The notes under the pieces: generated by a model
The model's input: the letters and a program-made list of their open reading frames with translations, nothing else
Databases searched by the model: none
Told to the model about the DNA's origin: nothing
Source of the DNA: a bacterium
GTDB lineage: Bacteria > Patescibacteriota > Minisyncoccia > Phycocordibacterales > UBA5272
Assembly (NCBI GenBank): GCA_043765155.1
Contig: JAYUJP010000027.1
Span: forward strand, 1,349-65,348
Reading direction: 5' to 3'
Length of the DNA: 64,000 nucleotides
Shown: piece by piece, positions 1-64,000 of the stretch
Layout of the letters: each line of letters starts with the position of its first letter
Position numbering within the stretch: position 1 is the stretch's first letter
Position numbers and translations under genes: made by a program

Positions 1-6
1 CCATCT

Positions 7-675
7 GTGGTAGGAGGTATAGCATTTATACCTGGTCAAAGTGTTAATAATAACCCCATAAAAAATGTATTAGGTCTAAACCCAGAATCTAATCAAAATA
101 CTAATATCAAAAATTGTGAACCACTTTTAACAAAAGATATAATTTTAGGAGGTAATAATGACAGCATACAGGTTAATAATATTATTAGATATTTAAATGA
201 ATACCACCTAGAAAAATTAGCAGTGGATGGTACTTATGACAAAGATGACTTTGATGCGGTTAAGCGTTTTCAGGCAAAGTATATAAAGACAGTAATAAAT
301 GTATGGGGTGGTGAGGCACCAACAGGAATAGTGTCTATATATACAAGGGGACAGATAAATGTACTCAGATGCGCACAGACTACCAGCTGCCCATATTTTA
401 CCGAGTATGTAAAATTAGGCACAGTTAGTCTAGAAGTTTCTAGAATTAAGAATTATCTTAACTTACTTATGGGCGAGTCATTGGTTGTGAATAATACTTT
501 TGATAAAAATCTATTTGAAGCTGTCAAAAAGTATCAAGCAGTATATGGCACAGAAGTTCTAAGTCCATGGGGATTAAAAGAGTCTACAGGTTACTGGTAT
601 AAGACGACGCGTTATGCAGCTAATATTATTGTTAACTGTAAAGAAAAATCTTTTCCAGTTTTAGAGGGGAGATAG
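7..675 (+). CDS. Secreted protein with two peptidoglycan-binding (PG_binding_1-like) repeats. The true start may lie upstream of the window.
   Basis: Two copies of the L..DG.F..xT..AVK.FQ motif (VDGTYDKDDFDAVKRFQAKY and VVNNTFDKNLFEAVKKYQAVYG). The ORF begins at the window edge. Confidence 0.5.
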   Translation: MVGGIAFIPGQSVNNNPIKNVLGLNPESNQNTNIKNCEPLLTKDIILGGNNDSIQVNNIIRYLNEYHLEKLAVDGTYDKDDFDAVKRFQAKYIKTVINVWGGEAPTGIVSIYTRGQINVLRCAQTTSCPYFTEYVKLGTVSLEVSRIKNYLNLLMGESLVVNNTFDKNLFEAVKKYQAVYGTEVLSPWGLKESTGYWYKTTRYAANIIVNCKEKSFPVLEGR

Positions 676-718
676 GATACGAGAGGTGAAATAAATAAGT
701 TAAGATCATAAAAGTCAT

Positions 719-1198
719 ATGCAAAGTAAAAATATAAAAATAAATAAAGTAAATAAAATAAAAACTTTGGAAACTAAAAAATCCAAAGTTACAAAAAGAA
801 GAAAAGTTAGCATGCTAAAACTTTTTGGATTGTTTGCTATTATTTGTATTATATTATTTTGCATATATAAGAGCACTACCTTTATGTACGGTGAGACCAG
901 TAATTATATATCAAGCATAAAAGATAAATATCTCGCAAATAAAAATCAAAACATAATATCTACTAATATCACAAAGCAAGAGGACAAAGACATAATAAAA
1001 GATATATCTGAAAAGATAGATTTGCCGACCGAGGAGATAACTTTATTTGCTCGTATCAAAAACCCAGAAATATTAAGATCCAAGTCGACATTCTACTCAG
1101 CAATAAAAGAAAATGATTACTTGGTAGTGTACCCGTCCCTTGCTATTATATACGACGCCAAGAGTAATACTGTATTAAAATCGTCACCAATAAGATGA
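719..1198 (+). CDS. Hypothetical membrane-anchored protein with a Lys-rich N-terminus and one TM segment
   Basis: ORF track. Hydrophobic segment LKLFGLFAIICIILFCIY. No recognisable domain. Confidence 0.4.
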   Translation: MQSKNIKINKVNKIKTLETKKSKVTKRRKVSMLKLFGLFAIICIILFCIYKSTTFMYGETSNYISSIKDKYLANKNQNIISTNITKQEDKDIIKDISEKIDLPTEEITLFARIKNPEILRSKSTFYSAIKENDYLVVYPSLAIIYDAKSNTVLKSSPIR

Positions 1199-1226
1199 TT
1201 CTAGAATAATAATAAAAATTAACAAA

Positions 1227-4200
1227 ATGAAAACAAATACTCCTCAAAACTCAATACATCTCAAACCATCTCTCACCCAGATATATTTTAAGGTATTTGC
1301 TTTTGTAATCATCGTCTCTACTTTATTCTCTGGAATCTCCCCCGCTTTTGCCGCCCTCCCCCAGTCCCTCTCCTACACCGCCGTCCTCCGCGACTCCACT
1401 GGCACCCCCCTCACCGGCACCAACGACTTTAAAGTGCGCTATTACGACGCTAGTACAGCAGGTATACTAATGTATGAAGAAGAATTCTTAGCAACCACTA
1501 TAAACACAGGAGGTACCTTCTTTCTCCCTCTAGGTACAGGATTACCAATAAGTGGTACCTTCTCTAGTATTAACTTCAATTCTCCTGTATTCATTACTCT
1601 AAATACTAGAATAAACTTAACTCCTACCTATGACGGAGAGATGAACCCTCGTATACCACTAAGATCAGTCCCCTACGCCCTTAACTCACAAAAGCTAGAT
1701 GGTAGAATAGTCGGAGGAGCAAATGGTGTAGTAGCCTATGATGCGTCATCCACCATTAACACTAATGGGCTGAATGCGAGCGGCACCATTAACGCTCTTG
1801 GTAATGTAAACATAGCGGGGACCACAACTGCTAGTAGTATATTTTCTACACTGATTAATTCTATTACAGGGATATTTTCTAATTTGTTTTTGACGAGTGT
1901 AGCGACTGGTACAGCTTCTGACTCAGTACTGGTAAGGGATACAGTAACAGGAGAAGTAAAGCAAGATACATTTGCTAACCTACTATCATCAGCTATTACT
2001 AATACTATATCTTTTGCGACGAGTACTAATGTGCTGACGAGTAATGTGGGAGGGGTGATCTCTACAACAGCTATTCCAGCTGGTGCATCATGTATACCAG
2101 GGGGGTCTTCTCCACTAACCAATGAATGCCAGGGTACTAGTGCCTTACAAGCTAATACAACAGGCGTACGTAATTCTGCTTTTGGAGATCTTACTCTTGC
2201 TTCGAATACAGTAGGAGTTTCAAATACGGCCTTGGGTTATTCTGCGCTCGCTGCTAATGTATCAGGAAGTAACAACGGAGCATTTGGAGGATTCTCATTA
2301 TTTAAAAATGTTAGCGGTAACGGTAACTTGGCTAATGGTATTAGCTCACTTTTTAATAATGTAAGCGGGTCACGTAATACTGGAGTTGGTAATTTTTCGC
2401 TTACTAAACTTGTAACCGGAGTAGAAAATATAGCTATTGGATTCAACGCTGGGTTTAGCCAGCTTGGAGGTGACAGCAATATAATAATAGGTTCAAATCT
2501 TGATGTCCCAGATCTTAATGGATCTAATCAGTTAAATATTGGAGACATAATATATGGTGTTGGTGTATCGACTAGCGGTGGAGGAAATATTGGTATAGGT
2601 ACAACCACACCAAACGCGCAGTTCACAACAACAGGCTCAGTGCAATTTGCGGGAATTGGAAATAGCGCCACCAACACAAATATATTAACCGTTGACGCGG
2701 CTGGTAATGTAGAGACAAGAAGCATAGTCTCTCTGCTTGCTGCTTCAGCCAGCACAACAAATATAGTTAGCTTTGCAACCTCTACTAATATATTTACCAG
2801 TAATGTTAATGGGGTAGTGAGTACTACAAGTTTGGCGGGGTTAGTAAAAAACACAAAATGGTACTCTGAAAACTTAGCTGCACCTATAATTGCACCTGTT
2901 GCCACTGGGCTAGCATCTATCGCGGTTGGAGATGGAGCGGCTGCAACAGGACGAAATATATATGCATTTGGTGATGAGGCAGGTAGAGGTAGTAATAGTT
3001 CATATTCTAACTTTTTTGGATGGAGGGCTGGTAAAAATTCTGGCAATGGTGGTACATCCGAGAATAATTTCTTTGGTATAGCGGCAGGAGAAGGAGCAAC
3101 AAATGTTGCGGGTGGAAACTTTTTTGGAAGTAGGTCTGGAGGAGACGCTATAAATGCCAGCTTCTCAAATTTCTTTGGGGAAAGTGCAGGAGAGCTTGCG
3201 ATAAGGGCCAGCTTCTCAAATTTCTTTGGACGGGCTGCAGGATCTGGAGCAATTAACGCCAACAATTCGAACTTCTTTGGACTTGAAGCTGGTCGTAACG
3301 CGTCAAATGCATATGGTTCAAATTTTTATGGAGTAGGCGCAGGATATGAAGCAATTAATGCCAACAACTCTAATTTCCTTGGTACAGGTGCTGGTAATTT
3401 TGCTACAAATGCCGCTAACTCTATATTTATAGGTACCAATGCTGGAACAAGTGACCTCGTAGATAATACTACTGGTGGTACAAGTATACTCATAGGAAGA
3501 AATACAAACACTGGAGGATTTTCAAACTCTATCGCAATAGGTGAGAGTGCGATAAATGATAGGGTTAATCAATTCTTAGTGGGACCTAATTATTCCGACT
3601 TTTCATTTAGAGGAGTTAACTATGTCTTTCCTGCTAGTCAGGGAGCGACTGGTACAACCCTTGTGAATGATGGCTCAGGAGTATTAAGCTGGGCAGCTGC
3701 TGGAGCTAGCACTTCCACAAATGCCTGGAGTCTACTTGGCAATGCTGGGACTAACCCCGCAGTTAATTTTATAGGAACAACAGATGCGCAAGACTTTATC
3801 ATAAGGACAGATAATGTGCAGACAGGTAAAATAAGTGCAGATGGCACAGTTATATCTTTTGGGATAAATGCTGGAGTCGGCACCACTAATGCACTAAGCT
3901 CAAGTTTTATTGGCGTAAATTCTGGAAGCGGAGCAATAAACGCCTTTTTTTCAAACTTCTTTGGCCAAAATGCTGGTGCTAATGTTATTAACGCTAACAG
4001 ATCAAACTTTATTGGAATAAATGCCGGCAATGGTGCATCTGCTGCTCAGTACTCTAACTTGTTTGGATTTAACGCTGGAGTTGACGCCACTAATGCTATC
4101 CATTCTAACTTTATTGGTACTGGATCTGGACAAGATGCAATCAACTCGCAACGTTCTAACTTTATAGGATTTGATGCTGGTGCAGGAGCTCCAGCTGCAT

Positions 4201-7200
4201 CCAATTCAAACTTCTTTGGATCCAGTGCTGGATTTAATGCTTTTAACGCAAGTAGTTCTAACTTTATTGGTAATAGTGCTGGATTTGCAGCATCTAACGC
4301 TAACGCCTCAAACTTCTTTGGACCTGCTGCTGGATTTGGCGCGACTGGCGCAGATAACTCAAATTTTATCGGTGCTCAATCTGGACAGGACGCAATTAAT
4401 TCAAGATTTTCTAATTTTGTAGGGTATGCAGCCGGCTCGGGAGCTTTGAACGCAGATAATTCCAACTTTTTTGGCCAAAATGCGGGGTCTAATACAAATG
4501 GTGCGGCTAGTTCAAACTTCTTTGGATCCAGTGCTGGATTTGGTGCGACTGGCGCTGCTAATTCTAACTTTTTTGGTACCAATGCTGGAAATAGTTCTGC
4601 TAATGCTGGCAACTCTAACTTCTTTGGTCTGAGTGCTGGATTTTTTGCAATTAACGCAAATAATTCCAATTTCTTTGGTGCAAATGCTGGACTTGCTGCT
4701 GCTGACGCCGCCAACTCGAACTTCTTTGGACTTGAAGCTGGTAGTTACGCATCAAATGCATATGGTTCAAATTTTTATGGAGTAAGCGCAGGATACGGAG
4801 CCGTTAATGCTAATAATTCTAACTTCTTTGGTACTGGTGCTGGTAATATTGCTACAAATGCCGCTAATTCTATATTTATAGGTACCAATGCTGGAGCGAG
4901 TGACATTGTAGATAATACTGCTGGTGGTACAAGCATATTAATAGGTAGTGGCAGTAATACTGGCGGCTTCTCAAACTCTATTGCTCTCGGCGCTAATGCA
5001 GTTAATACCAAAACAAATCAATTCTTAGTCGGACCAGATTATTCTGACTTTTCATTCCGTGGAATTAATTACACTTTTCCAAGTGTTCAAGGAAATGCCG
5101 GTGATACATTGACCAATGATGGTACGGGAGTATTAAGCTGGTCAACTTTAACCGGTGGAGGAAGGCCGATTACCGCATCAAATGGTCTTACATTATTAGG
5201 GGTAGACGTGAAGCTGGGGGGAGCGCTTAGTCAGGATACTTCTATAACACAAGGCGCTTTTGATTTAAGTTTCGCTAGAAATGGTTATGAGCTTCAAAAT
5301 TCTAATGCGGCCCCATATCTTGGTATTGGCGGAGCTATAACTGCTAATAATTTTGTTGGTGCTCGTTATACTGATGCTACTAGCGACGTTCAAAATGGTG
5401 TAATACAATTTGGCGGTCCGCGCCTTGCGAGCTTAAGAAGTTATAATAATAGTTTTGGGTATGAGACCGACTCCTCAATTTATGCTTCTCAGTCTGGTCT
5501 AAATTTACTTTTTAATGATAGTAACTCGGTAAATACAAGCGCAAATGTTGATGTGAATGGTCTGATCGTAAGTACTAGTGATGTTACAAGTAGCAATACG
5601 GGATTTCTTGGTCTTACAAATTCGGGTACAGCAAATTTTACAGTATCTGGTCCTAGCATATCTAGCGGACTATCGCTCAATAATGTCTCCGGCTCAGTGA
5701 GGCTATCTCAGCAGATTTTTGGCACAACACAGTCTATGAACATAGTCTCTGGAGGTATAGAATTTGATACACAGTCTACAAATAGATTTCGTATAGAAAA
5801 TAACGGAGACTTAAAAGCATTTGCATATGGATCTGGCAGAAATGATACAAGTGTCAGTACGCCATTTAACTTTTTATATACTGACTCAACAGGAGTCTTA
5901 TCGTCAGCACCTATTTCACTACTCGGGGGTAATGCCAGCAGCAGTATTATAGCAAGTAACGGACTTAACGCATCTGGCACAAATATAAAACTCGGTGGTG
6001 TGCTAACTCAAAATACAAATATAAACTTTGCTACAAATACTCTCACCTTTGACCAGAGTAACTTAAATTCTCGTTTTAAAATAAAAGGAGCGAGTGGATA
6101 TTCTACCCCATCAAATAGAACCCAATCTCTTTTTGAGGCTGAGCATTATGCAAATGCTGGATTCTCGATAGAAAGTTTTGAAAGTGGCCCACTCCTCGCA
6201 AATAAACATGGGACCAAATTAAATTTTACCAATAATCTATCTAACCCCTCTCTTGATCCTCTGGGCTCGTATATTAGAGGTGATAATCTTACAGGTGACT
6301 TTGAGTTTGGCACTAATGCGGGAGAGTCCGTAACATTAGGATCAGGTGGAGTTAGCGTTAATTCAAATAGTTTTATTTATCTATTTGGTAGTGATATACA
6401 ATTATACTCGCCAATAGTAAATTTTAGTCAATTTGGTAGCACTAGAGATGATAGTGCCTCTACTACACCGTCTAATTTTCTATATACAGATATTAACGGC
6501 TCTTTAAAATCTGCGCCAGTATCACTACTCGGTGGTAACTCGACTAGCTCATGGTCTCTGCTTGGCAATGCTGGCACTAATCCTGCAACTACCTTTTTAG
6601 GTACTACAGATGCACAAGACTTATCTATCAGAACTAATAATACAGAAGTTGCAAGGTTTGGGCAAAATAATAATTTTGCATTTGGTGTTGGTGCTCAGGC
6701 TGTTAACTCAGATAGCATAGCTATGGGAGCAGGAGCAGGAGCAGGAGCAACTAATGCACCATTTTCTAACTTCTTTGGGTCTGGTGCTGGATTTGGAGCT
6801 ATAAATGCAGCTAACTCTATATTTATAGGTACAAATGCTGGTGCAAATGACGCAGTAAATAATACTCTTGGTGCCGATACAAGTATACTCATAGGTAACA
6901 ATACAAACACAGGAGGATTTTCAAATTCTATCGCACTCGGTGAGGGAGCGGTAAACACATCTGCAAATCAGCTTTACATTAGGAACGCGATTACTAATTT
7001 TAATCTAGCTGGAGTAAATTACAGTTTTCCAACTGTGCAAGGCGCTCTTAATACTACTCTGAGTAACGATGGAAATGGAAACTTAACCTGGGTTGCACCC
7101 GGAGCAGGATCTATCACAGCATCAAATGGACTTAACGCTGTCGGAGTAGATGTAAGACTGGGTGGTGCTTTAAACACCCCAACTACAATAAACGCAACTG

Positions 7201-9785
7201 GAACAAACGACTTAACCATTTCCGGTACGTCGTATTCAAATAGTACGGGACTGTTTTCGGTCAACAGATTTGCAGGCACCTCAAACGCTGGAGCTGCAAT
7301 ACAAGCCAATTCTACCGCTGGTGCTGGACTTAATATGCTACAAAATGTAGGAGGTAGATTTGATGCTGTTAGTTTTGCTAATGGAGCGGGTACTAATTAT
7401 GGAACCCTGAACACAGCTAGCTTGGGACAGTCTGATACCTTTGCTACAAATGTGGGATCTAGAAGTGTGGCATCTATGAGTATAGGTGGTGGTAGCGTAG
7501 GCCAGTTACGCGGAGCTGAGAATGTTTCTAGTATCACAAATGGATCCGCTGGTAGAGCTTTTGGATCTTTGAATGAAGTAAATTTACAAAATGGTACAAG
7601 TGTAAATGAAGCATATGGTGTATTTACTGCTCTGAGTAAGCCAAGTGGTGCAACAGTAGGTAGATACTCAGGCTTTATTATGGAGGATAATAATACTGGT
7701 GTCGCTAATAGAGCAGGTCTTGCCTTGGTCTCACTTTCTAGTGTAAATTATACTGGCGAATGGGGTATATATAATGCTCTGAATAGAAATAATGCAATTA
7801 ATGGATCACTGATGGTGGGATCTACCACAGCACCAACAGAAAGACTAGACGTAGCGGGTAATCTCAGACTAAGAGGTGCCTTTATGCCGGGCAATCAGGC
7901 TGGTGGAGTGGGGTCACTACTCATATCTCAGGGTCCTAACGTTGCGCCAATATGGTCCAGTACTTCTACACTCGGATTATTGTCTAGTGCAAATAATGGC
8001 CTAACAGTAAACCCGGCAGGCAATGCGCAGCTTGGTGGTGGTCTATTACAAGACACAACTATTATCAATAATAACTTTGCGCTAGATATTGGTACAGGTA
8101 TAAATGGTCTTAAGGTAGCAGCTAATGGGCAAGTGGGTATTGGAAATAATATTGGAGCTATTCCAGGTGCAACTCTCTTAGTAAAAGATACAGTGGCGGG
8201 ATTTGCCTCACTCAATGTAGTCGGAGGGACTTCTGGAGGAGGAGCAATTACTAGATTTATAAATGACACTGGAGCGACTTACTTAACTGGTCTATCAGGT
8301 TCAAATAATAGTGCGCTTGGACTAGGTAATTATATTATACGCGATCAAAATGCAGGATTAAACAGATTGGTAGTAGCCTCAAATGGTAATGTAGGAATAG
8401 GAGATTTTACAAATGTGAATCCAGTAGAAAAGCTATCTGTAGCTGGAAATATAAACATATCTTCTGGTAGTGCTTATATGCTTAATGGTGTGAATGTGTT
8501 AAGATCACAAACCGCTTTGAATAATATTTATGCTGGTCCAGCTGGAAATCTAACTGGTACAGGTCAATACAATACCGCTATAGGATATGATTCATTTAAT
8601 GTAAACACTACTGGACAGCAAAACACTGCGACCGGTTTTCATTCTATGAATGGTAACACCACAGGTTCATTTAACACTGCAAATGGTCTAAATTCACTGT
8701 ATTTCAACTCTACAGGGAGTAACAATAACGCATTTGGATATAATGCTCTCTTTAGAACAACTTCATCTGGAAATAATGCATTCGGTAATGCTGCTTTGCA
8801 AGAAAATGTAAGTGGGATAGATAATGTGGCTATGGGTAATTCAACATTATCATTTTCATTAGGAAATACTAACTCAGCTTTTGGTTCGGCAGCCGGCGCA
8901 CTTTTAGTAAACGGTAATAATAATACCTTCAGTGGCTACAAAGCTGGTTTTGCTCAAACAGCAGGTAGCAACAACTTGGTGCTTGGCGCAAATACGGATC
9001 TTGCAAACCTTACAGGTTCTAATCAGTTAAATATTGCAAATATTATTTTTGGTACAGGACTCACTGGTTCAGTTAGCGCACCGCTAGGTAATATAGGCCT
9101 CGGCACCACCACCCCCGCCGAGCGCCTTCAAGTCCTCGGCGACATCCGTATAGGTACAAGTGGTGTTAACGGCTGTCTCCAGAACTTTGCAGGTACGGCT
9201 ATAGCTGGTGTATGTAGTTCAGATGAAAACCTAAAGATAAATATACAAGATCTAGCTACTAGCACAATGGACAAATTCTCAAAATTAAGATTCGTCTCAT
9301 ATAACTGGAACAACACAGCAGGTGAATTATACAAAAAGGATACTACTGCCACCAATACGGGTATATTAGCGCAACAAGTAGAAGGTATATTCCCAGAACT
9401 AGTAACTACAGATAATAAAGGATACAAGGTAGTAGATATCTCAACTCTGTTTATGTATAGTATGCAAGTAACCAGAGACCTAATAAATAGATTAGACGCA
9501 GAAGTCATTAATCTTAAGAATATAGTAGCGAGCTCCCTCACCGCTGAGCGTATATATGTAAAGAGGGTAGAGGCGGAGGAGGTAATAACACAAAAGTTAT
9601 GTGTTAAAAGCGCGTGCGTGACCGAAACAGAATTTTTAGAAATTATAAATAATAGAAACAACACAAGCGCTAACAATAATATAAATACAAATACAAATAC
9701 AAATACAAATACAACAACAGATACTATGAGCACAAGTACTCAAGATGTACCAGCAGCTACTAGTACAGAAATAGTAATACCTTAA
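1227..9785 (+). CDS. Giant (2852 aa) secreted glycine-rich repeat fibre protein with a C-terminal intramolecular-chaperone (Peptidase S74 / endosialidase-chaperone-like) domain
   Basis: N-terminal signal peptide. About 30 tandem ~20-aa units of type SNFFGxxAGxxAxNAxx. Tail-fibre-like motifs WSLLGNAGTNPAVNFIGTTDAQD and NIGIGTTTPxxxLxVxG. C-terminal CSSDENLKINIQDL...LRFVSYNWNN...GILAQQVEGIFPELV...GYKVVDISTLFMYSMQ matches the S74 auto-cleaving chaperone (Ser-x4-Lys). Ends in an NTNTNT tail. Confidence 0.8.
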   Translation: MKTNTPQNSIHLKPSLTQIYFKVFAFVIIVSTLFSGISPAFAALPQSLSYTAVLRDSTGTPLTGTNDFKVRYYDASTAGILMYEEEFLATTINTGGTFFLPLGTGLPISGTFSSINFNSPVFITLNTRINLTPTYDGEMNPRIPLRSVPYALNSQKLDGRIVGGANGVVAYDASSTINTNGLNASGTINALGNVNIAGTTTASSIFSTLINSITGIFSNLFLTSVATGTASDSVLVRDTVTGEVKQDTFANLLSSAITNTISFATSTNVLTSNVGGVISTTAIPAGASCIPGGSSPLTNECQGTSALQANTTGVRNSAFGDLTLASNTVGVSNTALGYSALAANVSGSNNGAFGGFSLFKNVSGNGNLANGISSLFNNVSGSRNTGVGNFSLTKLVTGVENIAIGFNAGFSQLGGDSNIIIGSNLDVPDLNGSNQLNIGDIIYGVGVSTSGGGNIGIGTTTPNAQFTTTGSVQFAGIGNSATNTNILTVDAAGNVETRSIVSLLAASASTTNIVSFATSTNIFTSNVNGVVSTTSLAGLVKNTKWYSENLAAPIIAPVATGLASIAVGDGAAATGRNIYAFGDEAGRGSNSSYSNFFGWRAGKNSGNGGTSENNFFGIAAGEGATNVAGGNFFGSRSGGDAINASFSNFFGESAGELAIRASFSNFFGRAAGSGAINANNSNFFGLEAGRNASNAYGSNFYGVGAGYEAINANNSNFLGTGAGNFATNAANSIFIGTNAGTSDLVDNTTGGTSILIGRNTNTGGFSNSIAIGESAINDRVNQFLVGPNYSDFSFRGVNYVFPASQGATGTTLVNDGSGVLSWAAAGASTSTNAWSLLGNAGTNPAVNFIGTTDAQDFIIRTDNVQTGKISADGTVISFGINAGVGTTNALSSSFIGVNSGSGAINAFFSNFFGQNAGANVINANRSNFIGINAGNGASAAQYSNLFGFNAGVDATNAIHSNFIGTGSGQDAINSQRSNFIGFDAGAGAPAASNSNFFGSSAGFNAFNASSSNFIGNSAGFAASNANASNFFGPAAGFGATGADNSNFIGAQSGQDAINSRFSNFVGYAAGSGALNADNSNFFGQNAGSNTNGAASSNFFGSSAGFGATGAANSNFFGTNAGNSSANAGNSNFFGLSAGFFAINANNSNFFGANAGLAAADAANSNFFGLEAGSYASNAYGSNFYGVSAGYGAVNANNSNFFGTGAGNIATNAANSIFIGTNAGASDIVDNTAGGTSILIGSGSNTGGFSNSIALGANAVNTKTNQFLVGPDYSDFSFRGINYTFPSVQGNAGDTLTNDGTGVLSWSTLTGGGRPITASNGLTLLGVDVKLGGALSQDTSITQGAFDLSFARNGYELQNSNAAPYLGIGGAITANNFVGARYTDATSDVQNGVIQFGGPRLASLRSYNNSFGYETDSSIYASQSGLNLLFNDSNSVNTSANVDVNGLIVSTSDVTSSNTGFLGLTNSGTANFTVSGPSISSGLSLNNVSGSVRLSQQIFGTTQSMNIVSGGIEFDTQSTNRFRIENNGDLKAFAYGSGRNDTSVSTPFNFLYTDSTGVLSSAPISLLGGNASSSIIASNGLNASGTNIKLGGVLTQNTNINFATNTLTFDQSNLNSRFKIKGASGYSTPSNRTQSLFEAEHYANAGFSIESFESGPLLANKHGTKLNFTNNLSNPSLDPLGSYIRGDNLTGDFEFGTNAGESVTLGSGGVSVNSNSFIYLFGSDIQLYSPIVNFSQFGSTRDDSASTTPSNFLYTDINGSLKSAPVSLLGGNSTSSWSLLGNAGTNPATTFLGTTDAQDLSIRTNNTEVARFGQNNNFAFGVGAQAVNSDSIAMGAGAGAGATNAPFSNFFGSGAGFGAINAANSIFIGTNAGANDAVNNTLGADTSILIGNNTNTGGFSNSIALGEGAVNTSANQLYIRNAITNFNLAGVNYSFPTVQGALNTTLSNDGNGNLTWVAPGAGSITASNGLNAVGVDVRLGGALNTPTTINATGTNDLTISGTSYSNSTGLFSVNRFAGTSNAGAAIQANSTAGAGLNMLQNVGGRFDAVSFANGAGTNYGTLNTASLGQSDTFATNVGSRSVASMSIGGGSVGQLRGAENVSSITNGSAGRAFGSLNEVNLQNGTSVNEAYGVFTALSKPSGATVGRYSGFIMEDNNTGVANRAGLALVSLSSVNYTGEWGIYNALNRNNAINGSLMVGSTTAPTERLDVAGNLRLRGAFMPGNQAGGVGSLLISQGPNVAPIWSSTSTLGLLSSANNGLTVNPAGNAQLGGGLLQDTTIINNNFALDIGTGINGLKVAANGQVGIGNNIGAIPGATLLVKDTVAGFASLNVVGGTSGGGAITRFINDTGATYLTGLSGSNNSALGLGNYIIRDQNAGLNRLVVASNGNVGIGDFTNVNPVEKLSVAGNINISSGSAYMLNGVNVLRSQTALNNIYAGPAGNLTGTGQYNTAIGYDSFNVNTTGQQNTATGFHSMNGNTTGSFNTANGLNSLYFNSTGSNNNAFGYNALFRTTSSGNNAFGNAALQENVSGIDNVAMGNSTLSFSLGNTNSAFGSAAGALLVNGNNNTFSGYKAGFAQTAGSNNLVLGANTDLANLTGSNQLNIANIIFGTGLTGSVSAPLGNIGLGTTTPAERLQVLGDIRIGTSGVNGCLQNFAGTAIAGVCSSDENLKINIQDLATSTMDKFSKLRFVSYNWNNTAGELYKKDTTATNTGILAQQVEGIFPELVTTDNKGYKVVDISTLFMYSMQVTRDLINRLDAEVINLKNIVASSLTAERIYVKRVEAEEVITQKLCVKSACVTETEFLEIINNRNNTSANNNINTNTNTNTNTTTDTMSTSTQDVPAATSTEIVIP

Positions 9786-9787
9786 AT

Positions 9788-10450
9788 TTATATCATCAAG
9801 CTTTTTGGATCAATAGGTGTGTCATTATAGGCAACGATAGACCAAGGATTTGAGAAAAAGTTAAGAGGATTATATTCGAGTACTGTCAGCCCTGCATTGC
9901 TGGCTGGATTAAATATAGATAGCTTGACGTATTTTTCTACGCTCAGCTCCTTGCCGTATATAAGTACACACAAAAACATTTTTAAAAATATACCGTGAGT
10001 TATACATAGCGTCCTGTCGCTACTATTTTTAGCTAGAAAGTCTTTTAATCTTAAGGCTCTGTCTTTTAGCTCCGCAAAGTTCTCCTCGTCATCCCACCTC
10101 GCATCTTCAGCGTGAAAGCTTTTATCCATAAAGTTTATAGCCTCTGTTGTTATAGGGTCAAAGTATTTGTGTCCTATTATTTTGGTAGGATTTTTGCGTT
10201 CACCTAGTAGCGGTACATACTCGATATTTTTAATATTTAGGCTTTTGTTAACTTCATCACAGGTCTCCACAGCGCGCTGAAATGGACTACAAAATATTTT
10301 CTTTATATTAAAAGAGAGTAGTCTCTCACCTACTTTTTTGGCTTGGGCTATACCATTCACGCTTAGGCCACCAGCCTCACCCTGCCTTATCATGGCGGCA
10401 TTAAGCATAGTCTCACCGTGACGTATTATATAAATATTTCTAGTCAGCAT
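9788..10450 (-). CDS. Histidine phosphatase family protein (phosphoglycerate-mutase-like)
   Basis: N-terminal IIRHGET catalytic motif (RHG) and downstream conserved His. Confidence 0.7.
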   Translation of the reverse strand: MLTRNIYIIRHGETMLNAAMIRQGEAGGLSVNGIAQAKKVGERLLSFNIKKIFCSPFQRAVETCDEVNKSLNIKNIEYVPLLGERKNPTKIIGHKYFDPITTEAINFMDKSFHAEDARWDDEENFAELKDRALRLKDFLAKNSSDRTLCITHGIFLKMFLCVLIYGKELSVEKYVKLSIFNPASNAGLTVLEYNPLNFFSNPWSIVAYNDTPIDPKSLMI

Positions 10451-10624
10451 ATGTATCTATTTTTATAATTATCTCAGATACACTATTTTGCCCCATATGT
10501 AAAGTATAGATAGTATTATTATAATCAGTAGTAGGGCAGAGGAGATGAGTAAGTTTTTATTTTTCATGCTTTTGTTTATATTTGTATTATACTATAAATA
10601 AGACAAAATTAATTTCCTATTATT

Positions 10625-11881
10625 TTGTTCTCATGTGTTTTTGTGGATAAGACAAAGTTTTATATGTCTTTTATAATGTATAATATGAGTATGAATAAAA
10701 GTAAGAAACAGATATCTTTAAATAATTTTTTAAAAGTATTATTTGCTTTTTCAGTCTCTTTTTCTTTTGTATCTTTTGTAACTGCTCAGCAGACTCAGAA
10801 TGTCAATTCTAATTTTATATATTCACCTAGAACTCAGAATCTAAATGTTGTAGATAGTCTAGCCCTCAATATATACTGTAGCCTTTCTAAGGCTATTAGC
10901 CCAGCAAAAAGAGAAAAATGTTTTGTGTCTAATCAGAGTCAAAATACAAATCAAAATTTAAGTCAGCCCAATTCTAATAATCAAAATTTTGATATTTTAA
11001 ATAAAAACTTAGAAAATCAAGCAAGAGAAATACAAGAACTTAAAAACGCGCAAGTTAGTCAAGCAGAAGAGTTAAATAAAAAATTAGTAGAGTCTAATAA
11101 AAATAGTAAGCCCCTTAACTCAGTCGCGGGCAATACTATTATAAGATATGTCACTGATCCAAATTTTTCAAAAATAGGCAGATACAATACGGTAGTAGGA
11201 CAAAATAGCTTTGCTATTGGTAGCTATAATACCATAACAAGAGAGGCGTCTAATTCTGTTGTGATAGGCAGTAATATAATCAACACTACAGCAGGCTCGG
11301 TACAAATAGGAACAAATAATAAGACCAAGCTTTTTATCGGACGTGATGGATTTGTCTCAGTCGCAAATGGCAGCAGTAGCTTAGCCACAACTTCAGTTTC
11401 TGGTGAGCAGTTAAATGTTGCCGGCAAAGTGAGAGCAAGCGGCCTCGATGTATATTCGGCTTACGATATATCAGACACATTCCCAGCTGATGAGGCAGAT
11501 ATATTAGCGGGGCATATAGTGCAGTTTTCAGGCACCTCATATCCTTGGAATGGATATGAGCTTAATGGTATTATCAAGGCGACTAATCCAAAGAAAATAA
11601 TAGGGGTAGTCTCGGCTAGACCGGCGATAAATCTTGGAGTGGAGACAAAGGGGTTACCAGTAGCTTCAGCTGGACGCGCTCCAGTAAAGGTATCAGACGA
11701 AAACGGTAAAGTATTAAGGGGTGACAGAGTTACGTTATCAGCTACTAAGCCTGGACTTGGAGCCAAGCTTATTTCTGCAGGGCAAAGTGTCGGTATAGCG
11801 CTCTCAGATGCGAATGCAGAAGGTAATGTACTTATATTAGTTAAAAGCGAATACATAAATAATCCAGAATTTTATAAATAA
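10625..11881 (+). CDS. Secreted N/Q-rich coiled-coil plus beta-repeat protein (fibre/adhesin-like). The true start is probably the internal Met near 10688.
   Basis: Signal peptide (MSMNKSKKQISLNNFLKVLFAFSVSFSFVSFVTA). Low-complexity Q/N region. Gly/Ser/Thr-rich repeats resembling the neighbouring giant protein. Confidence 0.5.
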   Translation: MFSCVFVDKTKFYMSFIMYNMSMNKSKKQISLNNFLKVLFAFSVSFSFVSFVTAQQTQNVNSNFIYSPRTQNLNVVDSLALNIYCSLSKAISPAKREKCFVSNQSQNTNQNLSQPNSNNQNFDILNKNLENQAREIQELKNAQVSQAEELNKKLVESNKNSKPLNSVAGNTIIRYVTDPNFSKIGRYNTVVGQNSFAIGSYNTITREASNSVVIGSNIINTTAGSVQIGTNNKTKLFIGRDGFVSVANGSSSLATTSVSGEQLNVAGKVRASGLDVYSAYDISDTFPADEADILAGHIVQFSGTSYPWNGYELNGIIKATNPKKIIGVVSARPAINLGVETKGLPVASAGRAPVKVSDENGKVLRGDRVTLSATKPGLGAKLISAGQSVGIALSDANAEGNVLILVKSEYINNPEFYK

Positions 11882-11946
11882 TATATAAGATTTTATATTT
11901 TACAATTTACTCAAATATTTATAATATATTAATTATACAAACCAAT

Positions 11947-12777
11947 ATGAAGCCTATTATCTCAAGTATAATTTCCATCTCACTTTTGACTGGCTTTGTC
12001 TCTGCATTTTTTTCATATAGGGCGTCAGCTATATTTTTCTTATTTATTATCCTTATTAGCATTATTTCTATAATTATTTTTAGAAAGTCTATAAAAGAAA
12101 ATCAAAACAAGAATTTGTATTATCTTATATTTATCTCTATTTTGGCTATTATAATCTTGGCCATGCTTGCAAATATAAAAGCAGACAAAGAAAAAATGTT
12201 AGCGCAGCAAAATTCTCAAGACATAAGTCAGAATACAAATAATAACCAAAATCTAAATCCAAATGTAAACTTAAATATTAGTAGCCAAGATCTAAATGTA
12301 AATAGTAGCAATATAGAAAGTATATTAGTAGCAGATAAAAGCAGGGTAGATATAGATATTTTTATGCGTATACTTAAAAGTAAAATAGATAATAGATCTG
12401 GCAGTGACAAAAATAATAATGAACAAGATATACTCGAATATTTTTTATTAGTAGAAAAGTTAGCAGCCGAAAAAGTTAATGCTCAAAATCCGATAACATA
12501 TATAGATATGGGTAAAATTTATGAGGCAGCTTATGCTGCTGAGCTAACCCAAAATACAAATCTGGCTATTTCTAATTACAAAGAATATATAAAGCTAAAA
12601 CCAAAAGACTCTATGGGATATGCGACTATGGCCAAGTTTTTGGCGCTAGACACAAGCTTTAAATCTTTTAGCAAAAAGGAGGTTACAAACTATGCCCAAA
12701 AAGCTTATGATTTGGCCAGATCTCAAGCAGAAAAAGATGAATACAAAAACTTACTCTCATATATAAAGAGTTTATAG
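11947..12777 (+). CDS. Membrane protein with three N-terminal TM segments and an N/Q-rich linker
   Basis: Hydrophobic N-terminus. No clear domain. Confidence 0.4.
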   Translation: MKPIISSIISISLLTGFVSAFFSYRASAIFFLFIILISIISIIIFRKSIKENQNKNLYYLIFISILAIIILAMLANIKADKEKMLAQQNSQDISQNTNNNQNLNPNVNLNISSQDLNVNSSNIESILVADKSRVDIDIFMRILKSKIDNRSGSDKNNNEQDILEYFLLVEKLAAEKVNAQNPITYIDMGKIYEAAYAAELTQNTNLAISNYKEYIKLKPKDSMGYATMAKFLALDTSFKSFSKKEVTNYAQKAYDLARSQAEKDEYKNLLSYIKSL

Positions 12778-12928
12778 TAGTCTGGGATTATTGCTTTTAC
12801 ATTTTAAATATAAAAAATATGAGTAATAAGTATGTCACAAATAGTATTGCATTCTGTTATATATGCTATAATATAATTATACAAATAAATAAAAAATACC
12901 CAGTAGATAATTCTACTAAATTAAAAAT

Positions 12929-13741
12929 ATGCAAGATTTAAAGTTAAACAAAAATTTAGAAAATCTTTACAAAGTTAGTTCAATACTCGTTATTATATTA
13001 TCAATAGTTGGATTACTATACGCTGTTAATATTTTTAGAGAAGGTAGGCTCATAGGAGCTAATGCTTCTAATACAATATCATTATCAGGTACTGGCAAGG
13101 TCACAGCTAAGCCGGACACAGCAACAATAACTTTTTCTGTGCGTGAACAGACTAAGCAGGCAAAGAAAACTGAATATGCTGATGAGGAAGATACCAAAGA
13201 GGTAAAAGAAAGTAAGGACAGAATTACAAAAAAGATAAATGTAGCATTAACAGATTTAAGCAAAATAGTAGACAAAAAAGATATAACAACCGAGACCTAC
13301 AATTCATACCCAAGATACTTTTATTATACAAATGGAGCGTCTGGCTTAATTGAAGGTTATGATGTATCACAAACAGTAAGTGTAAAAGTTATTGACATAA
13401 AAAACACTTCTAAAATTCTGGATATAATAAATAAAGCCGGTATAAGTGAGGTGTCAGGTCCAGATTACTACATTGAGAAAGACGAAGTTTTTAAAGATAA
13501 AGCAAGAGAAGATGCTATAAGTGAAGCAAAAAGAAAAGCTAATATTTTGGCCAAGCAATTGGGGGTCAGCGTACTGCGTATAGTTAGCTTTACAGAAGAT
13601 TCTAGTTATGCGCCAGTATTATACAGTGTGGAAAAATCAGACATCACAGGGAATGCCCAAGCTGCGTCAACAGAGCCATATTTACCAGAGGGAGAAAATG
13701 AAATCACTTCAAGCGTTACTATAACTTTTGAAATAAAATAA
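12929..13741 (+). CDS. SIMPL-domain (DUF541/BP26-like) periplasmic protein
   Basis: N-terminal TM/signal, then ISLSGTGKVTAKPDTATITFSV typical of SIMPL/BP26. Tandem paralog of the next gene. Confidence 0.65.
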   Translation: MQDLKLNKNLENLYKVSSILVIILSIVGLLYAVNIFREGRLIGANASNTISLSGTGKVTAKPDTATITFSVREQTKQAKKTEYADEEDTKEVKESKDRITKKINVALTDLSKIVDKKDITTETYNSYPRYFYYTNGASGLIEGYDVSQTVSVKVIDIKNTSKILDIINKAGISEVSGPDYYIEKDEVFKDKAREDAISEAKRKANILAKQLGVSVLRIVSFTEDSSYAPVLYSVEKSDITGNAQAASTEPYLPEGENEITSSVTITFEIK

Positions 13742-13764
13742 CCTAAATAATAAATAATAAAAAT

Positions 13765-14526
13765 ATGCAAGAAAAATTAAACAAAAACCTAAGTATAGTA
13801 TATTCAACAGCAGCAATGTTAATGATCACTCTTTGTGTGGTAGGGGTATTATACGCTATCAATCTTTTTAGAGAGGGTAGACTAATAGGGTCAAGTGCTT
13901 CTAACACTATCTCAGTGTCAGGTACTGGTAAGGTCACAGCCAAGCCTGATATTTCAAATATAACATTCACTGTGCGTGAGCAGGCCAAAGATAACAAAGA
14001 GGGACAAGATAAAATAGCCAAGAAAATTAGTATTGCACTCACTGATCTTAAAAAGATAATTGACAAAAAAGATATTAAGACCAATACTTATAATTCTTAT
14101 CCTAGATATTCATATCCTCTTAATGCAGCGGCCAAGCTAGACGGTTATGATGTAACTCAGAACGTAACAGTAAAAGTTAGAAATGTAGATGATGTAGCCA
14201 AAGTTTTGGATATAATAAGCAAAGCTGGTATTAATGAGGTATCAGGACCAGAATATTCTGTTGATAATGATAACAAGTACAAAGATGAAGCTAGAGAAAT
14301 GGCTATCAAGGATGCAAAAAGTAAAGCAGAAAAATTGGCTTCTCAGCTCGGTGTTAATCTTGTTCGTATAGTTAGCTTCTCAGAGAATGCTGGTGGGTAC
14401 GTACAGCCTATGTATATGATGAAGGCAGAGGGTAAAGTTATGTCCGACTCAGCCGTAGCACCTCAGTTACCAGTAGGTGAAAATGAGATAAGTTCAAATA
14501 TTAATATAATATTTGAGATAAAGTAA
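13765..14526 (+). CDS. SIMPL-domain (DUF541/BP26-like) periplasmic protein, paralog
   Basis: ISVSGTGKVTAKPDISNITFTV. Colinear similarity to 12929..13741 throughout. Confidence 0.65.
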   Translation: MQEKLNKNLSIVYSTAAMLMITLCVVGVLYAINLFREGRLIGSSASNTISVSGTGKVTAKPDISNITFTVREQAKDNKEGQDKIAKKISIALTDLKKIIDKKDIKTNTYNSYPRYSYPLNAAAKLDGYDVTQNVTVKVRNVDDVAKVLDIISKAGINEVSGPEYSVDNDNKYKDEAREMAIKDAKSKAEKLASQLGVNLVRIVSFSENAGGYVQPMYMMKAEGKVMSDSAVAPQLPVGENEISSNINIIFEIK

Positions 14527-14574
14527 TAATGTGTTAAAATGGTATTTGTAAATGCTTAAAAAGCAGCTACAAAT

Positions 14575-14656
14575 GCCCAGGTGGCGAAATTGGTAGACGC
14601 ACTACCTTGAGGTGGTAGCGAGGCAACTCGTGCAAGTTCAACTCTTGTCTTGGGCA
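14575..14656 (+). tRNA. tRNA-Leu (anticodon GAG)
   Basis: GCCCAGG acceptor. Anticodon loop TTGAGGT. Long variable arm. T-arm GCAAG-TTCAACT-CTTGT. No encoded CCA. Confidence 0.8.
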
Positions 14657-14844
14657 CACGATACAAAATAAAATCTGTAGCTATGCTGCAGATTTTATTT
14701 TACTTTGTACACTTTTTATGTTATTATGTATATCTAAATAAGTAGTTCACATACTTGTTTACAAATATATTTAGCTTTGTTTTTGATTGTATATTTTATT
14801 TAAATTAAAATATATTTGATCGAGAATCAAAAGTTAAATTAGAC

Positions 14845-14920
14845 GGTGGCTATAGTGTAATGGTTAGCACTAGGGTTTGTGGAACCCTCAGTTCGGGTTC
14901 AAATCCCGATAGCCACACCA
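14845..14920 (+). tRNA. tRNA-His (anticodon GTG) with encoded G-1 and CCA
   Basis: Extra 5' G before GTGGCTA acceptor. Anticodon loop TTGTGGA. T-loop TTCAAAT. 3' end ACCA. Confidence 0.8.
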
Positions 14921-15061
14921 GACGAGAATAGATTTTTATAAGCGTTATGGCCTATTCTTGTGCAAATACATATTGCTTATTTTTTGTTTTCCAAGTATTA
15001 TATAGATATGAGAAATTATTAAATATTAAAAGTATTTTTAATTTAAATAAAAAATAAAATC

Positions 15062-15682
15062 ATGACCATAGAAACAATAAAAGACGTATTAGCGCGCATA
15101 TTAACTATTAATAAAAACTTAACGACTGAGTCATTAAGGACTCTACTTGATGCTAGTGGGTGGGATTCTAACGATATAAAAGAGGGCATGCGCATATATG
15201 CAGATTATGTCTCAGCTGGTAATGACATGACAAAAGTCTCAACTCAGAAATTAACTCAAGATACAAATCAGATTCAAAATGAGTCTATAAGTATAGTTCC
15301 AAAATTTGGAAATGAAAACAAATTAGAAATAGAAGGTAATAAAAAAGCAGACGAAGTAAAAATAACCGACAGTACCGGATCTTTTAATATTTCAAATATA
15401 ATAGACTTAACCCAAGATAAAGAGCAAGCTCAAACTCTAGACCTGACACAAAAAGTACCTGATCTAGAAATTAAAAAAGAGTATGTTATGCCAGCTACAA
15501 TAAGTCCAAGTGTTGGCATGCCTGTGACCCCAATATCAGCGCAAATGCACAAGATGACTATGGAAGAGGAGGTGCATGAGATAGATGAGTACATACATGA
15601 AAAGCCATGGGGACTTATAACATTTAATGTTATATTATTTATGGTTACTTTTTCTCTTCTTGTGTATATCCTTCTTAACTAG
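15062..15682 (+). CDS. Hypothetical C-terminally membrane-anchored protein
   Basis: ORF track. C-terminal TM (LITFNVILFMVTFSLLVYILL). Confidence 0.35.
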   Translation: MTIETIKDVLARILTINKNLTTESLRTLLDASGWDSNDIKEGMRIYADYVSAGNDMTKVSTQKLTQDTNQIQNESISIVPKFGNENKLEIEGNKKADEVKITDSTGSFNISNIIDLTQDKEQAQTLDLTQKVPDLEIKKEYVMPATISPSVGMPVTPISAQMHKMTMEEEVHEIDEYIHEKPWGLITFNVILFMVTFSLLVYILLN

Positions 15683-15705
15683 TAATTATTTTGTGATATA
15701 CTAAT

Positions 15706-17253
15706 ATGTATATGCAAAAGACATTTAATAATATTTCAAGTTACATTTTATTAGCGACCCCAGTACTAGTTAGTAGTTTATTTATTTATAAGTCACAATT
15801 TCCAGCTTGGGCCAATACTTTATTCTTGTCTCTATTGCTAGCTTTTCTAATTTCTGTTTTGAATTTAAAAAATATTAGAAATAAAAAAGAAGTTAACTTA
15901 CTAAGTTTAGCTATTATAGCTTTGGGTGTTATAGCGTCAGCTGTTTTTGTAATTTTAGATTCTCAGAAGATTAGCTTTGCTCTTTTTGGAAAGGGCTTAA
16001 CTGAGTGGACAGGGATAAGTATATTATCCCTTTTCGTATTCGCAGCTTATTTTATAAATATAAAATCTAAAAAAATTATAGCCATAGCAGCAGCCTCTAT
16101 CGCTATAATTTATACAGTTATAAATTTTATTTTTATAAAGTATTTACCAAGCGTGGCTCAGTATACAGGATATCTAAACATACCAATGGTATCTTTTTCA
16201 AAGCTACTTAATTACGCATTTATACTATGTGTCATTATATTAGCCGCCTCGCTTGTTAATTACTTTATGGAGAAAAAGGGTTATGTTTTTGCTAATATAA
16301 AATCTAGCATTTATGTCTTATCTCTATACATAATAGTACCAGTTATTTTATTTGTAGCAATATGTTCTTATACTTTAAGATACATAGCTGCTTATAATTA
16401 TATACAAGCAGGACAAGAGTACTCAGCTGGTAATTATGTAAAAGCCCGAGAGTCTATAAATAGAGCCATAACAATATCACCGTTTGATGTATATTATGCA
16501 GGCCGTATAGAGATGATAAGTACCGAGATACAGACCCTACTTAATTCTACCTCTACTGATAAGCAGGCTCTAGAGAAAAAGTATAAAGAATTAGTCGAGT
16601 ATCAAATCAGCGATGCCAAAAAAGCAGTCGCCTATGACTCTAAGAATCCTTCTAATTATATGGCACTAGGTCTCGCATATGAGAGATCAATGCTACTTAC
16701 AAAAGAAGGTGGATACAAATTAGCAGCAGAAGCCTATGAGCAAGCACGTGCCATTGCTGAGGATAAGGACTATGTTGATGTGGTAAAGGCTAAGCTATCA
16801 TTCTCGGCTGATAAGGAGCAGGATGCTCTGGTATCATTGGATAGAGCTCTTAATTATAATGCATCATCAGCGCCAGCATTATACATATCTTCTCAGTATT
16901 ATGCTCTCAAGAAAAATCTTAAATCAGCTATAGATTATGGTGAGAAAACAGTAGCAGTAGCACCAAATGCGGTAGATGCCAGAATGCATCTAGGATTATT
17001 ATATCTTGAAAATAATAACATAGACGGAGCCATACAGCTATTTGGTTCAGCTTTTGTACTATCTGAGCAGAGAGATAACGCAGCTCTTTATTATTTGGGG
17101 CTAGCTTACAAAGAGAAAAAAGATATTGCTAATCTTAAATTAGTTCTTAGTGAATTAGAAAAGAGAGTAGACCCAAATCTAAAAGAAGTAAAAGATCTTA
17201 GATCTTTTCTGGATTCAAATACAGCAGAAGTAAAAGTTGAAAAGAAAAAGTAA
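15706..17253 (+). CDS. Polytopic membrane protein with C-terminal TPR repeats (possibly a PMT/DUF2723-like glycosyltransferase)
   Basis: About 9 predicted TM helices followed by TPR-like helical repeats. Confidence 0.4.
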   Translation: MYMQKTFNNISSYILLATPVLVSSLFIYKSQFPAWANTLFLSLLLAFLISVLNLKNIRNKKEVNLLSLAIIALGVIASAVFVILDSQKISFALFGKGLTEWTGISILSLFVFAAYFINIKSKKIIAIAAASIAIIYTVINFIFIKYLPSVAQYTGYLNIPMVSFSKLLNYAFILCVIILAASLVNYFMEKKGYVFANIKSSIYVLSLYIIVPVILFVAICSYTLRYIAAYNYIQAGQEYSAGNYVKARESINRAITISPFDVYYAGRIEMISTEIQTLLNSTSTDKQALEKKYKELVEYQISDAKKAVAYDSKNPSNYMALGLAYERSMLLTKEGGYKLAAEAYEQARAIAEDKDYVDVVKAKLSFSADKEQDALVSLDRALNYNASSAPALYISSQYYALKKNLKSAIDYGEKTVAVAPNAVDARMHLGLLYLENNNIDGAIQLFGSAFVLSEQRDNAALYYLGLAYKEKKDIANLKLVLSELEKRVDPNLKEVKDLRSFLDSNTAEVKVEKKK

Positions 17254-17273
17254 ACAGATTATAAATAAATACT

Positions 17274-17303
17274 AAAAGGCGCCCGCGTAGCGGGCGCCTT
17301 TTA
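17274..17303. terminator. Bidirectional rho-independent terminator between convergent genes
   Basis: AAAAGGCGCCCGC-GTA-GCGGGCGCCTTTT, a perfect GC-rich hairpin flanked by an A-run and a T-run. Confidence 0.7.
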
Positions 17304-17352
17304 GTATTTAGACAATGCATTTACACAAATATTTATTCTTATTTTTGTATTA

Positions 17353-18225
17353 TTACTTCTCCAAAATAGCTAACACTTTTTCGTTTATAACTATTTGCTC
17401 AGCGTAGTTTTTAATTCTAGCCTCATCTAGATTATTTTTATTTATCTCTTCTGGGTTCATATACATCATTACGCGCATCATTTCGGCCTCTACCTCTTCT
17501 TTTGTAACTTCTATTTTCTCAGCCCTTGCTATTTCTAATATTATTATCTGGGCTTTGTCTTTTTCTGTAAATCCTTCTGGCCACACTTCTTTTGCTTTTT
17601 CAGCATCAGTTCCTTGTATGCTAGTTATGATATTTTCTAATATGACGCTTCTAATTTTAGATTTTATCATCATTTCTTTTTCTAATTTTAGATTCTCTTT
17701 TATTTTACTTTCTATATCTGGAGTCTCTGTCTTCACTTTTTCATCAAGCTTTTCCATTATTTCCGCTACTTGCTCAGCTTCTGTTTTGATTTCCTTTTCT
17801 TCTCCGATTTTTGCTGCAGCTTCTTTTACGCTAGCGGCACTTATTTTTTTATAATCAGGCATTGTAAATTCTGGATATACAGCAACATGCGCGTGATAGA
17901 CAAAGTCTGCGTCTTTTTCAAGCTTAACTACATGTATATGTGGCTCGGCTATTGGCTTAATATTATTTTTGCTATGCTCCTCTATCATTATCTTTGGATA
18001 TGACTCATTGATGGCCACGTTCGCCATCTCTTCTAATATCGCTGACTGACCATATTTTGCAATCACTGCATCCTCAGGAGCCATACCTTTTCTAAATCCG
18101 CTTATTTCTATTTCGGCCTGTACGGCTTTAAATGCTTTACTCCATAGCTTGGCAAAATCTGCCGCTAATATTGTTACTTCTAATTCTACTTTACTATTTT
18201 TCTCTTTAGTTATTTTGTGTGTCAT
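17353..18225 (-). CDS. tig: Trigger factor, short form lacking a PPIase domain
   Basis: N-terminal ribosome-binding signature GFRKGMAP (GFRxGxxP). N-domain similarity to Tig. Only 290 aa. Confidence 0.65.
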   Translation of the reverse strand: MTHKITKEKNSKVELEVTILAADFAKLWSKAFKAVQAEIEISGFRKGMAPEDAVIAKYGQSAILEEMANVAINESYPKIMIEEHSKNNIKPIAEPHIHVVKLEKDADFVYHAHVAVYPEFTMPDYKKISAASVKEAAAKIGEEKEIKTEAEQVAEIMEKLDEKVKTETPDIESKIKENLKLEKEMMIKSKIRSVILENIITSIQGTDAEKAKEVWPEGFTEKDKAQIIILEIARAEKIEVTKEEVEAEMMRVMMYMNPEEINKNNLDEARIKNYAEQIVINEKVLAILEK

Positions 18226-18271
18226 ATACTTTTTGTTTCTTTGCTTGTCTATTTTAATTTTTGCTATCCCT

Positions 18272-18796
18272 TTAATTACTTTTTGCGAACATCGCTATAC
18301 TTGCCTTTATCGATGCGTGAGCATCAGCTACGTCCAGTATCGCATCTATTTTAACTTCCTTACCTTGTATCATTTTATATGTCTCCATAAAATGTTTAAC
18401 TTCTTTTACAAAGTGAGCTGGGAAAGTCGCGAGGTCCACCATCTCTTTTAATCTTGGGTCATTAACAGCTACGGCTAGTATTTTATCATCAGCTTCGCCT
18501 CCGTCTATCATTTTGATAACTCCAACAGGACGAGCTTGTAGTAGTATGCCAGGCATAAGTGGATAGGTAGTATATAGTACTACGTCTAGCGGGTCACCAT
18601 CCTCGCATAATGTATTAGGTATAAATCCATAGTCAAAAGGGTAGTCTTGACCTGTATGCATAACACGGTCTAGCATTATTAGTCCAGACTCTTTATCCAG
18701 CTCGTATTTATTTTTAGAACCTTTTTGTATTTCTATTATTACATTTATATTATTCTCAGCTGTTAGTGGTTGTATATTTTTTAGTATTTCTTTCAT
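18272..18796 (-). CDS. ppa: Inorganic pyrophosphatase (family I)
   Basis: DYPFDYGFIPNTLCEDGDPLDVVL and other family-I PPase motifs. Confidence 0.85.
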   Translation of the reverse strand: MKEILKNIQPLTAENNINVIIEIQKGSKNKYELDKESGLIMLDRVMHTGQDYPFDYGFIPNTLCEDGDPLDVVLYTTYPLMPGILLQARPVGVIKMIDGGEADDKILAVAVNDPRLKEMVDLATFPAHFVKEVKHFMETYKMIQGKEVKIDAILDVADAHASIKASIAMFAKSN

Positions 18797-18832
18797 ATTC
18801 CTAGTTTTTATTTTTCTAAAATTATTTTACAA

Positions 18833-20062
18833 TTATGATTGTAATTTTATATCAGCTTCGTTAACTGGGTTATTCTCAGCCATAGACTCTGTGTACTCAT
18901 CGGTAGTATCAAAGTCAGAGCTCTCTTCCTTTGATTCGTCGTTACTAGCCATATCGTTTTCACTACCTTCTGAGACTATATCTAATCTGTAGCCTGTTAA
19001 TCTTGCCGCTAGCCTTACATTTTGTCCTCCTTTACCTATGGCTAGTGATTGCTCCTCGGGTAATACTATAACTTTTGCTTTTTTCTCTTCCTCATTTATT
19101 TCTATTGAGATTGGTCTTGCTGGTGAAAGAGCTTTTTTAATAAATTCGCCTGGGTCTGCGTCATATACAATAATATCAATACGTTCGCCGTGCAGCTCCT
19201 GAGTTACTGCGTTTATTCTAGCCCCTCTTTGTCCTACACATGCACCTATTGGGTCTATTTTCTCGTCATTTGTTTTGACAGCTATTTTGGATCTTGATCC
19301 TGGCTCGCGAGCAACATGCACTATTTCGACTATGCCATCCTCTATCTCTGTAGATTCTATTTTAAAAAGTTCAACCAAAAATTGTGGATGTGTTCTAGAT
19401 AGCTTGATATTTAGTCCGCGCATACCGTCTTCTATACTTACAAGATACGCTCTTATACGTGATCCTGGTATTAATCTCTCGCTGCTTATCTGCTCCTCAT
19501 AAGGTAATATGGCGCTACTTTTATTGATCTCAACAAAAGTTAGTCCACGCTCAACACGCTCGACTACGCCGCTCACAACAGTATGTACTTTGTCTGCAAA
19601 TTCAGCACTTGTTATCTCACGCTCTGCCTCACGCACTGACTGCATTATAACCTGCTTAGCAGTTTGGAGTGCTATACGCCCAAAGTCATCTTTGTCATCA
19701 AGGGGGAATGATAACTCCTCACCTATTTCAGCATTCTTTTTAAGTAGTCTGGCATTCTCCACCATGATGTGACGTTCCTCATTATATTTTGGAAGTATAG
19801 CCCTGGGGTCATTATCTTCAAAGTCTCCTTCTTCTTCACCGCGTACACTGTCATTATCAACCACTATTTTGTTCTGTACAAAATGCATACTAGCATCATC
19901 AAAATTGATAGAGCATTTTATAAGTTGCCCCTTCTCACCATATTCTTTCTGATATGCAGCTGCGAGCGCCCGCTCCATAGCCTCAGTCACACGCTCCATA
20001 GGTATGCGTCTTGCTTCTACTAATTCCTCCAGACCCTGCTTCATTAATTTTATATCTATCAT
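18833..20062 (-). CDS. nusA: Transcription termination/antitermination factor NusA
   Basis: S1 and tandem KH domains (IGKGGQNVRLAARLTGYRLDIVS). Acidic C-terminal tail. Confidence 0.85.
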   Translation of the reverse strand: MIDIKLMKQGLEELVEARRIPMERVTEAMERALAAAYQKEYGEKGQLIKCSINFDDASMHFVQNKIVVDNDSVRGEEEGDFEDNDPRAILPKYNEERHIMVENARLLKKNAEIGEELSFPLDDKDDFGRIALQTAKQVIMQSVREAEREITSAEFADKVHTVVSGVVERVERGLTFVEINKSSAILPYEEQISSERLIPGSRIRAYLVSIEDGMRGLNIKLSRTHPQFLVELFKIESTEIEDGIVEIVHVAREPGSRSKIAVKTNDEKIDPIGACVGQRGARINAVTQELHGERIDIIVYDADPGEFIKKALSPARPISIEINEEEKKAKVIVLPEEQSLAIGKGGQNVRLAARLTGYRLDIVSEGSENDMASNDESKEESSDFDTTDEYTESMAENNPVNEADIKLQS

Positions 20063-20271
20063 ATTTTTATTTTTTAATTATCTTTGTAAGACTTATTTGT
20101 TTTTGTAATTTTTTAAAAAAGAAACCCCAGACTTTCGTCTGAGCTAACTACTAACCACTTAACTGTTACTGTGTCAGTAACTTCCTAACTATGATTGTAT
20201 TATAACATAGTTTATATTTTCCGCAAAGTTGTGGTATCATTATAAATAAGAAAAACTAAATCTCTAATTAT

Positions 20272-20790
20272 ATGGTAATAAGAAATGTATATATCGATGG
20301 AGCTAATTTAAAGCAAGGACTTTTGTTGGAAGGTAAAGAGATAGACTATAAAGAGTTATATTTATGGCTTAACAAGAAATATAAAGTCTCTAAAGTTTTT
20401 ATTTTCCTTGGGTATATAAACAAGCTAAAAGATTTTTATACAGAATTAGAGCTAATAGGTTATAAGATTATTTTTAAAGAAACTTTTTTTGAGAATAATA
20501 TATTAAAAGCAAATTGTGACGCTGAGCTAATTTTAAACTGTGTTTCTGATTTTTATTTAAAAGATTATAATGAGTCGATAGTTATAAGCGGTGATGGTGA
20601 CTTCTCTTGTCTTATAAAATTTTTAGAAAAAAATAACTCCTTACACAGATTAATAGCCCCAAATATTAGTAGATGCTCAATATTCTTGAAAAGATCAACA
20701 CAAAAGATAGTTTATCTAAATAGCGTGAGTAGTATTTTAAAAGAAAAAGCCCCTGATGAGGGCGCGCCTGTATCAGGGTCTTTTTCGTAG
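20272..20790 (+). CDS. NYN/LabA-like domain protein (predicted RNase)
   Basis: VYIDGANL near the N-terminus and ISGDGDF, characteristic of NYN/DUF88. Confidence 0.5.
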   Translation: MVIRNVYIDGANLKQGLLLEGKEIDYKELYLWLNKKYKVSKVFIFLGYINKLKDFYTELELIGYKIIFKETFFENNILKANCDAELILNCVSDFYLKDYNESIVISGDGDFSCLIKFLEKNNSLHRLIAPNISRCSIFLKRSTQKIVYLNSVSSILKEKAPDEGAPVSGSFS

Positions 20791-20850
20791 TTATGTTATA
20801 ATTATAACAAAAGTAAAATAAAAGTCAAGCACTCTCACCAAAAGAAAAGT

Positions 20851-21441
20851 ATGAATAATATAGAAAATAAAATTCAAAACGAAAACAAAGAACCTGCTCA
20901 AAGCAAAAGCCAGATTAGGAGTATAGCCCTTTACGTTTTTTCTCTTGGTAATCCTGGAGCAGAGTATCAGCACACCCGTCACAATGCAGGGCGTATAGTT
21001 TGCGATGAGATGGTAAGTAAAAATATTTTTGAAAATATAGAAATAGAAGCAAAAAAAATATTAAATACAAGCCTAAGTATAAAATACTTCGAACCTACAA
21101 CTTTTATGAATAATACTGGTAAGTATATAAGGGATAAGATGCGTAATACAAAAGATGGTAGCGTTGTGGTTATAATTTATGATGACATAGATTTAGAATT
21201 AGCCGAGGTCAAGCTCTCACATGGGCGTAGTAGCGGTGGCCATAACGGAGTGCAAAGTGTTATAGATGAGCTGGGTACAAAAGATTTTTATAGGATTAGA
21301 ATCGGTATTGGTGGCAAGCCGATAAAAGAAATGCTGCTGCAGGATTATGTATTATCTAAATTAAAACAGAGCGAGATAAATCTTTTAAAAGAAAGTGTGG
21401 AAAAGTTGACAGAGAAAATTTTAGAAATAGTAAAGAAGTAA
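20851..21441 (+). CDS. pth: Peptidyl-tRNA hydrolase
   Basis: LGNPGAEYQHTRHNAG signature. Confidence 0.8.
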   Translation: MNNIENKIQNENKEPAQSKSQIRSIALYVFSLGNPGAEYQHTRHNAGRIVCDEMVSKNIFENIEIEAKKILNTSLSIKYFEPTTFMNNTGKYIRDKMRNTKDGSVVVIIYDDIDLELAEVKLSHGRSSGGHNGVQSVIDELGTKDFYRIRIGIGGKPIKEMLLQDYVLSKLKQSEINLLKESVEKLTEKILEIVKK

Positions 21442-21651
21442 TTTTAAAATATAAATAAGCAAAAAATATTTCTAAAATAGTTATAAAATAAAAAAGCATA
21501 AACAAGAAATAAGTGGCTAAAAAGCTTACAAAATAAAGGTTAAATATAGCTTGACAAATGTAATATATTATGTAATAATAGTAGAATCATTAACCCAGAG
21601 CCAAATCGTTGGCCAGTTGGTCAATGAAGCTCGTTCACAAGGAGATTATCC

Positions 21652-21933
21652 GTGAAAAAAACAATTGCTCTAATGCTGGCCGTTTCTGTTATTCTTGCTG
21701 GCTGTGGCAAGCCGATGACAACCAGCAAAAAAGAATATCCAACATACGGCCTATTCAACGAAAGCTCTGCGAAGAGCAAAGACGTGTGCTACGAGATATC
21801 GGTCGGAAACATCGTCTGGTCAATTGTTTTGGTTGAAACTCTCATTGCTCCGATTTATTTTGTCGGATGGAGTTTGTATAACCCTGTGCGTATGAAAAAA
21901 GACGCAAACGATCAATGTACGATTGACAGCTAA
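21652..21933 (+). CDS. Small lipoprotein, YceK/DUF1375-like, on a GC-rich (foreign-looking) island. GTG start.
   Basis: AAGGAG SD 7 nt before GTG. Lipobox LAGC. SIVLVETLIAPIYFVGW resembles YceK SLVFDTLLLPIDI. Local GC about 45-50% versus about 28% in the flanks. Confidence 0.55.
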   Translation: MKKTIALMLAVSVILAGCGKPMTTSKKEYPTYGLFNESSAKSKDVCYEISVGNIVWSIVLVETLIAPIYFVGWSLYNPVRMKKDANDQCTIDS

Positions 21934-21935
21934 AC

Positions 21936-21982
21936 CCCGCCACACTCACGGAAAACCCGTTGCAGTTGTGGCGGGTTTTTTA
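21936..21982 (+). terminator. Rho-independent terminator of the island lipoprotein gene
   Basis: CCCGCCACA...TGTGGCGGG followed by TTTTTTAT. Confidence 0.7.
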
Positions 21983-21997
21983 TTGTAATTTTTATTC

Positions 21998-22051
21998 TAT
22001 AATATATTTAAGAAATTAACTATTATTTTAATATTAATTAATTTAAATTTT
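21998..22051. repeat. 54-bp direct repeat, copy A (partner at 22739..22793). Contains a CTATAAT -10-like box.
   Basis: CTATAATATATTTAAGAAATTAACTATTATTTTAATATTAATTAATTTAAATTTT versus copy B, 2 mismatches. Confidence 0.8.
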
Positions 22052-22178
22052 CATAAATTATTGATGCTTCTCTGTTTGTTTTACAGTTGACTTTTGTGTG
22101 TACAAAATATATACTGTGTATATACAAATTATAAGTATTAAATTAACACTTAATAAATGATTCTACTTAATCAAATAT

Positions 22179-22451
22179 ATGCAAGCAGTTATAAATATAA
22201 AAACAGATTTAAGCTTAAAATTAGAAGCCAAGCAGTTAGCCCAAGATATGGGGTTAACTCTATCCTCTGTGATCAACAACTCATTAAAAGACTTTGTTAG
22301 GGCAAGGGCTATTTCTTTTGACAACAATTATGAACCTACAGAAAGACTTAAAAAATCAATTAGGCAAGCCGAACAAGATTTTGCTAAAAATAAAAACATA
22401 AGTAAGTCCGGTAAAGTCACAGATCTAAAAAAGCATTTGATGAGCCTATAG
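22179..22451 (+). CDS. Type II antitoxin, RelB/DinJ family
   Basis: Small ORF immediately upstream of and nearly abutting a RelE/YafQ-like toxin. DinJ-like N-terminus. Confidence 0.6.
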   Translation: MQAVINIKTDLSLKLEAKQLAQDMGLTLSSVINNSLKDFVRARAISFDNNYEPTERLKKSIRQAEQDFAKNKNISKSGKVTDLKKHLMSL

Positions 22452-22455
22452 GTTT

Positions 22456-22716
22456 ATGTTAATTTTTACAAATAAAAACTTTGACAAAAGTTTTGCTAAG
22501 CTCTCACCAAAAATCAAGGAATCTTTTATTAACAGATTAGATATTTTTGTAGCCGATAATTTTGACCCAGTCCTTAATAATCACTCCTTAAAAGGAGAGT
22601 ATTTTGGATATAGAAGCATAAATGTAACAGGAGATTATCGTGCTGTATATAAAATTGTGGCCACTCACGAAGTCTGCTTTATAGATATAGGTACTCACAG
22701 TCAATTATATAAGTAG
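22456..22716 (+). CDS. Type II toxin, RelE/YafQ-family mRNA interferase
   Basis: 86-aa ORF with a RelE/ParE-fold-like sequence (..GDYRAVYKIVATHEVCFIDIGTHSQLY). 4-nt gap to the antitoxin. Confidence 0.6.
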   Translation: MLIFTNKNFDKSFAKLSPKIKESFINRLDIFVADNFDPVLNNHSLKGEYFGYRSINVTGDYRAVYKIVATHEVCFIDIGTHSQLYK

Positions 22717-22738
22717 TCTCATAGCATGACTTTTTATG

Positions 22739-22793
22739 CTATAATATATTTAAGAAATTAATTATTATTTTAATATTATTTAATTTAAATTTT
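22739..22793. repeat. 54-bp direct repeat, copy B. Contains TGCTATAAT, the probable promoter of the ABC transporter operon.
   Basis: Near-identical to 21998..22051. Confidence 0.8.
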
Positions 22794-22801
22794 AACATAT
22801 A

Positions 22802-24100
22802 ATGAACTCACTTAAACTCGGATTTTTCTTAGCTAAAAAAAGTTTACAACACAGTAGCAAGTGGATATCTGTGTCTACTATTACCATAATATTGCTGCTA
22901 TTTTTGGCGGTGATGGTAATATCAGGTATACTAGTCGGCCTTATACAGGGTAGCGAGGTTGCGTTTAAGGGGAAATATTTTGGTGACGTCATAGTCTCTA
23001 CCTTAGAGAAAAAGAAAAATATACAGAGGGCGGATGAGATCATGGCTACGCTTAACGGTATACCCGAAGTCAAAGGATATGCGCCGCGCTACCTGACTGG
23101 TGGTAGTATAGAGGCTAATTATAAGACTCGTGGTAGTGACGCTATCGCTAACAAAAAGCAAGTTAGCATAAGAGGTATTAGCCCAGAAGATGAAGAGATA
23201 GTCACCACGCTCTCAGATAATATACTTGAGGGTGAATATTTAAAAAGAGAAGATGCGAGTAAGTATATACTTGTCGGTAAGGATATACTTGCCAAGTATA
23301 GTATAGTTGCTGATGTGGACTCATCGGCGCTGCGTGATGTGGAGCCGGGCACAGTAGTTAGGCTACAAGTTAACGGAGTTGAGGCTCTGCGCGGCGAGTC
23401 AGGTATAAAGGCAGCTGACGATAATATAACCCCGACCAATGAGTATATAGTTAAGGGTATAGTTAAAATAAAAGCAGGTGACCTATCTAGCTCAGTATTT
23501 ATGGTGGATAGTCAGCTGCGAAAATTATCAGGTAAAAATATAGCGGATGTGGATGAGATAGCTATTAGGCTTAATCCTGGAGCAGATAGCGCAAAAGTTA
23601 GAGATATTATAAAAGGCAATGGATTCGAAGATAGTGCCAAGATAGAAACCTTTGAGCAGGGGACGCCGGCATTTGTTATCAATCTTAAAAACTTGTTTGG
23701 ATTCCTCGGTAATTTCTTTGGGGCTATACTTATGGTGGTCGCGACTATTGCGCTATTTATAGTTATATTTATTAATGCTCTAACCAAGAGGAGACAAATA
23801 GGAATACTAAAGGGTATAGGCATCAAGAGAGCGACCATACTTTGGAGTTATGTATTTCAGTCGATATTTTACGCTGCTATCGGCGCTGGCCTCGGCCTTG
23901 TGATTGTATTTTTTGGGCTTAAGCCGCTATTTGTAAAGTACCCGATAGACTTTCCATTTTCAGACGGCATACTTGTAGCCGAGCCATTTCCGACTTTTGT
24001 ACGAGTTAGTATATTTATGATAGCTGCTGTATTTGCTGGCCTCGTGCCTGCTTGGATGGTGGTGAGGCGTAATACTCTTAATGCGATACTAGGAAGATAA
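22802..24100 (+). CDS. ABC transporter permease, FtsX/MacB/LolCE-like
   Basis: N-terminal TM, large extracytoplasmic domain and three C-terminal TM helices. Confidence 0.7.
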   Translation: MNSLKLGFFLAKKSLQHSSKWISVSTITIILLLFLAVMVISGILVGLIQGSEVAFKGKYFGDVIVSTLEKKKNIQRADEIMATLNGIPEVKGYAPRYLTGGSIEANYKTRGSDAIANKKQVSIRGISPEDEEIVTTLSDNILEGEYLKREDASKYILVGKDILAKYSIVADVDSSALRDVEPGTVVRLQVNGVEALRGESGIKAADDNITPTNEYIVKGIVKIKAGDLSSSVFMVDSQLRKLSGKNIADVDEIAIRLNPGADSAKVRDIIKGNGFEDSAKIETFEQGTPAFVINLKNLFGFLGNFFGAILMVVATIALFIVIFINALTKRRQIGILKGIGIKRATILWSYVFQSIFYAAIGAGLGLVIVFFGLKPLFVKYPIDFPFSDGILVAEPFPTFVRVSIFMIAAVFAGLVPAWMVVRRNTLNAILGR

Positions 24101-24141
24101 AAATTATAGCACAAATTAATTTGCAAAAATAATATAAAAAT

Positions 24142-24813
24142 ATGACAACAATAATACAAGCCAAAAAGTTAATCAAATCATTCAAAGATGGCGATAAGGA
24201 GACATTTGTGCTAAAAGGTGTCGACCTAGAAGTAAAAGAGGGTGAGTTTATAGCGATAATGGGCAGGTCAGGAGCTGGCAAAAGTACCTGCATGTATCAG
24301 CTGTCATTACTCGACGAGCCAACTGGGGGTGAGATACTTATAGATGGTCATGATACCCACAATATGGACGAATATGCCAGGACAGATTTTAGGCTTAGGA
24401 AATTAGGCTATGTCTTTCAAGACTATTCACTAATACCCGAGTTGTCAGCAGTAGAAAATGTAGCCCTACCGCAAGTGCAACAAGGTATAGATTTTAAAAC
24501 AGCTAGAAAGAATGCAGAAAAGTCACTTGAGTCAGTTGGTCTCGGTAATAAATTTACCAATCTCCCTGGTGAGCTATCGGGAGGTGAGCAGCAGAGAGTA
24601 GCAGTAGCTAGGGCAATATCACATAATCCAAAAATACTATTTGCTGATGAGCCGACAGCTAATCTTGATATAGAGAATAGTACACGCGTAATAGAAATTT
24701 TTAAAAAGCTTAATAAAGAAAGTGGGTTAACCGTAGTCATGGTAACTCATGAAGAAGAATACGGCAAAATGGCTGATAGAGTAATCAGGATGAGCGATGG
24801 GTTGGTGGTGTAA
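24142..24813 (+). CDS. ABC transporter ATP-binding protein (MacB/LolD-like)
   Basis: Walker A GRSGAGKST. Signature LSGGEQQRVAVARA. Walker B ILFADEPT. Confidence 0.85.
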   Translation: MTTIIQAKKLIKSFKDGDKETFVLKGVDLEVKEGEFIAIMGRSGAGKSTCMYQLSLLDEPTGGEILIDGHDTHNMDEYARTDFRLRKLGYVFQDYSLIPELSAVENVALPQVQQGIDFKTARKNAEKSLESVGLGNKFTNLPGELSGGEQQRVAVARAISHNPKILFADEPTANLDIENSTRVIEIFKKLNKESGLTVVMVTHEEEYGKMADRVIRMSDGLVV

Positions 24814-24891
24814 GTGCAAAATTTTCACTATTTTGTTTGTTAAGGGGGTAGGTACATGCTATAATTATATTATTAAAATAATAAAATAAAT

Positions 24892-25746
24892 ATGCTATTA
24901 AAAGAATTTGTGATTAGTATTAAAAATATAGCTGCACCACTATACGAGACCCTATTTCTGGTTGGAGTAGTTTTTATAATAATTGGGCTGTATAAAATAA
25001 TATTTAAAAATACAAATGATATAGATAAAAAAGCGGCCAAGAAATGTATAACCTGCGGCTTAGCTTCATTTTTAGCGATAATTATAATTGTGGGTACTAT
25101 CACATTCATATCGCCTCTTGTTGGTATTGGTTTACTTGGTGATATACCATACGAACCCCCTGTAAAAAAAACGGGGGAGTACAATAAGATTAGCTATAAT
25201 GCTAGCTTAAAAACTAGGGACATGCAAAGTGTTTACGATAAGACTAATAAGCTTGTACTGGTTGCTGGGGGAAGAGTATTTATAGCCAGACAAGCAGAAG
25301 ATTATTCAAGAATTGGTTTTATAGTATCAAGGTCAAATTTTGACAGTTTTAAAAAAGACATAAAGAAACTGGTATCTGAAAAATTATATGCAGAAAACAT
25401 AAATGAAATCAGCTCACCAGATAAAAAAAGATTAGAATTACAGCAGACAGATAATTTAGAAATAGTTATGGGTTATATCGAAATACTGCACCTATCAATG
25501 TGGAATATGGCAATAATATATTTACCTGTACACCCCGCGATAATAATCAGCATATTACTTTTTTCAACAATCGCCTGGTTTATGTATTCTAAGTATAAAA
25601 AAGATAAGCGACATAGAGAAATGCATCCAGAGTCTGCTAATATTACCACTAATTCAACCGGATTTTTTAGGGACATGACAGTGGGATTATTTTTCCTGAT
25701 GCTGTTAATCGCATTTCCAATTTTATTTTTTATTAATAGTTACTAG
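24892..25746 (+). CDS. Hypothetical membrane protein
   Basis: ORF track. Several TM segments. Confidence 0.4.
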   Translation: MLLKEFVISIKNIAAPLYETLFLVGVVFIIIGLYKIIFKNTNDIDKKAAKKCITCGLASFLAIIIIVGTITFISPLVGIGLLGDIPYEPPVKKTGEYNKISYNASLKTRDMQSVYDKTNKLVLVAGGRVFIARQAEDYSRIGFIVSRSNFDSFKKDIKKLVSEKLYAENINEISSPDKKRLELQQTDNLEIVMGYIEILHLSMWNMAIIYLPVHPAIIISILLFSTIAWFMYSKYKKDKRHREMHPESANITTNSTGFFRDMTVGLFFLMLLIAFPILFFINSY

Positions 25747-25836
25747 GAATTATTTATCGGTATTTTTACCTGTTACACTCTAATTCAGAAAACAAAAAAT
25801 CATCTAGTTAAACATTCTAGATAATTTTTGTTTCTT

Positions 25837-25912
25837 TGGTGCGTGATCCAAGATTTGAACTTGGGACCGCTCGAGTATCAGTCGAGTGCTCTACCAGCTG
25901 AGCTAATCACGC
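25837..25912 (-). tRNA. tRNA-Ile (anticodon GAT), CCA encoded
   Basis: The reverse complement gives GCGTGAT acceptor, D-arm GCTCAGCTGGTAGAGC, anticodon loop CTGATAC, T-arm CCAAG-TTCAAAT-CTTGG, and ACCA. Confidence 0.85.
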
Positions 25913-26005
25913 ATATTCACTATATTTTTTACTTCATAATATTAGCATATTTTTGAGTAAAAGTATACGCTTGACATATATATATTATAATGTTAGTATC
26001 TTTGA

Positions 26006-26551
26006 ATGAAAAAGATATTGACAAAAAATATAAAAGTACTTATTATTGTGCTTTTTATATTGTTTTTGATGGGTATAACAAAAACTTTTGCTAACACTAC
26101 GTCTGAATATAATCCCAGCAATAACTGGAGTAATAAAAAGTTTTTAGAAAATATAAATAGCGAAAGATCTAAAAAAAGCTTAACTAAGTTAATAGAAAAC
26201 AAAGAATTAAATAGGTTAGCCCAAGAGAGATTGGGCGATATGATAAAAAGTAATTACTTTTCACACTTCTCACCTAACAAAAAAAGTCTAGATGATATAT
26301 TGCCTGCTAGCGATTACAAGTATGTAGCAAGAGGGGAAAATCTAGCCTACGGTGAATTTGAGGATGAGGCAGATATTATAAATTCTTGGATGCAAAGTGA
26401 AGGTCATAAGTATAATATTTTATACAAAAAGTTCAAAGACATCGGTGTTGCTTATGCAATAGTTGACAATTATCAAGGTGGCAAATACATTGTAGTAGTC
26501 AATGTATTTGGATCGCAAAAAGTTGATAGCAAAATATTAGCCAAAAAATAA
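26006..26551 (+). CDS. Secreted CAP/SCP (YkwD-like) domain protein
   Basis: Signal peptide. GENLAYG...W..SEGHKYNIL...F.DIGVAYA, typical of the CAP domain. Confidence 0.6.
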   Translation: MKKILTKNIKVLIIVLFILFLMGITKTFANTTSEYNPSNNWSNKKFLENINSERSKKSLTKLIENKELNRLAQERLGDMIKSNYFSHFSPNKKSLDDILPASDYKYVARGENLAYGEFEDEADIINSWMQSEGHKYNILYKKFKDIGVAYAIVDNYQGGKYIVVVNVFGSQKVDSKILAKK

Positions 26552-26630
26552 TAAATTGTAGCTGATATAAATTAAAAAACTTAATTTATATCAGGTTGTA
26601 AGTCTCTAAAAATTATTATATAATACATTT

Positions 26631-26798
26631 ATGAACAAAAACATAATAAGAATATTTGCAGTCATAATGTTGCTAAGTCCATGGATATATATTGGGGAGA
26701 CGTTAAGAAGTGTTTTGATTATAGCAGCTAGTATTGTAATATTACTCGCTACTGTAGATATAAGTAACAAAAAGAAAAAAGAAGAGGTGATAAATTAA
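26631..26798 (+). CDS. Small (about 55 aa) membrane protein, not in the ORF track
   Basis: ATG preceded by TATATAAT. Two hydrophobic helices. Followed by a GC-rich terminator hairpin at about 26837..26870. Confidence 0.3.
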   Translation: MNKNIIRIFAVIMLLSPWIYIGETLRSVLIIAASIVILLATVDISNKKKKEEVIN

Positions 26799-26881
26799 TT
26801 TATATTTTTTTTAGAGTATAACTGATGTGCACAGATACAGGGCCGCCCGCAGGGCGGTCCTGTTATTTTTACATATTTTTA

Positions 26882-26890
26882 TGATATAAT
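26882..26890 (+). promoter_or_regulatory. Extended -10 promoter element TGATATAAT, about 16 nt upstream of the ATG (short leader)
   Basis: The same TTTATGATATAATCAT 16-mer recurs at 53427..53435. Related aTGATATAAT boxes are at 33051, 54452 and 62838. Confidence 0.45.
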
Positions 26891-26906
26891 CATTTGTAAG
26901 AAGTAT

Positions 26907-28604
26907 ATGCTAAGCCCACAAGAATTAGAAGACAAAAATAGAATCACATATTTTGGTGTGACTGACTTTCGCGGCATACAGGAAAAATTTGGCATTAAGG
27001 CAGAAGACAGAACGCGTCACATGTACGTGATAGGCAAGACTGGTATGGGTAAAAGTACCATGCTCGAGAATATGGCCATACAAGATATTCAGAACGGCGA
27101 AGGTATATGCTTTATTGATCCGCATGGTACCACCGCCGAAAAACTTTTAAAATATGTACCCGCTGATCGTATACACGATGTAGTCTACTTTGCGCCATTT
27201 GATACAAAGTATCCAATGGGTTTAAATATATTGGAGCATGTTGATGAGGATTATAGGCACCTTGTAGCTTCTGGGCTTATGGATACATTTAAAAAAGTTT
27301 TCGGTGAGGATGTATTTTCAGGGCGTATGGTGTATTTGCTCAATAACGCTATATTGTCACTACTTGAAAATGAAGGCGAGAGTATGATGGGTATTAACAG
27401 AATATATGCGGACAAAGATTATAGAAAAAAGATAATAAGTAATGTTAAGGACCCAGCATTGCTCGCCTTTTGGAATGAAGAGTTCGCAAAGTATGAGGAC
27501 AAATATGTAAAAGAGGCCAGCGCTGCAATACAAAATAAAATAGGGCAATTTATAATGACGCCAATAGTTAGAAATATTGTCGGACAAAAACATACAAGCT
27601 TTGACATACGTAAAATGATGGACGAGAGGAAAATATTAATATGTAACTTTTCAATAGGGCAGACAGGTTCTGAAAATGTTAACCTGATCGGGTCATTACT
27701 AATAACAAAGATATACTTAGCGGCTATGAGTCGGGCTAATTTAAAAGAGGATGAGCTTAAAAATAGCCCGCCGTTCTATTTTTATGTGGACGAATTTCAA
27801 AATTTTGTTAATGATAGCTTTGCCCAGATATTGTCACAGTCAAGAAAGTATAATCTTGGCCTAGTCATAGCTCATCAATATGTCGAGCAGCTGAGCGACA
27901 CTGTAAAGGCGGCTGTATTTGGTAATGTTGGATCTATGATATCTTTTAGAGTTGGCGCTACTGATGCTGAGCTGCTTGAAAAGGAGTATGCGCCGCAGTT
28001 CACAGCTGACGATATTGTTAATCTTGGAGCTAGGCAGATATATCTTAGGTTATCAATTGACGGCGTCGGGTCCAAGCCATTTTCAGGCCGTACTATGCCG
28101 CCAATCGAGAATCCAGAAGATAATTATGTACCAGCTGTTGTCGCTACTAGTAGGGCAATATATGCAAGGTCCAAGCCTGACGTCCAAGAAGAAGTTAAAA
28201 ATTGGTATGAGCCTGTTGTAAAAAGAGTATCGCCAAATGAAAATATAAATAACACAAATACAAACTTTGCAGAAAAAAGAATACAAGATAAAACAGAATT
28301 TAAAAAAAGTGATGTAAGTGAGTACAAGAAAGAGGAATATAAAAAAGAAAGTAAAATAAAAGAAGAAGTAAAAGTCTCTTACCCGCAAACTTTTGTTGAG
28401 AAAAAACAAGATAATAAAAGTAGCCCACTTCGTGAAGCATTGCAGTCAGCTATGAAAGTAGATGTAAAAAAAGAGAAAGAAAACGAAGAAGTAAAAAAAG
28501 TTAAAATTAATATAGACGAAGCCAAGAACACGTATACTGATATATTTGGAGATATAAAATTAGATCAAGAAAAGTTTAAAAAATTACTAGATCTACAAGA
28601 ATAG
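26907..28604 (+). CDS. VirD4/TraG-type (T4SS coupling protein-like, DUF87/TraM-recognition) P-loop ATPase, soluble form with a K/E-rich C-terminal tail
   Basis: Walker A IGKTGMGKST. Walker B FYFYVDEFQNF. Conserved HQ motif (LVIAHQY) downstream of Walker B. No N-terminal TM. Confidence 0.55.
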   Translation: MLSPQELEDKNRITYFGVTDFRGIQEKFGIKAEDRTRHMYVIGKTGMGKSTMLENMAIQDIQNGEGICFIDPHGTTAEKLLKYVPADRIHDVVYFAPFDTKYPMGLNILEHVDEDYRHLVASGLMDTFKKVFGEDVFSGRMVYLLNNAILSLLENEGESMMGINRIYADKDYRKKIISNVKDPALLAFWNEEFAKYEDKYVKEASAAIQNKIGQFIMTPIVRNIVGQKHTSFDIRKMMDERKILICNFSIGQTGSENVNLIGSLLITKIYLAAMSRANLKEDELKNSPPFYFYVDEFQNFVNDSFAQILSQSRKYNLGLVIAHQYVEQLSDTVKAAVFGNVGSMISFRVGATDAELLEKEYAPQFTADDIVNLGARQIYLRLSIDGVGSKPFSGRTMPPIENPEDNYVPAVVATSRAIYARSKPDVQEEVKNWYEPVVKRVSPNENINNTNTNFAEKRIQDKTEFKKSDVSEYKKEEYKKESKIKEEVKVSYPQTFVEKKQDNKSSPLREALQSAMKVDVKKEKENEEVKKVKINIDEAKNTYTDIFGDIKLDQEKFKKLLDLQE

Positions 28605-28665
28605 TATTTAAAAATTATTAGAGAAATTAATCCTCCTGCGCTAAAGCTTCGGAGGATAAGAAATT

Positions 28666-30075
28666 ATGAAAAAGAATTTATTATTTATTTTAGTGGGCAT
28701 ATTTTTTATAAATATTATTTTTGTAAAAAGTATTTTCGCTTTGCAGATTAGCGAGATTATGTATGACCCCGCGGGTAGCGACACCGGTAATGAGTGGATA
28801 GAGTTATATAATGATACGGGTAGCAGTATTAACCTAACCACTTATAAATTTTTTGAAAATAATGTTAATCACGGCATAACTGCAAATCAAGGAGGTAGTA
28901 GTATTAGTGCTGGCGAATATGTAGTGTTAGCTGATAATCCTACTAACTTTCTGGCGCAGCATGCAGGATATGTTGGTAAAATATTTGACAGTGCTTTTTC
29001 ACTTTCAAATAGCGGCGAATATTTAGAGATGCGAGACGCTAGTAATATTAACTTGTTTTCTGTAACCTATATTACAAATAACGACGCAAATGGTACCGGA
29101 GGAACTTTAAATTATATTGCAGGAGCTACCTCGACCTGGCAAGTTTTTATAGAGTCTCCAGGAGTAGTGTCACCGCAAAACGCTGTACAAAATAATTCTG
29201 CTAATGCTACCAGCAGCAACTCTACCTCTACGCCTAGCGCTACAACTACTAGCTCAAGCGCTACAAATACAACAACAAATACAGGTGCTACTAATTTTTA
29301 CAGCTCAGGTTATACAAATAAGACTTATACCCTTGGTGATCTTAATATGCTAACCCCAAAAGAAATATGGACTGTGGCTGGTGCCAATACCTACTTTTTT
29401 GTTAAGCCTATAGATTCAAAAAAGAATACAGTGCCTAGTAATACTTATTGGTCATTTGGTGATGGGGCAGAAGGTCTTGGCTCTACTACCACCCACAGAT
29501 ATTATAATGCGGGGTATTATACTGCTTTTGTCGAGAGTGAGATTAGTAATGCCTATGGTATTGAGCGTATAGCGGTAAATGTAGCAAGTCCGGACATATC
29601 AATAAGTGAAATTGGGGATAATTATATTATTATCAAAAATAATAGTAGCACAGAATTAAATATTGGAGGATTTATTATTGGTAGCGATCAGGGATTTTTT
29701 AAGCTATCGCGTCACCTTATTTTAAAAGAAAATTCTGAGCTAAAAATAGACGGTAGAGTAATGGGATTTACAAATCTTACCAACCCTAAAATATTATCTT
29801 CTGATATGGCTAACATATCTGTATATAAGAATAAAGCTAATATAAATCAAGAAATAAAATCAGAAATCCCTAATGCCACTTCTACCTTACAGATAAATAA
29901 AAAAGTCATATTGTCTAAAAATTATCTTTATAAAAATAATCAGTACAAAAAAGACTTAAACCCAAAAGAAAAATCTACAAGCTCTGTAGCATCACTCGCC
30001 GCTAATATAACTCCACCTGTGGACATTACACCTATCAAAAAGGTGAAAAATTGGTTATACTGGTTATATGAATAA
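28666..30075 (+). CDS. Secreted lamin-tail-domain (LTD) protein with a PKD-like domain
   Basis: Signal peptide. LTD motif ISEIMYDPAGSDTGNEWIELYN, and a second LTD-like copy. PKD-like WSFGDGAEGLGSTTTHRYYNAGYYTAFV. Confidence 0.65.
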   Translation: MKKNLLFILVGIFFINIIFVKSIFALQISEIMYDPAGSDTGNEWIELYNDTGSSINLTTYKFFENNVNHGITANQGGSSISAGEYVVLADNPTNFLAQHAGYVGKIFDSAFSLSNSGEYLEMRDASNINLFSVTYITNNDANGTGGTLNYIAGATSTWQVFIESPGVVSPQNAVQNNSANATSSNSTSTPSATTTSSSATNTTTNTGATNFYSSGYTNKTYTLGDLNMLTPKEIWTVAGANTYFFVKPIDSKKNTVPSNTYWSFGDGAEGLGSTTTHRYYNAGYYTAFVESEISNAYGIERIAVNVASPDISISEIGDNYIIIKNNSSTELNIGGFIIGSDQGFFKLSRHLILKENSELKIDGRVMGFTNLTNPKILSSDMANISVYKNKANINQEIKSEIPNATSTLQINKKVILSKNYLYKNNQYKKDLNPKEKSTSSVASLAANITPPVDITPIKKVKNWLYWLYE

Positions 30076-31480
30076 AATTAAATTAAGCCTATTTTGCTTG
30101 TGTCTTTTTACAGCAGCTTTTTCTTATAATGCGTATGCTGCTAATTGGTGGGATGTTGGATACTCGCAGGGAGTTACTGTGCAGAGTAGTACTCAGAGTC
30201 AAGTTATAATACCTGAGACTAATATATCTACTAATCCTAGCACCTCCAATAATTCAAATACAAATTCTACTACAAATATAAGTACGACCCCTCTAAAAAT
30301 TATAAGTTATGATGTAGAGGGTGACGCTAATGGTAACAATATAAGAGATGAGGTTGATGGTATAATATCAAGTCTAGTATCTCAATATAATTTTGACCTA
30401 AAGCAAAAAAGGTCTTTGGAGCAGATAGCTAGGTCCTATCAGTATGTGCTTATATTTGCTCCTAATAGTGTGAGCTCTGCTTTTCAAGTTAATATAAGAG
30501 ATGTGGCCGCTACAAAGTGTGCTGAGCAGAGGCTACCTGCCAGCACACTTGACCTTGTTGTAGAAAAAATAGAAGCAGCAACCCTTAATACTCCTCAAAA
30601 GAGAGCGGCATACGATGTTTATACAAACTTTTTAGATGAAAATAGTCAGGGAGTTAGCAGCAATTCTTCTTGTGAGGACGAATTTTCTGGGTCTGGTGCA
30701 AACCCTAATAATGGAGGACCTATTACTTTGGGTGAGCAGTCTTTGCCTTGCCTAGTACTGAACCAGTTTATGGAAATAGGTAGCTCAGGTCAGCAAGTTA
30801 TCAAGCTTCAGACCTTTCTAGTATTATCAGGTAATATGTCAGTGTGGCCAACTGGATATTTTGGAGGTAATACAGCCTTTGCTGTCAAAAATTTCCAAAA
30901 CAAATACGGCATAGATAGCAGCAGATCATGGGTTGGTCCTAGTACTAGGGCAAAAGTAGCTGAGACAACCTGTAACGGAGACCCTAGTGCAATAGCTTCA
31001 GCTCGTAATGGTTTTAGTGTTAAAAAGTATGTAGCCCCTAAAAAAGTAGTATACAAAAAGCCAGCAATTAAGACTGTGTCTGAGACTACAACAATAGAGA
31101 TAGCAACTACAACTATTGAGACATCAACTATTTTTGTAGATAATACTAGCCTCGCTGTACTATCTAATACGTCTGGGACTTTTGATACAAGAAGAAACCC
31201 GATCAATGCACTTTACTTTACAGTAAAAGCCGACACAAAAAGAGACGAGTTATATGTATGTACCGAGAGTAAGTTAAATTCAAATTGTTTTGATCAAAGT
31301 TCATATACACTAGTTAGGCAAAAGTATGACAGTACTACCTACGACAGTATAGCTAGCAACGATAGATGGATATTTAATATATATTATAATCAAAATACTT
31401 GGGGTAATACAGGAGGAAAAATATATTTTAAAAATGGCACCGGCGGAGTCCCGAGTGTATATAGTGTGAACGTAAGATAA
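30068..31480 (+). CDS. Secreted protein with a peptidoglycan-binding (PG_binding_1) domain
   Basis: Signal peptide. GQQVIKLQTFLVLSG...GYFGGNTAFAVKNFQNKYGI. 8-nt overlap with the upstream gene. Confidence 0.55.
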   Translation: MNKIKLSLFCLCLFTAAFSYNAYAANWWDVGYSQGVTVQSSTQSQVIIPETNISTNPSTSNNSNTNSTTNISTTPLKIISYDVEGDANGNNIRDEVDGIISSLVSQYNFDLKQKRSLEQIARSYQYVLIFAPNSVSSAFQVNIRDVAATKCAEQRLPASTLDLVVEKIEAATLNTPQKRAAYDVYTNFLDENSQGVSSNSSCEDEFSGSGANPNNGGPITLGEQSLPCLVLNQFMEIGSSGQQVIKLQTFLVLSGNMSVWPTGYFGGNTAFAVKNFQNKYGIDSSRSWVGPSTRAKVAETTCNGDPSAIASARNGFSVKKYVAPKKVVYKKPAIKTVSETTTIEIATTTIETSTIFVDNTSLAVLSNTSGTFDTRRNPINALYFTVKADTKRDELYVCTESKLNSNCFDQSSYTLVRQKYDSTTYDSIASNDRWIFNIYYNQNTWGNTGGKIYFKNGTGGVPSVYSVNVR

Positions 31481-31635
31481 GTCATATTTTTTAAATTTAA
31501 GAAAAAATAACTTAAAAATATATATCTGAAATTTTAAATCAAGAGTTAAATAAACAAGAAATAAATGTTAAAAAATTCTCTTTTTTCAGAAGCTCATATT
31601 TTGTAATCTCCCTACCCTTAATAATATTAACATGT

Positions 31636-31866
31636 TTGATATTTTATAATTATATTATCCATCCTTGTGGCAATGATTGGGGGTGTAACTTGTATTTTGC
31701 TCTTGCTTTCATGCTCACGCTGCCTGTACTTATAGTAACTTCTTTTTTAATACTCTTTAATTTTCTTTTTAGAAGAAGTGTACAGAGTAAGTGGGCCAGA
31801 TTCTTTTTAGTCATATTCCTTTTCACACTAATAGTTTTATTCTTAGTTTCCTATTTTCTATTTTAA
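31636..31866 (+). CDS. Small hypothetical membrane protein
   Basis: ORF track. Two hydrophobic helices. Confidence 0.25.
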   Translation: MIFYNYIIHPCGNDWGCNLYFALAFMLTLPVLIVTSFLILFNFLFRRSVQSKWARFFLVIFLFTLIVLFLVSYFLF

Positions 31867-31949
31867 TGGCTTCCGAGTATTAAAATTGTGTTATTGGTTA
31901 TAGGCCTAAACCACTTTACATTAGACTATGAATAGGTTATAATTAGACC

Positions 31950-33005
31950 ATGTTAAAACCAGTATTTAGCCTAAATACAGAGCTGTTAGATAATATAGTA
32001 AAGATTAAAAATATTGTAAGTGAGTTAAATAATCAAAAGTTTTCAGGCTTGGTATTGTTAGACTTGGAAAAAAATAGTTATGCGCTATCCGCTTTTGCCT
32101 CTACTAGTATAGAAGGAAACCCCCTACCCTTAACAGACGTAAAAAGACTTTTAAAACAAAAGCCAGAAAAAATTAGAGATACAGAAAGAGAGGTGCTAAA
32201 TTATAATAAGGCTCTTGAATTTTTAAATACTGAAACATCCAGAGACCTAAAGGTAAAAGTAAATACAGATAAAAGCAAAAAATTAGAATCAAAAATAAAT
32301 AATGATTTTATTTGCAAGATACAGTCTATTGTAATAGAGGGGCTATTAGATAAAAGTAATATTGGGAAATTTAGGAAAAATCCTGTCATAGTCAACGACC
32401 CTAAAAAAAGAAAAGTAGCATATATACCGGCAGATGCAAAAGACGTAGAAAGACTAATGAGTGAGCTCACGAATTTTATACATTCAGAAGCCAAAAATGT
32501 CGACCCTTTAATTTTGGCTGGGATTTTCCATAAGCAATTTGTTATAATTCATCCGTTTATGGATGGTAACGGTAGGACAACTAGACTGGTGACAAAGTAT
32601 TTATTGGCTAGTATGGGACTAGACACTTTTAAGCTTTTTAGTTTTGAGAATTACTATAATAAAAATGTGACTAATTATTTTTCAAAAGTAGGTGTGCTGG
32701 GTGATTATTATGAGATAAAAGATAAAATTGATTTTACTGACTGGCTAGTTTATTTTACAGGAGGTATTATTGATGAGCTTCTAAGAGTTCAGAAAATACT
32801 TGAGAGCACTAATATAAAAAGAACAGAACCTTATGAGCAGATAATTCTTGATTTTATTAAAAAGAACAAATCTATCTCTAAAAGTGAATATGAAAAAATT
32901 ACAGACAGAAAAAGATCTACCCAAATTTTAGATTTTAAAAGATTGGTAGATAAAGGTATGATAAAAAGAGAAAATAAAGGCAAGGCCACTTATTATACTA
33001 TCTAA
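31950..33005 (+). CDS. Fic family protein (class II, N-terminal inhibitory helix) with a C-terminal winged HTH
   Basis: Fic motif HPFMDGNGRTTRL. Inhibitory motif (S/T)xxxE(G/N) = STSIEGN upstream of the core. C-terminal wHTH. Confidence 0.8.
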   Translation: MLKPVFSLNTELLDNIVKIKNIVSELNNQKFSGLVLLDLEKNSYALSAFASTSIEGNPLPLTDVKRLLKQKPEKIRDTEREVLNYNKALEFLNTETSRDLKVKVNTDKSKKLESKINNDFICKIQSIVIEGLLDKSNIGKFRKNPVIVNDPKKRKVAYIPADAKDVERLMSELTNFIHSEAKNVDPLILAGIFHKQFVIIHPFMDGNGRTTRLVTKYLLASMGLDTFKLFSFENYYNKNVTNYFSKVGVLGDYYEIKDKIDFTDWLVYFTGGIIDELLRVQKILESTNIKRTEPYEQIILDFIKKNKSISKSEYEKITDRKRSTQILDFKRLVDKGMIKRENKGKATYYTI

Positions 33006-33040
33006 AATAGGATATAGTACAAAAGCCTATTGCTTATATA

Positions 33041-33050
33041 GGGGGGGGGG
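33041..33050 (+). repeat. G10 homopolymer directly abutting a TGATATAAT -10 box. Candidate phase-variable promoter.
   Basis: gggggggggg then tgatataat (33051..33059), 31 nt before the ATG at 33090. Confidence 0.6.
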
Positions 33051-33089
33051 TGATATAATTGACTTAGTAAAAATTAAATAATAATAAAA

Positions 33090-34346
33090 ATGCAACAAAA
33101 TAAAATCTTAAAAAAAATTAGCATAAGCATACTAATATTAGTAGGAATATTTAACATAAGTCATGCGCAGATTCCAAGTAATGATGTAGACAGATGCATA
33201 AAAATAAAGAAAAATATCCGCTTTTTAAGTCGTGATAGCAGTAGATCAAATGACGTTACACGGCTTCAGATTTTTCTAAAAAATGAAGGGTATCTAAAAT
33301 CACAGGCGGATGGAGTATTTAGAGTTAGTACTCGCTCAGCTGTGATTACATTCCAGAAAGATAATGGATTTGGCGCGGCTGCCAAAGGTAATGTTGGCCC
33401 AACTACTCGCACAAAAATACAAGAGCTAACTTGCAATAATGCCGATGTTACTGTTAAGCCAGTGAATACTAACATTATCACATCAGGACAAATAAATACT
33501 GCAGTCTCAACAGTAACAGTAAATAAAGTTCAACCATATCTGGAATCATATATAGATTATGTAGACTCTAAGAGAGATGCATTTGTCATGAATTGGAAAG
33601 CCTCTAGTCCCGTTGGTGTTAAGCTTATTGTGGATTGTCGCCCAGGAATTAATATAATATCTGACCAGAGTAATGGTAAAAATATCTGTGATAGTAACGG
33701 CACTGTTGGAGTGTGGGAGAATGTAGACTCTGGTTCTGTTATTATAAGATCGAAAGGCAATGTATCTAGTTTTGGAGTGGGGGCAACTTTAGGAATTCTT
33801 GATAAAAATGGAGAATTCGTAAAGAATAGTAATATTTCTGATGGAAAAGGGAGACTTATGATGCAAAATGAGGTATTTGTTATAACTTTTCCAGCTGATG
33901 CAGCTGCTGTAGCAAGTGCTGCCATTAATACACAAGTTCCGTCAGTATTTTCTAACGGAGTAGAGTCTATTAATGGCATCGCTGTGCCTCCTATGCCAAG
34001 TGCCCCTAATTTGAATATCGCTGGTATAGATACAAATAATAACGGTATGCGCGACGATGTAGACCGAGCATTAGCTAGCCGCACTGGGGCTAATTCAGAG
34101 ATTTATAATTTTGCTGTTAAGTCTGCCAAAAATTTGCAACTAGCCATAACTTCGGTTAGTGCAACTACAGCAAGTAGGGCGATATTTGAAGATACAAATC
34201 AGCAAGCTTGCGGTAGTGCGTCAGCAAAAGAGGGCGCTAAAATTTCTAATGAGGAGACGCTGAATACCAGAGAAAGACAGGGCGCTGCTGTAGCAGCTTA
34301 TTTTAGTGGTCTTACTGCAGAAAATGCTGTTATTAGTTGTCAATAA
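33090..34346 (+). CDS. Secreted protein with an N-terminal peptidoglycan-binding domain
   Basis: Signal peptide. VTRLQIFLKNEGYL...DGVFRVSTRSAVITFQKDNGF. Confidence 0.55.
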   Translation: MQQNKILKKISISILILVGIFNISHAQIPSNDVDRCIKIKKNIRFLSRDSSRSNDVTRLQIFLKNEGYLKSQADGVFRVSTRSAVITFQKDNGFGAAAKGNVGPTTRTKIQELTCNNADVTVKPVNTNIITSGQINTAVSTVTVNKVQPYLESYIDYVDSKRDAFVMNWKASSPVGVKLIVDCRPGINIISDQSNGKNICDSNGTVGVWENVDSGSVIIRSKGNVSSFGVGATLGILDKNGEFVKNSNISDGKGRLMMQNEVFVITFPADAAAVASAAINTQVPSVFSNGVESINGIAVPPMPSAPNLNIAGIDTNNNGMRDDVDRALASRTGANSEIYNFAVKSAKNLQLAITSVSATTASRAIFEDTNQQACGSASAKEGAKISNEETLNTRERQGAAVAAYFSGLTAENAVISCQ

Positions 34347-34372
34347 TAAATTCGCTATAACTTTAACTAAAA

Positions 34373-35431
34373 ATGAAGAAAATCATTACTAAAATATTTA
34401 ATTATTTAAAATATGTTATATGTATAATTATATTTTTAGTTCTATGTTTTTTTCTATATAGCGTATATATAAAGTTTTTTGTTGAAAGTAAAAGTTTAGA
34501 AAATATTAAGCCTCAAAATACAGAAATCATTCAGATTAATATTAACGGTAATCAAGAGGAGGTAGCTTCTCAGGAATATAATAGTAGCTCAGGTGAAGTG
34601 GTTATATTTGTTGGTGGACTATCTGGCTGGGGAGACACATGGTCTAGATCTATTTTAGAATTTAATAAAAATACAAAAAATAGATACAGAGTCATAGTGA
34701 TAGATATACCACCTTTTGGATTTTCAGAAAAGTCAAAAGAAAATAATTATAACAGAGTATCTCAAGCTAAAAGGATAAATACTTTTATAGAAAATAAAAA
34801 CCTTAAAGATGTAATCTTTGTTGCGCATTCTTATGGAGCAGGACTAGCTGCCGAGGCTATTTTGCAAAATAAAAGTTATTATAAAAAGTTTATTATAATT
34901 GACGGAGCCTTGTCTATAAAAAGTCTAGAAATTAAACTTGTTAATAATGTTGATAGCAATAATAATTTCTCTTTAGACGTAAAAGAAAAATATAATTTTT
35001 TAGAAAATATAAAAAAATCACTGTTGTCATCTATAATAAGGGTTGTAGTTCATACAGATTTTATCGCTAAAAATAGATTAGAGTCTTTTGTTAATATAAC
35101 TTCAAATATAGATAAGAGTCTGGTTGATAAATATGTTTTCCCGACTTATAAAAAAGAGTCATCAAATAAGCTAGGCGATTGGGCCAATCAATACGTGTCA
35201 GAAAGTAAGAATAATATGAGTAACAATATTGAGAATTATAAGAGCTTAAGTATACCTGTTCGCTTAATATGGGGTGAAGAAGATACTTTAACTCCAATAA
35301 AAGAAACAGAAATACTTTTGAAAAATGTATCTGACATAAAAATTAGAAAGTTGAAAGGTGTTGGACATATACCAATGATAGAAGATTATAAAAATTTTGA
35401 CGAGGCCCTTATTAATTCAATTAATAATTAA
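34373..35431 (+). CDS. Alpha/beta hydrolase fold protein, membrane-anchored
   Basis: N-terminal TM. Nucleophile elbow AHSYGAG (GxSxG-type). C-terminal GHIPM (catalytic His). Confidence 0.6.
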   Translation: MKKIITKIFNYLKYVICIIIFLVLCFFLYSVYIKFFVESKSLENIKPQNTEIIQININGNQEEVASQEYNSSSGEVVIFVGGLSGWGDTWSRSILEFNKNTKNRYRVIVIDIPPFGFSEKSKENNYNRVSQAKRINTFIENKNLKDVIFVAHSYGAGLAAEAILQNKSYYKKFIIIDGALSIKSLEIKLVNNVDSNNNFSLDVKEKYNFLENIKKSLLSSIIRVVVHTDFIAKNRLESFVNITSNIDKSLVDKYVFPTYKKESSNKLGDWANQYVSESKNNMSNNIENYKSLSIPVRLIWGEEDTLTPIKETEILLKNVSDIKIRKLKGVGHIPMIEDYKNFDEALINSINN

Positions 35432-35506
35432 AAAATGTGCTATAATTATATTAATTAAAATTTAAAAGTATTAAGTAGATAATTCTACAAAATCAAAATC
35501 AAAAAT

Positions 35507-35926
35507 ATGCAAAAAGCAAATAAAATAGTAAAGTTAATAACCCTTTTTCTAACAGTGTTGTTTGTAGGTATAGTGTTAATGGAGCGTATACCAGGAGTGA
35601 TGATAGCTACAGCTGACAAGTATGAGAGTCTTATGTTTGGGTTATTTAAAATATCACTACTTGACGATATAACTCACGGCTTGTCTGGATTGCTGGGGCT
35701 GTATGCACTCATAAAAGGTTATAGATATAGTGTATATTTTTTAATGTTTATTGGCGGGTATTATTCTCTTGATGCCACCTTTTTTATAATAAATGGATTT
35801 ATAACCGGTCAGGGATTTATTGAAAATATAATGTTAAATGGCCCTCATATCGGTATCACTGCACTTATTATCTTTGCGCTATTTAAATCCCTTAAGAAAA
35901 TTGAGCTTAATCAAGACATCAAATAA
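35507..35926 (+). CDS. Small integral membrane protein
   Basis: Four predicted TM helices. Confidence 0.4.
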   Translation: MQKANKIVKLITLFLTVLFVGIVLMERIPGVMIATADKYESLMFGLFKISLLDDITHGLSGLLGLYALIKGYRYSVYFLMFIGGYYSLDATFFIINGFITGQGFIENIMLNGPHIGITALIIFALFKSLKKIELNQDIK

Positions 35927-35961
35927 TATAGAGTATAAATTTATATTTTTAAATAATATAT

Positions 35962-38493
35962 ATGCTTAAGAAAATAAATAAAATTAGTCTTAAAAATATT
36001 AAGCCATTTAAAGTTGCGGTATTTTTATGCGTGCTTACTTTTATTATTTTGATTTTGTCACAGACTATTTATACAAAAAATAACCCAAGGCAAGATAAAC
36101 TTAATAGAGAGCTAGAAAATACTAAAAATAAAATAGTGAATGAAGTAACAGAATTGTACCCTATAAAAGTCGTAGACATAGTGGTGCCGCATAGTACAGA
36201 GGAGATATCTGAGTATGTTAAAAAGTATGACCATATATCGATTGGAGGTGGACGTAATAGTATGGGTGGGCAGACTGCAAGCGAGAAAGCGGTGCAGATA
36301 GACATGCGGGAATTTAATAAAATACTTAACCTATCAACCACTACAAAAGAAATAACCGTACAGACTGGTGCAAGATGGAGAGATGTGCAAGATTATATCG
36401 ACCCATATAACCTCTCTGTAAAAATAATGCAGACTTATTCTAACTTTACTGTAGGGGGGTCACTGTCTGTTAACGTACACGGTAGATACGTAGGACTCGG
36501 GCCTATAATATTATCTGTTAAAAGTATAAAAGTAGTGCTAGCGAGCGGTGAAGTTGTAATAGCGAGCCCAATAGAAAACCAAGAGATATTTTTCTCAGCT
36601 ATTGGTGGTTATGGGGGTATAGGAGTTATAACAGAGGCAACTTTGGAGTTAGCTGATAATGTGAGTGTAGAGCGATCAAGGGTTAAGATGCCAATAGGTG
36701 AGTATGCTAATTATTTTAAAAATATAATAAAAGCTAGTAGTTCAAAAATACTTTTTCATAATGGTGATATATATCCGATGGATTTTGATAGTGTGAGCGG
36801 TGTTAGTTGGATTGTTACTGATAAGACACCTACAACAAAAGATAAATTAATACCAAGATCTCAAGATTATTGGCTTGAGCGTTTTGTCTGGGTGACTATG
36901 AGCGAATGGCCTCTAGGCAAGTGGATACGTGAATATATCTTAGAACCTGTTTTATACAGCGGCACTCAGCCAGTACATACTAGAAATTATGAGGCAAGCT
37001 ATGATATTATGGAGCTAGAGCCAGAAAGCAGAGCGTCTAGTACTTATGTGTTACAAGAATACTTTGTACCTGTGGAAAATTTTGATGTATGGATACCAAA
37101 GATGAAAAAAGTTTTTGTTGATAATAATGTAAATCTTTTGAATGTTTCTATACGTCACGCCCTCCCTGATCCAGGGTCAAAACTTGCTTGGGCAAAAGGT
37201 GAGAGCTTTGCTTTTGTTATATATTATAAACAAGGTACTGATGAAAAATCAAAACAAGAAGTTGCTAATTGGACAAGGCAAATGATAGATCAGGTGTTAA
37301 TGGTTGACGGAGGTTATTATCTACCTTATCAGCCACATGCGACCGACGAGCAATTTTATGCTGCGTATCCAAAGTGGCAAGAGTATTTTGAAATTAAAAA
37401 TAAGTATGACTCTACAGGTAAATTCACAAATAAGCTTTGGGATAAATATTATAATAAAAACAAAATAGAAAATTATAAAAATAAACAAGAAATTATAAGT
37501 ATATCCAGTAGCACAAAAGACTATTTTAGACCCGCTGATAATATGTACTTGTCTATACCTGAGTGGTATATAGTTTATAGTGCAGGCGAATATGCAAGTG
37601 TACTCAAAAATAATATGCCCAGCAGTTTTAATTACTCACAAGCTATAAAAAATTACTGGGAACAATTTGATATAGTAAATAAAAAAGTTGCGACAAGTAC
37701 AACCAGTAACTTAGATTATATTAATATACTAAAAGTTATAGGAGTCAGCTTTACCGCAGAAAATATTGTAAAGGTCCTGTATGAAAATACTATAGGTAGA
37801 GTGTCAGAATATTTAGCTGGAAATGTACAAGTGGCAGAGGATAAATTAGCCTATGAGGGGGCAAAAAGTTACGCAGACTTTATTTATGACTACCCTTGGT
37901 ATGACTTTAACTATGGATTTTATTTTAAAAAAGTGTGGACTGTAAGTGATTATGAAGCTACGCGAGGAGTAGAAAAAAAATATACTATCGGGCAAAATAC
38001 AAGAAGAGTAGAGAGGAAAATGTTCCTGAGTTTAGAGTACGGCATAAAGTATTTGTATGCAAAAGCTATTGCTTATGCTACCCACACAAAGTTTGGAGTT
38101 CAGAATGATATAATAAGCGCAGTAGTCATAAAAAATTATACAGAAAAAGAGAGTAATAAAAATATAAAAGAAATAATTAGTGCTGCGCATTATCAGCCGT
38201 TTACTAAAAAGTTAATAGAAGATTTTGATTACGCATACAAAAATAATTATGAGTATAAAATTTTAGATATAGCTGGAAATAGCCTAATAACTTTTTCTTA
38301 TATAGATAGCGTAGGTGCAATTATCTCAGATAACACAAAAGAGATTTTGCGTGATGAAGAAAACATAGATGTAGATGGAGTACTAATTAAAAAAGATAGA
38401 ATAACTGTTGAGACTGGTGTCAGTAATCTATTTGCAATTTATAAAGAGTTAAAAAATAAAAATATAGTAATAGACCATCTATATGATTACTAG
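35962..38493 (+). CDS. FAD-binding (PCMH-type) oxidase, D-arabinono-1,4-lactone/gulonolactone-oxidase-like, with an N-terminal TM and a long C-terminal extension
   Basis: FAD_binding_4-like VVPHSTEEISEYVKKYDHISIGGGRNSMGGQ. ALO-like middle region. About 350 aa unassigned C-terminal. Confidence 0.55.
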   Translation: MLKKINKISLKNIKPFKVAVFLCVLTFIILILSQTIYTKNNPRQDKLNRELENTKNKIVNEVTELYPIKVVDIVVPHSTEEISEYVKKYDHISIGGGRNSMGGQTASEKAVQIDMREFNKILNLSTTTKEITVQTGARWRDVQDYIDPYNLSVKIMQTYSNFTVGGSLSVNVHGRYVGLGPIILSVKSIKVVLASGEVVIASPIENQEIFFSAIGGYGGIGVITEATLELADNVSVERSRVKMPIGEYANYFKNIIKASSSKILFHNGDIYPMDFDSVSGVSWIVTDKTPTTKDKLIPRSQDYWLERFVWVTMSEWPLGKWIREYILEPVLYSGTQPVHTRNYEASYDIMELEPESRASSTYVLQEYFVPVENFDVWIPKMKKVFVDNNVNLLNVSIRHALPDPGSKLAWAKGESFAFVIYYKQGTDEKSKQEVANWTRQMIDQVLMVDGGYYLPYQPHATDEQFYAAYPKWQEYFEIKNKYDSTGKFTNKLWDKYYNKNKIENYKNKQEIISISSSTKDYFRPADNMYLSIPEWYIVYSAGEYASVLKNNMPSSFNYSQAIKNYWEQFDIVNKKVATSTTSNLDYINILKVIGVSFTAENIVKVLYENTIGRVSEYLAGNVQVAEDKLAYEGAKSYADFIYDYPWYDFNYGFYFKKVWTVSDYEATRGVEKKYTIGQNTRRVERKMFLSLEYGIKYLYAKAIAYATHTKFGVQNDIISAVVIKNYTEKESNKNIKEIISAAHYQPFTKKLIEDFDYAYKNNYEYKILDIAGNSLITFSYIDSVGAIISDNTKEILRDEENIDVDGVLIKKDRITVETGVSNLFAIYKELKNKNIVIDHLYDY

Positions 38494-38532
38494 TCTAAAA
38501 AAATAATATACACAATATATAAATAATTTTTA

Positions 38533-39048
38533 TTATTTCTTCTCAATAACTATACCGTAACCTCTTGGCATTTTTTTGAGTGGCTCGGCTATCTTATATT
38601 CGCAGGGGATGATGGCAAGCACGCGGTTAAGCCTTTCTTTTAAAAAGCTCTCCTCCATAAATTTACCTCTACCTTTTAATTGTAGTTCAAATTTTACTCT
38701 GTGTCCCTCTTTTATCCACTCAGCTGACTGATTAGTTTTGACTGCTATGTCATGATCGCTAATACCAACACTCAGCTGTACATTTTTGGTCTCAGTTGAG
38801 TTAGATTTTGCTTTTACGTCTTTTAACTTTTTAGATAATTCGTATTGATATTTGCCATAATCAGCTATACGCGCTACTGGTATACCCTCACCACCACCTG
38901 AGACCTCGATAAGGTCTAGTCCGGATTTTTTTGCAGCGGCCATAGCATCTTCACGCCTTAGCACTCCTAAGTTAGATCCGTTCTGGTCTATTACGCGTAG
39001 CTCAGGTGAGCGTATCGCGTTGTTTATCATTGTTCTTGGTGGATGCAC
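38533..39048 (-). CDS. infC: Translation initiation factor IF-3. The true start may be internal or non-ATG.
   Basis: INNAIRSPELRVIDQNGSNLGVL...PVARIADYGKYQYE, both IF-3 domains. Confidence 0.8.
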   Translation of the reverse strand: MHPPRTMINNAIRSPELRVIDQNGSNLGVLRREDAMAAAKKSGLDLIEVSGGGEGIPVARIADYGKYQYELSKKLKDVKAKSNSTETKNVQLSVGISDHDIAVKTNQSAEWIKEGHRVKFELQLKGRGKFMEESFLKERLNRVLAIIPCEYKIAEPLKKMPRGYGIVIEKK

Positions 39049-39180
39049 AGTTGTATATTTAAATTATTATATTAAGTTAGAATTTTGTAATTTCTTATAT
39101 ATATAATAACATATATTTTTATTTTTACAAATTATAAATATAGTGGTATAATTAAAATAATAAAAATACAGTAAAATATC

Positions 39181-40257
39181 ATGAACAAAATAATAAATTA
39201 TAGGATAACCAATGACTCAATTATAAGAATAATATTATGGGCCGGACTCGCTTATTGCATGTTCTATTTTAGAGACTTGATACTTACTCTCCTCGTTGGT
39301 CTTGTCTTAGCTTCTACTATTGACCCAGTGGCTAAATTTTTTAAAAAATATAAAATACCAAGAGTGGTTACCGTTTCCAGCATATTTATTATTATGACGG
39401 CTATTGTCGCTGTGTCTATATCTTTTGTTATACCAGCTCTTGCTGATGACTTTGTTAGACTTATCGCCAAGCTCCCAATACTTTTAAATGAGATAAATAT
39501 TTTTGGAAAAGATTTAGGATTAAAAGAATTATCTGTTTATGTCACTGACTTGTCACGCGATATTTCAAAAGGTCAGATATTAACAGTACTCAAGAATTCT
39601 GTTATTGGTGCAGGCTCAGCACTTAATGCGACTGGCGCTGTGATTTCTAGTGTGGTTAATTTTTTGCTTACATTAGTATTTACCTTTTATTTGGCGGCTC
39701 AAGAAGATGGTATTAAGAAATTTCTCAAGCTCATTACACCCAAATTTTACGAGTTATATATTTTAGATCTATGGAATAGAAGTGAGAGGAAAATAGGGTC
39801 TTGGGCTGAAGGTCAGATACTGGCTGGTATTATTATGGGTGTACTCGTATATATACCTCTAAAGTTTATAGATATGCCGTACGCTTCTACATTTGCATTT
39901 TTATCATTTTTGGGTGAGATGATACCGATGGTAGGATTATTATTATCGTCTATACCAGCTATATTAGTTGCTTATTTTACTCATGATATGACTTATGCCC
40001 TCATAGTTGCGGCCATATTTGTCGTACTTGCTCAGCTTGAAAATTATGTTATATACCCAAAGATTATGAATAAGGTTATCGGTGTACCGGCCATAATAAT
40101 ACTTATATCTTTTATTGTAGGAGCAAAAGTCGCGGGTTTTTGGGGGGTAGTATTAGCTGTACCACTTGCAGCTATAATGATGGAGTTTGTTAATGACGTA
40201 TTACAAGAAAAGATACCCTCCAGACATAAAGAGCTAGAGACTATTGTGTATGAGTAA
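39181..40257 (+). CDS. AI-2E family (PerM/UPF0118) transporter
   Basis: Eight TM helices and the family-typical C-terminal region. Confidence 0.6.
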   Translation: MNKIINYRITNDSIIRIILWAGLAYCMFYFRDLILTLLVGLVLASTIDPVAKFFKKYKIPRVVTVSSIFIIMTAIVAVSISFVIPALADDFVRLIAKLPILLNEINIFGKDLGLKELSVYVTDLSRDISKGQILTVLKNSVIGAGSALNATGAVISSVVNFLLTLVFTFYLAAQEDGIKKFLKLITPKFYELYILDLWNRSERKIGSWAEGQILAGIIMGVLVYIPLKFIDMPYASTFAFLSFLGEMIPMVGLLLSSIPAILVAYFTHDMTYALIVAAIFVVLAQLENYVIYPKIMNKVIGVPAIIILISFIVGAKVAGFWGVVLAVPLAAIMMEFVNDVLQEKIPSRHKELETIVYE

Positions 40258-40290
40258 AAACTAAATGATCAAGTAAGACAGAATTTATAT

Positions 40291-41862
40291 ATGCAAAAAG
40301 AAGATAAATTAAATAAGCCAAAATTTTATATAACCACTACGCTGCCATACGTTAACGCTGACCCGCATATTGGATTTGCTATGGAGATAATTAGGGCTGA
40401 CGTGATAGCGCGCGCGAAGCGCGCGCTAGGGTATGAAGTATTTTTTAATACGGGTACTGATGAGCATGGTAGCAAAATTCACGAAGGAGGAGTAAAAGAA
40501 AACCTAACTACTCAGGAGTATGTAGATAAGTATTCAAATAGATTTAGGGACTTTTTAAAATTAGCCAATATTTCTAATAATGCTTTTATCAGAACTACAG
40601 ATAATAATCATAAATTAGCAGCCCAGAAAATGTGGAATATCTGCCTAGCAAAAGGTGATATATACAAAGCTAAACAGGTTATAAAATACTGCATCGGCTG
40701 CGAGATGGAAAAGACAGACAGTGAGCTGGACGATAATGGTAAATGCGGAGATCATCCAGGTAGAGATATAGTAATAAGTGAGGAGGAGAATTATTTTTTT
40801 AGATTTTCAAAATACGAAAAAGATTTACTCGCTCTGTATGATGCTGGATTAGTTAAGCCTGACTTTAGGGGTAAAGAGATATATAACTTTGTCGCTGGGG
40901 GTTTGCATGATTTTTCAGTATCAAGGCTTAAGAGCAAAATGCCATGGGGCGTAGACGTGCCAGGTGATGATGAGCATGTTATGTATGTGTGGTTTGATGC
41001 GCTAACTAGTTATATTTCAACTCTTGGCTGGGGAGTAGAAAAAAAAGATGAAAACAAAAGAGAAGATAGTGTAGAAAATAATTTTGAAAAATTCTGGCAG
41101 CAGAGCAGTCAAGAAAAAAGAGAAGTGGTGCAGTATTGTGGTAAGGACAATAACAAGGCGCAGTCAGCAATATGGCAGGCGATGTTACTCTCGGCTGAAA
41201 TCAAAAATACAACTACTATAAATATCAATGGACACATAATAAGTAATGGGGTAAAAATGAGTAAGAGTATTGGTAATGTGATTAGCCCATTTGACGTGAT
41301 AGAAAAGTATAAAGATGTTACAGATTATGCAGAAGAGGTGTTAAGATTTGTGCTTTGTCACGAGGTATCCACTTATGAGGATAGTGATGTTACCAATGAA
41401 AGTATAGAGATAGCCTATAAGTCATATTTACAGAATGGTATTGGTAATCAAGTTAACAGAATATTAAAGCTCTCAAGTACGCACTTAACGCTAGATGATA
41501 TAAAAAATATTTTGACAAAAGCAGAAGAGGGTAAGCTTGATCAAGACTATATAGAATATCTAAATAATTTTAAAATTAATGAAGCCATACATTTGGTAAC
41601 AGATAAAATAAAATCTTTGGACGAATATATACAAAGTAGCGAACCATTTAAACTTATCAAAAGTGATGGGGGCGGCAATAATGTAAAGGCAACAGAGGAT
41701 AGGCAAAAAGGTATAGAAATAATAAAAGAGTCTATCTTAAAATTATGCGAAATAGGGCATCACCTCTATTTCTTTATGCCTCGCCTTTCTATAGATATTT
41801 ATAATCACATAAAAGAAAACAAAATGCCAGAGAAACCTTTCTTTGCGAGGTTAGAAAAGTGA
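40291..41862 (+). CDS. metG: Methionyl-tRNA synthetase
   Basis: PYVNADPHIGFA (HIGH region), NTGTDEHGSKI, zinc knuckle CIGC...CGDH, and VKMSKSIGN (KMSKS). Confidence 0.8.
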   Translation: MQKEDKLNKPKFYITTTLPYVNADPHIGFAMEIIRADVIARAKRALGYEVFFNTGTDEHGSKIHEGGVKENLTTQEYVDKYSNRFRDFLKLANISNNAFIRTTDNNHKLAAQKMWNICLAKGDIYKAKQVIKYCIGCEMEKTDSELDDNGKCGDHPGRDIVISEEENYFFRFSKYEKDLLALYDAGLVKPDFRGKEIYNFVAGGLHDFSVSRLKSKMPWGVDVPGDDEHVMYVWFDALTSYISTLGWGVEKKDENKREDSVENNFEKFWQQSSQEKREVVQYCGKDNNKAQSAIWQAMLLSAEIKNTTTININGHIISNGVKMSKSIGNVISPFDVIEKYKDVTDYAEEVLRFVLCHEVSTYEDSDVTNESIEIAYKSYLQNGIGNQVNRILKLSSTHLTLDDIKNILTKAEEGKLDQDYIEYLNNFKINEAIHLVTDKIKSLDEYIQSSEPFKLIKSDGGGNNVKATEDRQKGIEIIKESILKLCEIGHHLYFFMPRLSIDIYNHIKENKMPEKPFFARLEK

Positions 41863-41999
41863 CAAACTAGAGAAGTAGATAAGATAAAAAATAGTACAGA
41901 GAACATAATAGCGCCGCCCGGAGGGCGGCGCTATTATGTTTACACAAAAGATATTCAAGTTTTACCCTTCATTTTTTATTCTATCAGTTTAGTTAGTAT

Positions 42000-42434
42000 T
42001 TACTTCCACACACCTAGCCATATTCCGATATACTCTACTACGCCGTATAAGAATATTATATAAAATATTATGCCGGCTATTAGTGCTAGCGCTAGCTTGT
42101 TTATGATTTCATTTCTACGCTTTTTGACATCGTCTAGGGTGCATACCCCAGCTCTTTTCATATAAAAGTAAAAAGCTACAAGCAATGCTATTAGTCCCAA
42201 AGCGCGGAATGCCCACTTATAAGTCCCGTAAAATATATTAGCAATATCACCGGCAATGCTAACACTAACTAACCCGAGAGAAAGTAGTATTATTGGTGAC
42301 AGGCAGCATAGCGAGGCTATAACTGCAGGTACGCTTGCTATCTTAAAAGCTTCTTTTAATTTTACAGATATTGGCCTAGTATCTTTAATTTGATCAGCTC
42401 TTATTATATTATATTTTGGTTTTGTTTTTTGCAT
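42000..42434 (-). CDS. Small membrane protein with an intramembrane CC motif, last gene of the msrAB operon
   Basis: SLCCLSPIILL in the first TM. Four TM helices. Function unknown, possibly thiol/redox- or metal-related. Confidence 0.35.
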   Translation of the reverse strand: MQKTKPKYNIIRADQIKDTRPISVKLKEAFKIASVPAVIASLCCLSPIILLSLGLVSVSIAGDIANIFYGTYKWAFRALGLIALLVAFYFYMKRAGVCTLDDVKKRRNEIINKLALALIAGIIFYIIFLYGVVEYIGIWLGVWK

Positions 42435-42476
42435 ACTTTTGATTAAGTGTAATCACCACTTAAGTATTTTTTTGTA

Positions 42477-43724
42477 TTATTTTAATAAGCTAGTATACTC
42501 ACCATAAGCCCCCTTCTCCATATCAGTTAAAGGTATAAATTTCATCGCAGCTCCGTTCATACAATATCTTTTGCCTCCTCTATCACTTGGTCCATCTTCA
42601 AATACATGACCTAGATGTGAGTCGGCTATCTTACTTCTAACCTCTGTTCTGGTTGAGAATATTCCATCATCAACGTGAAATGTCACAGCGTATTCAGATA
42701 TAGGCTTTACAAAGCTTGGCCAGCCTGTGCCGCTATTATATTTATCTTTTGATAAAAATAGTGGCTCACCAGAAACTATGTCTACGTATAGGCCCACCTC
42801 TTTGTTATCATTATAATTACCATTTGAAAATGGTTTTTCGGTACCACTATCTTGAGTTACTTTTAGGCTAATAGCGCTCAAAGTTTTTAATTTTTCATTT
42901 TTAATTTGCGGAGCAAAATTCTCCCAGCTTTTTACATTTTTGTTTTCGTTCAAATTGCTTGATACATTCTCGACTCTATTTACTTTTGTAGTAGATCCAT
43001 CTTGCCAGTGTAATTTGATAAAGTCATTACGCCCCGAGCCGTCACGATACAGCTCATATCTGACTGGATTCTTATCCTTATAATCTTGATGATACTCCTC
43101 GGCAGGATAAAAATTATTATAGGGTAATATTTCGGTTACTATTTTTTTAGTTAAAAATTTTGGATTATTATCTATATAATCTTGCGTTTCTAGTTTTGAT
43201 TTTTCTATTGCCAGCTTTTGCTCATCATTTGTATAGTATATAGCAGTAGTATATTGATAACCCTGATCTGCAAATTGCCCATACGCATCGGTCGGGTCTA
43301 TATGACGCCAGTATTTTGCAAGTAGATTATTAAGAGTGGTACTAGCACTATTATAATATACAAGTACCGCCTCACGCGCCCTCACATCACCACTACCAAC
43401 TTCAGCGTAGCTTGGATTTTCTTTTGCGCTATCAGCATATCCAGATATAGCAGTTACTACGCCTTCAAGATGATTAAATTCTGACTCGGTGCACCAGAAA
43501 CACCCACCAGCAAAAACTATTTTGCTATAATTTTTCTCTAATTCTTCTTGTGTTAAGTTTTCTTTGTTCATACTTTTGTTTTGTTTAAGATTTATAGCTT
43601 GCTCTAGTGTTAGATTTTTGGATGTATATTTTTGATATATTATAGTTGATAAATAGATGGCTATTACTAGTATTATACTATATATTATTGGAGTTGGTAT
43701 TTTTAGATTTAAGATTTTTTGCAT
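42477..43724 (-). CDS. msrAB: Membrane-anchored bifunctional peptide-methionine (S)/(R)-sulfoxide reductase MsrA-MsrB
   Basis: N-terminal TM anchor. MsrA GCFWCTE. MsrB HLGHVFEDGP...RYCMN. Confidence 0.85.
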   Translation of the reverse strand: MQKILNLKIPTPIIYSIILVIAIYLSTIIYQKYTSKNLTLEQAINLKQNKSMNKENLTQEELEKNYSKIVFAGGCFWCTESEFNHLEGVVTAISGYADSAKENPSYAEVGSGDVRAREAVLVYYNSASTTLNNLLAKYWRHIDPTDAYGQFADQGYQYTTAIYYTNDEQKLAIEKSKLETQDYIDNNPKFLTKKIVTEILPYNNFYPAEEYHQDYKDKNPVRYELYRDGSGRNDFIKLHWQDGSTTKVNRVENVSSNLNENKNVKSWENFAPQIKNEKLKTLSAISLKVTQDSGTEKPFSNGNYNDNKEVGLYVDIVSGEPLFLSKDKYNSGTGWPSFVKPISEYAVTFHVDDGIFSTRTEVRSKIADSHLGHVFEDGPSDRGGKRYCMNGAAMKFIPLTDMEKGAYGEYTSLLK

Positions 43725-43733
43725 ACTTTTTTG

Positions 43734-44117
43734 TTAATGTGTACTCTTTATTATTTTAGACAAAATAATTTTACCTATAGATAGGACACAAAGTATAAGC
43801 ATATTACTTATATAACTCGTGTGCGTAAAAGTTTTGTACACTATGTCTACAGTAAGCACAAGTATAGTTATGATATACAAGTATCTGTCCACTTTTGATC
43901 TTATATATTCGTCACGCTCATCATATATCTTTTCTTGCCATATGAGGAGGGCATACATAGCAGCTATTAAAGTTATAAATCCAGACACCATCATGCCATC
44001 ATTTAGTACATCAAAATAGTAGACAAAAAATAGAGTAACCAAAGATAACCCTAGGATCAATTCTTTTACTTTGTTTGAGATGCCCTGCAAAGCTTTTACT
44101 AATTTTAACTTTTTCAT
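43734..44117 (-). CDS. Small membrane protein partnered with the YozG-like regulator
   Basis: Four TM helices. Starts 39 nt after the HTH gene, which is the typical regulator-membrane protein pair. Confidence 0.4.
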   Translation of the reverse strand: MKKLKLVKALQGISNKVKELILGLSLVTLFFVYYFDVLNDGMMVSGFITLIAAMYALLIWQEKIYDERDEYIRSKVDRYLYIITILVLTVDIVYKTFTHTSYISNMLILCVLSIGKIILSKIIKSTH

Positions 44118-44155
44118 ATTATATTTTTTTATTTATAAGTTGATAATTTTATGTT

Positions 44156-44356
44156 TTATTTTTCTAAATAAAACAAATCTTCTACTTGCATCTTTAAAAA
44201 CTTAGCCAGCTTTAGAGCAAGAGTAATTGATGGCTGATATACAGACTTTTCTATTGATATAATAGTCTGCCTACTAACAGAAACACTCTCGGCAAGTTGT
44301 TCTTGTGAGAGCGATTTCTGCAACCTGTATTCTTTTAGATTATTTTTAAGAGTCAC
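44156..44356 (-). CDS. XRE-family HTH transcriptional regulator (YozG-like)
   Basis: 66 aa. LSQEQLAESVSVSRQTIISIEKSVYQPSITLALKLAKFL aligns with YozG-type Cro/CI HTH. Confidence 0.75.
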   Translation of the reverse strand: MTLKNNLKEYRLQKSLSQEQLAESVSVSRQTIISIEKSVYQPSITLALKLAKFLKMQVEDLFYLEK

Positions 44357-44389
44357 TATTATAAATGTTTATTTTTTAATAATATGAAA

Positions 44390-44842
44390 TTAGTTCTGTT
44401 TGATCATCTTATCGTCTTTCATCATAGTTCCAGATGCCATAGTATCTTTTTTCATCTCGTCCTTCATCATCATTTTTGCAGCCTTATATTTCATTACTGC
44501 CTTTTTAGTAAGATTACCATAATAACCTTTAGTTGAACCTTTTGGCATTTTAAGATATCCTTTTTCAATTAGCATCATTTGCAATTTCTCTATATCAGCT
44601 TTTTTAGATTTAGAATTTGTAGACTCGTACATCATTTCCATCTTCATAGCCTCCTCAGTCATTTTCATTTTATCATCCATTTTCTTGTCCATCATCTTAT
44701 CGTCTTTCATCATAGTTACAGATGCCATAGTATCTTTTTTCATCTCGTCTCTCATCATTGTTGTTGTAGGGGTCATTTCCATAGCGCTAGTAAGTGTTAT
44801 CGCTAGAGCAGCTGCTCCTAAAGTTGTTATTATTTTATTCAT
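44390..44842 (-). CDS. Secreted methionine-rich (about 20% Met) protein with a central PG-binding-like domain
   Basis: Signal peptide. 30 Met in 150 aa. Duplicated MMKDEMKKDTMAS-TMMKDDKM modules flanking ADIEKLQMMLIEKGYL...GYYGNLTKKAVMKYK. Confidence 0.6.
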   Translation of the reverse strand: MNKIITTLGAAALAITLTSAMEMTPTTTMMRDEMKKDTMASVTMMKDDKMMDKKMDDKMKMTEEAMKMEMMYESTNSKSKKADIEKLQMMLIEKGYLKMPKGSTKGYYGNLTKKAVMKYKAAKMMMKDEMKKDTMASGTMMKDDKMIKQN

Positions 44843-45344
44843 ATTTTTTTATTTTCTAAAGCCTTAGCCTTAAAGAGTTAATTTATTTTGTAATTTGTAT
44901 GCAAAGCCATCTTCACATATGTAAAGTATACTTTACTTTAATTTAAAAGTCAACAAGTTATTTCTAACAAATAGAAATGATGGGGATAAGTCTTGTGTAT
45001 AGTAAATTAAAACTAATAAATATAAAGTAGATATTAAGTACTTTACTTTTATATATATATGTGCTATAATATTATGATCTTTAAATTATCATTTGTATTA
45101 TTTCAATTTTTCGAGCTAACGATTTCTATAGCAGTAAGGTCTTATAAATACAATTGGGTACTGGCAAAAATAAAATAATTTTTAAAATTTACAAATTTTA
45201 CTTAATTTATTTTTGTAGCAACGAGTACGTGGTGATGATTATGAGATTAGAAATAATTAACAAATAATAATTATAAAATATTTTTTATTAATTCTCTATT
45301 TATTATATATAGAGATATTTTAAATATTTTTACAAAAACAAAAT

Positions 45345-46676
45345 ATGTATAACAGCAGAAATGGTGGAGGTAGAGACGGGGGTAGTCGTGAAGGGGGAAG
45401 TAGAGAGGGCGGATCAAGAGGAGGATTTTCTTCTGGATCACGTGGCGGCTTTGGAGGTGGACGCGGATCTTTTGGTGGTAGTCGCGGCGGTTCACGCGGA
45501 GGATCAAGAGGTGGCAATGGAGGTGGCTTTGCTCGCCCATTTGATCCAAAGAGAAGTTTTAAAAAAGACAATATAGACACAAAATTATTTATAAATAAGG
45601 CGGTAGTAGTAAAGGATGTTGACGTATACATACCAAAACATTCTTATGCTGATTTTGACCTTTCAGAAAAGTTACAGGCAAATGTAGCTCATATGGGTAT
45701 CAATCACCCAAGCCCAATCCAGGATCAGGCTATACCAGTAGTTATGACTGGTAAGGACGTGATAGGTATAGCATCGACTGGTACTGGTAAGACTGCAGCA
45801 TTTTTGGTCCCAATGATCAAAAATCTAGAAGCTAATTACAAAGACAAAGTGATGGTCATGTGTCCAACACGTGAGCTTGCTGAGCAGGTTGAGGGTCACT
45901 TTAGAAAAATGACAAAAGATATGAAGCTATATTCATTTCCAATTGTTGGTGGATCGCCAATATTTAAGCAAATTCATGAGCTTAAAAATGGACTAGATAT
46001 GGTCATAGGAACTCCAGGTCGTATCAAGGATCTTATCGAGAGAGGTAAGATAGACATGGGAGACTTTAAATATGTAATCCTAGACGAGGCTGACAGAATG
46101 TTAGATATGGGATTCATCGGGGACATGCGTGAGATACTAGGTAAGATGCGCGCTGACAAGCAGGCATTATTCTTCTCAGCGACATTTTCAGATGACATAA
46201 AGAGACTCTGTAAAGACTTTCTAAAAGATCCTACAACCATTACTATCAAGTCAAGAGATACAAGTGCCAATGTGAATCAAGACGTTATCAAGTTCTCAGG
46301 ACGTGATGACAAGCTAAGGAAACTGCGTGAGTTACTAGATAGAAAAGATGTTAGCAAAGTTATAATATTCCGCGAGACTAAGCGTGATACTGACGGACTT
46401 GCTGATGATCTTCGTGATGCTGGATATGCTGCGAATGCAATACATGGTGACATGCGTAATAGCGAGCGTAAAAGAGCGCTAGCTGACCTTGCATCTGGCA
46501 AGGCTCAAGTAGTTATTGCTACTGACGTCGCAGCGCGTGGTATAGATATTAGTGATATTACTCACGTTATCAATTATGATATCCCAAATAATTATGAGAC
46601 ATATGTACATCGTATCGGTCGTACAGGACGCGCTGGTAAAACCGGCGAGGCTTATACTTTTATCGGAGGTAGATAA
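45345..46676 (+). CDS. DEAD-box ATP-dependent RNA helicase with an N-terminal RGG/Gly-Arg-rich region
   Basis: Q-motif. Walker A ASTGTGKT. VILDEADRMLDMGF. SAT-like and HRIGRTGRAG. About 60 aa of (S/G)RGG repeats at the N-terminus. Confidence 0.85.
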   Translation: MYNSRNGGGRDGGSREGGSREGGSRGGFSSGSRGGFGGGRGSFGGSRGGSRGGSRGGNGGGFARPFDPKRSFKKDNIDTKLFINKAVVVKDVDVYIPKHSYADFDLSEKLQANVAHMGINHPSPIQDQAIPVVMTGKDVIGIASTGTGKTAAFLVPMIKNLEANYKDKVMVMCPTRELAEQVEGHFRKMTKDMKLYSFPIVGGSPIFKQIHELKNGLDMVIGTPGRIKDLIERGKIDMGDFKYVILDEADRMLDMGFIGDMREILGKMRADKQALFFSATFSDDIKRLCKDFLKDPTTITIKSRDTSANVNQDVIKFSGRDDKLRKLRELLDRKDVSKVIIFRETKRDTDGLADDLRDAGYAANAIHGDMRNSERKRALADLASGKAQVVIATDVAARGIDISDITHVINYDIPNNYETYVHRIGRTGRAGKTGEAYTFIGGR

Positions 46677-46741
46677 TCTATAATACTCTAAGTAATAATT
46701 TTAAAAATTTGCAGTTAATGGTAACTACAAAATAAATAAAA

Positions 46742-46778
46742 CAATAGCGCCGGCGTAGCCGGCGCTATTGTTTTATTT
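46742..46778 (+). terminator. Rho-independent terminator of the GCGCCGGC-GTA-GCCGGCGC family
   Basis: CAATAGCGCCGGCGTAGCCGGCGCTATTGTTTTATTT. Confidence 0.7.
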
Positions 46779-46810
46779 AACACATTTTGCAAAAAGTCGC
46801 AAAATGTGTT
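46779..46810 (+). promoter_or_regulatory. 12-bp perfect inverted repeat (AACACATTTTGC-N8-GCAAAATGTGTT) overlapping the rpsF promoter/leader. Candidate operator or leader hairpin.
   Basis: Read directly. Immediately upstream of TTAATATATAAATCT-ATG of rpsF. Confidence 0.4.
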
Positions 46811-47306
46811 AATATATAAATCTATGAACAAAGAAAATGAAACCATAGTAGATTCAGAAGAGTCTATTAAAAGAGTATATGAAGTATCGTACATTTTAGT
46901 ACCTACGATCTCAGAAGACTCTGCGACTGCAAAAGCAGAAGCATTTAAAAAATCTATTGCTGACCTTGATGCCAGCTTCATTTCTGAGGAGACTCCATAC
47001 ATGAGAGATCTCGCTTACGAAATGGTGCGTGTTATCAAGAATGCCAACAACAGATTTGACACAGGATATTTTGGCTGGGTAAAATTTGAAATAGATCCAA
47101 AGAATTTGGCATCTTTTGAAAAGGCTATCAAGCTGGATGAAGAGGTGATAAGATACCTTGTAGTAAAAGCCGACCGCGATATAAATGTATATACCAAAAA
47201 GTCTATGCAAGCAAAATCAATAGAAAGCGATGAGGCAAATATCGACACAGCTAATCAAGACGCTAAGACTGAAGTAAAATCAGACGCAGTAGAAGTAGTA
47301 GCATAA
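46806..47306 (+). CDS. rpsF: 30S ribosomal protein S6 with an acidic C-terminal extension
   Basis: S6 fold sequence (YEVSYILVP...GYFGWVKFEIDP...IRYLVVKAD). rpsF-ssb-rpsR synteny. Confidence 0.75.
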   Translation: MLIYKSMNKENETIVDSEESIKRVYEVSYILVPTISEDSATAKAEAFKKSIADLDASFISEETPYMRDLAYEMVRVIKNANNRFDTGYFGWVKFEIDPKNLASFEKAIKLDEEVIRYLVVKADRDINVYTKKSMQAKSIESDEANIDTANQDAKTEVKSDAVEVVA

Positions 47307-47408
47307 TACTAGCGATAGTAGTACCTAAAAGTATTCGCAACTTTTGCCTTAATATAGTATAATGTATTTATTAAAAATAAATTAAATTTAAATTTTCAAA
47401 TATAATAT

Positions 47409-47882
47409 ATGTATCTTAACAAAGTTGTGATAATAGGTAATCTTACCAAGGACCCAGAGTTAAAGTCTCTTCCAAATGGAAACAAAGTGTGCTCATTTTC
47501 AGTTGCTACCAACAGAACATTTAAAGATGCTGCAGGTAACAAAAAAGAGGAGGTAGAGTATCACAATGTAGTAGTATTTGGGCGAGTTGCTGAGACATCA
47601 GGACAATATCTTAAAAAAGGTCAGCAAGCAATGATAGAGGGACGCATAGTTACAAGGTCTTGGGATGATGCTAATGGAGGCGGTAAAAAATATCGCACCG
47701 AGATAGTCGCAGACAGTGTACAATTTGGTCCAAAAGCTGGAGGTATGAGTAGTGGAAATAGCTCAGACTCAAGTAATATGAGTAACAGCTCAGCTCCGTC
47801 ATCAGCTAGCAACAAAGACTCTTCAGAGCTAGATACAATAGACTACGGAGAGGTGATAAACCCAGACGATATACCATTTTAA
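47409..47882 (+). CDS. ssb: Single-stranded DNA-binding protein
   Basis: OB-fold N-terminus. Gly/Ser-rich linker. C-terminal DDIPF tip. Confidence 0.85.
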   Translation: MYLNKVVIIGNLTKDPELKSLPNGNKVCSFSVATNRTFKDAAGNKKEEVEYHNVVVFGRVAETSGQYLKKGQQAMIEGRIVTRSWDDANGGGKKYRTEIVADSVQFGPKAGGMSSGNSSDSSNMSNSSAPSSASNKDSSELDTIDYGEVINPDDIPF

Positions 47883-47955
47883 TTAATTAAAATGATAGCT
47901 AAAAATAAATTAATTACTAATTAAAACTTAGAAAATAATTTATAAAAATATTAAT

Positions 47956-48144
47956 ATGAAAAACAAACAAGTAATTAAAAATATAGACTACAAGGACATA
48001 GATACTTTGAAAAAAGCTATCAATCCAAATGCACGTATATTAGGTAGACGCAAGACTAGTCTTTCTGCTAATCAGCAAAAGACTCTTGCAGCAGCTATCA
48101 AGCGCGCTAGATTCATGGGTCTACTTCCATATATCGCAAGATAA
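47956..48144 (+). CDS. rpsR: 30S ribosomal protein S18
   Basis: IDYKDIDTLKKAI...RILGRRKT..S...QKTLAAAIKRARFMGLLPY. Confidence 0.8.
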   Translation: MKNKQVIKNIDYKDIDTLKKAINPNARILGRRKTSLSANQQKTLAAAIKRARFMGLLPYIAR

Positions 48145-48145
48145 C

Positions 48146-48176
48146 AAAAAAGCGCCGGCGTAGCCGGCGCTTTTTT
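48146..48176 (+). terminator. Rho-independent terminator of the GCGCCGGC-GTA-GCCGGCGC family
   Basis: AAAAAGCGCCGGCGTAGCCGGCGCTTTTTT. Confidence 0.75.
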
Positions 48177-48283
48177 GTTATCTGTGATATTTTGTGTTAC
48201 AATGTAAAAGTTAAAAATAATCTAAACAACTAAAAATTTTAAATAAAATAATACCCAGTAGGTAATTCTACTGAATCAAATAT

Positions 48284-48895
48284 ATGCATCCAAAAAAAGA
48301 AAAAACATTTGTAATATTAAAGCCTGACGCAGTACAGCGCGGACTGGTCGGAGAAGTGACAACAAGATTTGAGCGTATTGGCCTCAAAATAGCTGCTATG
48401 AAAATGGTAGTACCAACCGAGGAGCAATGCTGGAGCCATTATCAAAAAGATGATGCTTGGTATCTTAAAAAGGGTACAAAGCTTATCGAGAACAAGGGTA
48501 AACTAGGACTACCTGTAGAAAAAGAGGCGCTAGAATATGGTAAGGATATTATCCGCGCAGTAGTGAGCTACATGACTGCAGGACCAGTAGTATGTATGGT
48601 GATAGAGGGTAATTACTCAGGCGCAGTAGTCAAAAGATTAGTAGGTAGTACTGAGCCGGCTACTGCTGATACTGGTACTATACGCGGCGACTATGCACTG
48701 GACTCATACTTCCTTTGTGACGCTGACGGGTCACGTGGTATGCGTAACCTAGTGCATTGTACTGATCCAGAAGACGGAGCAGAGGCGTACGGGCGTGAAG
48801 TTGCTATCTGGTTCACAGAGTCTGAGATTATAAATTATAGGCTAGTTAGCGAGGCCATGATGTATGATGTTAACCTTGATGGGATATTAGAATAA
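48284..48895 (+). CDS. ndk: Nucleoside diphosphate kinase, long form with insertions
   Basis: TFVILKPDAVQRGLVGEV..RFERIGLKI, NLVHCTDP (active-site His), and EVAIWF. Confidence 0.7.
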   Translation: MHPKKEKTFVILKPDAVQRGLVGEVTTRFERIGLKIAAMKMVVPTEEQCWSHYQKDDAWYLKKGTKLIENKGKLGLPVEKEALEYGKDIIRAVVSYMTAGPVVCMVIEGNYSGAVVKRLVGSTEPATADTGTIRGDYALDSYFLCDADGSRGMRNLVHCTDPEDGAEAYGREVAIWFTESEIINYRLVSEAMMYDVNLDGILE

Positions 48896-48926
48896 TTTGC
48901 AAAAAGTAAATTAAAAAATAAAACTT

Positions 48927-49445
48927 ATGAACATGAGTCAAACACTAACAAATAATAGTTCTACTTTAGAGACCAATAAACATAATGAGACTAATCCTGG
49001 AGTATCAGAACCGGCAGTAGTTAAAAATTTTGACCTACCAAAGATGGTAAGTTCTGCCCCAGAAAAGATTGTATCAGTAAGTGATTTTCCAGAATTACAA
49101 AAATCGCGAGACGCAGCAGCTGCTGTAATAAAAAGACAGCAAGAGGACTCTTTGAAAATAGCTTTACCGCCACAAAAATTTAGAGCTAGTTGGAGCGAGT
49201 ATCAATCGGGATTAGAAACAAAATCAGTTGGAACTAGAAATGCTCTGGTGTCTACTGCTATTCTTATGGGAACCGGATTAGCAACAGCGGGTCTTGTTAC
49301 TTCAGGATTAGTTGCAGCTACTTCAGGCTTTTTGGCTCTACCTGTTCTGGCTGGGGGTGTAGGTGTTTATGCTCTTTATAAAGCTTTTAAAAAGAGAAGA
49401 GAGGGTAAAAAAATAACAGAGGAATACGAGAGTTATGACAAGTAA
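48927..49445 (+). CDS. Hypothetical protein with C-terminal Gly/Ala-rich TM segments
   Basis: ORF track only. Confidence 0.35.
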   Translation: MNMSQTLTNNSSTLETNKHNETNPGVSEPAVVKNFDLPKMVSSAPEKIVSVSDFPELQKSRDAAAAVIKRQQEDSLKIALPPQKFRASWSEYQSGLETKSVGTRNALVSTAILMGTGLATAGLVTSGLVAATSGFLALPVLAGGVGVYALYKAFKKRREGKKITEEYESYDK

Positions 49446-49550
49446 AATGTATTTAAATTAGTAAAACAAAAAGTGTATAGAAATATACGCTTTTTGTTTT
49501 CATAAATAATTTGCAAAAAATAAAATGGAGTAGTATACTATAAGTAGATT

Positions 49551-49663
49551 TGAGGCATATTATCTGAATATTAATTTTTAGGGTTATGACGTTATTGTGA
49601 GATATTCCGAGGAACTTCTCTTACGCTACCCACTTTACTGAAAGGTAAAGGTAATATGCCTCA
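49551..49663 (+). ncRNA. Candidate structured small RNA or leader element upstream of secY
   Basis: 12-bp closing helix TGAGGCATATTA / TAATATGCCTCA enclosing about 88 nt, with internal helices (CTTTAC-TGAAAG-GTAAAG). Preceded by a TATACT -10-like box. Followed by the hairpin at 49672..49724. Confidence 0.3.
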
Positions 49664-49671
49664 GTCTAAAT

Positions 49672-49724
49672 AAAAACCCTATTTTATAACAAGCTTTGCT
49701 TGTTTTGGAAATAGGGTTTTTATG
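49672..49724 (+). terminator. Hairpin plus T-run (terminator/attenuator) between the candidate sRNA and secY
   Basis: AAACCCTATTT ... AAATAGGGTTTTTATG. Confidence 0.4.
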
Positions 49725-49754
49725 TTATAATATGTAGCATAATAATATAAATAC

Positions 49755-51017
49755 ATGTTTAAATATATAAAAAATGTTTTTTCTGAAAAGACAATAAGAG
49801 ACAGAATCTTTTTTGTAATAGCGATGCTAGCGCTGACCCGCGTGCTGTCAGTTATACCAATACCATCTATTAGCGGCGAGCAGGTAGCCAAATTTGTTAA
49901 TGATAATCAGTTCCTCGGCCTACTTAACATATTTGCTGGAGGAGGATTATCGACACTGTCTATAGTGATGCTAGGTGTGCAGCCATATATTACAGCTAGT
50001 ATTATAACTCAGCTTATGACTGTGCTTTTCCCAAAGCTTAAAAAGATGCAAAAGGAAGAAGGTGAAGCAGGTAGGAGAAAATTTGCTCAGTATACAAGAT
50101 GGTTAACTCCGCCGCTTGCTGTACTACAGGCATTTGGACTACTTACTCTTTTTGTAAAGCAGAATATTATACCGGCAATGTCTAGCTCACAGATGCTCAT
50201 GAATATACTTATAATAACAGCTGGATCTATGCTTATGATGTGGATCGGTGAAGTAATAAATGAAAAGGGTGTAGGTAATGGTATATCACTTGTTATATTT
50301 TCAGGTATTATAGCGACATTACCTTCTACTCTTGTTAACTTGGTTAAAACTGTAGACCCATCTCAATATCCACTTTACGGCGCCCTGTTTGTAACATTCA
50401 TACTTGTACTTATGGGCATAGTAGCAGTAACCGAGGCTGAGAGGCCGCTCGAGGTTACTTATGCAAAGCAGTCACGCGGCTACGCAGATCAGACCATGGT
50501 AACTAGTTATATACCTATGCGCCTAACTATGGCTGGGGTTGTACCTGTTATATTTGCGGTGTCATTACTTATGTTCCCACAATTAATGTCGCAGCTATTA
50601 GCGAGTAGCTCATCATCAATAGGTCAGCTCATAGCGAGTAAGATAAGTCTATTCTTGGGTAATACTTGGATATATTCTCTTGTCTACTTTTCACTTATAG
50701 TTATGTTCACATTCTTTTATACAGTTGTTACTTTTGACCCGATCAAAACTGCTGAGGATCTTCAAAAAGGAGGAGCATTTATACCAGGACATAGACCGGG
50801 CGAGGATACCACTAACTACATGTCAGACGTACTTACGCGTGTAACCACAGTAGGTGCTATATTCTTAGGACTTGTCGCCCTGCTCCCAATTATACTCGGA
50901 GGTATAACAGGCATACAGACACTTTCAGTTGGAGGCACCTCATTACTTATCGCGGTATCAGTAGTCATAGATCTACTCAAAAAGATCGACGCTCAGATGA
51001 CAATGAGGGAGTATTAG
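49755..51017 (+). CDS. secY: Preprotein translocase subunit SecY
   Basis: Ten TM helices. Conserved SecY motifs (GISLVIFSGI, plug/hinge regions). Confidence 0.85.
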   Translation: MFKYIKNVFSEKTIRDRIFFVIAMLALTRVLSVIPIPSISGEQVAKFVNDNQFLGLLNIFAGGGLSTLSIVMLGVQPYITASIITQLMTVLFPKLKKMQKEEGEAGRRKFAQYTRWLTPPLAVLQAFGLLTLFVKQNIIPAMSSSQMLMNILIITAGSMLMMWIGEVINEKGVGNGISLVIFSGIIATLPSTLVNLVKTVDPSQYPLYGALFVTFILVLMGIVAVTEAERPLEVTYAKQSRGYADQTMVTSYIPMRLTMAGVVPVIFAVSLLMFPQLMSQLLASSSSSIGQLIASKISLFLGNTWIYSLVYFSLIVMFTFFYTVVTFDPIKTAEDLQKGGAFIPGHRPGEDTTNYMSDVLTRVTTVGAIFLGLVALLPIILGGITGIQTLSVGGTSLLIAVSVVIDLLKKIDAQMTMREY

Positions 51018-51065
51018 GATAAAAATTATTTTAGCTTAATTTTTAAATAAAAACTTAATATAACT

Positions 51066-51094
51066 AAAAACACTTTTAACTAGAAAGTGTTTTT
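51066..51094 (+). terminator. Rho-independent terminator after secY
   Basis: AAAAACACTTT-TAACTAG-AAAGTGTTTTT. Confidence 0.65.
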
Positions 51095-51145
51095 AGTTTA
51101 TGTATTTTATGCTATAATTACTTTAAGATAATTTTAAATTAAAAT

Positions 51146-52255
51146 ATGGAAAATAGCTTTGTATTATATGGACTTTTTGGGGTAATTGTTTTGGTTTTAT
51201 TTGTGGTTTTATTCTTTCTTCTTAAAATTTTAAATAAAAATAGCGGAGAAGAAATGTCGACTATGATGGATGAGATATATGTTTATAATGAAAAGTTAAA
51301 AGAGGAGATAAAATACTTAAAAGATGAAATGCGTCACAGTCATAAGAGCATAGATCAAAAGGTCTCGGACAATGCACGTGACATGACTGAGAATATCAAG
51401 TATCAGATGAACAAATCTCAAGAGCTTATAAGCGATATCACTCGTGAGCTAACCGAGGTAAAGGAGGGCAATAAGCAAGTATTTAGTATGACTGAGCAGC
51501 TGAGTAACCTAGAAAAAGTTTTGACCAATCAAAAACAGAGAGGTAATTGGGGTGAGTCATCACTTGAATTAATTTTGTCTAATATTATTGGCGGTAATTA
51601 TAGCATGCAGTACAGATTTGAAAATGGTGAGGCTGTGGATGCTGTGGTTAACATCAAAGACAAAGTCCTGCCCATAGACTCAAAGTTTTCACTTGAAAAT
51701 TATCAGCGCTGTATAGATGCTGAGAGTGATGAGGATAGAAAATTTTACGCAGAAGAATTTAAAAAAGACCTAAAAGTACGTATCACCGAGACTGCAAAGT
51801 ACATAAGGGAAAAAGAAAATACGCTACCTATCGCTTTTATGTTTATACCTAGCGAGGCTATATATTATGACTTACTCGCTGGTGAAAATAGTAGAATCAA
51901 GGTGAATACTCAAAAACTTATCGAGTACGCACAGAGTCAAAAGGTGTTTATAGTGTCGCCAACTAGTATACTCGCTTATCTGCACCTCGTGTTATCAGGC
52001 ATCAAAGCTTTTACAATAGAAGAGGGGGCAAAGCAAATACAAAAGAAAGTTGAGGAGTTGGGTAAGCATATAAATGCCTATGAGGATTATTATAAAAAGC
52101 TAGGCAATACGCTCAGCACGACAGTTAATCATTATAATGCCGGCTACAAAGAATTAAAGAAAATAGACAAGGATGTATACAAGATAACCGAGGGGGTGAG
52201 CGGCGGTGATATGGAGGTCCTGAGCATAGACAAGCCAAAAGCAGATGAGGAGTAG
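51146..52255 (+). CDS. rmuC: DNA recombination protein RmuC
   Basis: N-terminal TM. Coiled coil. QRGNWGE motif and RmuC C-terminal nuclease-like region. Confidence 0.75.
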   Translation: MENSFVLYGLFGVIVLVLFVVLFFLLKILNKNSGEEMSTMMDEIYVYNEKLKEEIKYLKDEMRHSHKSIDQKVSDNARDMTENIKYQMNKSQELISDITRELTEVKEGNKQVFSMTEQLSNLEKVLTNQKQRGNWGESSLELILSNIIGGNYSMQYRFENGEAVDAVVNIKDKVLPIDSKFSLENYQRCIDAESDEDRKFYAEEFKKDLKVRITETAKYIREKENTLPIAFMFIPSEAIYYDLLAGENSRIKVNTQKLIEYAQSQKVFIVSPTSILAYLHLVLSGIKAFTIEEGAKQIQKKVEELGKHINAYEDYYKKLGNTLSTTVNHYNAGYKELKKIDKDVYKITEGVSGGDMEVLSIDKPKADEE

Positions 52256-52256
52256 G

Positions 52257-52739
52257 TTAACTTTTATTTAAAATGTCTTTTATCCATAATTCTACCTTAT
52301 CCATGACGTTAGATATATCAGAAGGACTAGATTCAGCTATGTAAATAGTCATGTTGGCGGTTTCTCTAAATAGATTAATTTTGGTGTATATATCAACAGC
52401 ATTTTTAGTCTCATATGATTGGTATATCGCTAAAAGTGTTATAAATATCTGCGCCCCAGTTCTTTTATTTCCGTTACTAAGAAAATGAGACTTTACTATT
52501 GTGTATAAAATAAACGATAGCTTGTTGGCTACCTCTTTATATAAATATTTATCAGAACACACAGTAACAGATCTTTGAAGCACACCAGTTAGATCACCCA
52601 ACTCTTTTTCATTTAATAAGTCCAGAGGTTCCTCGTCTTTGTAGTTTTCAACCAAATTTTTATTTATAGTTTTTATAAAAAATTCTAAATCAAACTCCTC
52701 TACAAATAAAGTAAGATTATCTTTTCTTATCATATTCAA
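52257..52739 (-). CDS. Doc (death-on-curing)/Fic-family toxin-like protein. No convincing Phd antitoxin.
   Basis: HFLSNGNKRTG matches the Doc motif HxFx(D/N)GNKR. Confidence 0.55.
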   Translation of the reverse strand: MNMIRKDNLTLFVEEFDLEFFIKTINKNLVENYKDEEPLDLLNEKELGDLTGVLQRSVTVCSDKYLYKEVANKLSFILYTIVKSHFLSNGNKRTGAQIFITLLAIYQSYETKNAVDIYTKINLFRETANMTIYIAESSPSDISNVMDKVELWIKDILNKS

Positions 52740-52970
52740 ATAAGATGGTATTCATTTCTTTTACGCCTTTAATAAACAATGGGTTATTATTTATGTTATT
52801 GAACTGTCTCATCTTATTATTTTTTGTAAAAAGACTTATTATTTTTTTCATATTTTTATTATACCACCTTTTTTGTAATAGTTGCAACTGTTTAGCTAAT
52901 AAGTGAAAATATTGCAAAATGTTAGAAAATGTAGTATAATAGCAGGACTTTAAATATAAAACATAAATAT

Positions 52971-53372
52971 ATGGCAGACAATACAGAAGAAATCAAAACA
53001 GTAGAGACAAAAGCAAAAACAGTAAAGGCTAAAGTTGTAGTAGAAAAAGCTGAAGAAAAGCTTACTGATTATAGCGTTATCAAAACTGGAGGCAAGCAAT
53101 ATGTAGCAACAAAAGGCATCAAGCTAAGAATAGAGAAGCTAATAGGTGAGCACAAAGAGGGAGATACTATTTCATTTGACGAGGTATTACTTACTTGTGT
53201 TGGCGGCAAATACACAATAGGTGCGCCATTTGTAGCAGGAGCCAAAGTATCTGCAAAGATCATAGATATTACTCGTGATCCAAAGCTTATAGTACTCAGA
53301 TACAGAGCTAAGAGTAGATATCACAAAAAGAATGGTCACAAGCAACCAAAGTTTATAGTTGAGATATTATAA
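52971..53372 (+). CDS. rplU: 50S ribosomal protein L21 with an N-terminal extension
   Basis: YSVIKTGGKQYVATKG...VGGKY...KIIDITRDPKLIVLRYRAKSRYHKK. Confidence 0.8.
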   Translation: MADNTEEIKTVETKAKTVKAKVVVEKAEEKLTDYSVIKTGGKQYVATKGIKLRIEKLIGEHKEGDTISFDEVLLTCVGGKYTIGAPFVAGAKVSAKIIDITRDPKLIVLRYRAKSRYHKKNGHKQPKFIVEIL

Positions 53373-53382
53373 TAAAAATCTA

Positions 53383-53412
53383 AAAGTGCGCACCGCAGGT
53401 GCGCACTTTTAA
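53383..53412 (+). terminator. Rho-independent terminator after rplU
   Basis: AAAAGTGCGCAC-CGCAG-GTGCGCACTTTTAATTT. Confidence 0.75.
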
Positions 53413-53553
53413 TTTGTCATTATTTATGATATAATCATGCTTAAGATAAAGTATAGATATAGCTTAAAACCCTAAAAAGTTGAGCTATGTTGAAAATCCG
53501 TTCTGTGCTGATTAGGTAGGAATAGGAAATGGACCCGACTTTATTTTCTTTAA

Positions 53554-53590
53554 GCCCAGGTGGTGCCAAGTTCAGTAGAGGTAGACACGC
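53554..53590 (+). pseudogene. Degenerate 5' fragment of tRNA-Leu (duplicate of the first about 28-37 nt of the downstream tRNA-Leu)
   Basis: TTTAAGCCCAGGTGGTG and GGTAGACACGC shared with 53631..53660. No T-arm or acceptor 3' half follows. Confidence 0.5.
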
Positions 53591-53633
53591 TTTGTGTTAA
53601 CTAAAACTTTATTAGCAGCATTTGGCAATTTAA

Positions 53634-53718
53634 GCCCAGGTGGTGAAATTGGTAGACACGCTTGCCTTAGGAGCATGTGGAGCAATCCGTGAAGGTTCAA
53701 GTCCTTTCCTGGGCACCA
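53634..53718 (+). tRNA. tRNA-Leu (anticodon TAG), CCA encoded
   Basis: GCCCAGG acceptor. D-arm GTG-AAATTGGTAGA-CAC. Anticodon loop CTTAGGA. Long variable arm. T-arm GAAGG-TTCAAGT-CCTTT. There is one T:T mismatch in the anticodon stem. Confidence 0.7.
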
Positions 53719-53775
53719 AGTCGCGACAGTACGAGGTTCGTCAAAATACCTAATATTACATTAAATTAAAAAATT

Positions 53776-54111
53776 ATGACACCAGATTATATAGATTACG
53801 AAGAAATGTTAGAAATTGATGATTCAAGTGATTTTATTAATTTATTGACTGAGAGAACGTCAACCTTTGGAAAATTATTTGATCTGCTAGATGAAATGAT
53901 TTCTTGGGAAGAAATAAACACTACTATCTCAATTTCTGACTCTGAAGATGGATCAGGAGCAATGATAAAAAGACTGTTTTCAGATAAAACAAAAGCTTTT
54001 GAAATATTATCTTTCATGAAAAAACTCGATAAGATTACTGGATCAAGTACTTTACAAGAAGCAATAATTGCTAAAACTGCAATGGATAGAGTTTACCTTG
54101 GTAAAATTTAA
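53776..54111 (+). CDS. Small acidic hypothetical protein, sole cargo of the tRNA-Leu-flanked segment
   Basis: ORF track. pI strongly acidic. No recognisable domain. Confidence 0.35.
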   Translation: MTPDYIDYEEMLEIDDSSDFINLLTERTSTFGKLFDLLDEMISWEEINTTISISDSEDGSGAMIKRLFSDKTKAFEILSFMKKLDKITGSSTLQEAIIAKTAMDRVYLGKI

Positions 54112-54359
54112 TCAAATAAATCAGAGATGTATTAAAATCTTTGTATATTGTAATTAGATAAAAATATGATGGATACTTTACTTAATAGTGAGTTTTTATG
54201 GTTCTGTTACGATGTGGGGAACATAAAAAAATATAACCCATACGCGAAGAGCGTGTGGGTTTTATTTTTCTGACCAAGAAAGGATCTTGAATACGGGGTC
54301 GAGGAGCAATGTTTTATTGGAGTGCGATAGCACGAACAAGAAAATATGTGCGAGGTGAC

Positions 54360-54378
54360 CAAGTCCTTTCCTGGGCAC
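54360..54378 (+). repeat. Direct repeat of the tRNA-Leu 3' end (CAAGTCCTTTCCTGGGCAC), attR-like
   Basis: 19/19 identity with 53696..53714. No 5' half of a tRNA upstream of it. Confidence 0.6.
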
Positions 54379-54460
54379 ATCAAAATAATGAACGCGATAC
54401 GATAAGTATCGCGTGATTTATTTCTGGCGATACTTTAAACATCATATTATATGATATAAT

Positions 54461-54883
54461 GTGGTTATGAAAATAAAGGTAGAAACAAACATAAATGTAG
54501 CTGTAGAAAAAGCTTGGGAGCACTGGAGCTCACCAGAAAGCATCAAAGGCTGGGCATTTGCAAGTGATGATTGGGAATGTCCTTATGCAGAGAACGACTT
54601 GAGGGTTGGGGGTAGATTTTTAACTAGAATGTCAGCGAAAGATAAATCTATGAGTTTTGACTTTACCGGGATTTATCTCGAAATAGAAGAATACAAATAT
54701 ATCAAATATATTTGTGACGGCGACGATAAAAGGTTAGTTCAAATTACCTTTGAAAAAATAAGCGAAGATGAGACTAAAGTTGTTGAAGAATTTGACCCTG
54801 AAAATATAAACCCAAGTGAGATGCAAAAAGCTGGTTGGCAATCTATTCTAGATAATTTTAAAAAGTGCGTAGAAAATAATTAA
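54461..54883 (+). CDS. SRPBCC (AHSA1/activator-of-Hsp90-ATPase-like) domain protein. The annotated GTG start may be replaced by the ATG at 54467 (possibly leaderless).
   Basis: WEHWSSPESIKGW...RVGGRF...F.G.YLEIEE, AHSA1-like. TGATATAAT -10 ends at 54460. Confidence 0.5.
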   Translation: MVMKIKVETNINVAVEKAWEHWSSPESIKGWAFASDDWECPYAENDLRVGGRFLTRMSAKDKSMSFDFTGIYLEIEEYKYIKYICDGDDKRLVQITFEKISEDETKVVEEFDPENINPSEMQKAGWQSILDNFKKCVENN

Positions 54884-54905
54884 AAATACCAAAATAAACA
54901 ATAAT

Positions 54906-55118
54906 ATGAAAACCTTAAAATGTGACATGTGTGACTTTGTAGAAAAAGGAGACACTTTTGAAAATTGGATGAGTAATCTGAAATCTCATTATGGAGAAAA
55001 ACATATGGATTTTATGATGCAAAAGTCTAACCTAACAGACGAAGAAAAAATGGCAGGTATGCAAAAATGGATGTCAGACAACAGAGCGAGATTTGAATCT
55101 GAACCAGGTAAGAATTAA
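54906..55118 (+). CDS. Small DUF1059-like C-x2-C/His protein
   Basis: MKTLKCDMCDF...HYGEKH pattern. Confidence 0.35.
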   Translation: MKTLKCDMCDFVEKGDTFENWMSNLKSHYGEKHMDFMMQKSNLTDEEKMAGMQKWMSDNRARFESEPGKN

Positions 55119-55128
55119 AGCATAAGAT

Positions 55129-55716
55129 ATGACAATCTTTTACAAGTCACCGATAGGACATTTAAAAATAGAGTTAGAGGAAAACATAAAACAAGAACTC
55201 AAAATAATTTCTTGTATTTTTGTTGATGAAAAAAATGAAAACAAAAACATAGAAGAAGAATTAAAATTAGAAAAACAGAACGATAAAAAAGAATTAGCTA
55301 AAAATATAAGTTTAGAAAAACAAAAAGAAATTTTTGCAGAATTAGATAATTACTTTTTACACAAAAAAGATTTTTCAAAAAAATTTTTAAAAAAGTACAT
55401 CAACATGAGTGAACTATTAAATGCAGACGGTAAAAAAGCGACAGATTTTCAAAAAGATATTTGGGGCGTTATAAATAAAGTTAAAATAGGTCAGGTCATA
55501 AACTATACAGAAATGTCTGAAAGGGCGGGTAGGCCGCACGCTACGCGTGCGGCTGGTAGCGCTTGCGGTCAGAACCCTCTCGCCCTACTTATACCATGTC
55601 ACAGAGTGCTACGTAAAGATGGTGAGATTAATTATAAAGATAGGGGTTATAGCTGGGGACCAGAGAGGAAAACCTGGCTACTAGAACACGAAGGTCACGT
55701 GTTTAAGAAGCTTTAA
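55129..55716 (+). CDS. ogt: Methylated-DNA-protein-cysteine methyltransferase with a K/E-rich N-terminal extension
   Basis: Active site LIPCHRVL (PCHRV). HTH-like ...TEMSERAGRPHATRAAGSACGQNP. Confidence 0.8.
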   Translation: MTIFYKSPIGHLKIELEENIKQELKIISCIFVDEKNENKNIEEELKLEKQNDKKELAKNISLEKQKEIFAELDNYFLHKKDFSKKFLKKYINMSELLNADGKKATDFQKDIWGVINKVKIGQVINYTEMSERAGRPHATRAAGSACGQNPLALLIPCHRVLRKDGEINYKDRGYSWGPERKTWLLEHEGHVFKKL

Positions 55717-55743
55717 AAATGTTATAATTATCCTAAATAAATT

Positions 55744-56463
55744 ATGTCAGAAGAATCAAGAATCAAGAATCAAGATTTTAATAATCTAAATCATAAGCTT
55801 AATGATGCTAATTTCCTTTTAGAATATAAAAGTAAATATGATAACTATCAAGTGTCGCTAGTACCCAAAATATTAGGAGGATTTTTAGTCTGGAGCGGCA
55901 ATATATTTTACGGCGCTGCGCCGTCATATTTAAAGTTTAGAGCGATAGAGGTGATAGCGCGCGTACCTTATCAGTCTTGGGTCTCGGGCGCATATACGTT
56001 ACTCACATTATTTTATACTGATGAGAAAAAGGCGATAGACCTAGCTGACGCAAAATTATTTGCTAGGCATGCTAATGATAATGAGACAATGCATGTCGTT
56101 GTCATATCACATATTGTGAACGTAGAGCATAAAAATATAAATATATTTACTCACAGCATAATACCGATAATATTCTCTTTCTTTTACTTTTGGGTCTCAT
56201 ATCTATTATTTTTGATAAATAGAAAGTGGAGCTATGAGCTCAATTATCTTTTTGAAGATCATTCGTATCATCAGTATAATACCTTTATAAATAGATATGA
56301 GGAAAAGCTAAAAGCCAAAGAGGTATGCAGTGAATTTCTCAATTGGTATGGTCGGGGATGCAGTAACCAGTACGAATTCTTCTTATCGGTCCGTAATGAT
56401 GAGCTTATACATAGAAATTACAGTATCGAGGAATTAGAAAAATTTGAGAGAAATAATAAATAA
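55744..56463 (+). CDS. Alternative-oxidase-like membrane-bound di-iron carboxylate protein
   Basis: All four AOX iron-ligand motifs are present in order: IEVIARVP (cf. LETVAGVP), NDNETMHVV (NERMHL), LFEDHSYHQY (LEEEAIHSY), RNDELIHRN (RADEAHHRD). Hydrophobic membrane-binding segment between motifs 2 and 3. Confidence 0.55.
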   Translation: MSEESRIKNQDFNNLNHKLNDANFLLEYKSKYDNYQVSLVPKILGGFLVWSGNIFYGAAPSYLKFRAIEVIARVPYQSWVSGAYTLLTLFYTDEKKAIDLADAKLFARHANDNETMHVVVISHIVNVEHKNINIFTHSIIPIIFSFFYFWVSYLLFLINRKWSYELNYLFEDHSYHQYNTFINRYEEKLKAKEVCSEFLNWYGRGCSNQYEFFLSVRNDELIHRNYSIEELEKFERNNK

Positions 56464-56469
56464 AAAGAA

Positions 56470-56508
56470 AACCCGCCAAAACGAATTTTCTTCGTTGGCG
56501 GGTTTATT
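56470..56508. terminator. Bidirectional rho-independent terminator (AOX-like gene and island lipoprotein)
   Basis: AAAACCCGCCAA...TTGGCGGGTTTATTT. Confidence 0.7.
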
Positions 56509-56734
56509 TGCTACAGGTAGCAATTTGACCGTCGTTCCGGTACCTTACGCTTGCTCCTCCATTTGGGAACATAAGGTAAGCTATGCCGTCTATACAAATC
56601 GGTTTTGTCATAGGAACAATTTTCTGCTTTTCTGCTTCGTTGCTTACAACGGGAACGCTTTTTTGTCCTAATAAGTCGCAACCAGCGAGTGCGATAAACG
56701 TTACAAATACAGCGGTAATTTTAATAACTTTCAT
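56504..56734 (-). CDS. Small lipoprotein on the second GC-rich (foreign-looking) island
   Basis: AGGAGG SD 6 nt before ATG. Lipobox LAGC. Local GC about 45-50%. No close family recognised by eye. Confidence 0.5.
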   Translation of the reverse strand: MKVIKITAVFVTFIALAGCDLLGQKSVPVVSNEAEKQKIVPMTKPICIDGIAYLMFPNGGASVRYRNDGQIATCSK

Positions 56735-56897
56735 TTTGGCCTCCTTAGCCTGAATCTGGATTGACGAATATCAATCTCTGTGTTTTATTATATCAGATAT
56801 AAATAATTTTGTCAATAGCTATAAAGTCTTTTGTTTTCTTGACTTTGAGTACTACTTTTGCTATAAATAATAGTAAGAAAAATACTAATTTAAAAAT

Positions 56898-57542
56898 ATG
56901 AAAAATAAAGAAATAAATGAGATAGATATAGAAGATTTGGAAAGTCCAGAAGTAAATAGTGGAAGTTCAGCTGACGCTAATAGTAATAGCGATAGTGCAG
57001 AATCAGAATTTGTAGAGCTGGGTGATGATGGTGAGGAGTTGTCAGGAAAAGATGTGACAAAGAAATTAAGAGAGAGAATTAAAAAATTAGAAAGTGAAAA
57101 GCAGGACTATTTAAATAGTTGGCAGCGCGCTCTGGCTGATTATAAAAATAGGGAGATGCAGATTGAGAAAGAAAAGAAGGAGTGGGGGGGTTATGCTGTC
57201 AAAAGATTCACAGAAGAATTATTGGTAGTCATGGACACTTATGATGCTGCGAAAAGCAATAAGGCAGCCTGGGAGAAAGTTGATCAGAACTGGAGAGTAG
57301 GTATAGAATATATATTTATGACTTTTGAGAGTAAGCTAGCCGAGCAAGGTTTTGAAAAATTTGGAAAAGTTGGGGAGACCTATAATCCAGAACTTCATGA
57401 GGCATTAGCGACAGAAACTGCAACAGAAAATACAACAGCAAGTGAGAGCCAAAAATCAGACACAATTTCTCAAATAATAATGAGCGGTTATAATCATAAA
57501 GGTAAGCTATTCCGCGCTGCCAAGGTCAAGGTGTGGGGGTAA
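56898..57542 (+). CDS. grpE: Nucleotide exchange factor GrpE
   Basis: Coiled-coil N-terminus with ...QRALADYKNRE... (GrpE AE(F/Y)xNxRKR-like). C-terminal beta-domain. Confidence 0.75.
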   Translation: MKNKEINEIDIEDLESPEVNSGSSADANSNSDSAESEFVELGDDGEELSGKDVTKKLRERIKKLESEKQDYLNSWQRALADYKNREMQIEKEKKEWGGYAVKRFTEELLVVMDTYDAAKSNKAAWEKVDQNWRVGIEYIFMTFESKLAEQGFEKFGKVGETYNPELHEALATETATENTTASESQKSDTISQIIMSGYNHKGKLFRAAKVKVWG

Positions 57543-57638
57543 TCAAGAGGCAGAAAAAGCCTAAGCCCTACTTGCATTAAAAAATTATTTGTGGTACAAA
57601 TAATCTAGATGGTAAGATAAAAAAAACTTGATAAAATT

Positions 57639-57941
57639 ATGCAAATAACAATACAAAAAAAGTTTTTAATATTGTACGAAATAGCAGAAAATGTATATGC
57701 TATGTTTTTGGTTATAGTTAACTTTGTATTTGAATTTGCTAGTCAAAGTGTAGAAGTGGTAAAAAGAGAGTTTAATAATTTTGTAGAAAAAACACATAAT
57801 TTTATACGCGCGCTATTTGGATTTAATATTTATAAGCTAAAATCTATAAAAATAGAAACGAAAACAAATAGTAAAAATATTAGCTTTAAAAATAATGACT
57901 TTTTGATATATTCTAACCTGTTAGCCCCACCAGTCTTATAA
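57639..57941 (+). CDS. Hypothetical protein (possibly spurious)
   Basis: ORF track only, between grpE and dnaK. Confidence 0.2.
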   Translation: MQITIQKKFLILYEIAENVYAMFLVIVNFVFEFASQSVEVVKREFNNFVEKTHNFIRALFGFNIYKLKSIKIETKTNSKNISFKNNDFLIYSNLLAPPVL

Positions 57942-58112
57942 AATATAAAATTTATTAAAACACAATTTTTATATTCTGCGGAACCCGGCTAACGCCTCAA
58001 ACAGTCCTCAAAAATAAAAATAGTTTTTGTTAAATTTTACCTGTAACACTTTTAAAAATATAAAACTAACAACCCAGTAGGTGATTCTACTGAGTCAAAC
58101 AAAAACAAATAT

Positions 58113-60011
58113 ATGGCGAAAATAATAGGAATAGACTTGGGTACTACTAACTCAGCGGTTGCGATTATGGAGGGAGGTGTACCAAAAATTATCGAAAATC
58201 TAGAAGGTGCCCGCACTACACCATCAGTAGTGAGCGTATCTAAAAATGGAGACAGGACAGTAGGCGCTGTCGCAAAAAGACAGGCTGTGATGAATCCAAA
58301 AGATACAATATATGGAGTAAAGAGATATATGGGTCATGACTTTACAGACAAAGAAGTTGCTGATGACATTGGTAAGGTCTCATACGGAGTTAAGAAAAGC
58401 GAGACTGGCGGAGTGCTGGTAAATATCGGAGGCAAAGATATGCGACCTGAAGAAATATCAGCAATGATATTACAAAAGATAAAAGCTGATGTCGAAGCTA
58501 AGACTGGTGAGAAAATAACTGAGGCGGTTATCACTGTGCCTGCTTATTTTAATGACGCGCAAAGGCAAGCAACCAAGGACGCAGGAGCAATTGCTGGCCT
58601 AGACGTAAAACGTATTATCAATGAGCCGACAGCGGCAGCGCTCGCTTACGGTTTTGATAAAAAGACTAATGAAAAATTAGCGGTGTATGACTTTGGAGGG
58701 GGAACATTTGATATATCTATACTCGAAGTCGGTGATGGTGTTGTCGAGGTAAAGTCAACAGGAGGTGACTCACATCTTGGTGGACGTGATATTGATAATG
58801 AGATAGTTAGATATATCGCCGGAGAATTTAAAAAGGAGACTGGCCTAGATCTATCAAGTGACTCACTAGCTATGCAAAGACTAGACGAAGCCGCAGAAAA
58901 AGCTAAGCATGAATTATCAACCCAAGTTGAGAGTAAAATATTTTTACCTTATATCTCAGTCGGAGCTGAGGGTCCAAAGAATTTGGATGTTACGCTAACT
59001 CGCGCGCAACTAGAAAATATTGCGAGATCATTTGTCGAGAGGTCAATCAAGATAACAGAGCAGACCCTCAAAGATAGTGGATTTGCAAAGTCAGATATAT
59101 CAGAAATAATAATGGTAGGAGGACAGACAAGAATGCCGATGATAGTCGAAGCTGTCAAAAACTTATTTGGCAAGGAGCCAAATAGATCTGTGAACCCTGA
59201 TGAGGTGGTAGCGCTTGGCGCCGCTGTGCAGGCTGGTGTACTTCAAGGTGATGTAAAAGATCTGCTGCTACTAGACGTTATACCATTATCACTTGGTATT
59301 GAGACTATGGGCGGAGTACTGACTCACTTGGTCGAAAAGAATACAACAATACCAACACAAAGGTCACAGGTGTTCTCAACCGCTGCTGATAATCAGACTA
59401 GCGTCGAGATACATATAGCCCAAGGTGAGAGACCAATGGCAGCTGATAATAAGTCACTGGGCAGATTTATCCTAGATGGTATACCGCCATCACCAAGAGG
59501 AGTACCACAAGTTGAGGTGACTTTTGACGTGGACGCTAATGGTATACTTAATGTAAAAGCAAAGGATAAGACTAGCGGCAAAGAGCAATCTATAAGAATA
59601 GAAGCAAGCTCAGGACTAAGCAAAGAAGAGATAGCTAAAATGCAAGCCGATGCGGAGGCTAATGCCGGTGAAGATGCTAAGAAAAAGGAACTCGCCGAAG
59701 TTAAAAATCACGCAGACCAGACTATTGCTACCGCCGAAAAGTCACTCACTGATGCAGGTGATAAAGTTACCCCTGATCTTAAAAAAGAAATAATGGATAA
59801 GGTAGCTGATGTAAAATCTGCAAAAGATTCTAATGACTTAGAAAAATTAACCAAAGCAAATAGTGAGCTAAATACTGCGATGTATAAAATCGGTGAAGCT
59901 ATGAAAACTGGAAATGACGCAGCAGCTAGTCAAGAAGCGGGCCAAGAAAATAACCAAGACTCTTCTGAGCAAAACGAAAACAAAACAGAAGATGCTCCAG
60001 AAAATAAATAA
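58113..60011 (+). CDS. dnaK: Molecular chaperone DnaK (Hsp70)
   Basis: [18 protein letters not shown], and full-length Hsp70 architecture. Confidence 0.95.
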
Positions 60012-60050
60012 CTATTAATTAAAAACTAAATTAATAAAAAGTATAAAATT

Positions 60051-62750
60051 ATGAATCCTTCATTTAATAACTTTACCACTAAATCAAAAGAAGCAATCAG
60101 AAGGGCGCATGAGCTAGCTGTTGAGGCTGGGCAGTCAAATGTTAGTCCTGTGCATATGATGGGGGCGTTACTTTCTGACGAAGAGAGTATTGTATACTCT
60201 ATACTTGAAAAGTTACAAATAGATACCATACTATTTTCAGATACAATATCAGAGGCGATACATGTGTCAGGTAGTGGTAGTACTATGGCGCCAAGTTATC
60301 AGATGTATCTGACGGCTGAGCTTGCTGGCGCCCTAGAAAAATGCGGACAAGTGGCGCAAATGCTACATGATGAATTCATAGCGCCTGAGCATATATTTAT
60401 ATCATTACTCGACGTAGCGGGTCAGCTACGTGAGATTATTAATAGGTTCAGAATTGACCGTGATCAGGTTACCCGCGTATTATCACAAGCCAGGACTCAG
60501 GTCTATACTCAAAATGGAGCTGCTAAGAAAAACAAAACCTTGCTCAAGTATACTAGGAGCTTTACTCAGATGGCGCGCGAGGACAAGCTTGATCCAGTTA
60601 TTGGCCGTGACACCGAGATAATGCGCTTGATGCAGATAATCTCAAGACGTAGCAAAAATAATCCGATACTAATCGGAGAGGCTGGTGTGGGTAAGACTGC
60701 GGTAGTGGAGGGGTTAGCTTCACGCATAGCCAAAGGGGATGTACCTGACTCACTCAAAGATAAGGAGTTAGTCTCACTCGACCTGGGTATGCTTATAGCG
60801 GGTACAAAGTATAGAGGAGAATTTGAAGAGAGGCTTAAGAACATTATGAAAGAGATAACCGAGAGTCAAGGTAAGATAATACTATTCATAGATGAGCTGC
60901 ATACCATAGTTGGAGCTGGCGCTGCTGAGGGGGCTGCTGATGCGGCTAATCTTCTCAAGCCTGCGCTCGCTCGTGGTGAGGTACGCGTAATAGGGGCGAC
61001 GACATTAAAAGAATATCAAAAGCATATAGAAAAAGATCCGGCATTATCAAGAAGATTCCAGCCGGTATATGTAGAGGAGCCGTCAACTGATGACGCTATA
61101 ACTATATTACGCGGCCTCAAAGAAAAATATGAAGTCTTTCATGGGGTGCGTATTACTGACGAGGCGATACTTGCAAGCGTTAACCTATCAAGTAGGTATA
61201 TAACTTCAAGATATTTACCAGACAAAGCTGTAGACCTTATTGATGAGGCTGCTTCATCACTACGTATATCACTTGAAAATAAACCTCAAGAATTAGATAT
61301 AGCTCATAGGAAAATTCAAAGATTAGAAATAGAAAGATCTGCTATGGATACAGAGCTAATATCTAGCGTAGCCACATCAGACATTAATATCAAAAACAAT
61401 CTTACCAAAAGATTAACAGAAATAGATATAGAAATAGCAGATATAAAAGATAGTATACGAGACCTAGAAGTTAGATACAATAATGAAAAGGACTTGGTTG
61501 CCAAAATGCGCGACTATAAGAAAACTCTTGAGTCGCTTCGCCTAGAAGCTGACAATGCGCAGTTAAGGTCAGACCTAGCAAAAGTGGCTGAGATCAGATA
61601 TGTGAATATACCAAAGCTAGAATTAGACTTGGCTGAAGTTAACACAAGACTTGAAAAACTTCAGAAAAATAGAAGAGTGTTAAAAGAAGAAATAACTGAA
61701 GAGGACATAGCCAAAGTTGTATCGGGCTGGACAGGTATACCATTGCATAAAATGATGGCTGAGGAAAAAGAAAAGTTAGCAAGTATGGAGTCTTACTTAA
61801 AAGAGAGGGTAATAGGTCAAGATGACGCTATCAAAAGAATCTCGGACGCAGTACGTAGGTCGAGAATTGGAATCTCAGATCCAAATAGACCAATAGGATC
61901 ATTCTTATTTTTAGGCCCAACAGGTGTGGGTAAGACTGAGCTGACCAAGGCGCTAGCTGAGTTTATGTTTAACGATGAGAAGGCTCTGATTAAAATAGAC
62001 ATGAGCGAGTATATGGAAAAGCATAGTAGTAGTAAGCTTATAGGGTCGCCAGCTGGATACGTAGGTTATGATGAGAGTGGTATGCTGACTGAGGCAGTGC
62101 GTCACAGGCCATACGCGGTGATACTGCTCGACGAAGTCGAGAAGGCGCATCCGGACGTGTTTAACCTTATGCTCCAAGTCTTGGACGAGGGTAAGCTAAC
62201 CGATAATAAGGGGCGCGTTGCTAACTTTAAAAATACTATTATTATAATGACTAGTAATATAGGTAGTAATCATATACAAAAGATGCAGAGCTATGGATTC
62301 TCATCGGGACTACCCGGCGATGAGTATGCAAATGTAAAAGAAAAAGTTCAGGACTCGCTCAAAGAATTCTTTCGTCCAGAATTTCTAAATAGGCTAGATG
62401 ATATTATTATTTTTGATATCTTATCAAAACAAAATATAGAAAAGATAGTAAGATTATCACTGATAGAAATAGAAAAGAGATTAGTAGAAAAAGATATAAA
62501 TCTAAACGTGAGTGATGAGGCAGTTACGCATATAGCCGAAAAGTCTTATGATCCAAAATATGGAGCAAGGCCAATACGCAGATATTTGCAGAGCAATATA
62601 CTTAACAAAGTCGCGAGCATGATGATAGACAAAGTCTTTGACAAAGGTGGAATGGTATCTGTAGATATTAAAAAGGGGGAATTGATAGTAGAGAGTAAAA
62701 AGAAAGTAAGATTAAGCCTAGACAAAGCATTACTTAATTCTTCTTTATAA
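60051..62750 (+). CDS. clpB: ATP-dependent chaperone ClpB
   Basis: Clp N-domain. Two AAA modules ([18 protein letters not shown]). Long coiled-coil middle domain. Confidence 0.9.
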
Positions 62751-62788
62751 GATTAAAAATAACTTTAAAGTTAGACAATAACTAAAAC

Positions 62789-62816
62789 AAAAGCGCCGGC
62801 GTAGCCGGCGCTTTTG
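62789..62816 (+). terminator. Rho-independent terminator of the GCGCCGGC-GTA-GCCGGCGC family
   Basis: AAAAGCGCCGGCGTAGCCGGCGCTTTTGTT. Confidence 0.75.
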
Positions 62817-62937
62817 TTGCGAGTAACTCAGAAATGTGATATAATAATTCTCCAGGAGAAGCCTAGCATTAAGACGGAGCTCATAGCTTACAAGCGAAAG
62901 ATGCAGACTTATTGGCAAAGCTTTTTCTGGAACTTTT

Positions 62938-63024
62938 GCGTCGGTGGTAGAGTGGTCAATTACAACAGACTGTAAATCTGTCGCGCTTCGCGCTTCGCTG
63001 GTTCAAATCCAGCCCGACGCACCA
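62938..63024 (+). tRNA. tRNA-Tyr (anticodon GTA), long variable arm, CCA encoded
   Basis: GCGTCGG acceptor. Anticodon stem-loop ACAGA-CTGTAAA-TCTGT. T-arm GCTGG-TTCAAAT-CCAGC. The hairpin AATACTCGC-TAA-GCGAGTATTTTT follows. Confidence 0.8.
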
Positions 63025-63065
63025 AAATAAAAATACTCGCTAAGCGAGTATTTTTGATTATAAAT

Positions 63066-63410
63066 CTATTTTTTAATATATAAATTAAATAGCTGATCTA
63101 TATTAGCGTCTGATGAAGCAATCAACTTAATCTTTTCTTTAAAAAATTTTCTAGCTTCAGCGTCTGATGTATAACCATATAAAAGAGCGGGAATTGCCTC
63201 TAGACTTATTAACACTTCTGGCTGTGTGTTTTTGACGGCAACGGTAACTAGTTCTGATGATTTTATAATATTCTCTATTGAGTGTGGGAGCTTAGATTCT
63301 GGGAATTGCCCACCAAACAAAACATATTCAATACTAGATTTTTTATTTTGTAGCTCTACTCCAAAATCCTGGATGACCTTAAATGCTTCAGCGAATAAAT
63401 CTTCTTTCAT
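63066..63410 (-). CDS. Hypothetical protein
   Basis: ORF track only. Confidence 0.35.
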   Translation of the reverse strand: MKEDLFAEAFKVIQDFGVELQNKKSSIEYVLFGGQFPESKLPHSIENIIKSSELVTVAVKNTQPEVLISLEAIPALLYGYTSDAEARKFFKEKIKLIASSDANIDQLFNLYIKK

Positions 63411-63411
63411 A

Positions 63412-63585
63412 TTATTTAAGTTTACAGTAAGATCTATGGCAGTGATATTGACCAGTAGTTAGTCCATGTTTTGAACATTTTTTTCTACAATAATGACCCC
63501 CATTTTGATCCAAGCCACCAGAATGGGCTGAAGCCAAGCTAAGAGTAAAGAGTGTTATTATTAATATTGATAAAGTTTTTTTCAT
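63412..63585 (-). CDS. Small secreted YHYH-motif protein (about 57 aa, not in the ORF track)
   Basis: The reverse strand encodes MKKTLSILIITLFTLSLASA-HSGGLDQNGGHYCRKKCSKHGLTTGQYHCHRSYCKLK. Signal peptide plus GGH..C...G.YHCH. Confidence 0.35.
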   Translation of the reverse strand: MKKTLSILIITLFTLSLASAHSGGLDQNGGHYCRKKCSKHGLTTGQYHCHRSYCKLK

Positions 63586-63663
63586 ATTTTAATATCCTGT
63601 TTGTTTGGCTACTTGTTATCTGTATATTATATTACCATAAAAATATTTTTGTGGCAAGTTAAG

Positions 63664-64000
63664 CTACAACTTCATATTTGGCTCTGCCCTTATGCTTTCT
63701 ATATTTTTAGCTTGCTCATTTTTGTGATTTTTAAGATCTGGATACATGGGAGCATGTCCAGCTTGCACCTTTGCAAAAGCTATAGCCGCTATCATGAGTG
63801 CATTGTCAGTACTATTTTTCTTGTCACCTAGATAAATATCAACACTGTCAGTCTCGCATATTTTAGAGAGAGAGTTTCTTATATTATTATTAGCGCTGAC
63901 GCCGCCGCCGACTATTAAGGAGGCGGCGTTATAGAGATACATAGCTTCACGAGTCTTTTTACTCAAGACATCAGTAACGGCATTCTCAAACTCCATACAA
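63664..64000 (-). CDS. tsaD: tRNA N6-adenosine threonylcarbamoyltransferase TsaD, C-terminal part. The N-terminus lies beyond the window end.
   Basis: LIVGGGVSANNNIRNSL...DNALMIAAIAF matches the TsaD/Kae1 C-terminal region. Confidence 0.65.
   Translation of the reverse strand, partial: CMEFENAVTDVLSKKTREAMYLYNAASLIVGGGVSANNNIRNSLSKICETDSVDIYLGDKKNSTDNALMIAAIAFAKVQAGHAPMYPDLKNHKNEQAKNIESIRAEPNMKL

Follow-up and report, generated by a model that had tools for sequence, protein, structure and literature searches.

We analysed a stretch of 64,000 nucleotides, referred to below as the window, from a Patescibacteria genome. One giant gene at positions 1227..9785 of the forward strand encodes what we consider a secreted fibre. 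It is a single ORF with an ATG start and 2852 codons plus stop, far longer than any other in the region, as originally predicted. Its product is large, repetitive and rich in Gly, Asn, Ser, Ala and Thr; all features of this gene given below lie on the same strand. Exact-sequence lookup of the 2852-aa protein returned no record, because its database entry (P0361) starts at Met82, which shifts every landmark by 81 residues. The whole protein matched only the MyRF ICA domain in a PDB sequence search, and an NCBIfam search assigned no family to it or to its neighbours.

Two neighbours named in the original prediction, a PG_binding_1 protein (7-675) and a histidine phosphatase (9788-10450, reverse strand), were both borne out. 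A second fibre-like protein had been placed at 10625-11881; an ORF is indeed present there, and its likeness to a fibre is weak (UspA1 head, E 0.02). The remaining flanks encode SIMPL proteins, tRNAs, trigger factor and NusA. We detected no terminase, portal, capsid, tail or integrase genes in the flanks, and there is one S74 domain in the whole window. The gene thus sits among housekeeping genes of a Patescibacteria genome with no surrounding prophage, which agrees with its description as cellular. No neighbour gene was conserved across the window and loci L004-L010, therefore no operon partner can be proposed. We also considered recent horizontal transfer, given the GC content of the gene (0.41 vs 0.34), and rejected it: GC3 is 0.267, host-like and equal to that of housekeeping genes, and the raised overall GC is accounted for by codon position 2 (GC 0.506).

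The protein starts with a predicted Sec-type signal peptide (aa 1-42, 1227..1352; a heuristic call, not SignalP), in keeping with the earlier claim. Lysines 2, 13 and 22 form the n-region, aa 16-45 are the sole strongly hydrophobic segment of the protein, and cleavage is predicted within AFA-A at aa 40-43 (the hyphen marks the cut). The leader and the junction ..SPAFA-A(V/L)PQS.SY are kept in relatives P0362-P0364. Directly after it comes a conserved N-terminal domain (aa 43 to ~250, 1353..1976) with the consensus IxYQGxLxDxxGxPLxG...GEMxPRxPLxSVPYAL, which is presumed to be the cell-proximal end of the fibre. It matched 2102 library proteins (E<=1e-3), and the matches almost always begin 20-60 residues into the protein concerned. 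Among 38 long proteins sharing this domain, 13 carried S74, and others had Laminin_G_3 (lectin-like), collagen, YadA_head, SprB or Peptidase_G2 domains. The family with this N-terminal domain is therefore mosaic at its C-termini. As no recognisable cell-wall anchor was found (LPXTG, SLH or a C-terminal TM segment), the fibre could be released from the cell.

Much of the protein is built from repeats of 17 aa. The original prediction described about 2.5 kb of ~20-aa units in one block. We found instead a unit of 17 aa, SNFFGxxAGxxAxNAxx, with lag-17 identity of 0.42-0.49 in the arrays vs 0.12-0.13 in shuffles (z = 12-19), and about 35 such units (10 + 21 + 4; ~595 aa, 1.8 kb) divided among three arrays. 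Array 1 has ~10 coils (aa 577-746, 2955..3464), array 2 has 21 (aa 875-1231, 3849..4919) and array 3 has ~4 (aa 1813-1880, 6663..6866). In a monomer model, an SNFFG array forms a single-chain beta-solenoid (pLDDT 94-98), and trimeric-autotransporter heads are among its nearest structural neighbours. Each array is followed by a copy of an array-end module, TSILIG..NTGGFSNSIALG..NQFLVGP..GVLSW (at ~aa 752-822, 1235-1305 and 1885-1957, the second copy being 4920..5156). On internal comparison, aa 719-799 and 1202-1282 shared 80% identity, and aa 1834-1900 also matched.

A further 20 units, likewise with a period of 17 aa, are of the head type (aa 302-454 and 2432-2618). The proximal region (aa 302-483, 2130..2675) comprises ~9 coils, a neck and the capping loop NIGIGTTTPNAQF. 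It has a lag-17 z of 10.7, matches aa 2430-2648 internally and resembles a tail spike (PHROG 4636, E 1.7e-11). The ~11 distal coils (aa 2432-2618, 8520..9080; AF2 pLDDT 84-94) follow the family consensus NTAxGxxALxxNTTGxx and are shared with phage tail fibres at 25-40% identity. The tail-fibre hallmark motifs reported earlier were found again, each of them twice: WSLLGNAGTNP (aa 834, 1776) and NIG[IL]GTTTP (aa 454, 2622). The distal head is followed by the capping loop NIGLGTTTPAERLQV (aa 2622-2636, 9090..9134), which resembles the MAT/MyRF capping-loop consensus. There are five capping-loop-like sites in all (aa 455, 2197, 2303, 2391 and 2623, e.g. IGLGTTTPAERLQV), and the matches are approximate, being one residue longer than the published V-G-G/N-pi-x-x-P-x-x-x-L.

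Three of these sites, at aa 2197, 2303 and 2391, lie in the central region (aa 1311-2431, 5157..8519), which encloses array 3 and contains repeated ITASNGL..LGGAL segments beginning at aa 1315, 1574 and 1963. Pfam, NCBIfam and PDB searches with this region gave no match, and these ~1100 residues could be enzymatic. The protein might then be a secreted or surface-bound depolymerase of the tailspike or endosialidase type, with a beta-helical central region cleaving polysaccharide of partner cells or matrix and S74 serving merely as its folding chaperone. We consider such an enzyme improbable.

Profile match, invariant dyad and predicted fold all confirm that the C-terminal domain is an S74 intramolecular chaperone. 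The Pfam core (PF13884) spans aa 2665-2727 (9219..9407; AF2 pLDDT 85-96), and the profile search that had been suggested gave E 7.5e-13 and 49 bits (cutoff 22) over profile positions 1-58 of 58. The proposed Ser-x4-Lys dyad (SDENLK, Ser2665 and Lys2670, 9219..9236, within SSDENLK at aa 2664) was invariant in a 62-sequence homologue alignment. SDENLK aligned with ADLRAK of the MyRF ICA (7dc3) and with the SDERHK that starts the GA-1 chaperone (3gud). Profile-to-PDB comparison matched the phage long-tail-fibre structure 6f45 (E 7e-16), 8jov (2e-15), MyRF (8e-11) and 3gud (1e-6). The predicted fold, a monomer model like that of the SNFFG array, has a beta-rich N-terminal part and then a long helix. 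The top 11 Foldseek matches of this model in the PDB were all intramolecular chaperones, led by 7dc3 (TMt 0.62-0.68), then 3gud and 3gw6, with alignments of 117-174 columns.

Directly before the cleavage serine lies a cysteine pair, Cys2650 and Cys2663 (9174..9215). A pair of this type occurs in 56/64 S74-bearing SNFFG proteins vs 11/38 proteins of a broad S74 set, and the A2 consensus has it too. We considered the loop between these cysteines as a hypervariable receptor-binding loop and rejected this, because the subfamily conserves it.

An unexplained extra tail of about 75 aa had been reported behind the S74 domain. In fact 125 residues (2728-2852) follow the Pfam core, and the reported tail is for the most part helix that belongs to any such chaperone. 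This helical stalk, a 57-residue alpha-helix at aa 2738-2794 (9438..9608; AF2 and Foldseek), seemed an extra tail because the 58-position Pfam model omits it. Next comes a turn, Cys2792-x4-Cys2797, with a short helix (KLCVKSACVTETEFLEIINN, 9600..9665). The turn is specific to the subfamily (55/64 in the SNFFG set vs 0/38 in the broad S74 set). A reading of this Cys-Cys module as a sorting domain in its own right found no support, since the module never occurred without the dyad in 120 SNFFG-set proteins; the one apparent exception, L007b, keeps a degenerate S74. The last ~37 residues (aa 2816-2852, 9672..9782) are a disordered low-complexity tail with pLDDT below 50. Its (NT)n stretch is encoded by the hexanucleotide AATACA x6 (9678-9714, TRF), and the tails of relatives are T/P/E-rich and 40-120 aa long.

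S74 on a cellular protein, to which the original prediction drew attention, is not unusual: the C-terminal 452 aa have more than 3569 homologues, many of which lie on contigs of Mb scale and bear the name 'tail fiber domain-containing protein', and PF26696 is listed for many. The combination of SNFFG and S74 already bears this name in Candidatus Pacebacteria. Full-length relatives of 1823-3478 aa were found, as were further Patescibacteria giants, and relatives of comparable length numbered only a handful. Close relatives keep both termini, while their internal modules vary in number and order. In phages, 50 records have tail fibres matching the C-terminal head and S74. SNFFG arrays were present at 39 loci on IMG/VR contigs, in fibre genes (single-protein scan), and ORFs flanking 11 of these loci belonged to terminase, baseplate, tail or virion structural families. 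The shaft arrays share ~50% identity with those of uncultured phages.

Taken together, the giant protein is best read as a trimeric surface fibre, as far as sequence and monomer models suggest. We think it probable that the gene encodes a Sec-exported Patescibacteria cell-surface fibre assembled from phage tail-fibre modules and acting as a trimeric, self-cleaving receptor-binding adhesin; within this explanation the modules are, judging by their sequence relatives, probably phage-derived. We infer its trimerisation, cleavage, surface display, orientation, length and adhesive function. Host attachment would be a plausible function.

The fibre might instead be a general structural or protective one (envelope coat, biofilm matrix or aggregation fibre) that has no specific partner receptor. 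Such a role would suit a large, repetitive, secreted protein of this composition. It would also suit the pre-cleavage loop, which does not vary but is conserved (of TITTGTGIA type in many relatives), and the mature C-terminus, at which no receptor-binding tip domain (lectin or TNF-like fold) was identified. However, close relatives shuffle their internal modules and the wider N-domain family swaps its tips, both typical of receptor-binding proteins, and the nearest characterised analogues are prey-binding fibres. We therefore regard a purely structural role as unlikely. A virion tail fibre of a prophage or prophage remnant, rather than a cellular protein, is very improbable and largely refuted, for although every recognisable module has phage tail-fibre relatives, the flanks are non-phage, GC3 is at housekeeping level, S74 occurs once in 64 kb, and the signal peptide is present and conserved in relatives, whereas 32/41 phage SNFFG proteins lacked one (crude test) and none of the phage SNFFG proteins had an S74 domain or the Cys-Cys tail.

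A receptor-binding adhesin could be assembled as follows. The 42-aa leader would move the chain across the membrane, and the N-terminal domain (to aa ~250) would remain cell-proximal. The C-terminal chaperone of ~150 aa (S74 core, long helix, Cys-Cys turn and short helix) would emerge last and trimerise. It would then nucleate folding from the C-terminus towards the N-terminus, through the distal head-type coils, the capping loops and the three SNFFG beta-solenoid shafts. Finally, the chaperone would remove itself by Ser2665/Lys2670 autoproteolysis and take the ~37-aa disordered tail along, so that the Cys2650-Cys2663 loop would become the distal tip. The mature fibre would have ~2620 residues per chain and may be ~100-200 nm long, as scaled from Bdellovibrio Bd3182. 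Like the MAT fibres of Bdellovibrio, it would serve as an adhesin that binds receptors on the surface of partner or host cells.

The means by which ultrasmall Patescibacteria recognise and hold their partner cells are a largely open field. The known players in partner attachment of Saccharibacteria are type IV pili, a type IV secretion system and a few lectin-like adhesins (PMC10633639, PMC12206443). Our literature search found no paper pairing Peptidase_S74 with Patescibacteria and nothing specific on CPR tail fibres or giant adhesins. S74-matured giants that resemble phage tail fibres and rearrange rapidly recur in several Patescibacteria lineages, and they offer a concrete candidate for host recognition. 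The 17-aa SNFFG solenoid is also documented here as a shaft module common to cells and uncultured phages. Knowledge of S74 domains themselves is not changed by this protein. Cellular S74 fibres as such are already known, and the giant is a further member of a known protein type; since this type is known from other bacteria, the giant is a sensible, unproven candidate for gripping partner cells.

We also put forward, tentatively, a further-reaching idea. Patescibacteria might have domesticated phage receptor-binding hardware, placing SNFFG shafts, together with the head, capping loop and S74 tip of phage type, behind a Sec leader and so obtaining very long, partner-selecting fibres. If this were true, module shuffling, as among the relatives of 1823-3478 aa, would be the mechanism by which the host range of episymbionts evolves, and exchange of modules with phages of the same community would possibly be ongoing. 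The Cys-Cys turn and low-complexity tail of the released chaperone would then serve a separate purpose, such as keeping the chaperone in solution, or on a tether, as it crosses the wall.

The giant can be compared with four kinds of known protein. The first are the cellular 'tail fiber domain-containing protein' entries, which have the same SNFFG arrays, array-end module, cysteine pair, S74 and Cys-Cys tail, a combination present in hundreds of database proteins. The entries listed are 389-870 aa long and consist of a single unit, whereas the giant has three concatenated units, two head/neck modules and ~1100 unassigned residues.

The original prediction also spoke of trimeric-adhesin-like repeats. 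The likeness stood, in that the solenoid has the heads of trimeric autotransporter adhesins (TAAs) as structural neighbours; the giant itself is not a trimeric autotransporter. Unlike YadA, UspA1, EibD and CbpF, the giant ends in S74, a helix and a disordered tail, and its period is 17 aa. Pfam found neither YadA_head nor the YadA-type beta-barrel anchor PF03895 in it. An outer membrane is generally described as absent from Patescibacteria. Therefore the protein may work like a TAA head or stalk, and for want of the anchor we rejected membership of the TAAs (type Vc).

With the chaperones of K1F endoNF (3gw6), GA-1 gp12 (3gud), the phage fibre 6f45 and the eukaryotic MyRF ICA (7dc3), the giant's domain shares profile membership, Ser-x4-Lys, the GxIAQEV..P.LV core and the long helix at the C-terminus; like them, it stands immediately behind a beta-helical stalk that has a capping loop. 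It differs from them in being flanked by cysteine pairs, in its disordered Asn/Thr-rich extension and in its carrier, which is exported from a cell rather than belonging to a virion or, for MyRF, to the ER membrane.

The mosaic adhesive trimer (MAT) fibres of the predator Bdellovibrio bacteriovorus (Caulton et al. 2024) include an S74 subgroup with Bd3182 (PMC10769870). For Bd3182, cleavage, trimerisation and surface location have been proven; it cleaves itself at the serine of SDxxxK, a reaction blocked by S782A, and S74 fibres of this type are surface-exposed (PMC10769870). MATs are typically ~1000 aa long, the longest listed has 1915 aa, and Patescibacteria are not among the taxa listed (PMC10769870). 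Unlike them, the giant has 2852 aa, a shaft of three 17-aa SNFFG single-chain solenoid arrays, and a chaperone with an extra Cys-x4-Cys turn and low-complexity tail. The likeness is one of domain layout. Like a MAT, the giant is a cellular protein whose signal peptide leads straight into a conserved N-terminal domain; a long beta-rich fibre bearing capping-loop motifs comes next, and S74 with the SDxxxK dyad lies C-terminally. Its family, too, has members with S74 and members without, their tips being swapped. In summary, these results would extend the concept of the Bdellovibrio MAT to a phylum that is not listed in PMC10769870.

The gene at window positions 1227-9785 (+) is one ORF with an ATG start and 2852 codons, and its product, hereafter the giant, belongs to the known cellular phage-fibre-like adhesins that are matured by a Peptidase_S74 (S74) chaperone, among which it is very long and modular. 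The original prediction was correct in its overall observation, but misjudged how long the repeats are and how far the tail extends. Of all residues, 59% are Gly, Asn, Ser, Ala or Thr. The N-terminus is laid out as a Sec signal peptide (Lys2, Lys13 and Lys22, then hydrophobic aa 16-45, then AFA-A at 40-43), and the junction ..SPAFA-A(V/L)PQS.SY is kept in the database relatives P0362-P0364. The stretch of aa 16-45 is the only strongly hydrophobic one in the protein, and no hydrophobic segment was found at the C-terminus. The public copy, P0361, is called from Met82 (affecting window 1227-1469); it has 2771 aa and lacks the signal peptide and the beginning of the N-terminal domain. Because of this start, exact-sequence lookup of the giant gave no match. 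Only six Cys are present, as three close pairs, 289/301 (window 2091-2129), 2650/2663 (9174-9215) and 2792/2797 (9600-9617), which suggests three local disulfides in an exported protein. The second and third pairs stand on either side of the chaperone and are hallmarks of the subfamily.

We observed that SNF[FIYLV]G motifs are spaced at exact 17-residue steps, with lag-17 identity in the arrays of 0.42-0.49 vs 0.12-0.13 in shuffled sequence (z = 12-19). The predicted SNFFG units are therefore real, but they are 17 aa long and not about 20 aa. Instead of a single 2.5-kb block there is approximately 1.8 kb divided over three arrays, with about 35 units in total (aa 577-746, 875-1231 and 1813-1880; consensus SNFFGxxAGxxAxNAxx). 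Head-type 17-aa units (family consensus NTAxGxxALxxNTTGxx) occupy aa 302-454 and 2432-2618, and the motifs quoted in the prediction were found where it had placed them. The giant is internally concatenated: a head and neck module is found at either end, there are three copies of the array-end module (two of them 80% identical), and WSLLGN and ITASNGL segments are repeated. When one complete unit was modelled (aa 812-1310; AlphaFold2, pTM 0.77, pLDDT 94-98 across the array), a short strand recurred every 17 residues through 21 turns, and the array is thus modelled as a single-chain beta-solenoid. Structural matches of this model include many tailspikes. "Trimeric-adhesin-like" is a fair structural analogy; membership among TAAs was ruled out, since both a YadA anchor and a YadA_head profile match are absent.

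The sole Pfam match in the giant was Peptidase_S74 (aa 2665-2727, E 7.5e-13, 49 bits at a gathering score of 22), covering the whole 58-position profile. Ser2665 and Lys2670 of the SDENLK motif were invariant in the alignment of the giant with 61 homologues. In sequence searches this motif aligned with ADLRAK in the crystal structure of MyRF ICA and with SDERHK, where the phage GA-1 chaperone begins, and the family profile matched 6f45 (E 7e-16) and 8jov (E 2e-15), both structures of phage tail fibres. We also modelled the last 452 residues as an AlphaFold2 monomer (pLDDT 84-94 for the head coils, 85-96 for the chaperone). The best eleven Foldseek PDB matches were all intramolecular chaperones, namely MyRF 7dc3 (TM 0.62-0.68 on target), GA-1 3gud and endoNF 3gw6, with alignments of 117-174 columns that extend far past the Pfam core. 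The S74 interpretation held in every available check, from Pfam score and dyad to fold.

A tail of about 75 aa after this domain had been considered unexplained. Its extent was misjudged, as 125 residues follow the Pfam core, and approximately 85 of them belong to a normal chaperone of about 150 aa; the tail is mostly ordinary, because the short Pfam model omits the helical stalk of the chaperone. After the core, the monomer model contains a helix of 57 residues (aa 2738-2794), the Cys2792/Cys2797 turn, a short helix (aa 2800-2813) and 37 disordered residues. Specific to the subfamily are a Cys-x(n)-Cys turn, then an amphipathic helix, then a low-complexity extension rich in Thr, Pro, Glu and Asn. 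The Cys pair after S74 was present in 55 of 64 S74-bearing SNFFG proteins vs 0 of 38 in a broad S74 set, and the pair directly before the cleavage serine in 56/64 vs 11/38. The (NT)n stretch of the disordered tail is encoded by a perfect in-frame hexanucleotide repeat, AATACA x6 (window 9678-9714, +), and the whole tail segment should depart with the chaperone because it lies downstream of the cleavage serine. Slippage at this repeat would alter tail length without a frameshift; in the close relative P0362 the tail is Pro-rich instead.

Approximately 1100 central residues of the giant have no family assignment, and an enzyme of the depolymerase type is therefore a less likely alternative reading, although no catalytic family was detected in it. 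A non-specific structural fibre is another less likely reading. That it is a virion protein is effectively excluded.

The window itself is cellular and, besides five dispersed tRNAs, encodes trigger factor, NusA, MetRS, DnaK, ClpB and FtsX. For NusA, identity reaches 75% with a 'Patescibacteria group bacterium' protein and 60-62% with Paceibacterota and Nomurabacteria proteins, and DnaK has an exact match on a 124.5-kb metagenome scaffold. The neighbours of the giant are a PG_binding_1 protein, a small membrane-anchored protein, a histidine phosphatase and two SIMPL proteins, with no phage genes among them, and no further S74 was found in the 64-kb window. GC3 of the giant (0.267) is at the level of housekeeping genes; its overall GC is raised because of position 2 of Gly, Ala, Ser and Thr codons. 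A prophage was rejected on the basis of the non-phage neighbours, the host-like GC3 and the cellular window.

Several other genes were noted. The 'second fibre-like' ORF at 10625-11881 (+) more likely starts at ATG 10691 (MNKSKKQ..., a signal-peptide-like leader). Besides a coiled-coil-like stretch, this ORF encodes a short region with weak resemblance to a UspA1 head (E 0.02) and a C-terminal domain without family assignment; the IxYQG N-terminal domain and S74 are absent. The tandem SIMPL/DUF541 paralogues (12929-14526, +; 270 and 253 aa) lie immediately upstream of tRNA-Leu and tRNA-His. Trigger factor (17353-18225, -) has only 290 aa, with Trigger_N and Trigger_C matches abutting at residues 139-147, and appears to lack the central PPIase domain. 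Downstream of the gene for a TrwB/VirD4-like coupling ATPase (26907-28604, +) lie those for secreted Lamin-tail-domain/PKD (28666-30075) and PG_binding_1 (30068-31480, +) proteins; the genes of 26907-31480 (+) may belong to a surface apparatus for type IV secretion or DNA uptake.

In 50 isolated-phage records, annotated tail fibres matched the giant over its head, capping loop and S74 (25-40% identity), and PHROG 4636 (tail spike) matched aa 266-483. The SNFFG array was almost absent from isolated phages (one partial match) and was matched at 39 loci on IMG/VR contigs (L012-L050; 35-59% identity), which are uncultured phage contigs of low GC (0.28-0.43). At 11 of these loci flanking ORFs matched terminase, baseplate wedge, tail, virion structural and DNA polymerase/primase/helicase families. 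Their tail-fibre-like SNFFG proteins have 224-2786 aa and up to 48 17-aa SNFxG coils (e.g. L022:6027-12161, L050:738-9098). A signal peptide was missing in 32/41 by a crude test, no S74 dyad was found in them except for three stray pattern matches, and no Cys-Cys tail; essentially only the array, not the flanking modules, is common to them and the cellular proteins. At L043, at least, the SNFFG protein has a Bacteroidota-style signal peptide, and that contig may be cellular. From this distribution, the cellular proteins therefore unite a phage shaft module and a phage tip/chaperone module with an N-terminal domain of cellular type and a Sec leader.

S74 is not rare on cellular proteins, contrary to what had been implied: for the C-terminal 452 aa there are >3569 homologues, many of them on contigs of Mb scale, and in Acidobacteriota, Bacteroidales, Beijerinckiaceae and other groups they go by the name 'tail fiber domain-containing protein'. 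Homologues of the SNFFG unit number 570; they are usually 389-870 aa long, and S74 is also present in most of them; some in Candidatus Pacebacteria and Arenimonas bear the same name. Among species-representative genomes we found long relatives in Nomurabacteria (1878 aa), Parcubacteria (>2650 aa, running off the contig end) and Saccharibacteria (1001 aa). In the same set, the Patescibacteria MAG JAZKJG010000001.1 encodes an S74-bearing giant of 2204 aa and, at 4 kb distance, a second one of 2482 aa (L007:10713-18161, +), which shares the N-terminal domain, SNFFG arrays, Cys-Cys turn and acidic tail. Its S74 is degenerate (SDESLA, Lys to Ala, no Pfam match), and it may be a naturally non-cleaving variant. 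An exhaustive library search with the N-terminal domain returned P0361 and giants of 2428, 3478, 1823 and 1846 aa, in which both termini are kept and internal modules vary in number and order. No conserved neighbouring gene was found between the loci compared, those of the giant and L004-L010. The N-terminal domain, which spans aa 43 to about 250, matched 2102 proteins, and the match nearly always begins 20-60 residues into the protein. Among 38 of these with at least 600 aa, 13 end in S74; the remainder carried Laminin_G_3, collagen, YadA_head, SprB, LPP or Peptidase_G2. Judged by domain content, the family shares a single chassis on which shafts and tips can be exchanged.

Literature searches found no description of such S74-matured fibres in Patescibacteria, where database names exist. 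For partner-cell recognition in these bacteria the giant provides a candidate that can be tested, not a new mechanism. We infer its trimerisation, cleavage, orientation, anchoring, length and adhesive role by analogy with the mosaic adhesive trimer (MAT) fibres of Bdellovibrio bacteriovorus. It would be exported via Sec, the chaperone would then trimerise the C-terminus, folding would proceed C-to-N, and autocleavage at Ser2665 would follow. The N-terminal end of the resulting fibre would be the anchor, with the head and capping-loop region distal, and its length, scaled from the MAT fibre Bd3182, would be of the order of 100-200 nm.

Bd3182 forms a fibre of ~550 Å for ~780 residues and cleaves itself at the S74 serine, which is blocked by S782A; MAT fibres are located in the invasion vesicle and at the surface of the predator (PMC10769870). 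The longest entry in the list of MAT-like proteins from other taxa has 1915 aa; Omnitrophica and the FCB group are on that list, Patescibacteria are not (PMC10769870). The MAT capping-loop consensus (PMC10769870) resembles five IG.GTT.P...L.V-type sites of the giant, and the N-terminal chassis with exchangeable shafts and tips in its family follows the same logic as described for MATs.

Follow-up and report, generated by a model that had tools for sequence, protein, structure and literature searches.

A short palindrome-containing motif lies just upstream of a SIMPL/DUF541 protein gene in the 64 kb of DNA analysed here (the window), and it raises the question as to whether it serves as an operator, as a signal in the transcript, or as a mobile repeat. 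The first-pass annotation had reported four instances, in front of genes for a SIMPL protein, a membrane protein, NDK and HSP70 (dnaK). All four exist, on the forward strand and with the core AGTAGRTRATTCTAC at 0 mismatches; the count was incomplete, as the window holds six copies. The gene identities stand for SIMPL, NDK and HSP70, while the 'membrane protein' has only a weak DUF4383 match. The element is one member of a dispersed 28-nt family that is found only in Patescibacteria contigs; rather than a heat-shock operator, it appears to be a portable signal for gene expression that has so far gone undescribed.

The copy at 12898-12925 (+ strand; ACCCAGTAGATAATTCTACTAAATTAAA; 40.6 bits with a covariance model) consists of stem arms at 12902-12907 and 12912-12917 around a TAAT loop, followed by a tail at 12919-12925. 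Its hairpin is computed at -6.0 kcal/mol (z -4.35), and 3 nt separate the copy from the start (ATG 12929) of the SIMPL/DUF541 gene. An extended -10 box, TGCTATAAT, recognised by consensus match only, is located at 12864-12872 (+) and places the likely, predicted transcription start about 19 nt upstream of the copy, which would therefore be transcribed as part of the 5' UTR. The same box occurs at 35438-35446, upstream of the copy at 35470-35497 (+; ATTAAGTAGATAATTCTACAAAATCAAA; 35.8 bits), which precedes the ATG (35507) of the small membrane protein gene by 9 nt. The ndk copy (48253-48280, +; ACCCAGTAGGTAATTCTACTGAATCAAA; 48.7 bits) lies 3 nt before the ATG (48284) and is preceded by a terminator (48139-48183) and by the extended -10 box TGTTACAAT at 48195-48203; these three boxes bear out those claimed in the first-pass annotation. 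The copy nearest to the phylum-wide consensus (58072-58099, +; ACCCAGTAGGTGATTCTACTGAGTCAAA; 46.4 bits) is found 13 nt before the ATG (58113) of dnaK, in a cluster of grpE, a 100-aa ORF, dnaK and clpB. No clear extended -10 box was seen before dnaK; a -10-like box at this site ends 7-8 nt before the element.

Two copies had been missed. A degenerate copy at 22148-22175 (+; ACTTAATAAATGATTCTACTTAATCAAA; 37.6 bits) is separated by 3 nt from the ATG (22179) of a relB-type antitoxin gene, with a yafQ/parE-type toxin gene next; it has lost the main hairpin (hairpin A, see below) and retains just a second one, hairpin B (TGATTC/TAATCA). A diverged copy on the reverse strand (42438-42465, -; ACTTAAGTGGTGATTACACTTAATCAAA; 15.4 bits) is found where a spacer of 42 nt separates msrAB (42477-43724) from a gene for a MerT-like membrane protein (ATG 42434). 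Its stem is re-registered as TTAAGTG/CACTTAA (7 bp), with the arm sequence swapped and the pairing kept, and its hairpin B is preserved through a C16A/G21T double change.

This recurrence is well above expectation: the core, with up to 2 mismatches, has 6 matches in the window against 0.96 expected, and none of 100 shuffles reached six, in agreement with the earlier view of a non-random, hairpin-containing motif. Five sites score E<1e-5 with the covariance model, all five being in the model's own training set; the sixth, at 42438-42465, is independent of model building and has E=0.45, and nothing else convincing was found over the 64 kb. All six copies are sense-oriented and lie 3-13 nt before the ATG of a gene lacking a Shine-Dalgarno (SD) sequence. 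Random placement of 28 nt in the six spacers would yield this with P ~7e-6, or ~1e-7 with orientation included, and the distance is kept even in long spacers (151-401 nt) that are rich in A-tracts. The previously given distance of 10-25 nt is correct to the end of the palindrome, but the tail AATCAAA belongs to the element; the placement just upstream of SD-less starts and past plausible promoters holds. Most SD-less genes, including operon-internal ones, are without the element. A second family of identical hairpins is present in the same window.

The consensus of the 28-nt element is ACCCAGTAGGTGATTCTACTGAATCAAA, within which lies the consensus stretch GGUGAUUC; as RNA it reads 5'-A CCC AGUAGG UGAU UCUACU G AAUCAAA-3'. 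Hairpin A (6-7 bp; positions 4-10 with 15-21; -8.2 kcal/mol for the consensus) is followed by a conserved single-stranded, A-rich tail. Hairpin B (positions 11-16 with 21-26; -5.7 kcal/mol) overlaps hairpin A, and the two are mutually exclusive. An H-type pseudoknot of both was rejected on geometric grounds, as it would leave no nucleotides for loops 2 and 3, and a K-turn or box C/D reading of GUGAU...CUGA was discarded, the needed C-stem being absent. Covariation is not significant for either hairpin, in data biased by search patterns that fixed many positions. Among the copies, pair 16-21 of hairpin B shows double changes from C-G to A-T or T-A. T15 is invariant, and the unpaired positions A22, U24 and A26-28 as well as U11, A13 and U14 of the loop are near-invariant across genomes of 30-60% GC. 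The conserved flanks lack symmetry. In A18G, the commonest variant, the pairing is kept as U-G only, in RNA of the element strand; indeed, with the common variants A18G, C19U and A5G, G-U pairs maintain the stem on that strand only, which suggests that the element acts at the RNA level. The tail, the second hairpin, the complementarity to 16S rRNA, the phylum-wide spread and the insertion-like behaviour described here go beyond the first-pass annotation.

Some 60 copies beyond those of the window came out of pattern scans, in contigs of Patescibacteria whose GC content ranges from 30 to 60%. At 33 of 66 non-redundant copies an ATG-initiated ORF begins -1 to +13 nt past the element, most often (12 of the 33) at a distance of 4 nt. 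The sense strand is strongly favoured: both flanking genes run in the direction of the element at 32 copies and against it at eight (4:1; p=1.8e-4), the copies antisense to their neighbours making up about 12%. The upstream gene's stop codon is contained in 18 copies, these ORFs ending on the element's own TAG or TGA. About a quarter of the copies are not at a start codon. Some seven are found immediately in front of, or within, intrinsic terminators (L083, L091, L095, L107, L122, L121 and L034), that in L122 following a tRNA; three or four are translated through inside ORFs, among them a trxB-like gene, ligA and a methyltransferase gene; and one is found within an insertion in an RNase P RNA gene. 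A viral-contig scan returned no element, just two chance coding matches, so that a phage origin was set aside, and about 45 Lachnospiraceae matches in the genome scan proved to be coding sequence (VVGNSTELKN), irrelevant to the family. Rfam 15 gave no match at the element in the window at the gathering threshold, none at E<=1 in four loci with perfect copies and none at E<=5 in two more; no description of the element was found in the literature searched.

The genes downstream of these copies bear directly on the idea of a DNA operator for a dimeric repressor of a heat-shock or stress regulon, to which the dnaK-clpB copy of the window had given rise. The element does lie between promoter and start, as CIRCE does, and contains inverted repeats; CIRCE, too, is short (27 nt), conserved across phyla and located between promoter and dnaK/groE start, and it acts as both DNA and RNA. 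The sequence of the element is unrelated to that of CIRCE, however, and its gene set extends beyond chaperones: elsewhere it precedes rpsG, rplN, rpmA, rpmE, rpmI, atpD, dnaN, an ftsQ-like gene, genes for an ABC ATPase and a glutaredoxin, and others, and it occurs at rpoB/rpoC and secY/adk junctions. What follows the element is a set of housekeeping genes and not a stress regulon. Many copies lie within operons or extend over the stop codon of the gene before them, the flanks are asymmetric, the stem arms are replaced with pairing kept at 42465-42438, variants such as A18G that pair only as G-U in RNA are common, and a palindromic operator does not need an orientation bias. Furthermore, where genes were called in the window, no hrcA gene was seen. 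As the first-pass annotation had stated, no credible CIRCE or HAIR element is present at grpE or dnaK: CIRCE (TTAGCACTC-N9-GAGTGCTAA) has no match at up to 3 mismatches, and HAIR (CTTGAGT-N7-ACTCAAG) matches at chance level, never upstream of grpE or dnaK. We consider an operator of this kind very improbable.

Hardly more credible is a promoter element or an RNA thermometer, to which the fixed distance to the ATG and the moderate hairpin stability (-5 to -8 kcal/mol) might point. By eye, no likeness to sigma-70, sigma-54, sigma-32 or ECF consensus sequences is seen at a workable spacing; sigma-54, sigma-H and sigma-32 readings were dropped on account of spacing, and -10 boxes show no enrichment at any constant distance ahead of the element. 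The element also directly precedes terminators, and it is found at the operon-internal junctions msrAB/MerT-like, rpsQ/rplN, atpG/atpD and infC/rpmI, positions that exclude a promoter-only role. As to the proposed thermometer, the occlusion typical of ROSE and fourU is not seen: the predicted hairpin ends at least 11 nt before the AUG, leaving tail, AUG and any SD unpaired. A CRISPR repeat is similar in just the 28-nt length and the hairpin-plus-tail form; the copies are solitary and kilobases apart, with no tandem array.

Comparison of orthologous sites reveals both maintenance and gain. The element is retained at the junctions serS/ftsQ-like (7 contigs), infC/rpmI (3), efflux adaptor/ABC ATPase (3) and ppa (2), where it is 93-100% identical, as compared with 67-85% in the adjoining 150 nt of coding DNA; its distance from the ATG is variable, and element variants track the relatedness of the flanks. 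Judged from these alignments, the element is under purifying selection at gene junctions. It has also arisen at new sites, including inside ORFs, as the comparison of homologues indicates. In two lineages ligA carries the element as an exact +27-nt in-frame insertion that is missing from 38 homologues, one of them 83% identical. The ndk site of five relatives (Ndk 88-92% identical) lacks the element, and about 50 kb of syntenic DNA from these relatives has no copy against six in the window. The promoter layout at ndk is the same in close relatives without the element.

Such gains are what a REP-like selfish repeat without host function would produce, a single-stranded DNA hairpin with a GTAG head and the palindrome TGATTC-N4-GAATCA, mobilised in trans, for example by a RAYT/HUH transposase, and surviving only where harmless; the start-codon bias would then reflect an A-tract target preference together with compact intergenic spacers. 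Like REP and SMAG sequences, the element is a short (20-40 nt) imperfect palindrome, a description that both hairpins fit, dispersed and mostly extragenic, often few nt from stop codons, folded in mRNA and differing in copy number between close relatives. GTAG (positions 6-9) immediately precedes palindrome B (TGATTC-TACT-GAATCA) as it does in REP elements; it is also the 5' arm of the stabler hairpin A, maybe a coincidence. The patchy occurrence fits as well (just one extra copy in 548 kb surrounding the copies of other genomes), as do the ligA insertion, the use by in-ORF copies of the single stop-free frame only, the upstream ORFs that terminate on the element, the RNase P RNA insertion, the eight antisense copies, the double changes at pair 16-21 and the second hairpin family. 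Rickettsia palindromic elements are likewise tolerated in frame in protein genes and in RNA genes; they differ from the element in being ~100-150 bp long, Rickettsia-specific and not associated with start codons.

Vertical inheritance with conservation far above that of flanking coding DNA, in contrast, argues for selection at the level of the host, and an inert repeat would account poorly for a 4:1 orientation bias or for a distance of 3-13 nt to the ATG even in long spacers. The tens to hundreds of copies and inverted pairs (REPIN/BIME) of REP families are not seen; there are six copies per 64 kb in the window, in one orientation, and singletons, mostly one or few, in other genomes, as judged from contigs. 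REP sequences are normally species-specific and not near-identical across very divergent genomes of 30-60% GC, and they show neither the ~4 nt distance to starts nor the conservation at orthologous sites. A tblastn search with E. coli RayT over ~0.7 Mb of Patescibacteria DNA gave no hit below E=2, a weak test of low sensitivity that covers a small part of the genomes. We therefore consider a purely selfish repeat unlikely.

What the host might select for is suggested by the 16S rRNA. Positions 5-16 (AGUAGGUGAUUC) are complementary to the canonical 16S rRNA 3' tail (GGAUCACCUCCU), which may not be that of the host. With GGAUCACCUCCUUA, again a canonical tail that may not be the host's, the consensus forms a duplex of -14.1 kcal/mol over 13 of 15 positions; composition-matched shuffles give -4.5±2.2 kcal/mol, 0-2 of 500 being as strong. 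This duplex is stronger than hairpin A (-8.2 kcal/mol), and the dnaK copy reaches the same -14.1 kcal/mol. G10 and G12 pair with C1535 and C1533 and are chosen in 16 of the 17 copies where the scan left purines free; G10 weakens hairpin A, yet is preferred. On the other hand, C15 would pair better with G1530 than the invariant T15 does, and of the six copies in the window, three or four retain their position with the complementarity mostly lost (-2.4 to -7.7 kcal/mol).

The usual SD sequence lies 5-10 nt upstream of the start. The element departs from this arrangement: G10 is 18 nt plus the spacer (mode 4 nt), or ~22 nt, from the AUG, the SD-like core is ~16-22 nt away, and in the minimum-free-energy fold this core is largely paired within hairpin A rather than single-stranded. 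Between element and ATG the spacer is too short for an SD. The element-bearing genomes are SD-poor, GGAG or GAGG at -20 to -4 being present in 1 of 51 window genes, 6% of those at low-GC loci and 14% at high-GC loci. This fits a report that CCUCCU is retained in only 48% of Parcubacteria, 52% being without it (PMC9297842). A 16S rRNA 3'-end signature was not found in ~1.09 Mb of retrieved loci, and Rfam at the gathering threshold gave no rRNA gene in the window or in the 44 loci scanned. The -10 boxes of the window are not peaked 6 nt before the ATG, and a dominance of leaderless mRNA is therefore not claimed; on the same ground, processing to leaderless mRNA in a leaderless-dominated organism was rejected.

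Two known systems are instructive. In the split ribosome-binding site of T4 gene 38, a hairpin between the SD-like part and the AUG restores the spacing. The element shares with SD, extended SD and T4 gene 38 sites a complementarity to the 16S tail before starts without another ribosome-binding site, and a hairpin of its own, folded downstream of the SD-like part, could likewise bring that part to a normal distance from the AUG. Unlike an SD, its core is distant and mostly paired, the conserved block of 28 nt includes non-complementary parts, and copies are found off starts. STAB-SD of Bacillus cryIIIA is an SD-like sequence in the 5' UTR that is not placed for initiation and is presumed to shield the mRNA and to bind the 30S subunit. 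It is a plain GGAGG-type sequence near the 5' end and, unlike the element, has neither a hairpin with a tail nor a fixed distance to the AUG.

The hairpin and its AAUCAAA tail may instead be recognised in the transcript by an RNA-binding protein or an RNase, as a 'punctuation' or stability element, whereby the factor would block or activate the adjacent start, or cut or protect the RNA at cistron boundaries. This would cover all transcribed contexts (5' UTR, intercistronic, post-stop, pre-terminator and after a tRNA), and the near-invariance of unpaired bases across 30-60% GC suggests a sequence-specific partner. At L047, L050 and L063, as at window position 58072, 7-8 nt separate the element from the end of a -10-like box; the hairpin would then sit 3 nt from the RNA 5' end, the typical geometry of a stabiliser. 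Era, a KH-domain GTPase, is one candidate factor, perhaps together with YbeY. GAUCA and the base of helix 45 (h45) of 16S rRNA are documented recognition sites of Era (PMC10582724). In the upper stem, GUAGG/UCUGC, a U-G pair occupies the position that it has in h45, and a purine and AUCA follow the hairpin, in resemblance to h45 and GAUCA. The loop is UGAU against the universal GGAA, however, the tail has one A more than GAUCA, and the likeness is not significant (alignment score 18, shuffle mean 19.4), so that mimicry of h45 is retained as a sub-hypothesis only. Moreover, a stabiliser or processing site would not by itself call for so narrow a range of distances to the AUG (4±2 nt), no candidate protein was seen to accompany the element in the retrieved loci, and the antisense and in-ORF copies are left unaccounted for. 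Such a protein or RNase site is possible, although we doubt it. Of the functions proposed in the first-pass annotation, the translational enhancer and the RNA-binding-protein site are still the leading ideas.

Tentatively, and with less than even confidence, we favour a miniature repeat that has moved into new sites and works as RNA where translation begins, probably through docking of the 30S subunit. The element RNA would act at translation initiation, with nucleotides 5-16 pairing with the 16S 3' tail and holding the 30S subunit docked or tethered beside the start codon, an effect that would count in organisms with otherwise very little use of SD pairing. Hairpins A and B, being mutually exclusive, would set exposure and spacing: with AGUAGG on the anti-SD and hairpin B folded, the effective spacer to the AUG would be ~6 nt. 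This rescue of SD spacing by hairpin B is a model only. Copies near terminators, antisense or in ORFs would be by-products of the spread of the element. Points against docking are the distant and buried core, the decayed window copies, the many Parcubacteria without an anti-SD, the off-start copies, the non-significant covariation, the close relatives that do without the element at ndk and the many other SD-less genes that lack it.

A more elaborate version, which we regard as speculative and rather unlikely, sees in the element a portable ribosome-docking module, a 28-nt bacterial 'mini-IRES', in which ~12 nt of 16S pairing are combined with two hairpins that gate exposure and spacing. Insertion would spread the module, which would be kept wherever it lands a few nt before a start, in a phylum that is abandoning, or already without, classical Shine-Dalgarno initiation. 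In lineages lacking the anti-SD, possibly including the organism of the window, the pairing part would decay while hairpin and tail persist.

Translation start in Patescibacteria, the candidate phyla radiation, takes place on reduced ribosomes with almost no SD sequences, and about half of the Parcubacteria are without a recognisable anti-SD. Should the element be REP-like instead, it would still be unusual, as a mini-element inserting in frame into ligA and trxB and into an RNase P RNA gene, and the literature searched holds no description of a REP-like family in Patescibacteria. A selectively maintained element that lies ~4 nt before the starts of core genes and is complementary to 16S rRNA would provide a concrete handle on how Patescibacteria initiate translation.

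The 28-nt element is genuine, and its conservation far exceeds chance. Numbered A1 C2 C3 C4 A5 G6 T7 A8 G9 G10 T11 G12 A13 T14 T15 C16 T17 A18 C19 T20 G21 A22 A23 T24 C25 A26 A27 A28, it lies in the window at 12898-12925, 35470-35497, 48253-48280 and 58072-58099, the four sites reported in the first-pass annotation. That total proved too low, as a search with the element's 3' half added two degenerate copies: one preceding a relB-type antitoxin gene (22148-22175) and one on the minus strand (42465-42438), within the 42 nt that separate the msrAB and MerT-like genes. The 15-nt core occurs four times exactly in the window and six times with at most two mismatches, against 0.96 expected, a number reached in none of 100 shuffles. 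A covariance model built on 24 element variants, five of them window copies, finds exactly these six and no other convincing match in 64 kb. All six are in sense orientation and end 3, 3, 9, 3, 3 and 13 nt before an ATG (P ~7e-6 for such placement if random in the six window spacers). Extended -10 boxes, as claimed earlier, were found at three sites; no -10 box was found at a fixed distance upstream of the element.

Read on the opposite strand (48253-48276 and 58070-58097, minus strand), the element and its A-rich upstream DNA score as an intrinsic terminator, a hairpin followed by a U-run, and antisense transcription into the upstream region could be stopped there. The diverged copy at 42465-42438 separates an msrA-msrB fusion gene from the MerT-like membrane protein gene that follows it (42000-43724, minus strand); the membrane protein is possibly a redox partner. 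The window also has another family of dispersed hairpins, GCGCCGGC-GTA-GCCGGCGC, on the plus strand at 17279-17297, 46747-46765, 48152-48170 and 62793-62811, where zero chance matches are expected. Three copies are identical, and the fourth differs by a compensatory C/G swap (GCGCCCGC-GTA-GCGGGCGC); all four are located just past the 3' end of a gene, and that at 48152, with an A-run and a T-run on its flanks, is called a strong terminator.

When 185,579 species genomes were scanned with GTAGRTRATTCTACNNANTYAAA, 67 loci matched, 17 of them in Patescibacteria MAGs (Nomurabacteria, Kaiserbacteria and Paceibacterota, with one labelled Nanoarchaeota). In all 17, the matched sequence is preceded by a 5' extension that the search did not force, aCCCA, with one base changed in some (CCAA, CTCA). 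Most of the remaining loci represent a Lachnospiraceae coding sequence, and a few are isolated chance hits. With the stem left free (CCCNNNNGGTGATTCNNNNGAATCAAA), a metagenome scan gave 56 loci, ~52 of them genuine and on contigs of 30-60% GC. A viral scan yielded chance coding matches only, no Rfam family matches the element, and no description of it was found in Rfam or in the literature searched. Since the covariance model found one extra copy only in 548 kb around copies in other genomes, a genome usually has few copies of the element; the six in the 64-kb window represent an expansion.

Genomic contexts were counted for 66 non-redundant copies. In 33 of these an ATG ORF starts -1 to +13 nt after A28, most often at 4 nt (12/33), and in 18 the upstream ORF takes its stop codon from the element (TAG at positions 7-9 or TGA at 11-13). 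Thirty-two copies share the orientation of both neighbouring genes, against 8 that are antisense to real genes on both sides, e.g. dnaE/thrS, argS/ileS and leuS (p=1.8e-4). The flanking genes are housekeeping genes: rpsG, rplN (after rpsQ), rpmA, rpmE, rpmI (after infC), atpD (after atpG), dnaN, an ftsQ-like gene (after serS), an ABC ATPase gene (after its adaptor), glutaredoxin, purF-like and mnmA genes, the rpoB/rpoC and secY/adk junctions and, in the window, ndk, dnaK and SIMPL. About seven copies lack an ORF; an intrinsic terminator follows them directly or they are located in a terminator loop. One of these comes after a tRNA gene. Three to four fall within real ORFs (a trxB-like gene, ligA, a methyltransferase gene), always in the only stop-free frame (PVGDSTESK).

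The pattern scans delivered further copies and a start-codon bias, and no stress-gene set. The idea of a heat-shock or stress operator in the first-pass annotation is rejected, given the housekeeping neighbours and the absence from the window of both CIRCE and HAIR, which it had itself noted for grpE and dnaK. The chaperone cluster at 56898-62750 (plus strand; grpE, a 100-aa ORF, dnaK, clpB) carries the element only at dnaK, and neither an hrcA gene nor CIRCE was found in it.

Outside the window, in contig L121, a class A RNase P RNA gene (7146-7631, minus strand; 102.6 bits, barely over threshold) has its P15-P17 region altered by an AT-rich insertion of 121 nt that replaces P16/P17 and bears the deviant copy ACCCATAGGGTGATTCTGTTGAATCAAA. 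In L057, ~ten tandem 7-nt GTTAGAT units lie about 60-140 nt upstream of an antisense copy between two ABC-transporter genes. Loci L084 (minus strand), L117 (1380-1476) and L130 (minus strand) share a ~90-nt conserved region immediately 5' of the element, with differing downstream genes; within it are a GC stem (GCCGCGC/GCGCGGC) and a hairpin with covariation (GUAAAUC-AGU-AGAUUUAC in one form, GCGAAUU-AGU-AAAUUCGC in another), followed by CUUGGUCGCUUUCGCA. It has no match in Rfam and may be an unannotated structured RNA.

Two mutually exclusive hairpins are predicted in the element. Hairpin A, graded likely, pairs C4-G10 with U15-G21 around a UGAU loop (-8.2 kcal/mol, RNAfold, consensus), with z-scores against shuffles of -1.7 to -4.4 for the four window copies folding in this way. 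The frequent variants A18G (21 of ~52 metagenome copies), C19U, A5G and U6/G19 retain it through G-U pairs, which are possible in RNA of the element strand only. Hairpin B, missed in the first-pass annotation and graded possible, pairs U11-C16 with G21-A26 around UACU (-5.7 kcal/mol); double changes occur at pair 12-25 in the copy at 12898 and at pair 16-21 in 42465 and in loci L121:3081 and L063:7063. The copy at 42465-42438 has eight substitutions, yet its hairpin B is perfect and its hairpin A, though re-registered, has 7 bp. Formal covariation tests were not significant for either hairpin; these grades reflect the many columns that the search patterns had fixed. The element could also be a protein or RNase recognition site that marks cistron boundaries, which we consider somewhat unlikely. 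The Era binding site, helix 45 then GAUCA (PMC10582724), is similar in that the element has a helix-45-like hairpin then a GAUCA-like tail, its upper stem GUAGG/UCUGC having a U-G pair at the same place; the alignment score of this likeness is not above that of shuffles.

Identity of the element between orthologous junctions is 93-100%, against 67-85% for the flanking 150 nt of coding DNA. The short element-ATG spacer varies there in length and sequence, and element variants track flank relatedness (U19, for example, is common to loci L099 and L113), a pattern of vertical inheritance under purifying selection. The ndk site of five relatives (Ndk 88-92% identical) is without the element, and they keep the terminator, promoter, leader and ATGCATCC layout despite its absence. 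In ligA, it is an exact +9-codon insertion in two lineages, missing from 38 homologues, one of them 83% identical (empty site GAAGAAT|TAAAAATT). The element has therefore been copied into new places, with some copies then kept. Such copying is compatible with an essentially REP-like selfish repeat, a reading that seems rather unlikely; low-sensitivity tblastn of ~0.7 Mb of Patescibacteria DNA detected no homologue of the RAYT transposase. Downstream of one relative's ndk (L140:7848-13342), resolvase, N6/N4 methyltransferase and helicase genes and a PycTM and nucleotide-cyclase pair form what looks like a Pycsar-like defence island, missing from the window.

The window derives from a 67-kb metagenome contig (ENA ERZ27314326), and the closest relatives of its Ndk, like those of LigA from related loci, are labelled Candidatus Nomurabacteria or Paceibacterota. 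Shine-Dalgarno (SD) sequences are nearly absent (GGAG or GAGG at -20 to -4 in 1/51 genes), and the anti-SD CCUCCU was detected in only 48% of Parcubacteria (Tsurumaki et al. 2022, PMC9297842). Window leaders are A/T-rich, typically ending ...AAA(A/T)(A/G)T before ATG, with ATGCAA or ATGAAA as frequent gene starts, and -10 boxes show no peak of the leaderless type 6 nt upstream of ATGs. A single 2852-aa ORF (1227-9785, plus strand) has a GC content of ~41%, above the rest of the window.

Thirteen of the 15 bases at element positions 5-19 agree with the complement of E. coli 16S 1526-1540. This complementarity to the canonical 16S tail is significant: the consensus duplex with GGAUCACCUCCUUA reaches -14.1 kcal/mol, against -4.5±2.2 kcal/mol for composition-matched shuffles, of which 0-2 in 500 attain the observed value. 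Window copies range from -14.1 (dnaK) and -11.4 (MerT-like) down to -2.4 kcal/mol (SIMPL). Both positions left open to either purine are G in 16/17 genome-scan copies, although G10 weakens hairpin A. The geometry is problematic, with the SD-like core ending at least 16 nt from the AUG and partly paired. One conceivable way out of this spacing problem would be for AGUAGG to pair with the anti-SD while hairpin B folds, leaving A27, A28 and ~4 nt to the AUG. We tentatively propose that the element may work at the RNA level in translation initiation, where it would dock the 30S subunit. This reading partly overlaps with those of a boundary recognition site and a selfish repeat: co-option of a small insertional repeat may have given rise to an expression signal.

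Follow-up and report, generated by a model that had tools for sequence, protein, structure and literature searches.

A moron-like lipoprotein cassette of probable horizontal origin in a Patescibacteria chromosome

Introduction

Phage morons carry their own promoter and terminator and have a deviating GC content, and one of them, gp15 of phage HK97, confers superinfection exclusion (PMC3594210). The gene described here, which encodes a lipoprotein precursor of 93 aa, is comparable to lambda bor, itself a lipoprotein gene, and to HK97 gp15 in that it forms an independent unit of one small gene with deviating base composition and specifies a small membrane protein or lipoprotein. Its family is moreover phage-borne and includes a copy in phage 11b. 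It differs from Bor and gp15 in lacking any sequence or fold similarity to them, and it differs from phage morons in general in that the copy studied is chromosomal and lies outside any recognisable prophage, and in that most of the copies in large phages have no terminator of their own.

A second set of related systems comprises Ltp of the S. thermophilus phage TP-J34, Cor of phi80 and N15, and Llp of T5, which like the 93-aa protein are small phage-encoded lipoproteins and act on their own at the cell surface. Surface lipoproteins of the Ltp type exclude phages in bacteria with a single membrane (PMC3952083), and Patescibacteria are thought to be single-membraned as well. The likeness to the 93-aa protein is limited to the signal peptide, to which the Cor family phrog_1119 aligns over residues 1-20; the mature domains are unrelated, and Ltp, Cor and Llp lack its very hydrophobic conserved hairpin. 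A third type of protein, the unimolecular spanin exemplified by gp11 of phage T1, shares with it an N-terminal lipoprotein signal and, towards the C-terminus, another hydrophobic segment. To our knowledge, very little has been established about the effects of phages on Patescibacteria or about envelope defence in these tiny episymbionts.

The gene lies in a 64-kb stretch of a Patescibacteria genome, referred to here as the window. Its surroundings are chromosomal, with genes for NusA, trigger factor, Pth, an ABC transporter, MetRS, DnaK and ClpB, and there are no prophage or structural phage genes around it in the window. The cassette sits between pth and the relB/yafQ toxin-antitoxin pair. 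The window copy is thus moron-like rather than strictly a moron: it does not reside in a phage or prophage, although members of its family do.

Organisation of the cassette

The coding sequence occupies positions 21652-21933 of the forward strand and consists of 93 codons starting with GTG. Some gene callers miss or shorten it. The signal peptide (21652-21705) comprises an MKK n-region and a hydrophobic core and ends in the lipobox LAGC (21694-21705), the N-terminus of the precursor reading MKK-TIALMLAVSVI-LAGC with the lipobox at L15-A16-G17-C18. The charged n-region, hydrophobic core and lipobox that define a bacterial lipoprotein precursor are therefore all in place, and lipoprotein signal models cover residues 1-20/29 of the 93-aa precursor. 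Cys18 is kept in 237 of 241 family sequences and is predicted from this sequence pattern to be lipidated as a substrate of Lgt and LspA, neither of which is encoded within the 64-kb window.

A Shine-Dalgarno (SD) sequence, AAGGAG, is found at 21639-21644 on the forward strand, 7 nt 5' of the GTG start. An earlier note on this DNA had described the AAGGAG motif, the GTG start and the LAGC lipobox, all of which are present, and had held that native genes are essentially devoid of SDs, which is borne out by the finding that an SD core of at least 5 nt precedes the first start in only three of the 59 ORF-called genes of the window. One of the three is the 93-aa gene and another lies in a similarly built second cassette (56504-56734); these two cassettes also account for all lipobox proteins in the 64 kb.

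The 5' leader, which would extend from a putative transcription start to the start codon (21586-21651, forward strand), is GC-rich (47%) and is predicted to form two hairpins with a folding energy of -22.5 kcal/mol (z = -3.6). In the second of these the SD is paired (GGA/UCC), and so is the GTG start (UUCAC/GUGAA). The sequence CAAGGAGAT around the SD is common to the loci L006/L007 and L014, and comparison with the upstream regions of relatives revealed no homology beyond CAAGGAGAT(T). A derivation of the leader from the membrane-protein gene that lies upstream in L014 and L001 was considered and rejected, as only the SD context is shared; local alignments in this test scored P = 0.06 and 0.89 against shuffles, and blastn-short and tblastx searches of the leader against all loci gave no match.

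Upstream of the leader lies a candidate sigma-70-like promoter (21551-21579, forward strand), proposed on its consensus match, with TTGACA at 21551-21556, a spacer of 17 nt and AATAAT at 21574-21579. The second hexamer is preceded by TG, making the site TG-extended. With 11 of 12 consensus positions it is listed first in the 15-30 kb region, where it is one of three matches with this score. The earlier note had placed a TTGACA-N17 promoter at the left boundary of the GC-rich segment; such a site exists, about 5 nt further to the left and in the AT-rich flank outside the segment. Matches of the sigma-70 type are scarcely enriched in this AT-rich DNA (81 observed against 67 ± 8 expected), and native genes have similar promoter-like sites upstream, for instance relB at 22087-22115.

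The coding sequence is followed by an intrinsic terminator (21935-21981, forward strand), in which the arms CCCCGCCACA (21935-21944) and TGTGGCGGG (21967-21975) form a stem ahead of a T6 run (21976-21981). This strong terminator folds at -26.4 kcal/mol (z = -4.0), which none of 200 shuffles equals. The textbook terminator claimed earlier is there, with a run of six rather than seven Ts. Native genes in the window have GC-rich terminators too. As in morons, a single gene is enclosed by a promoter candidate and a terminator. The cassette would be a self-contained unit of SD, gene and terminator that is read from the adjacent sigma-70-like promoter. The only Rfam matches in the window are five tRNAs, all of them outside the cassette region.

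A perfect 12-nt inverted repeat brackets positions 21580-22167, its left arm (AGTAGAATCATT) lying at 21580-21591 and its right arm (AATGATTCTACT) at 22156-22167, 12 nt before the relB ATG, and TAAT abuts each arm on the outside. Its meaning is uncertain; the probability of such an arrangement is about 0.013 in a post hoc calculation. The repeat and its TAAT were considered as transposon ends, but no further copies were found and nothing similar is present at the second cassette; they are left unexplained.

Base composition and contiguity

The segment 21590-21982 has a GC content of 44.8%, against a window mean of 35.3%, and ranks in the top 2.8% of windows of the same size. The earlier note had contrasted a GC content of about 45-50% with flanks of about 28%; the segment is indeed GC-rich, and the adjacent intergenic flanks have 16-18%. 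The GC steps at both edges of the cassette are abrupt. At third codon positions the gene is the most GC-rich of the 59 in the window, with a GC3 of 0.473 compared to 0.295 ± 0.047 for the other 58 (maximum 0.393; z = 3.75), a value reached by only 1.3% of length-matched in-frame segments. Together, the GC of the segment and the GC3 of the gene give the cassette the deviating composition that is expected of a moron.

Abrupt steps of this kind, together with the observation that several contigs elsewhere end beside homologues of the 93-aa gene, could point to an assembly chimera joining the DNA of two organisms, as the earlier note had allowed. In comparisons of 4,001 and 12,442 bases that include both junctions, however, the contigs L031 and L140, which come from different samples and assemblers, match the window at 100% identity, and L032, L005 and L141 do so wherever they overlap it. 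With five contigs from other assemblies thus matching perfectly across one or both junctions the chimera is refuted, and its probability is practically nil.

A family shared by phages and Patescibacteria

The 93-aa protein belongs to a family of lipoproteins of about 90 residues with 54 close homologues and at least 585 representatives at E <= 1e-3. Beyond matches to the signal peptide, no model for the family was found in Pfam, PHROG, NCBIfam or PADLOC, which leaves an annotation gap of at least 585 representative clusters without a Pfam or PHROG model. The nearest relatives (60-82% identity) are encoded by other Patescibacteria MAGs and by phage contigs, the closest being L014 with 82% identity. 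In IMG/VR, 25 contigs predicted to be phage carry the family, of which 13 are 90 kb or longer, and ten out of ten tested neighbour proteins of these carriers match PHROG families such as DNA ligase, SbcC and phage RNA polymerase subunits. A carrier contig that binning had placed in a Paceibacterota MAG is a phage in its own right: it encodes a small terminase subunit along with RusA and ParB. In the cultured Flavobacterium phage 11b, the genes for the capsid and the head-tail adaptor flank that of the family member gp26, which is followed by a terminator of its own. One small gene is common to Patescibacteria chromosomes, a Paceibacterota-binned phage, many large uncultured phages and phage 11b, and the large unnamed family circulates among phages and Patescibacteria chromosomes. 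Taken as a single locus, the cassette would amount to an ordinary lateral transfer of a hypothetical protein.

The genomic setting of the family is variable. Clustering of the neighbours over 42 loci revealed no conserved partner gene; the 93-aa gene is accompanied by a membrane protein of phrog_2169 solely in L014 and in L001, of which L002, L003 and L015 are duplicate loci. A terminator is found just downstream of 11 of 15 chromosomal copies but of only four of 21 phage copies, and in most large phages the gene is located inside long co-directional arrays. Since the phage copies mostly lack their own terminator, the moron build is a property of the chromosomal copies and of phage 11b and not of the whole family.

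The earlier note had likened the product to YceK/DUF1375 and had derived the cassette from a higher-GC Gram-negative donor, possibly a host. YceK and YidQ (DUF1375, PF07119) do resemble the 93-aa protein in their size of about 75-95 residues, in the position of the lipobox near residue 16-18 and in a hydrophobic stretch with the pattern [DE]-T-x3-P in the C-terminal half. One distant homologue, P0040, bears the JGI label "uncharacterized protein YceK", and binning assigned a few of the carrier contigs to Proteobacteria. Against these points, PF07119 matches none of 34 scanned members (the query and 33 homologues) at E <= 10, and the precomputed Pfam annotation lists it for none of the 54 homologues; of the 120 YceK relatives listed, by contrast, nearly all carry it. 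An hhalign comparison of the family profile (61 sequences) with a 12-sequence YceK profile aligned only query residues 3-27, that is, signal peptide and lipobox; the YceK alignment is low in diversity and a very remote relationship could escape this comparison. Searches of E. coli genomes and plasmids at the DNA and protein level gave no match, the DNA search having taken in 5,426 E. coli genomes. The range of YceK is also enterobacterial, unlike that of the family described here, whose closest relatives come from Patescibacteria and phages. YceK/DUF1375 homology was accordingly rejected on the basis of Pfam searches of the 34 members and of hhalign against both E. coli YceK alone and the 12-sequence profile. 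The YceK reading is largely refuted, and it is very improbable that the gene encodes an outer-membrane lipoprotein of this type recently received from a higher-GC proteobacterial genome.

Origin of the cassette

Several observations bear on whether the gene was acquired or inherited. The neighbours of the homologues differ in every Patescibacteria genome, so that there is no synteny with any of them, and of the 80 more distant pth loci covered by a metagenome scan via Pth (best identity 44%) not one carries the gene. No empty site was found, as all contigs with an identical Pth also carry the cassette DNA, and exact-protein look-ups returned the same genome only. The sister copy in L014 is located in an island of 50-54% GC within a genome of 38% GC, together with the phrog_2169 membrane protein, which is of the "moron" category, and the gene is a compositional outlier in L014, L028 and L019 as well, in both directions. 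Patchy distribution, lack of synteny, and atypical composition and signals are the hallmarks of a horizontally acquired islet, and the cassette was very probably acquired in this manner as a member of a phage-linked family. It would have been inserted between pth and relB/yafQ in a low-GC and essentially SD-less chromosome.

The alternative of a native, vertically inherited envelope lipoprotein, whose GC content and SD result from functional constraint or high expression, is consistent with the overall GC of the coding sequence (42.6%), which lies within native limits (43.8% in the most GC-rich of the other genes), with the position of the promoter-like site in native-looking AT-rich DNA and with the GC-rich terminators of native genes. 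Synonymous sites are saturated relative to all known relatives, and the raised GC3 could partly reflect the codon preference of a highly expressed gene. A GC3 of 3.75 SD above the other 58 genes, an SD that is nearly unique in the window, the 80 pth loci without the gene, the absent synteny, the abundance of the family on phage contigs and the obvious GC island in L014 with its phage-type gene speak against vertical inheritance, which is distinctly unlikely.

Of the proposal that the cassette was recently acquired from a higher-GC Gram-negative organism, the foreign origin thus stands, supported by GC3, SD, differing neighbours and the 80 pth loci; a Gram-negative donor of YceK is unsupported by relatives that are found in Patescibacteria and phages. 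The word "recent" is doubtful, because the GC3 of 0.47 is intermediate between 0.61-0.83 in the relatives and 0.30 in the host, and because synonymous sites are saturated even in comparison with the closest known copy, L014. For the latter dN is 0.11, and the saturation of dS precludes both a dN/dS ratio and a dating of the transfer. Substitutions among the homologues lie chiefly at third codon positions. Compared to L014, the window copy is AT-shifted, with A or T at 46 differing sites and the opposite at 13. SDs are used by 21-62% of the genes in higher-GC relatives and by 7% in this genome.

A transferred cassette could also be a stranded relic that is not properly expressed or processed in its host, which would have no anti-SD and perhaps no lipoprotein pathway, and persists by chance. 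The host genes lack SDs, no native lipobox protein is encoded in the 64 kb, and the gene was overlooked or truncated by some gene callers; furthermore, the anti-SD motif is absent in a subgroup of Parcubacteria (PMC9297842). The ORF is nevertheless intact and retains every near-invariant residue of the family, the SD is preserved together with its spacing, as are the promoter-like site and the terminator, and the AT shift has taken place without disruption, which implies time under purifying selection. The chances of a relic are accordingly slim. We regard as the better account, with moderate confidence, a laterally acquired moron-like cassette that has partly shifted to the base composition of its host and encodes a lipid-anchored, membrane-dipping mini-protein with a probable role at the envelope.

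Predicted structure and proposed envelope function

The most conserved and most hydrophobic stretch of the protein, GNIVWSIVLVETLIAPIYFVGWSL, spans residues 52-75 (21805-21876, forward strand) and is predicted to form a helix-break-helix. The AlphaFold2 model has a mean pLDDT of 87 and a pTM of 0.71 and contains helices at residues 51-59 and 65-73, where the pLDDT is about 90. Within this stretch Glu62, Thr63 and Pro67 are near-invariant in the family, and the mean Kyte-Doolittle hydropathy of the hydrophobic segment is 1.99 over 19 residues. Cys46 and a C-terminal Cys are found together in 75 of 75 sequences (a count uncorrected for phylogeny), which argues that both ends are on the same, oxidising side. 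In the topology suggested by the model, which seems reasonably probable, the lipid anchor on Cys18 would tether the protein to the cell membrane on its outer face, the membrane surface would carry a short beta platform, the helix-break-helix (52-75, with Glu62-Thr63 and Pro67) would dip into the membrane, and a Cys46-Cys89 disulfide would keep both ends outside.

Such a protein would probably act autonomously at the envelope. By analogy with the phage lipoproteins and morons introduced above, its likeliest role may be to block a membrane or surface component used by incoming phages or foreign DNA, resulting in superinfection or entry exclusion. This specific role in exclusion or defence is put forward tentatively. 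The 93-aa protein has no match in PADLOC, PDB or BFVD, its mature domain showing neither sequence nor fold similarity to the characterised exclusion proteins in these collections, and its matches to the PHROG Cor and NCBIfam EexN families cover residues 1-20/29 only, i.e. the signal peptide.

A phage-derived envelope protein might instead serve another purpose, for example as a lysis or spanin-like accessory, in regulating or inhibiting a membrane machine of the host during infection, or in adhesion and surface remodelling for episymbiosis. The combination of a lipid anchor and a second membrane-embedded segment recalls the unimolecular spanins, two family members match an Rz-like spanin PHROG weakly, and many copies are located among the DNA-metabolism genes of large phages. 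The 93-aa protein is however much shorter than a unimolecular spanin, the linker of about 33 residues between anchor and hydrophobic stretch could not span the periplasm, and the predicted broken hairpin would place both ends on one side. There is likewise no lysis-cassette context: neither endolysin nor holin is conserved as a neighbour, and the phage 11b copy lies between head and tail genes rather than in a lysis cassette. The spanin match of the window protein itself, like that to Cor, is confined to the signal peptide. A role other than exclusion is thus rather unlikely as an explanation of the whole.

A more far-reaching reading supposes a new class of lipid-anchored hairpin mini-proteins with a fold of their own, by which phages of diverse hosts (Bacteroidota, Patescibacteria and the hosts of jumbo phages) would shut a conserved entry route of the envelope. 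Patescibacteria would have captured it repeatedly as a one-gene module against phages or DNA uptake, and it would remain functional here despite bearing an SD in a lineage that may be without an anti-SD, its translation then being SD-independent. We consider this reading improbable. For the preferred reading of a laterally acquired envelope protein, the gene is a testable candidate for a phage-host interaction at the envelope, and gp26 of phage 11b offers an experimental handle in a cultured system. An SD combined with a raised GC3 can also serve to flag foreign genes in SD-less Patescibacteria genomes. The protein of the second cassette at 56504-56734 has its homologues within its own cluster only.

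Expression signals and genomic setting

The lipoprotein gene (21652-21933, forward strand) consists of 93 codons in an intact ORF that opens with GTG; the Shine-Dalgarno (SD) sequence AAGGAG (21639-21644) lies 7 nt upstream of this start. Its product begins MKKTIALMLAVSVILAGCGKPM… and carries a textbook lipoprotein signal, in which a basic n-region is followed by 11 hydrophobic core residues and then by the lipobox LAGC, whose cysteine is Cys18. The start codon, SD and lipobox described in an earlier note are all present; NCBIfam lipoprotein models align only to residues 1-20/29 of the 93-aa protein. On the 3' side of the TAA stop, the arms CCCCGCCACA (21935-21944) and TGTGGCGGG (21967-21975) form a terminator stem on the same strand (folding energy -26.4 kcal/mol, z = -4.0), which is followed by six T's rather than the claimed T7. 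The claimed TTGACA-N17 promoter corresponds to a forward-strand TTGACA-17 nt-TG-extended AATAAT candidate (21551-21579) that scores 11/12 against the sigma-70 consensus and stands first among the three 11/12 matches listed for 15 kb. It sits, however, in the AT-rich flank, and such matches are hardly above expectation in window DNA, where comparable sites also precede native genes. The presumed 65-nt leader (47% GC) adopts a stable fold (-22.5 kcal/mol, z = -3.6), and in its second predicted hairpin both the SD and the start codon are base-paired.

The window represents bacterial chromosomal DNA, with genes for NusA, trigger factor, Pth, MetRS, DnaK, ClpB and five tRNAs. The GC-rich island seen in it by the earlier note is real: the segment 21590-21982 has 44.8% GC against a window mean of 35.3% and ranks in the top 2.8% of same-size windows, with immediately adjoining intergenic flanks of 16-18% GC. 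The third-position GC (GC3) of the lipoprotein gene, 0.473, is the highest among 59 genes (others 0.295 ± 0.047, maximum 0.393) and is matched by only 1.3% of length-matched in-frame segments. An SD of at least 5 nt at the first start is found in just 3 of the 59 genes, this one included, which agrees with the assertion that native genes essentially never have one. A Parcubacteria subgroup is without the anti-SD motif (PMC9297842), and the window contains no 16S gene; the SD may be an inheritance from the donor and not a working signal.

A similarly built second cassette lies on the reverse strand at 56469-56813. It comprises a promoter-like TTGACA-N17-TATAAT, the SD TAAGGAGG, a 76-aa ORF (56504-56734; MKVIKITAVFVTFIALAGC…) with an LAGC lipobox, and the terminator AAACCCGCCAA/TTGGCGGGTTT with a T-run (arms also given as CCCGCCAA/TTGGCGGG). 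The two cassettes hold the only credible lipobox ORFs in 64 kb and two of the three SD-bearing genes. The protein of the second has no Pfam match and no homologues outside its own 90%-identity cluster.

An assembly artefact, the chimeric join that had been offered as an alternative, is ruled out by five additional contigs, which stem from other samples and other assemblers and cover both junctions at 100% identity to the window. Four are from ENA, namely L031 (4,001/4,001 bases compared), the 124.5-kb scaffold L140 (12,442 bases), L032 (its full 1,826 bases) and L141 (its full 1,457 bases, ending at window 22231), and one from Logan, L005 (2,632 bases, starting at window 21369). The 93-aa ORF is absent from the annotation of L140 (6592-7328) and is begun at Met8 on L031 (1868-2128) and L032, giving an 86-aa product that lacks the n-region; small genes with a GTG start and an atypical composition are under-annotated in these genomes. 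Independent metagenome contigs (L006, L007, L008 and L009 at their ends, and L005) stop about 40-280 nt from the lipoprotein gene, and the gene or its flank may therefore be common to co-occurring genomes and break assembly graphs.

An undescribed lipoprotein family

A database search returned 54 homologous proteins of 44-100% identity, and a profile search, run against 1.84 billion representatives, at least 585 at E <=1e-3, with 385 of these at <=1e-10. The family is undescribed, without a model in Pfam, NCBIfam, PHROGs or PADLOC. The earlier note had likened the protein to YceK/DUF1375, an identity that is rejected: PF07119 has no match to the lipoprotein or 33 homologues even at E <=10, and a profile-profile comparison of 61 family members with 12 YceK sequences aligns residues 3-27 only, i.e. 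the signal peptide and lipobox. Precomputed Pfam annotation is likewise blank for all 54 homologues, whereas PF07119 appears in nearly all of 120 listed YceK relatives. Both proteins have [DE]-T-x3-P in a hydrophobic stretch, but homology could not be demonstrated.

Near-invariant residues are Cys18, Gly33, Tyr47, Gly52-Asn53, Trp56, Glu62-Thr63, Pro67, Gly72 and Pro78. In a DNA alignment of the homologues conservation is limited to the CDS, with third positions taking most changes, and the flanks are unconserved except for CAAGGAGAT(T) at the ribosome-binding site. Compared with the nearest copy, dN is 0.11 and dS is saturated, which indicates strong purifying selection on the lipoprotein.

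An AlphaFold2 model built from 61 sequences (mean pLDDT 87, pTM 0.71) shows, besides the signal helix and some short strands, strands at 45-49 and 76-81 with two helices (51-59 and 65-73) between them; Foldseek found no similar fold in PDB or BFVD. Residues 54-72 have a mean hydropathy of 1.99, above that of the signal peptide, and no part of the protein is better conserved. A cysteine in the C-terminal tail occurs in 75/75 sequences with Cys46 and in 43/135 without it, counts that ignore kinship. Together, the model, hydropathy, conservation and cysteine co-occurrence point to a predicted topology in which a lipid-anchored protein would dip into the membrane by a helix-break-helix, with both ends probably on the outer, oxidising side and joined by a disulfide.

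Phage-linked carriers and horizontal transfer

Patescibacteria MAGs carrying the gene are labelled Paceibacterota, "Saccharibacteria", Sungbacteria, Uhrbacteria and Magasanikiibacteriota, and the neighbours differ in each genome: a zeta toxin (L001), murE and the division-cell-wall cluster (L006, L007), smpB and a methyltransferase (L010, L012), rmuC and L21 (L033), or pth and relB/yafQ (window). The last are a RelB antitoxin and YafQ/ParE-type toxin pair (22179-22716, forward strand) directly 3' of the cassette, which with the zeta toxin of L001 suggests variable, mobile-gene-rich neighbourhoods.

The family is also found on 25 IMG/VR contigs, thirteen of at least 90 kb and four above 200 kb, and on an 85-kb phage-like Logan contig. 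All ten neighbour proteins tested on phage contigs gave strong PHROG matches, among them DNA ligase, SbcC, homing endonucleases and phage RNA polymerase subunits. Phage 11b, a cultured temperate phage of Flavobacterium, encodes the family member gp26 between its major capsid and head-tail adaptor genes, and a terminator of its own comes after the gp26 gene. Overall, terminators follow 4 of 21 copies on phages, compared with 11 of 15 on chromosomes. One 19.7-kb contig, filed once within a Paceibacterota MAG (L027; GenBank JBAZJI010000006.1) and once as a virus (L054; IMGVR_UViG_3300029288_000807), has genes for a small terminase subunit, RusA, ParB and an HNH endonuclease beside a family member, and is a candidate Patescibacteria phage or mis-binned phage. 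A few other carriers are binned as Proteobacteria, Flavobacteriaceae or Fibrobacteria.

The majority of homologues reside, with native-looking composition, in genomes of 46-57% GC, at whose loci 21-62% of genes use an SD compared with 7% in the window. In at least three other genomes the gene is itself a compositional island, GC-rich in L014 (50-54% against 38% for the rest of the locus) and L028 (48% against 35%), and AT-rich in L019 (43% against 64.5%). In L019, binned as Xanthobacteraceae, the member lies in about 1.1 kb at 40-46% GC (1-1300) beside the contig end, and this reverse island could reflect transfer or a chimera.

The closest relative (82% amino-acid identity) is in L014, a MAG labelled Saccharibacteria. 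Its island (900-1650) holds two genes, the lipoprotein with a terminator after it and, directly 5' of the lipoprotein, a 107-aa membrane protein that matches phrog_2169 (E = 3e-16), filed by PHROGs under "moron, auxiliary metabolic gene and host takeover"; the pair recurs in the Paceibacterota locus L001. The window copy is without this partner, and its leader is not recognisable as a remnant of it. At sites differing between the window and L014, 46 are A/T in the window where L014 has G/C and 13 the reverse, and GC3 is 0.47 versus 0.80. The window copy has therefore probably been drifting toward host composition for some time, and the "recent" of the earlier note is not warranted. A proteobacterial host is not indicated as donor either; the best guess is another Patescibacterium or a phage of Patescibacteria. 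What stands of that account is the observation itself and horizontal transfer, which is borne out by the GC3 outlier, the SD oddity, the differing neighbours and the islands in other genomes, while YceK, the donor, recency and chimera fall away.

No empty insertion site was found by a Pth-based metagenome scan and exact-protein look-ups. The island, together with about 170 nt of AT-rich DNA, is enclosed by a perfect 12-nt inverted repeat, AGTAGAATCATT (21580-21591) and AATGATTCTACT (22156-22167). TAAT directly adjoins each arm on the outside; the left arm comes after the -10 element, and 12 nt separate the right arm from the relB start. By a post hoc estimate the repeat is nominally unusual (P about 0.013); it has no further copies in the window, and could represent insertion ends, a shared operator or chance.

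Possible role

The comparisons made here show the gene to be foreign, from a phage-linked family and, as read from its signals, a putatively autonomous and expression-ready small-lipoprotein unit. The cassette is a moron-like accessory lipoprotein cassette. Across 42 loci the family has no conserved neighbour and so the lipoprotein appears to work alone, presumably at the envelope. In function its closest analogues are phage morons and lysogenic-conversion lipoproteins, including Cor and Llp. HK97 gp15 and lambda bor (PMC3594210) and the Ltp-type exclusion lipoproteins (PMC3952083) also belong here, and by this analogy superinfection or entry exclusion is tentatively favoured as the role. An envelope role other than exclusion, or a stranded relic, may be considered, but is unlikely.

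Elsewhere in the window, a giant 2,852-aa ORF (1227-9785, forward strand) has as its sole Pfam match a C-terminal Peptidase_S74, the domain that serves endosialidase-type phage tail spikes and fibres as an intramolecular chaperone. A forward-strand gene run at 26006-33005 recalls a DNA-transfer or cell-wall-crossing apparatus, encoding a CAP-domain protein, a TrwB/TraG-like coupling ATPase (26907-28604), a lamin-tail (LTD) domain protein, proteins with peptidoglycan-binding domains and a phrog_5978 homologue.

Follow-up and report, generated by a model that had tools for sequence, protein, structure and literature searches.

A poly-G tract in the spacer of an extended -10 promoter as a candidate phase-variable switch of a secreted protein gene in an uncultured Patescibacteria genome

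Introduction

Phase variation mediated by simple sequence repeats (SSRs) is textbook knowledge for pathogens adapted to their hosts, among them Neisseria, Haemophilus, Campylobacter, Helicobacter and Bordetella. The length of the homopolymeric tract in the porA, opc and fetA promoters gives graded transcription. The poly-C tracts of Bordetella pertussis fim2 and fim3 and the poly-G tracts of the Treponema pallidum tpr genes lie just upstream of the -10 element or the start and set the activity of surface-protein promoters; the fim promoters need the activator BvgA, and the tract alters the phasing of the BvgA binding site. The promoter-proximal T tract of Helicobacter pylori sabA reportedly acts as a 'rheostat' with graded rather than all-or-none output, and this tract, which adjoins the -35 region, is said to act through DNA bending and phasing and not through the length of the core spacer. 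Bacteria of the Candidate Phyla Radiation (CPR)/Patescibacteria are regarded for the most part as episymbionts, and their genomes are tiny.

Unstable homopolymers located between the -10 and -35 elements alter the expression of the meningococcal genes porA, fetA and opc, where slipped-strand mispairing changes tract length and with it the spacer and the level of transcription (PMC2791445). Homopolymer variation is reported for B. pertussis (PMC1891110), T. pallidum TprL is the subject of one study (PMC7864442) and graded expression from the sabA promoter that of another (PMC4081817), and Campylobacter and Helicobacter genomes reportedly carry several poly-G tracts each, concentrated in genes for surface structures and variable between close populations (PMC8355987, PMC6321876). 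Full-text literature searches on Patescibacteria, the CPR and Saccharibacteria turned up no report of phase variation mediated by SSRs; what came closest was the hypervariable coding repeat of a Gracilibacterium (PMC6851277). The class of mechanism is already known, while the CPR is a bacterial group in which none seems to have been described.

The locus considered here is a G10 run, termed T1, within a 64-kb stretch of DNA that was analysed as a whole (the window). In its predicted layout it resembles Neisseria meningitidis porA (poly-G), opc (poly-C) and fetA (poly-C), where an uninterrupted tract of about 9–14 nt occupies the same spacer position ahead of a surface protein gene, and the predicted spacer of T1 runs through 17–18 bp at G9–G10. 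Unlike the porA class, T1 combines a weak -35 with a perfect extended -10 element fused to the tract, and its module is duplicated before several genes of one island, with two copies apparently leaderless. The host also differs from Neisseria in being an environmental, uncultured member of the CPR/Patescibacteria and not a host-adapted pathogen. Unlike fim2 and fim3, T1 is not known to have an activator site; unlike that of sabA, its tract is of G and lies between the predicted -35 and -10 elements. The tracts of Campylobacter and Helicobacter are mostly coding and act by frameshift, whereas the four tracts described here are intergenic.

Methods

Contigs for comparison were retrieved by exact-protein look-ups in other samples and assembly pipelines, and identical or near-identical contigs came from assemblies labelled BUSI22-1_SAMN194337xx. 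According to the supplement of Busi et al. 2022 (PMC9021309), SAMN19433746 represents biofilm on a rock in the Birch Creek glacier stream, New Zealand, whereas the rocks of SAMN19433747, SAMN19433751 and SAMN19433752 were all sampled within a single reach of the Lancelot glacier stream. The libraries were sequenced on an Illumina NovaSeq S4, a platform prone to errors in long runs of G. The pipelines compared were SPIRE-style scaffolds, k141 MEGAHIT contigs and Logan. A slip-prone mononucleotide repeat was defined as an uninterrupted run of about 8 nt or more. Occurrence in other bacteria was surveyed by scanning GTDB, with one genome per species, for G8TGATATAAT.

Results and Discussion

Anatomy of the predicted poly-G promoter

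Features of the locus and of three related modules are listed in Table 1. The window reads AAAAGCCTA TTGCTT ATATA GGGGGGGGGG TGA TATAAT TGACTTAG...(30 nt)...ATG. A preliminary description of this DNA had reported a G10 run fused to a -10 box 31 nt upstream of an ATG, and both the fusion and the distance are confirmed, the latter counted from the last base of the -10 box to the A of the start codon. The run is the sole G/C homopolymer longer than 7 nt in the window. The G9 word is expected 0.04 times according to dinucleotide-preserving shuffles, and its observed count was reached in none of 100 shuffles. The earlier judgement that the run is non-random in this genome stands, although the GC content on which it was based, roughly 30 %, was too low (35 % in the whole window and about 33 % around the tract). 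At G10, T1 is long enough to be slip-prone, as are the paralogous tracts (G8 to G14).

Table 1. Coordinates in the window of the T1 locus and its island, and composition of the paralogous modules T2 to T4
Feature	Coordinates	Strand	Description
Strain-variable island	31481..38532		From conserved 470-aa PG_binding-like gene to infC; blastn of window vs contig L007
Fic-domain gene	31950..33005	+	Pfam Fic E=1.6e-19; upstream neighbour of tract
Upstream half of promoter module	33021..33040	+	AAAAGCCTATTGCTTATATA; -35-like hexamer and 5-nt linker; aligns with T2–T4
-35-like hexamer	33030..33035	+	TTGCTT; 3/6 matches to TTGACA, TTG kept
Poly-G tract T1	33041..33050	+	G10 here, read straight from the window sequence; proposed hypermutable spacer element
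Extended -10 box	33051..33059	+	TGATATAAT (TGnTATAAT), perfect; abuts tract; invariant across all four modules
Predicted 5' leader	33060..33089	+	Short, A/T-rich, without Shine-Dalgarno; transcription start inferred
Gene downstream of T1	33090..34346	+	418 aa; signal-peptide-like N-terminus (MQQNKILKKISISILILVGIFNISHAQ), PG_binding_1
T2			TTACTTGTTTA-Gn-TGATATAATT; cargo 652-aa signal-peptide protein; -10 to ATG 9 nt; G8, G11, G14 observed
T3			TTGCTTATATA-Gn-TGATATAATTGAACTAGTAAAAATTAAATAA; cargo 136-aa multi-pass membrane protein; not leaderless; G10, G11 observed
T4			TTGCTTATCGT-Gn-TGATATAATT; cargo secreted repeat protein; -10 to ATG 7 nt; G10, G11, G12 observed

On its -10 side the tract borders a perfect TGnTATAAT, while the -35 side was assigned solely from its position and its conservation in four modules, so that TTGCTT is treated here as the putative -35 element of the T1 promoter. 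Its match to just three consensus positions explains why a consensus promoter scan missed the promoter. As the tract lies between the -35-like hexamer and the extended -10 box, tract length sets the spacer, which is 5+n+3 bp long (17 bp for G9, 18 bp for G10 and 19 bp or more for G11 or more). The first ~25 nt of the predicted leader are shared with module T3, and genes of the window usually lack a Shine-Dalgarno sequence, as this one does.

The tract is intergenic, 36 nt 3' of the Fic stop codon and 40 nt 5' of the ATG, and no ORF of at least 40 aa was found to cross it on either strand. An intragenic contingency locus of the frameshift type was ruled out on the grounds of this intergenic location. 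A riboswitch, attenuator or terminator role of the G run was also rejected since the RNA fold of positions 32996–33095 was no better than that of shuffled sequences (z=0.96). Rfam gave nothing at E<=1 for positions 32850–33250, and nothing but tRNAs at the gathering level in the whole window. A lone G run cannot, by reasoning, form an intramolecular G-quadruplex. A search of the window for further copies of the module found none beyond chance.

The motif TGNTATAAT occurs at 29 sites in the window against 8.3 expected (3.5-fold over-represented, with none of 100 shuffles as high), and these sites are mostly upstream of genes. About 13 of 44 upstream regions contain it in sense orientation, 6–140 nt before the start codon. 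This over-representation and placement mark the predicted extended -10 element as an ordinary promoter signal of the genome and the G run as the unusual part of T1. In the other promoters with this motif the spacer is A/T-rich and the -35 hexamer mostly weak, with a TTG-type hexamer at 17–18 bp in several cases; at T1, the G run stands in place of the normal A/T-rich spacer. Shorter G runs were seen elsewhere in the window. A second extended -10 promoter (ttgtttgttaaGGGGGtaggtacaTGCTATAAT, 24830–24865), which precedes a gene at 24892, has G5 in its spacer, and at 25156–25177 a TAGCTATAAT promoter comes after a hairpin terminator of the form CCCCC...GGGGG. Longer tracts may originate from such short G runs in spacers.

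The downstream gene and its host

The 418-aa product of the gene downstream of T1 is predicted to be secreted on account of its signal-peptide-like N-terminus and a PG_binding_1 domain at residues 52–109 (Pfam E=2.2e-10). The C-terminal ~300 aa are without an assigned fold, and an AlphaFold2 single-sequence model was uninformative (pLDDT 38). Only three homologues were found among 5.8 billion proteins, consisting of one truncated allele and two distant PG_binding_1 proteins. The truncated allele of the sister strain carries a nonsense mutation, Q259*, which leaves 258 aa.

Genes encoding NusA, SecY, DnaK, ClpB and infC are present in the window together with five tRNAs, and the window is chromosomal. 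The nearest named relatives of its DnaK are from MAGs designated 'Candidatus Pacebacteria', 'Paceibacterota', 'Parcubacteria' and 'Patescibacteria group', which identifies the host as a Parcubacteria/Paceibacteria-type member of the CPR. The window also contains a giant ORF of 2852 aa (1227–9785) whose sole Pfam match is a C-terminal Peptidase_S74 domain (endosialidase intramolecular chaperone); the product resembles a tail fibre or a giant surface protein.

Paralogous modules in strain variants of the same species

Alignment with strain variants of the same species identified T2, T3 and T4 as modules of the same design as T1. Each consists of TTGCTT or TTACTT, 5 nt, Gn and TGATATAATT, with the hexamer at the same offset in all four. 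All four tracts are intergenic promoter elements and all four cargo genes encode predicted envelope proteins, three with signal-peptide-like N-termini and one a small multi-pass membrane protein. The short distances from the -10 box to the ATG at T4 and T2 imply leaderless mRNAs, and both of these modules are preceded by a terminator or by a long stretch of intergenic DNA.

In one contig (L134, 4877–5590), the called ORF runs upstream across the G12 tract of T4 as far as a GTG codon and comprises 237 aa; in L138, with G10, it comprises 258 aa. The more likely start is the ATG that follows the -10 box by 7 nt, and the mRNA would then be leaderless. The ORF called through T4 is thus an annotation artefact, by which changes in tract length create spurious protein 'variants' in databases. 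The proteins downstream of T2 (652 aa) and T4 (about 228 aa from the ATG) share a C-terminal VNIKFR after a proline-rich linker (L007, 4480–4553; L134, 5520–5590) and are otherwise unrelated. This ending was found in no other ORF of the window, L007 or L134, and may be a shared sorting or anchoring signal.

Occurrence of the promoter design in other bacteria

The GTDB scan detected at least 119 loci with G8TGATATAAT in many phyla, and these counts are lower bounds. The organism of the window was not among the matches listed. Among those listed, a TTGnnn hexamer with at least four of six matches, in many cases TTGACA, was present at 90 of 123 sites, compared with about 13 % expected by chance according to our estimate. 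This hexamer was usually 3–6 nt upstream of the tract, resulting in spacers of 14–22 bp. For matches listed with more than 400 nt of downstream sequence, an ORF started within 150 nt at 99 of 107 sites. The downstream ORFs of listed loci were signal-peptide-like in 74 % of cases, as judged by a crude hydrophobic N-terminus rule, compared with 21 % of other ORFs of these loci (Fisher p=2e-24). At least 12 loci are of CPR origin by record title (Saccharibacteria, Nanosyncoccus, Nomurabacteria, Taylorbacteria, Amesbacteria and 'Patescibacteria group'). This pattern indicates that T1 fits a widespread architecture linked to surface proteins. In the JGI metagenomes, from which the lineage is absent, a degenerate pattern of the module gave no matches, and TA-G9-TGATATAATT gave two, both from unrelated organisms.

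A proposed spacer-length switch

It is likely that the G tract is the phase-variable spacer repeat of a sigma-70-type extended -10 promoter. The layout would be a -35-like TTGCTT, 5 nt, Gn and TGA-TATAAT, with Gn as a hypermutable SSR from which slipped-strand mispairing during replication would remove G residues or to which it would add them. Each gain or loss would shift the spacing and the rotational phasing of the -35 and -10 elements, so that transcription of the secreted PG-binding protein would go up or down in a stochastic and heritable manner, amounting to phase variation or 'volume control'. Copies of this portable promoter and leader module, each with a variable tract of its own, would drive three or more further predicted envelope proteins in the island and so constitute a small 'phasome'. 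We infer from the sequence that the element would be active as a promoter, that tract length would affect expression and that switching within a lineage would be reversible and of high frequency.

Alternatively, the tract could be a neutral mutational hotspot, which slips while the extended -10 element, read-through from Fic or both drive the gene at any length. It is established knowledge that extended -10 promoters tolerate poor -35 elements, and the hexamer at T1 is weak; as a perfect extended -10 box can work with a weak -35 element and TTGCTT matches at only three of six positions, spacer length might matter little. A terminator scan and the RNA fold (z=0.96) showed no convincing terminator between the Fic gene and the tract, and read-through could blunt any OFF state. 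The tract also still varies in the lineage whose 418-aa gene has a stop codon. Against this, in four modules the tract directly abuts the TG of the -10 box at an identical place, with a TTG-type hexamer fixed 5 nt upstream, and the layout recurs in more than 100 genomes with a canonical TTGACA and strong enrichment of secreted cargo among the matches listed. The A/T-rich spacers of the other promoters in the genome mean that a G run needs a reason to persist, and T2 and T4 do have upstream terminators or long intergenic gaps, together with leaderless starts. Neutral slippage is considered unlikely.

Tract-length variation between strains and samples

For T1, G10 was present in the window and in contigs L001, L002, L006 and L007, and G9 in L008 to L012 and L141. 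The window-type strain had G10 in three assemblies, possibly of one sample (ERZ28573911, ERZ27314321 and Logan SRR14689469), and only G10 was associated with an intact 418-aa gene among the matches listed. The G9/G10 polymorphism was found in the sister lineage from the Lancelot stream, whose gene carries Q259*. L007 had no mismatches to L009, L010, L011 or L012 over 1.1–3.2 kb, and the single gap was the tract. Larger differences were present at T2, where L008 and L141 differ by two SNPs in 8 kb, yet have G14 and G11, respectively. Tract length thus differed with unchanged flanks both at T1 (G9 vs G10) and at T2 (G11 vs G14). For T3, two contigs of a single assembly of one sample (ERZ28573618) meet at the tract, with L144 ending in ...TATA-G11-TGATATAA and L138 beginning with ...TATA-G10-TGATATAATTG. 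This pair and the contig breaks at tracts described below would hint, indirectly, at mixed lengths inside one population.

These lengths might be errors around one fixed true length, with varied lengths and contig breaks arising from NovaSeq errors in G runs and from choices made in de Bruijn graphs. The libraries were indeed run on this platform, the differences at T1 are mostly just ±1 G and error k-mers also break contigs at homopolymers. Breaks at tracts were observed for L003/L006, L140, L145 and L012, and in the Logan assembly one contig stops 18 nt past T1 and the next starts immediately after T1. The signs expected of an artefact, namely irreproducible lengths, differences of only ±1 and an equal effect on other homopolymers, were nevertheless not found in the contigs compared. 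In pairwise comparisons of contigs, 13 of 14 gap openings were in poly-G tracts and the remaining one was in a T-run 10 nt from a contig end, while the A7, A8, T7 and G6/G7 runs of the same contigs never varied. G10 at T1 recurred in all three assemblies of the window-type strain, and the combination of G8 at T2 with G9 at T1 recurred in ERZ28573732 and Logan SRR14689461. An artefact is weakened by this reproducibility over SPIRE-style scaffolds, MEGAHIT contigs and Logan, and by differences of 3 and 6 nt at T2 (G8/G11/G14), to which the range from G10 to G12 at T4 can be added. Four independent tracts vary, the layout of the module is positionally exact, and in a genome of 35 % GC all four paralogous modules have kept their G runs free of interruptions. 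An artefact of sequencing or assembly, which the preliminary description had offered as its alternative, is accordingly rated as unlikely. The same description had proposed a comparison of strains, in which an absent or non-variable tract would have counted against a switch; T1 was instead G9 or G10 in near-identical contigs of different samples. Its suggestion of a candidate phase-variable promoter is supported as far as sequence allows, with lengths varying at four modules, and the secreted PG-binding product that it named agrees with the domain prediction given above.

A strain-variable island and its possible recombination

The island between the 470-aa PG_binding-like gene and infC has three gene contents in three strain variants and houses all four poly-G modules. 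In the window, it encodes Fic, the PG-binding protein, an alpha/beta-hydrolase, a DUF4383 protein and an 843-aa FAD-binding protein. The island of L007 (2443–7848) encodes a 652-aa protein, Fic, the truncated PG-binding protein and a 147-aa protein, and that of L134 (2748–6340) encodes a DUF4874/DUF4832 protein with proteins of 136, 237 and 213 aa. Two variants of the island co-occur in one sample (ERZ27314332).

The promoter and PG-binding gene differ at four positions in about 1.3 kb between the window (32900–34200) and L007 (5800–7100), one of them being Q259*, while the adjacent Fic gene has about 7–29 differing positions per 100 bp. Near-identity of promoter and PG-binding gene beside a diverged Fic gene suggests recent recombination of the cassette. 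L007 contains a 146-bp direct duplicate of the infC 3' end (4651–4796 and 7850–7995) just upstream of Fic, and thus the Fic–PG-binding cassette is bracketed by repeats in the sister strain; the window has a single copy of this stretch (38534–38679). The short contigs L009 to L011 terminate inside the 146-bp infC repeat.

It is very improbable that the tract is simply a landmark of recombination or cassette exchange, or a protein-binding site, that marks the boundary of a portable module without switching expression: the module does stand before four unrelated genes, promoter and PG-binding gene are nearly identical between strains whose flanking Fic gene has diverged by 10–15 % and island content varies between strains, but homology between modules on both sides of the tract places it inside the module and not at its edge, recombination fails to explain length variation between otherwise identical sequences, and neither a recombinase gene nor inverted repeats were seen adjoining the tract.

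A possible phasome in the CPR and similar loci elsewhere

A broader proposal, which is tentative, is that the spacer-length switch at T1 is part of a CPR 'phasome' in which portable poly-G cassettes, some of them leaderless, are recombined onto envelope genes of the island and switch stochastically, and that this design is widespread in uncultured bacteria. The duplicated portable module, the leaderless variants and the environmental CPR host would add interest to a known class of mechanism. If the switch is real, contingency loci serve ultra-small environmental bacteria in the biofilms of glacier streams as a means of diversifying the cell envelope, with a bearing on host attachment or phage evasion; a phasome could vary host attachment or help escape from phages. 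It would also represent a general and largely unrecognized regulatory module outside pathogens, as the design of a -35 element, 3–6 nt, Gn, TGATATAAT and a secreted protein is present, for example, in surface-protein genes of Saccharibacteria and type-IV-pilin-like genes of gut MAGs. Counts of tract lengths in metagenomes are a possible read-out of selection on surface proteins in unculturable organisms. The survey suggests that poly-G tracts with extended -10 promoters before secreted proteins are common in MAGs, where they are probably mis-assembled or mis-annotated, for example by calling an ORF through the tract.

Several of the surveyed loci form groups. Seven have a type-IV-pilin-like gene (MKKHKLYEGFTIIEVVLVLAIAG...) with its ATG 6–7 nt after G(n)TGATATAAT. 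The -35 element in most of these is TTGTAA or TTGCAA, 6 nt before the tract, with TTGACT or TTGCTA in two (L094 and L109), and the tract lengths across the species representatives are G8, G9, G9, G11, G11, G12 and G13. The single genome of Candidatus Ancillula glyptotermitis contains at least six sites with G>=8-TGATATAAT, and in the Clostridia MAG Lapin-012_bin71 the promoters of three lipoprotein genes are almost identical, each combining G9 with a spacer of 15 bp. Such multi-site genomes suggest that genome-wide phasomes occur in uncultured gut bacteria and termite symbionts.
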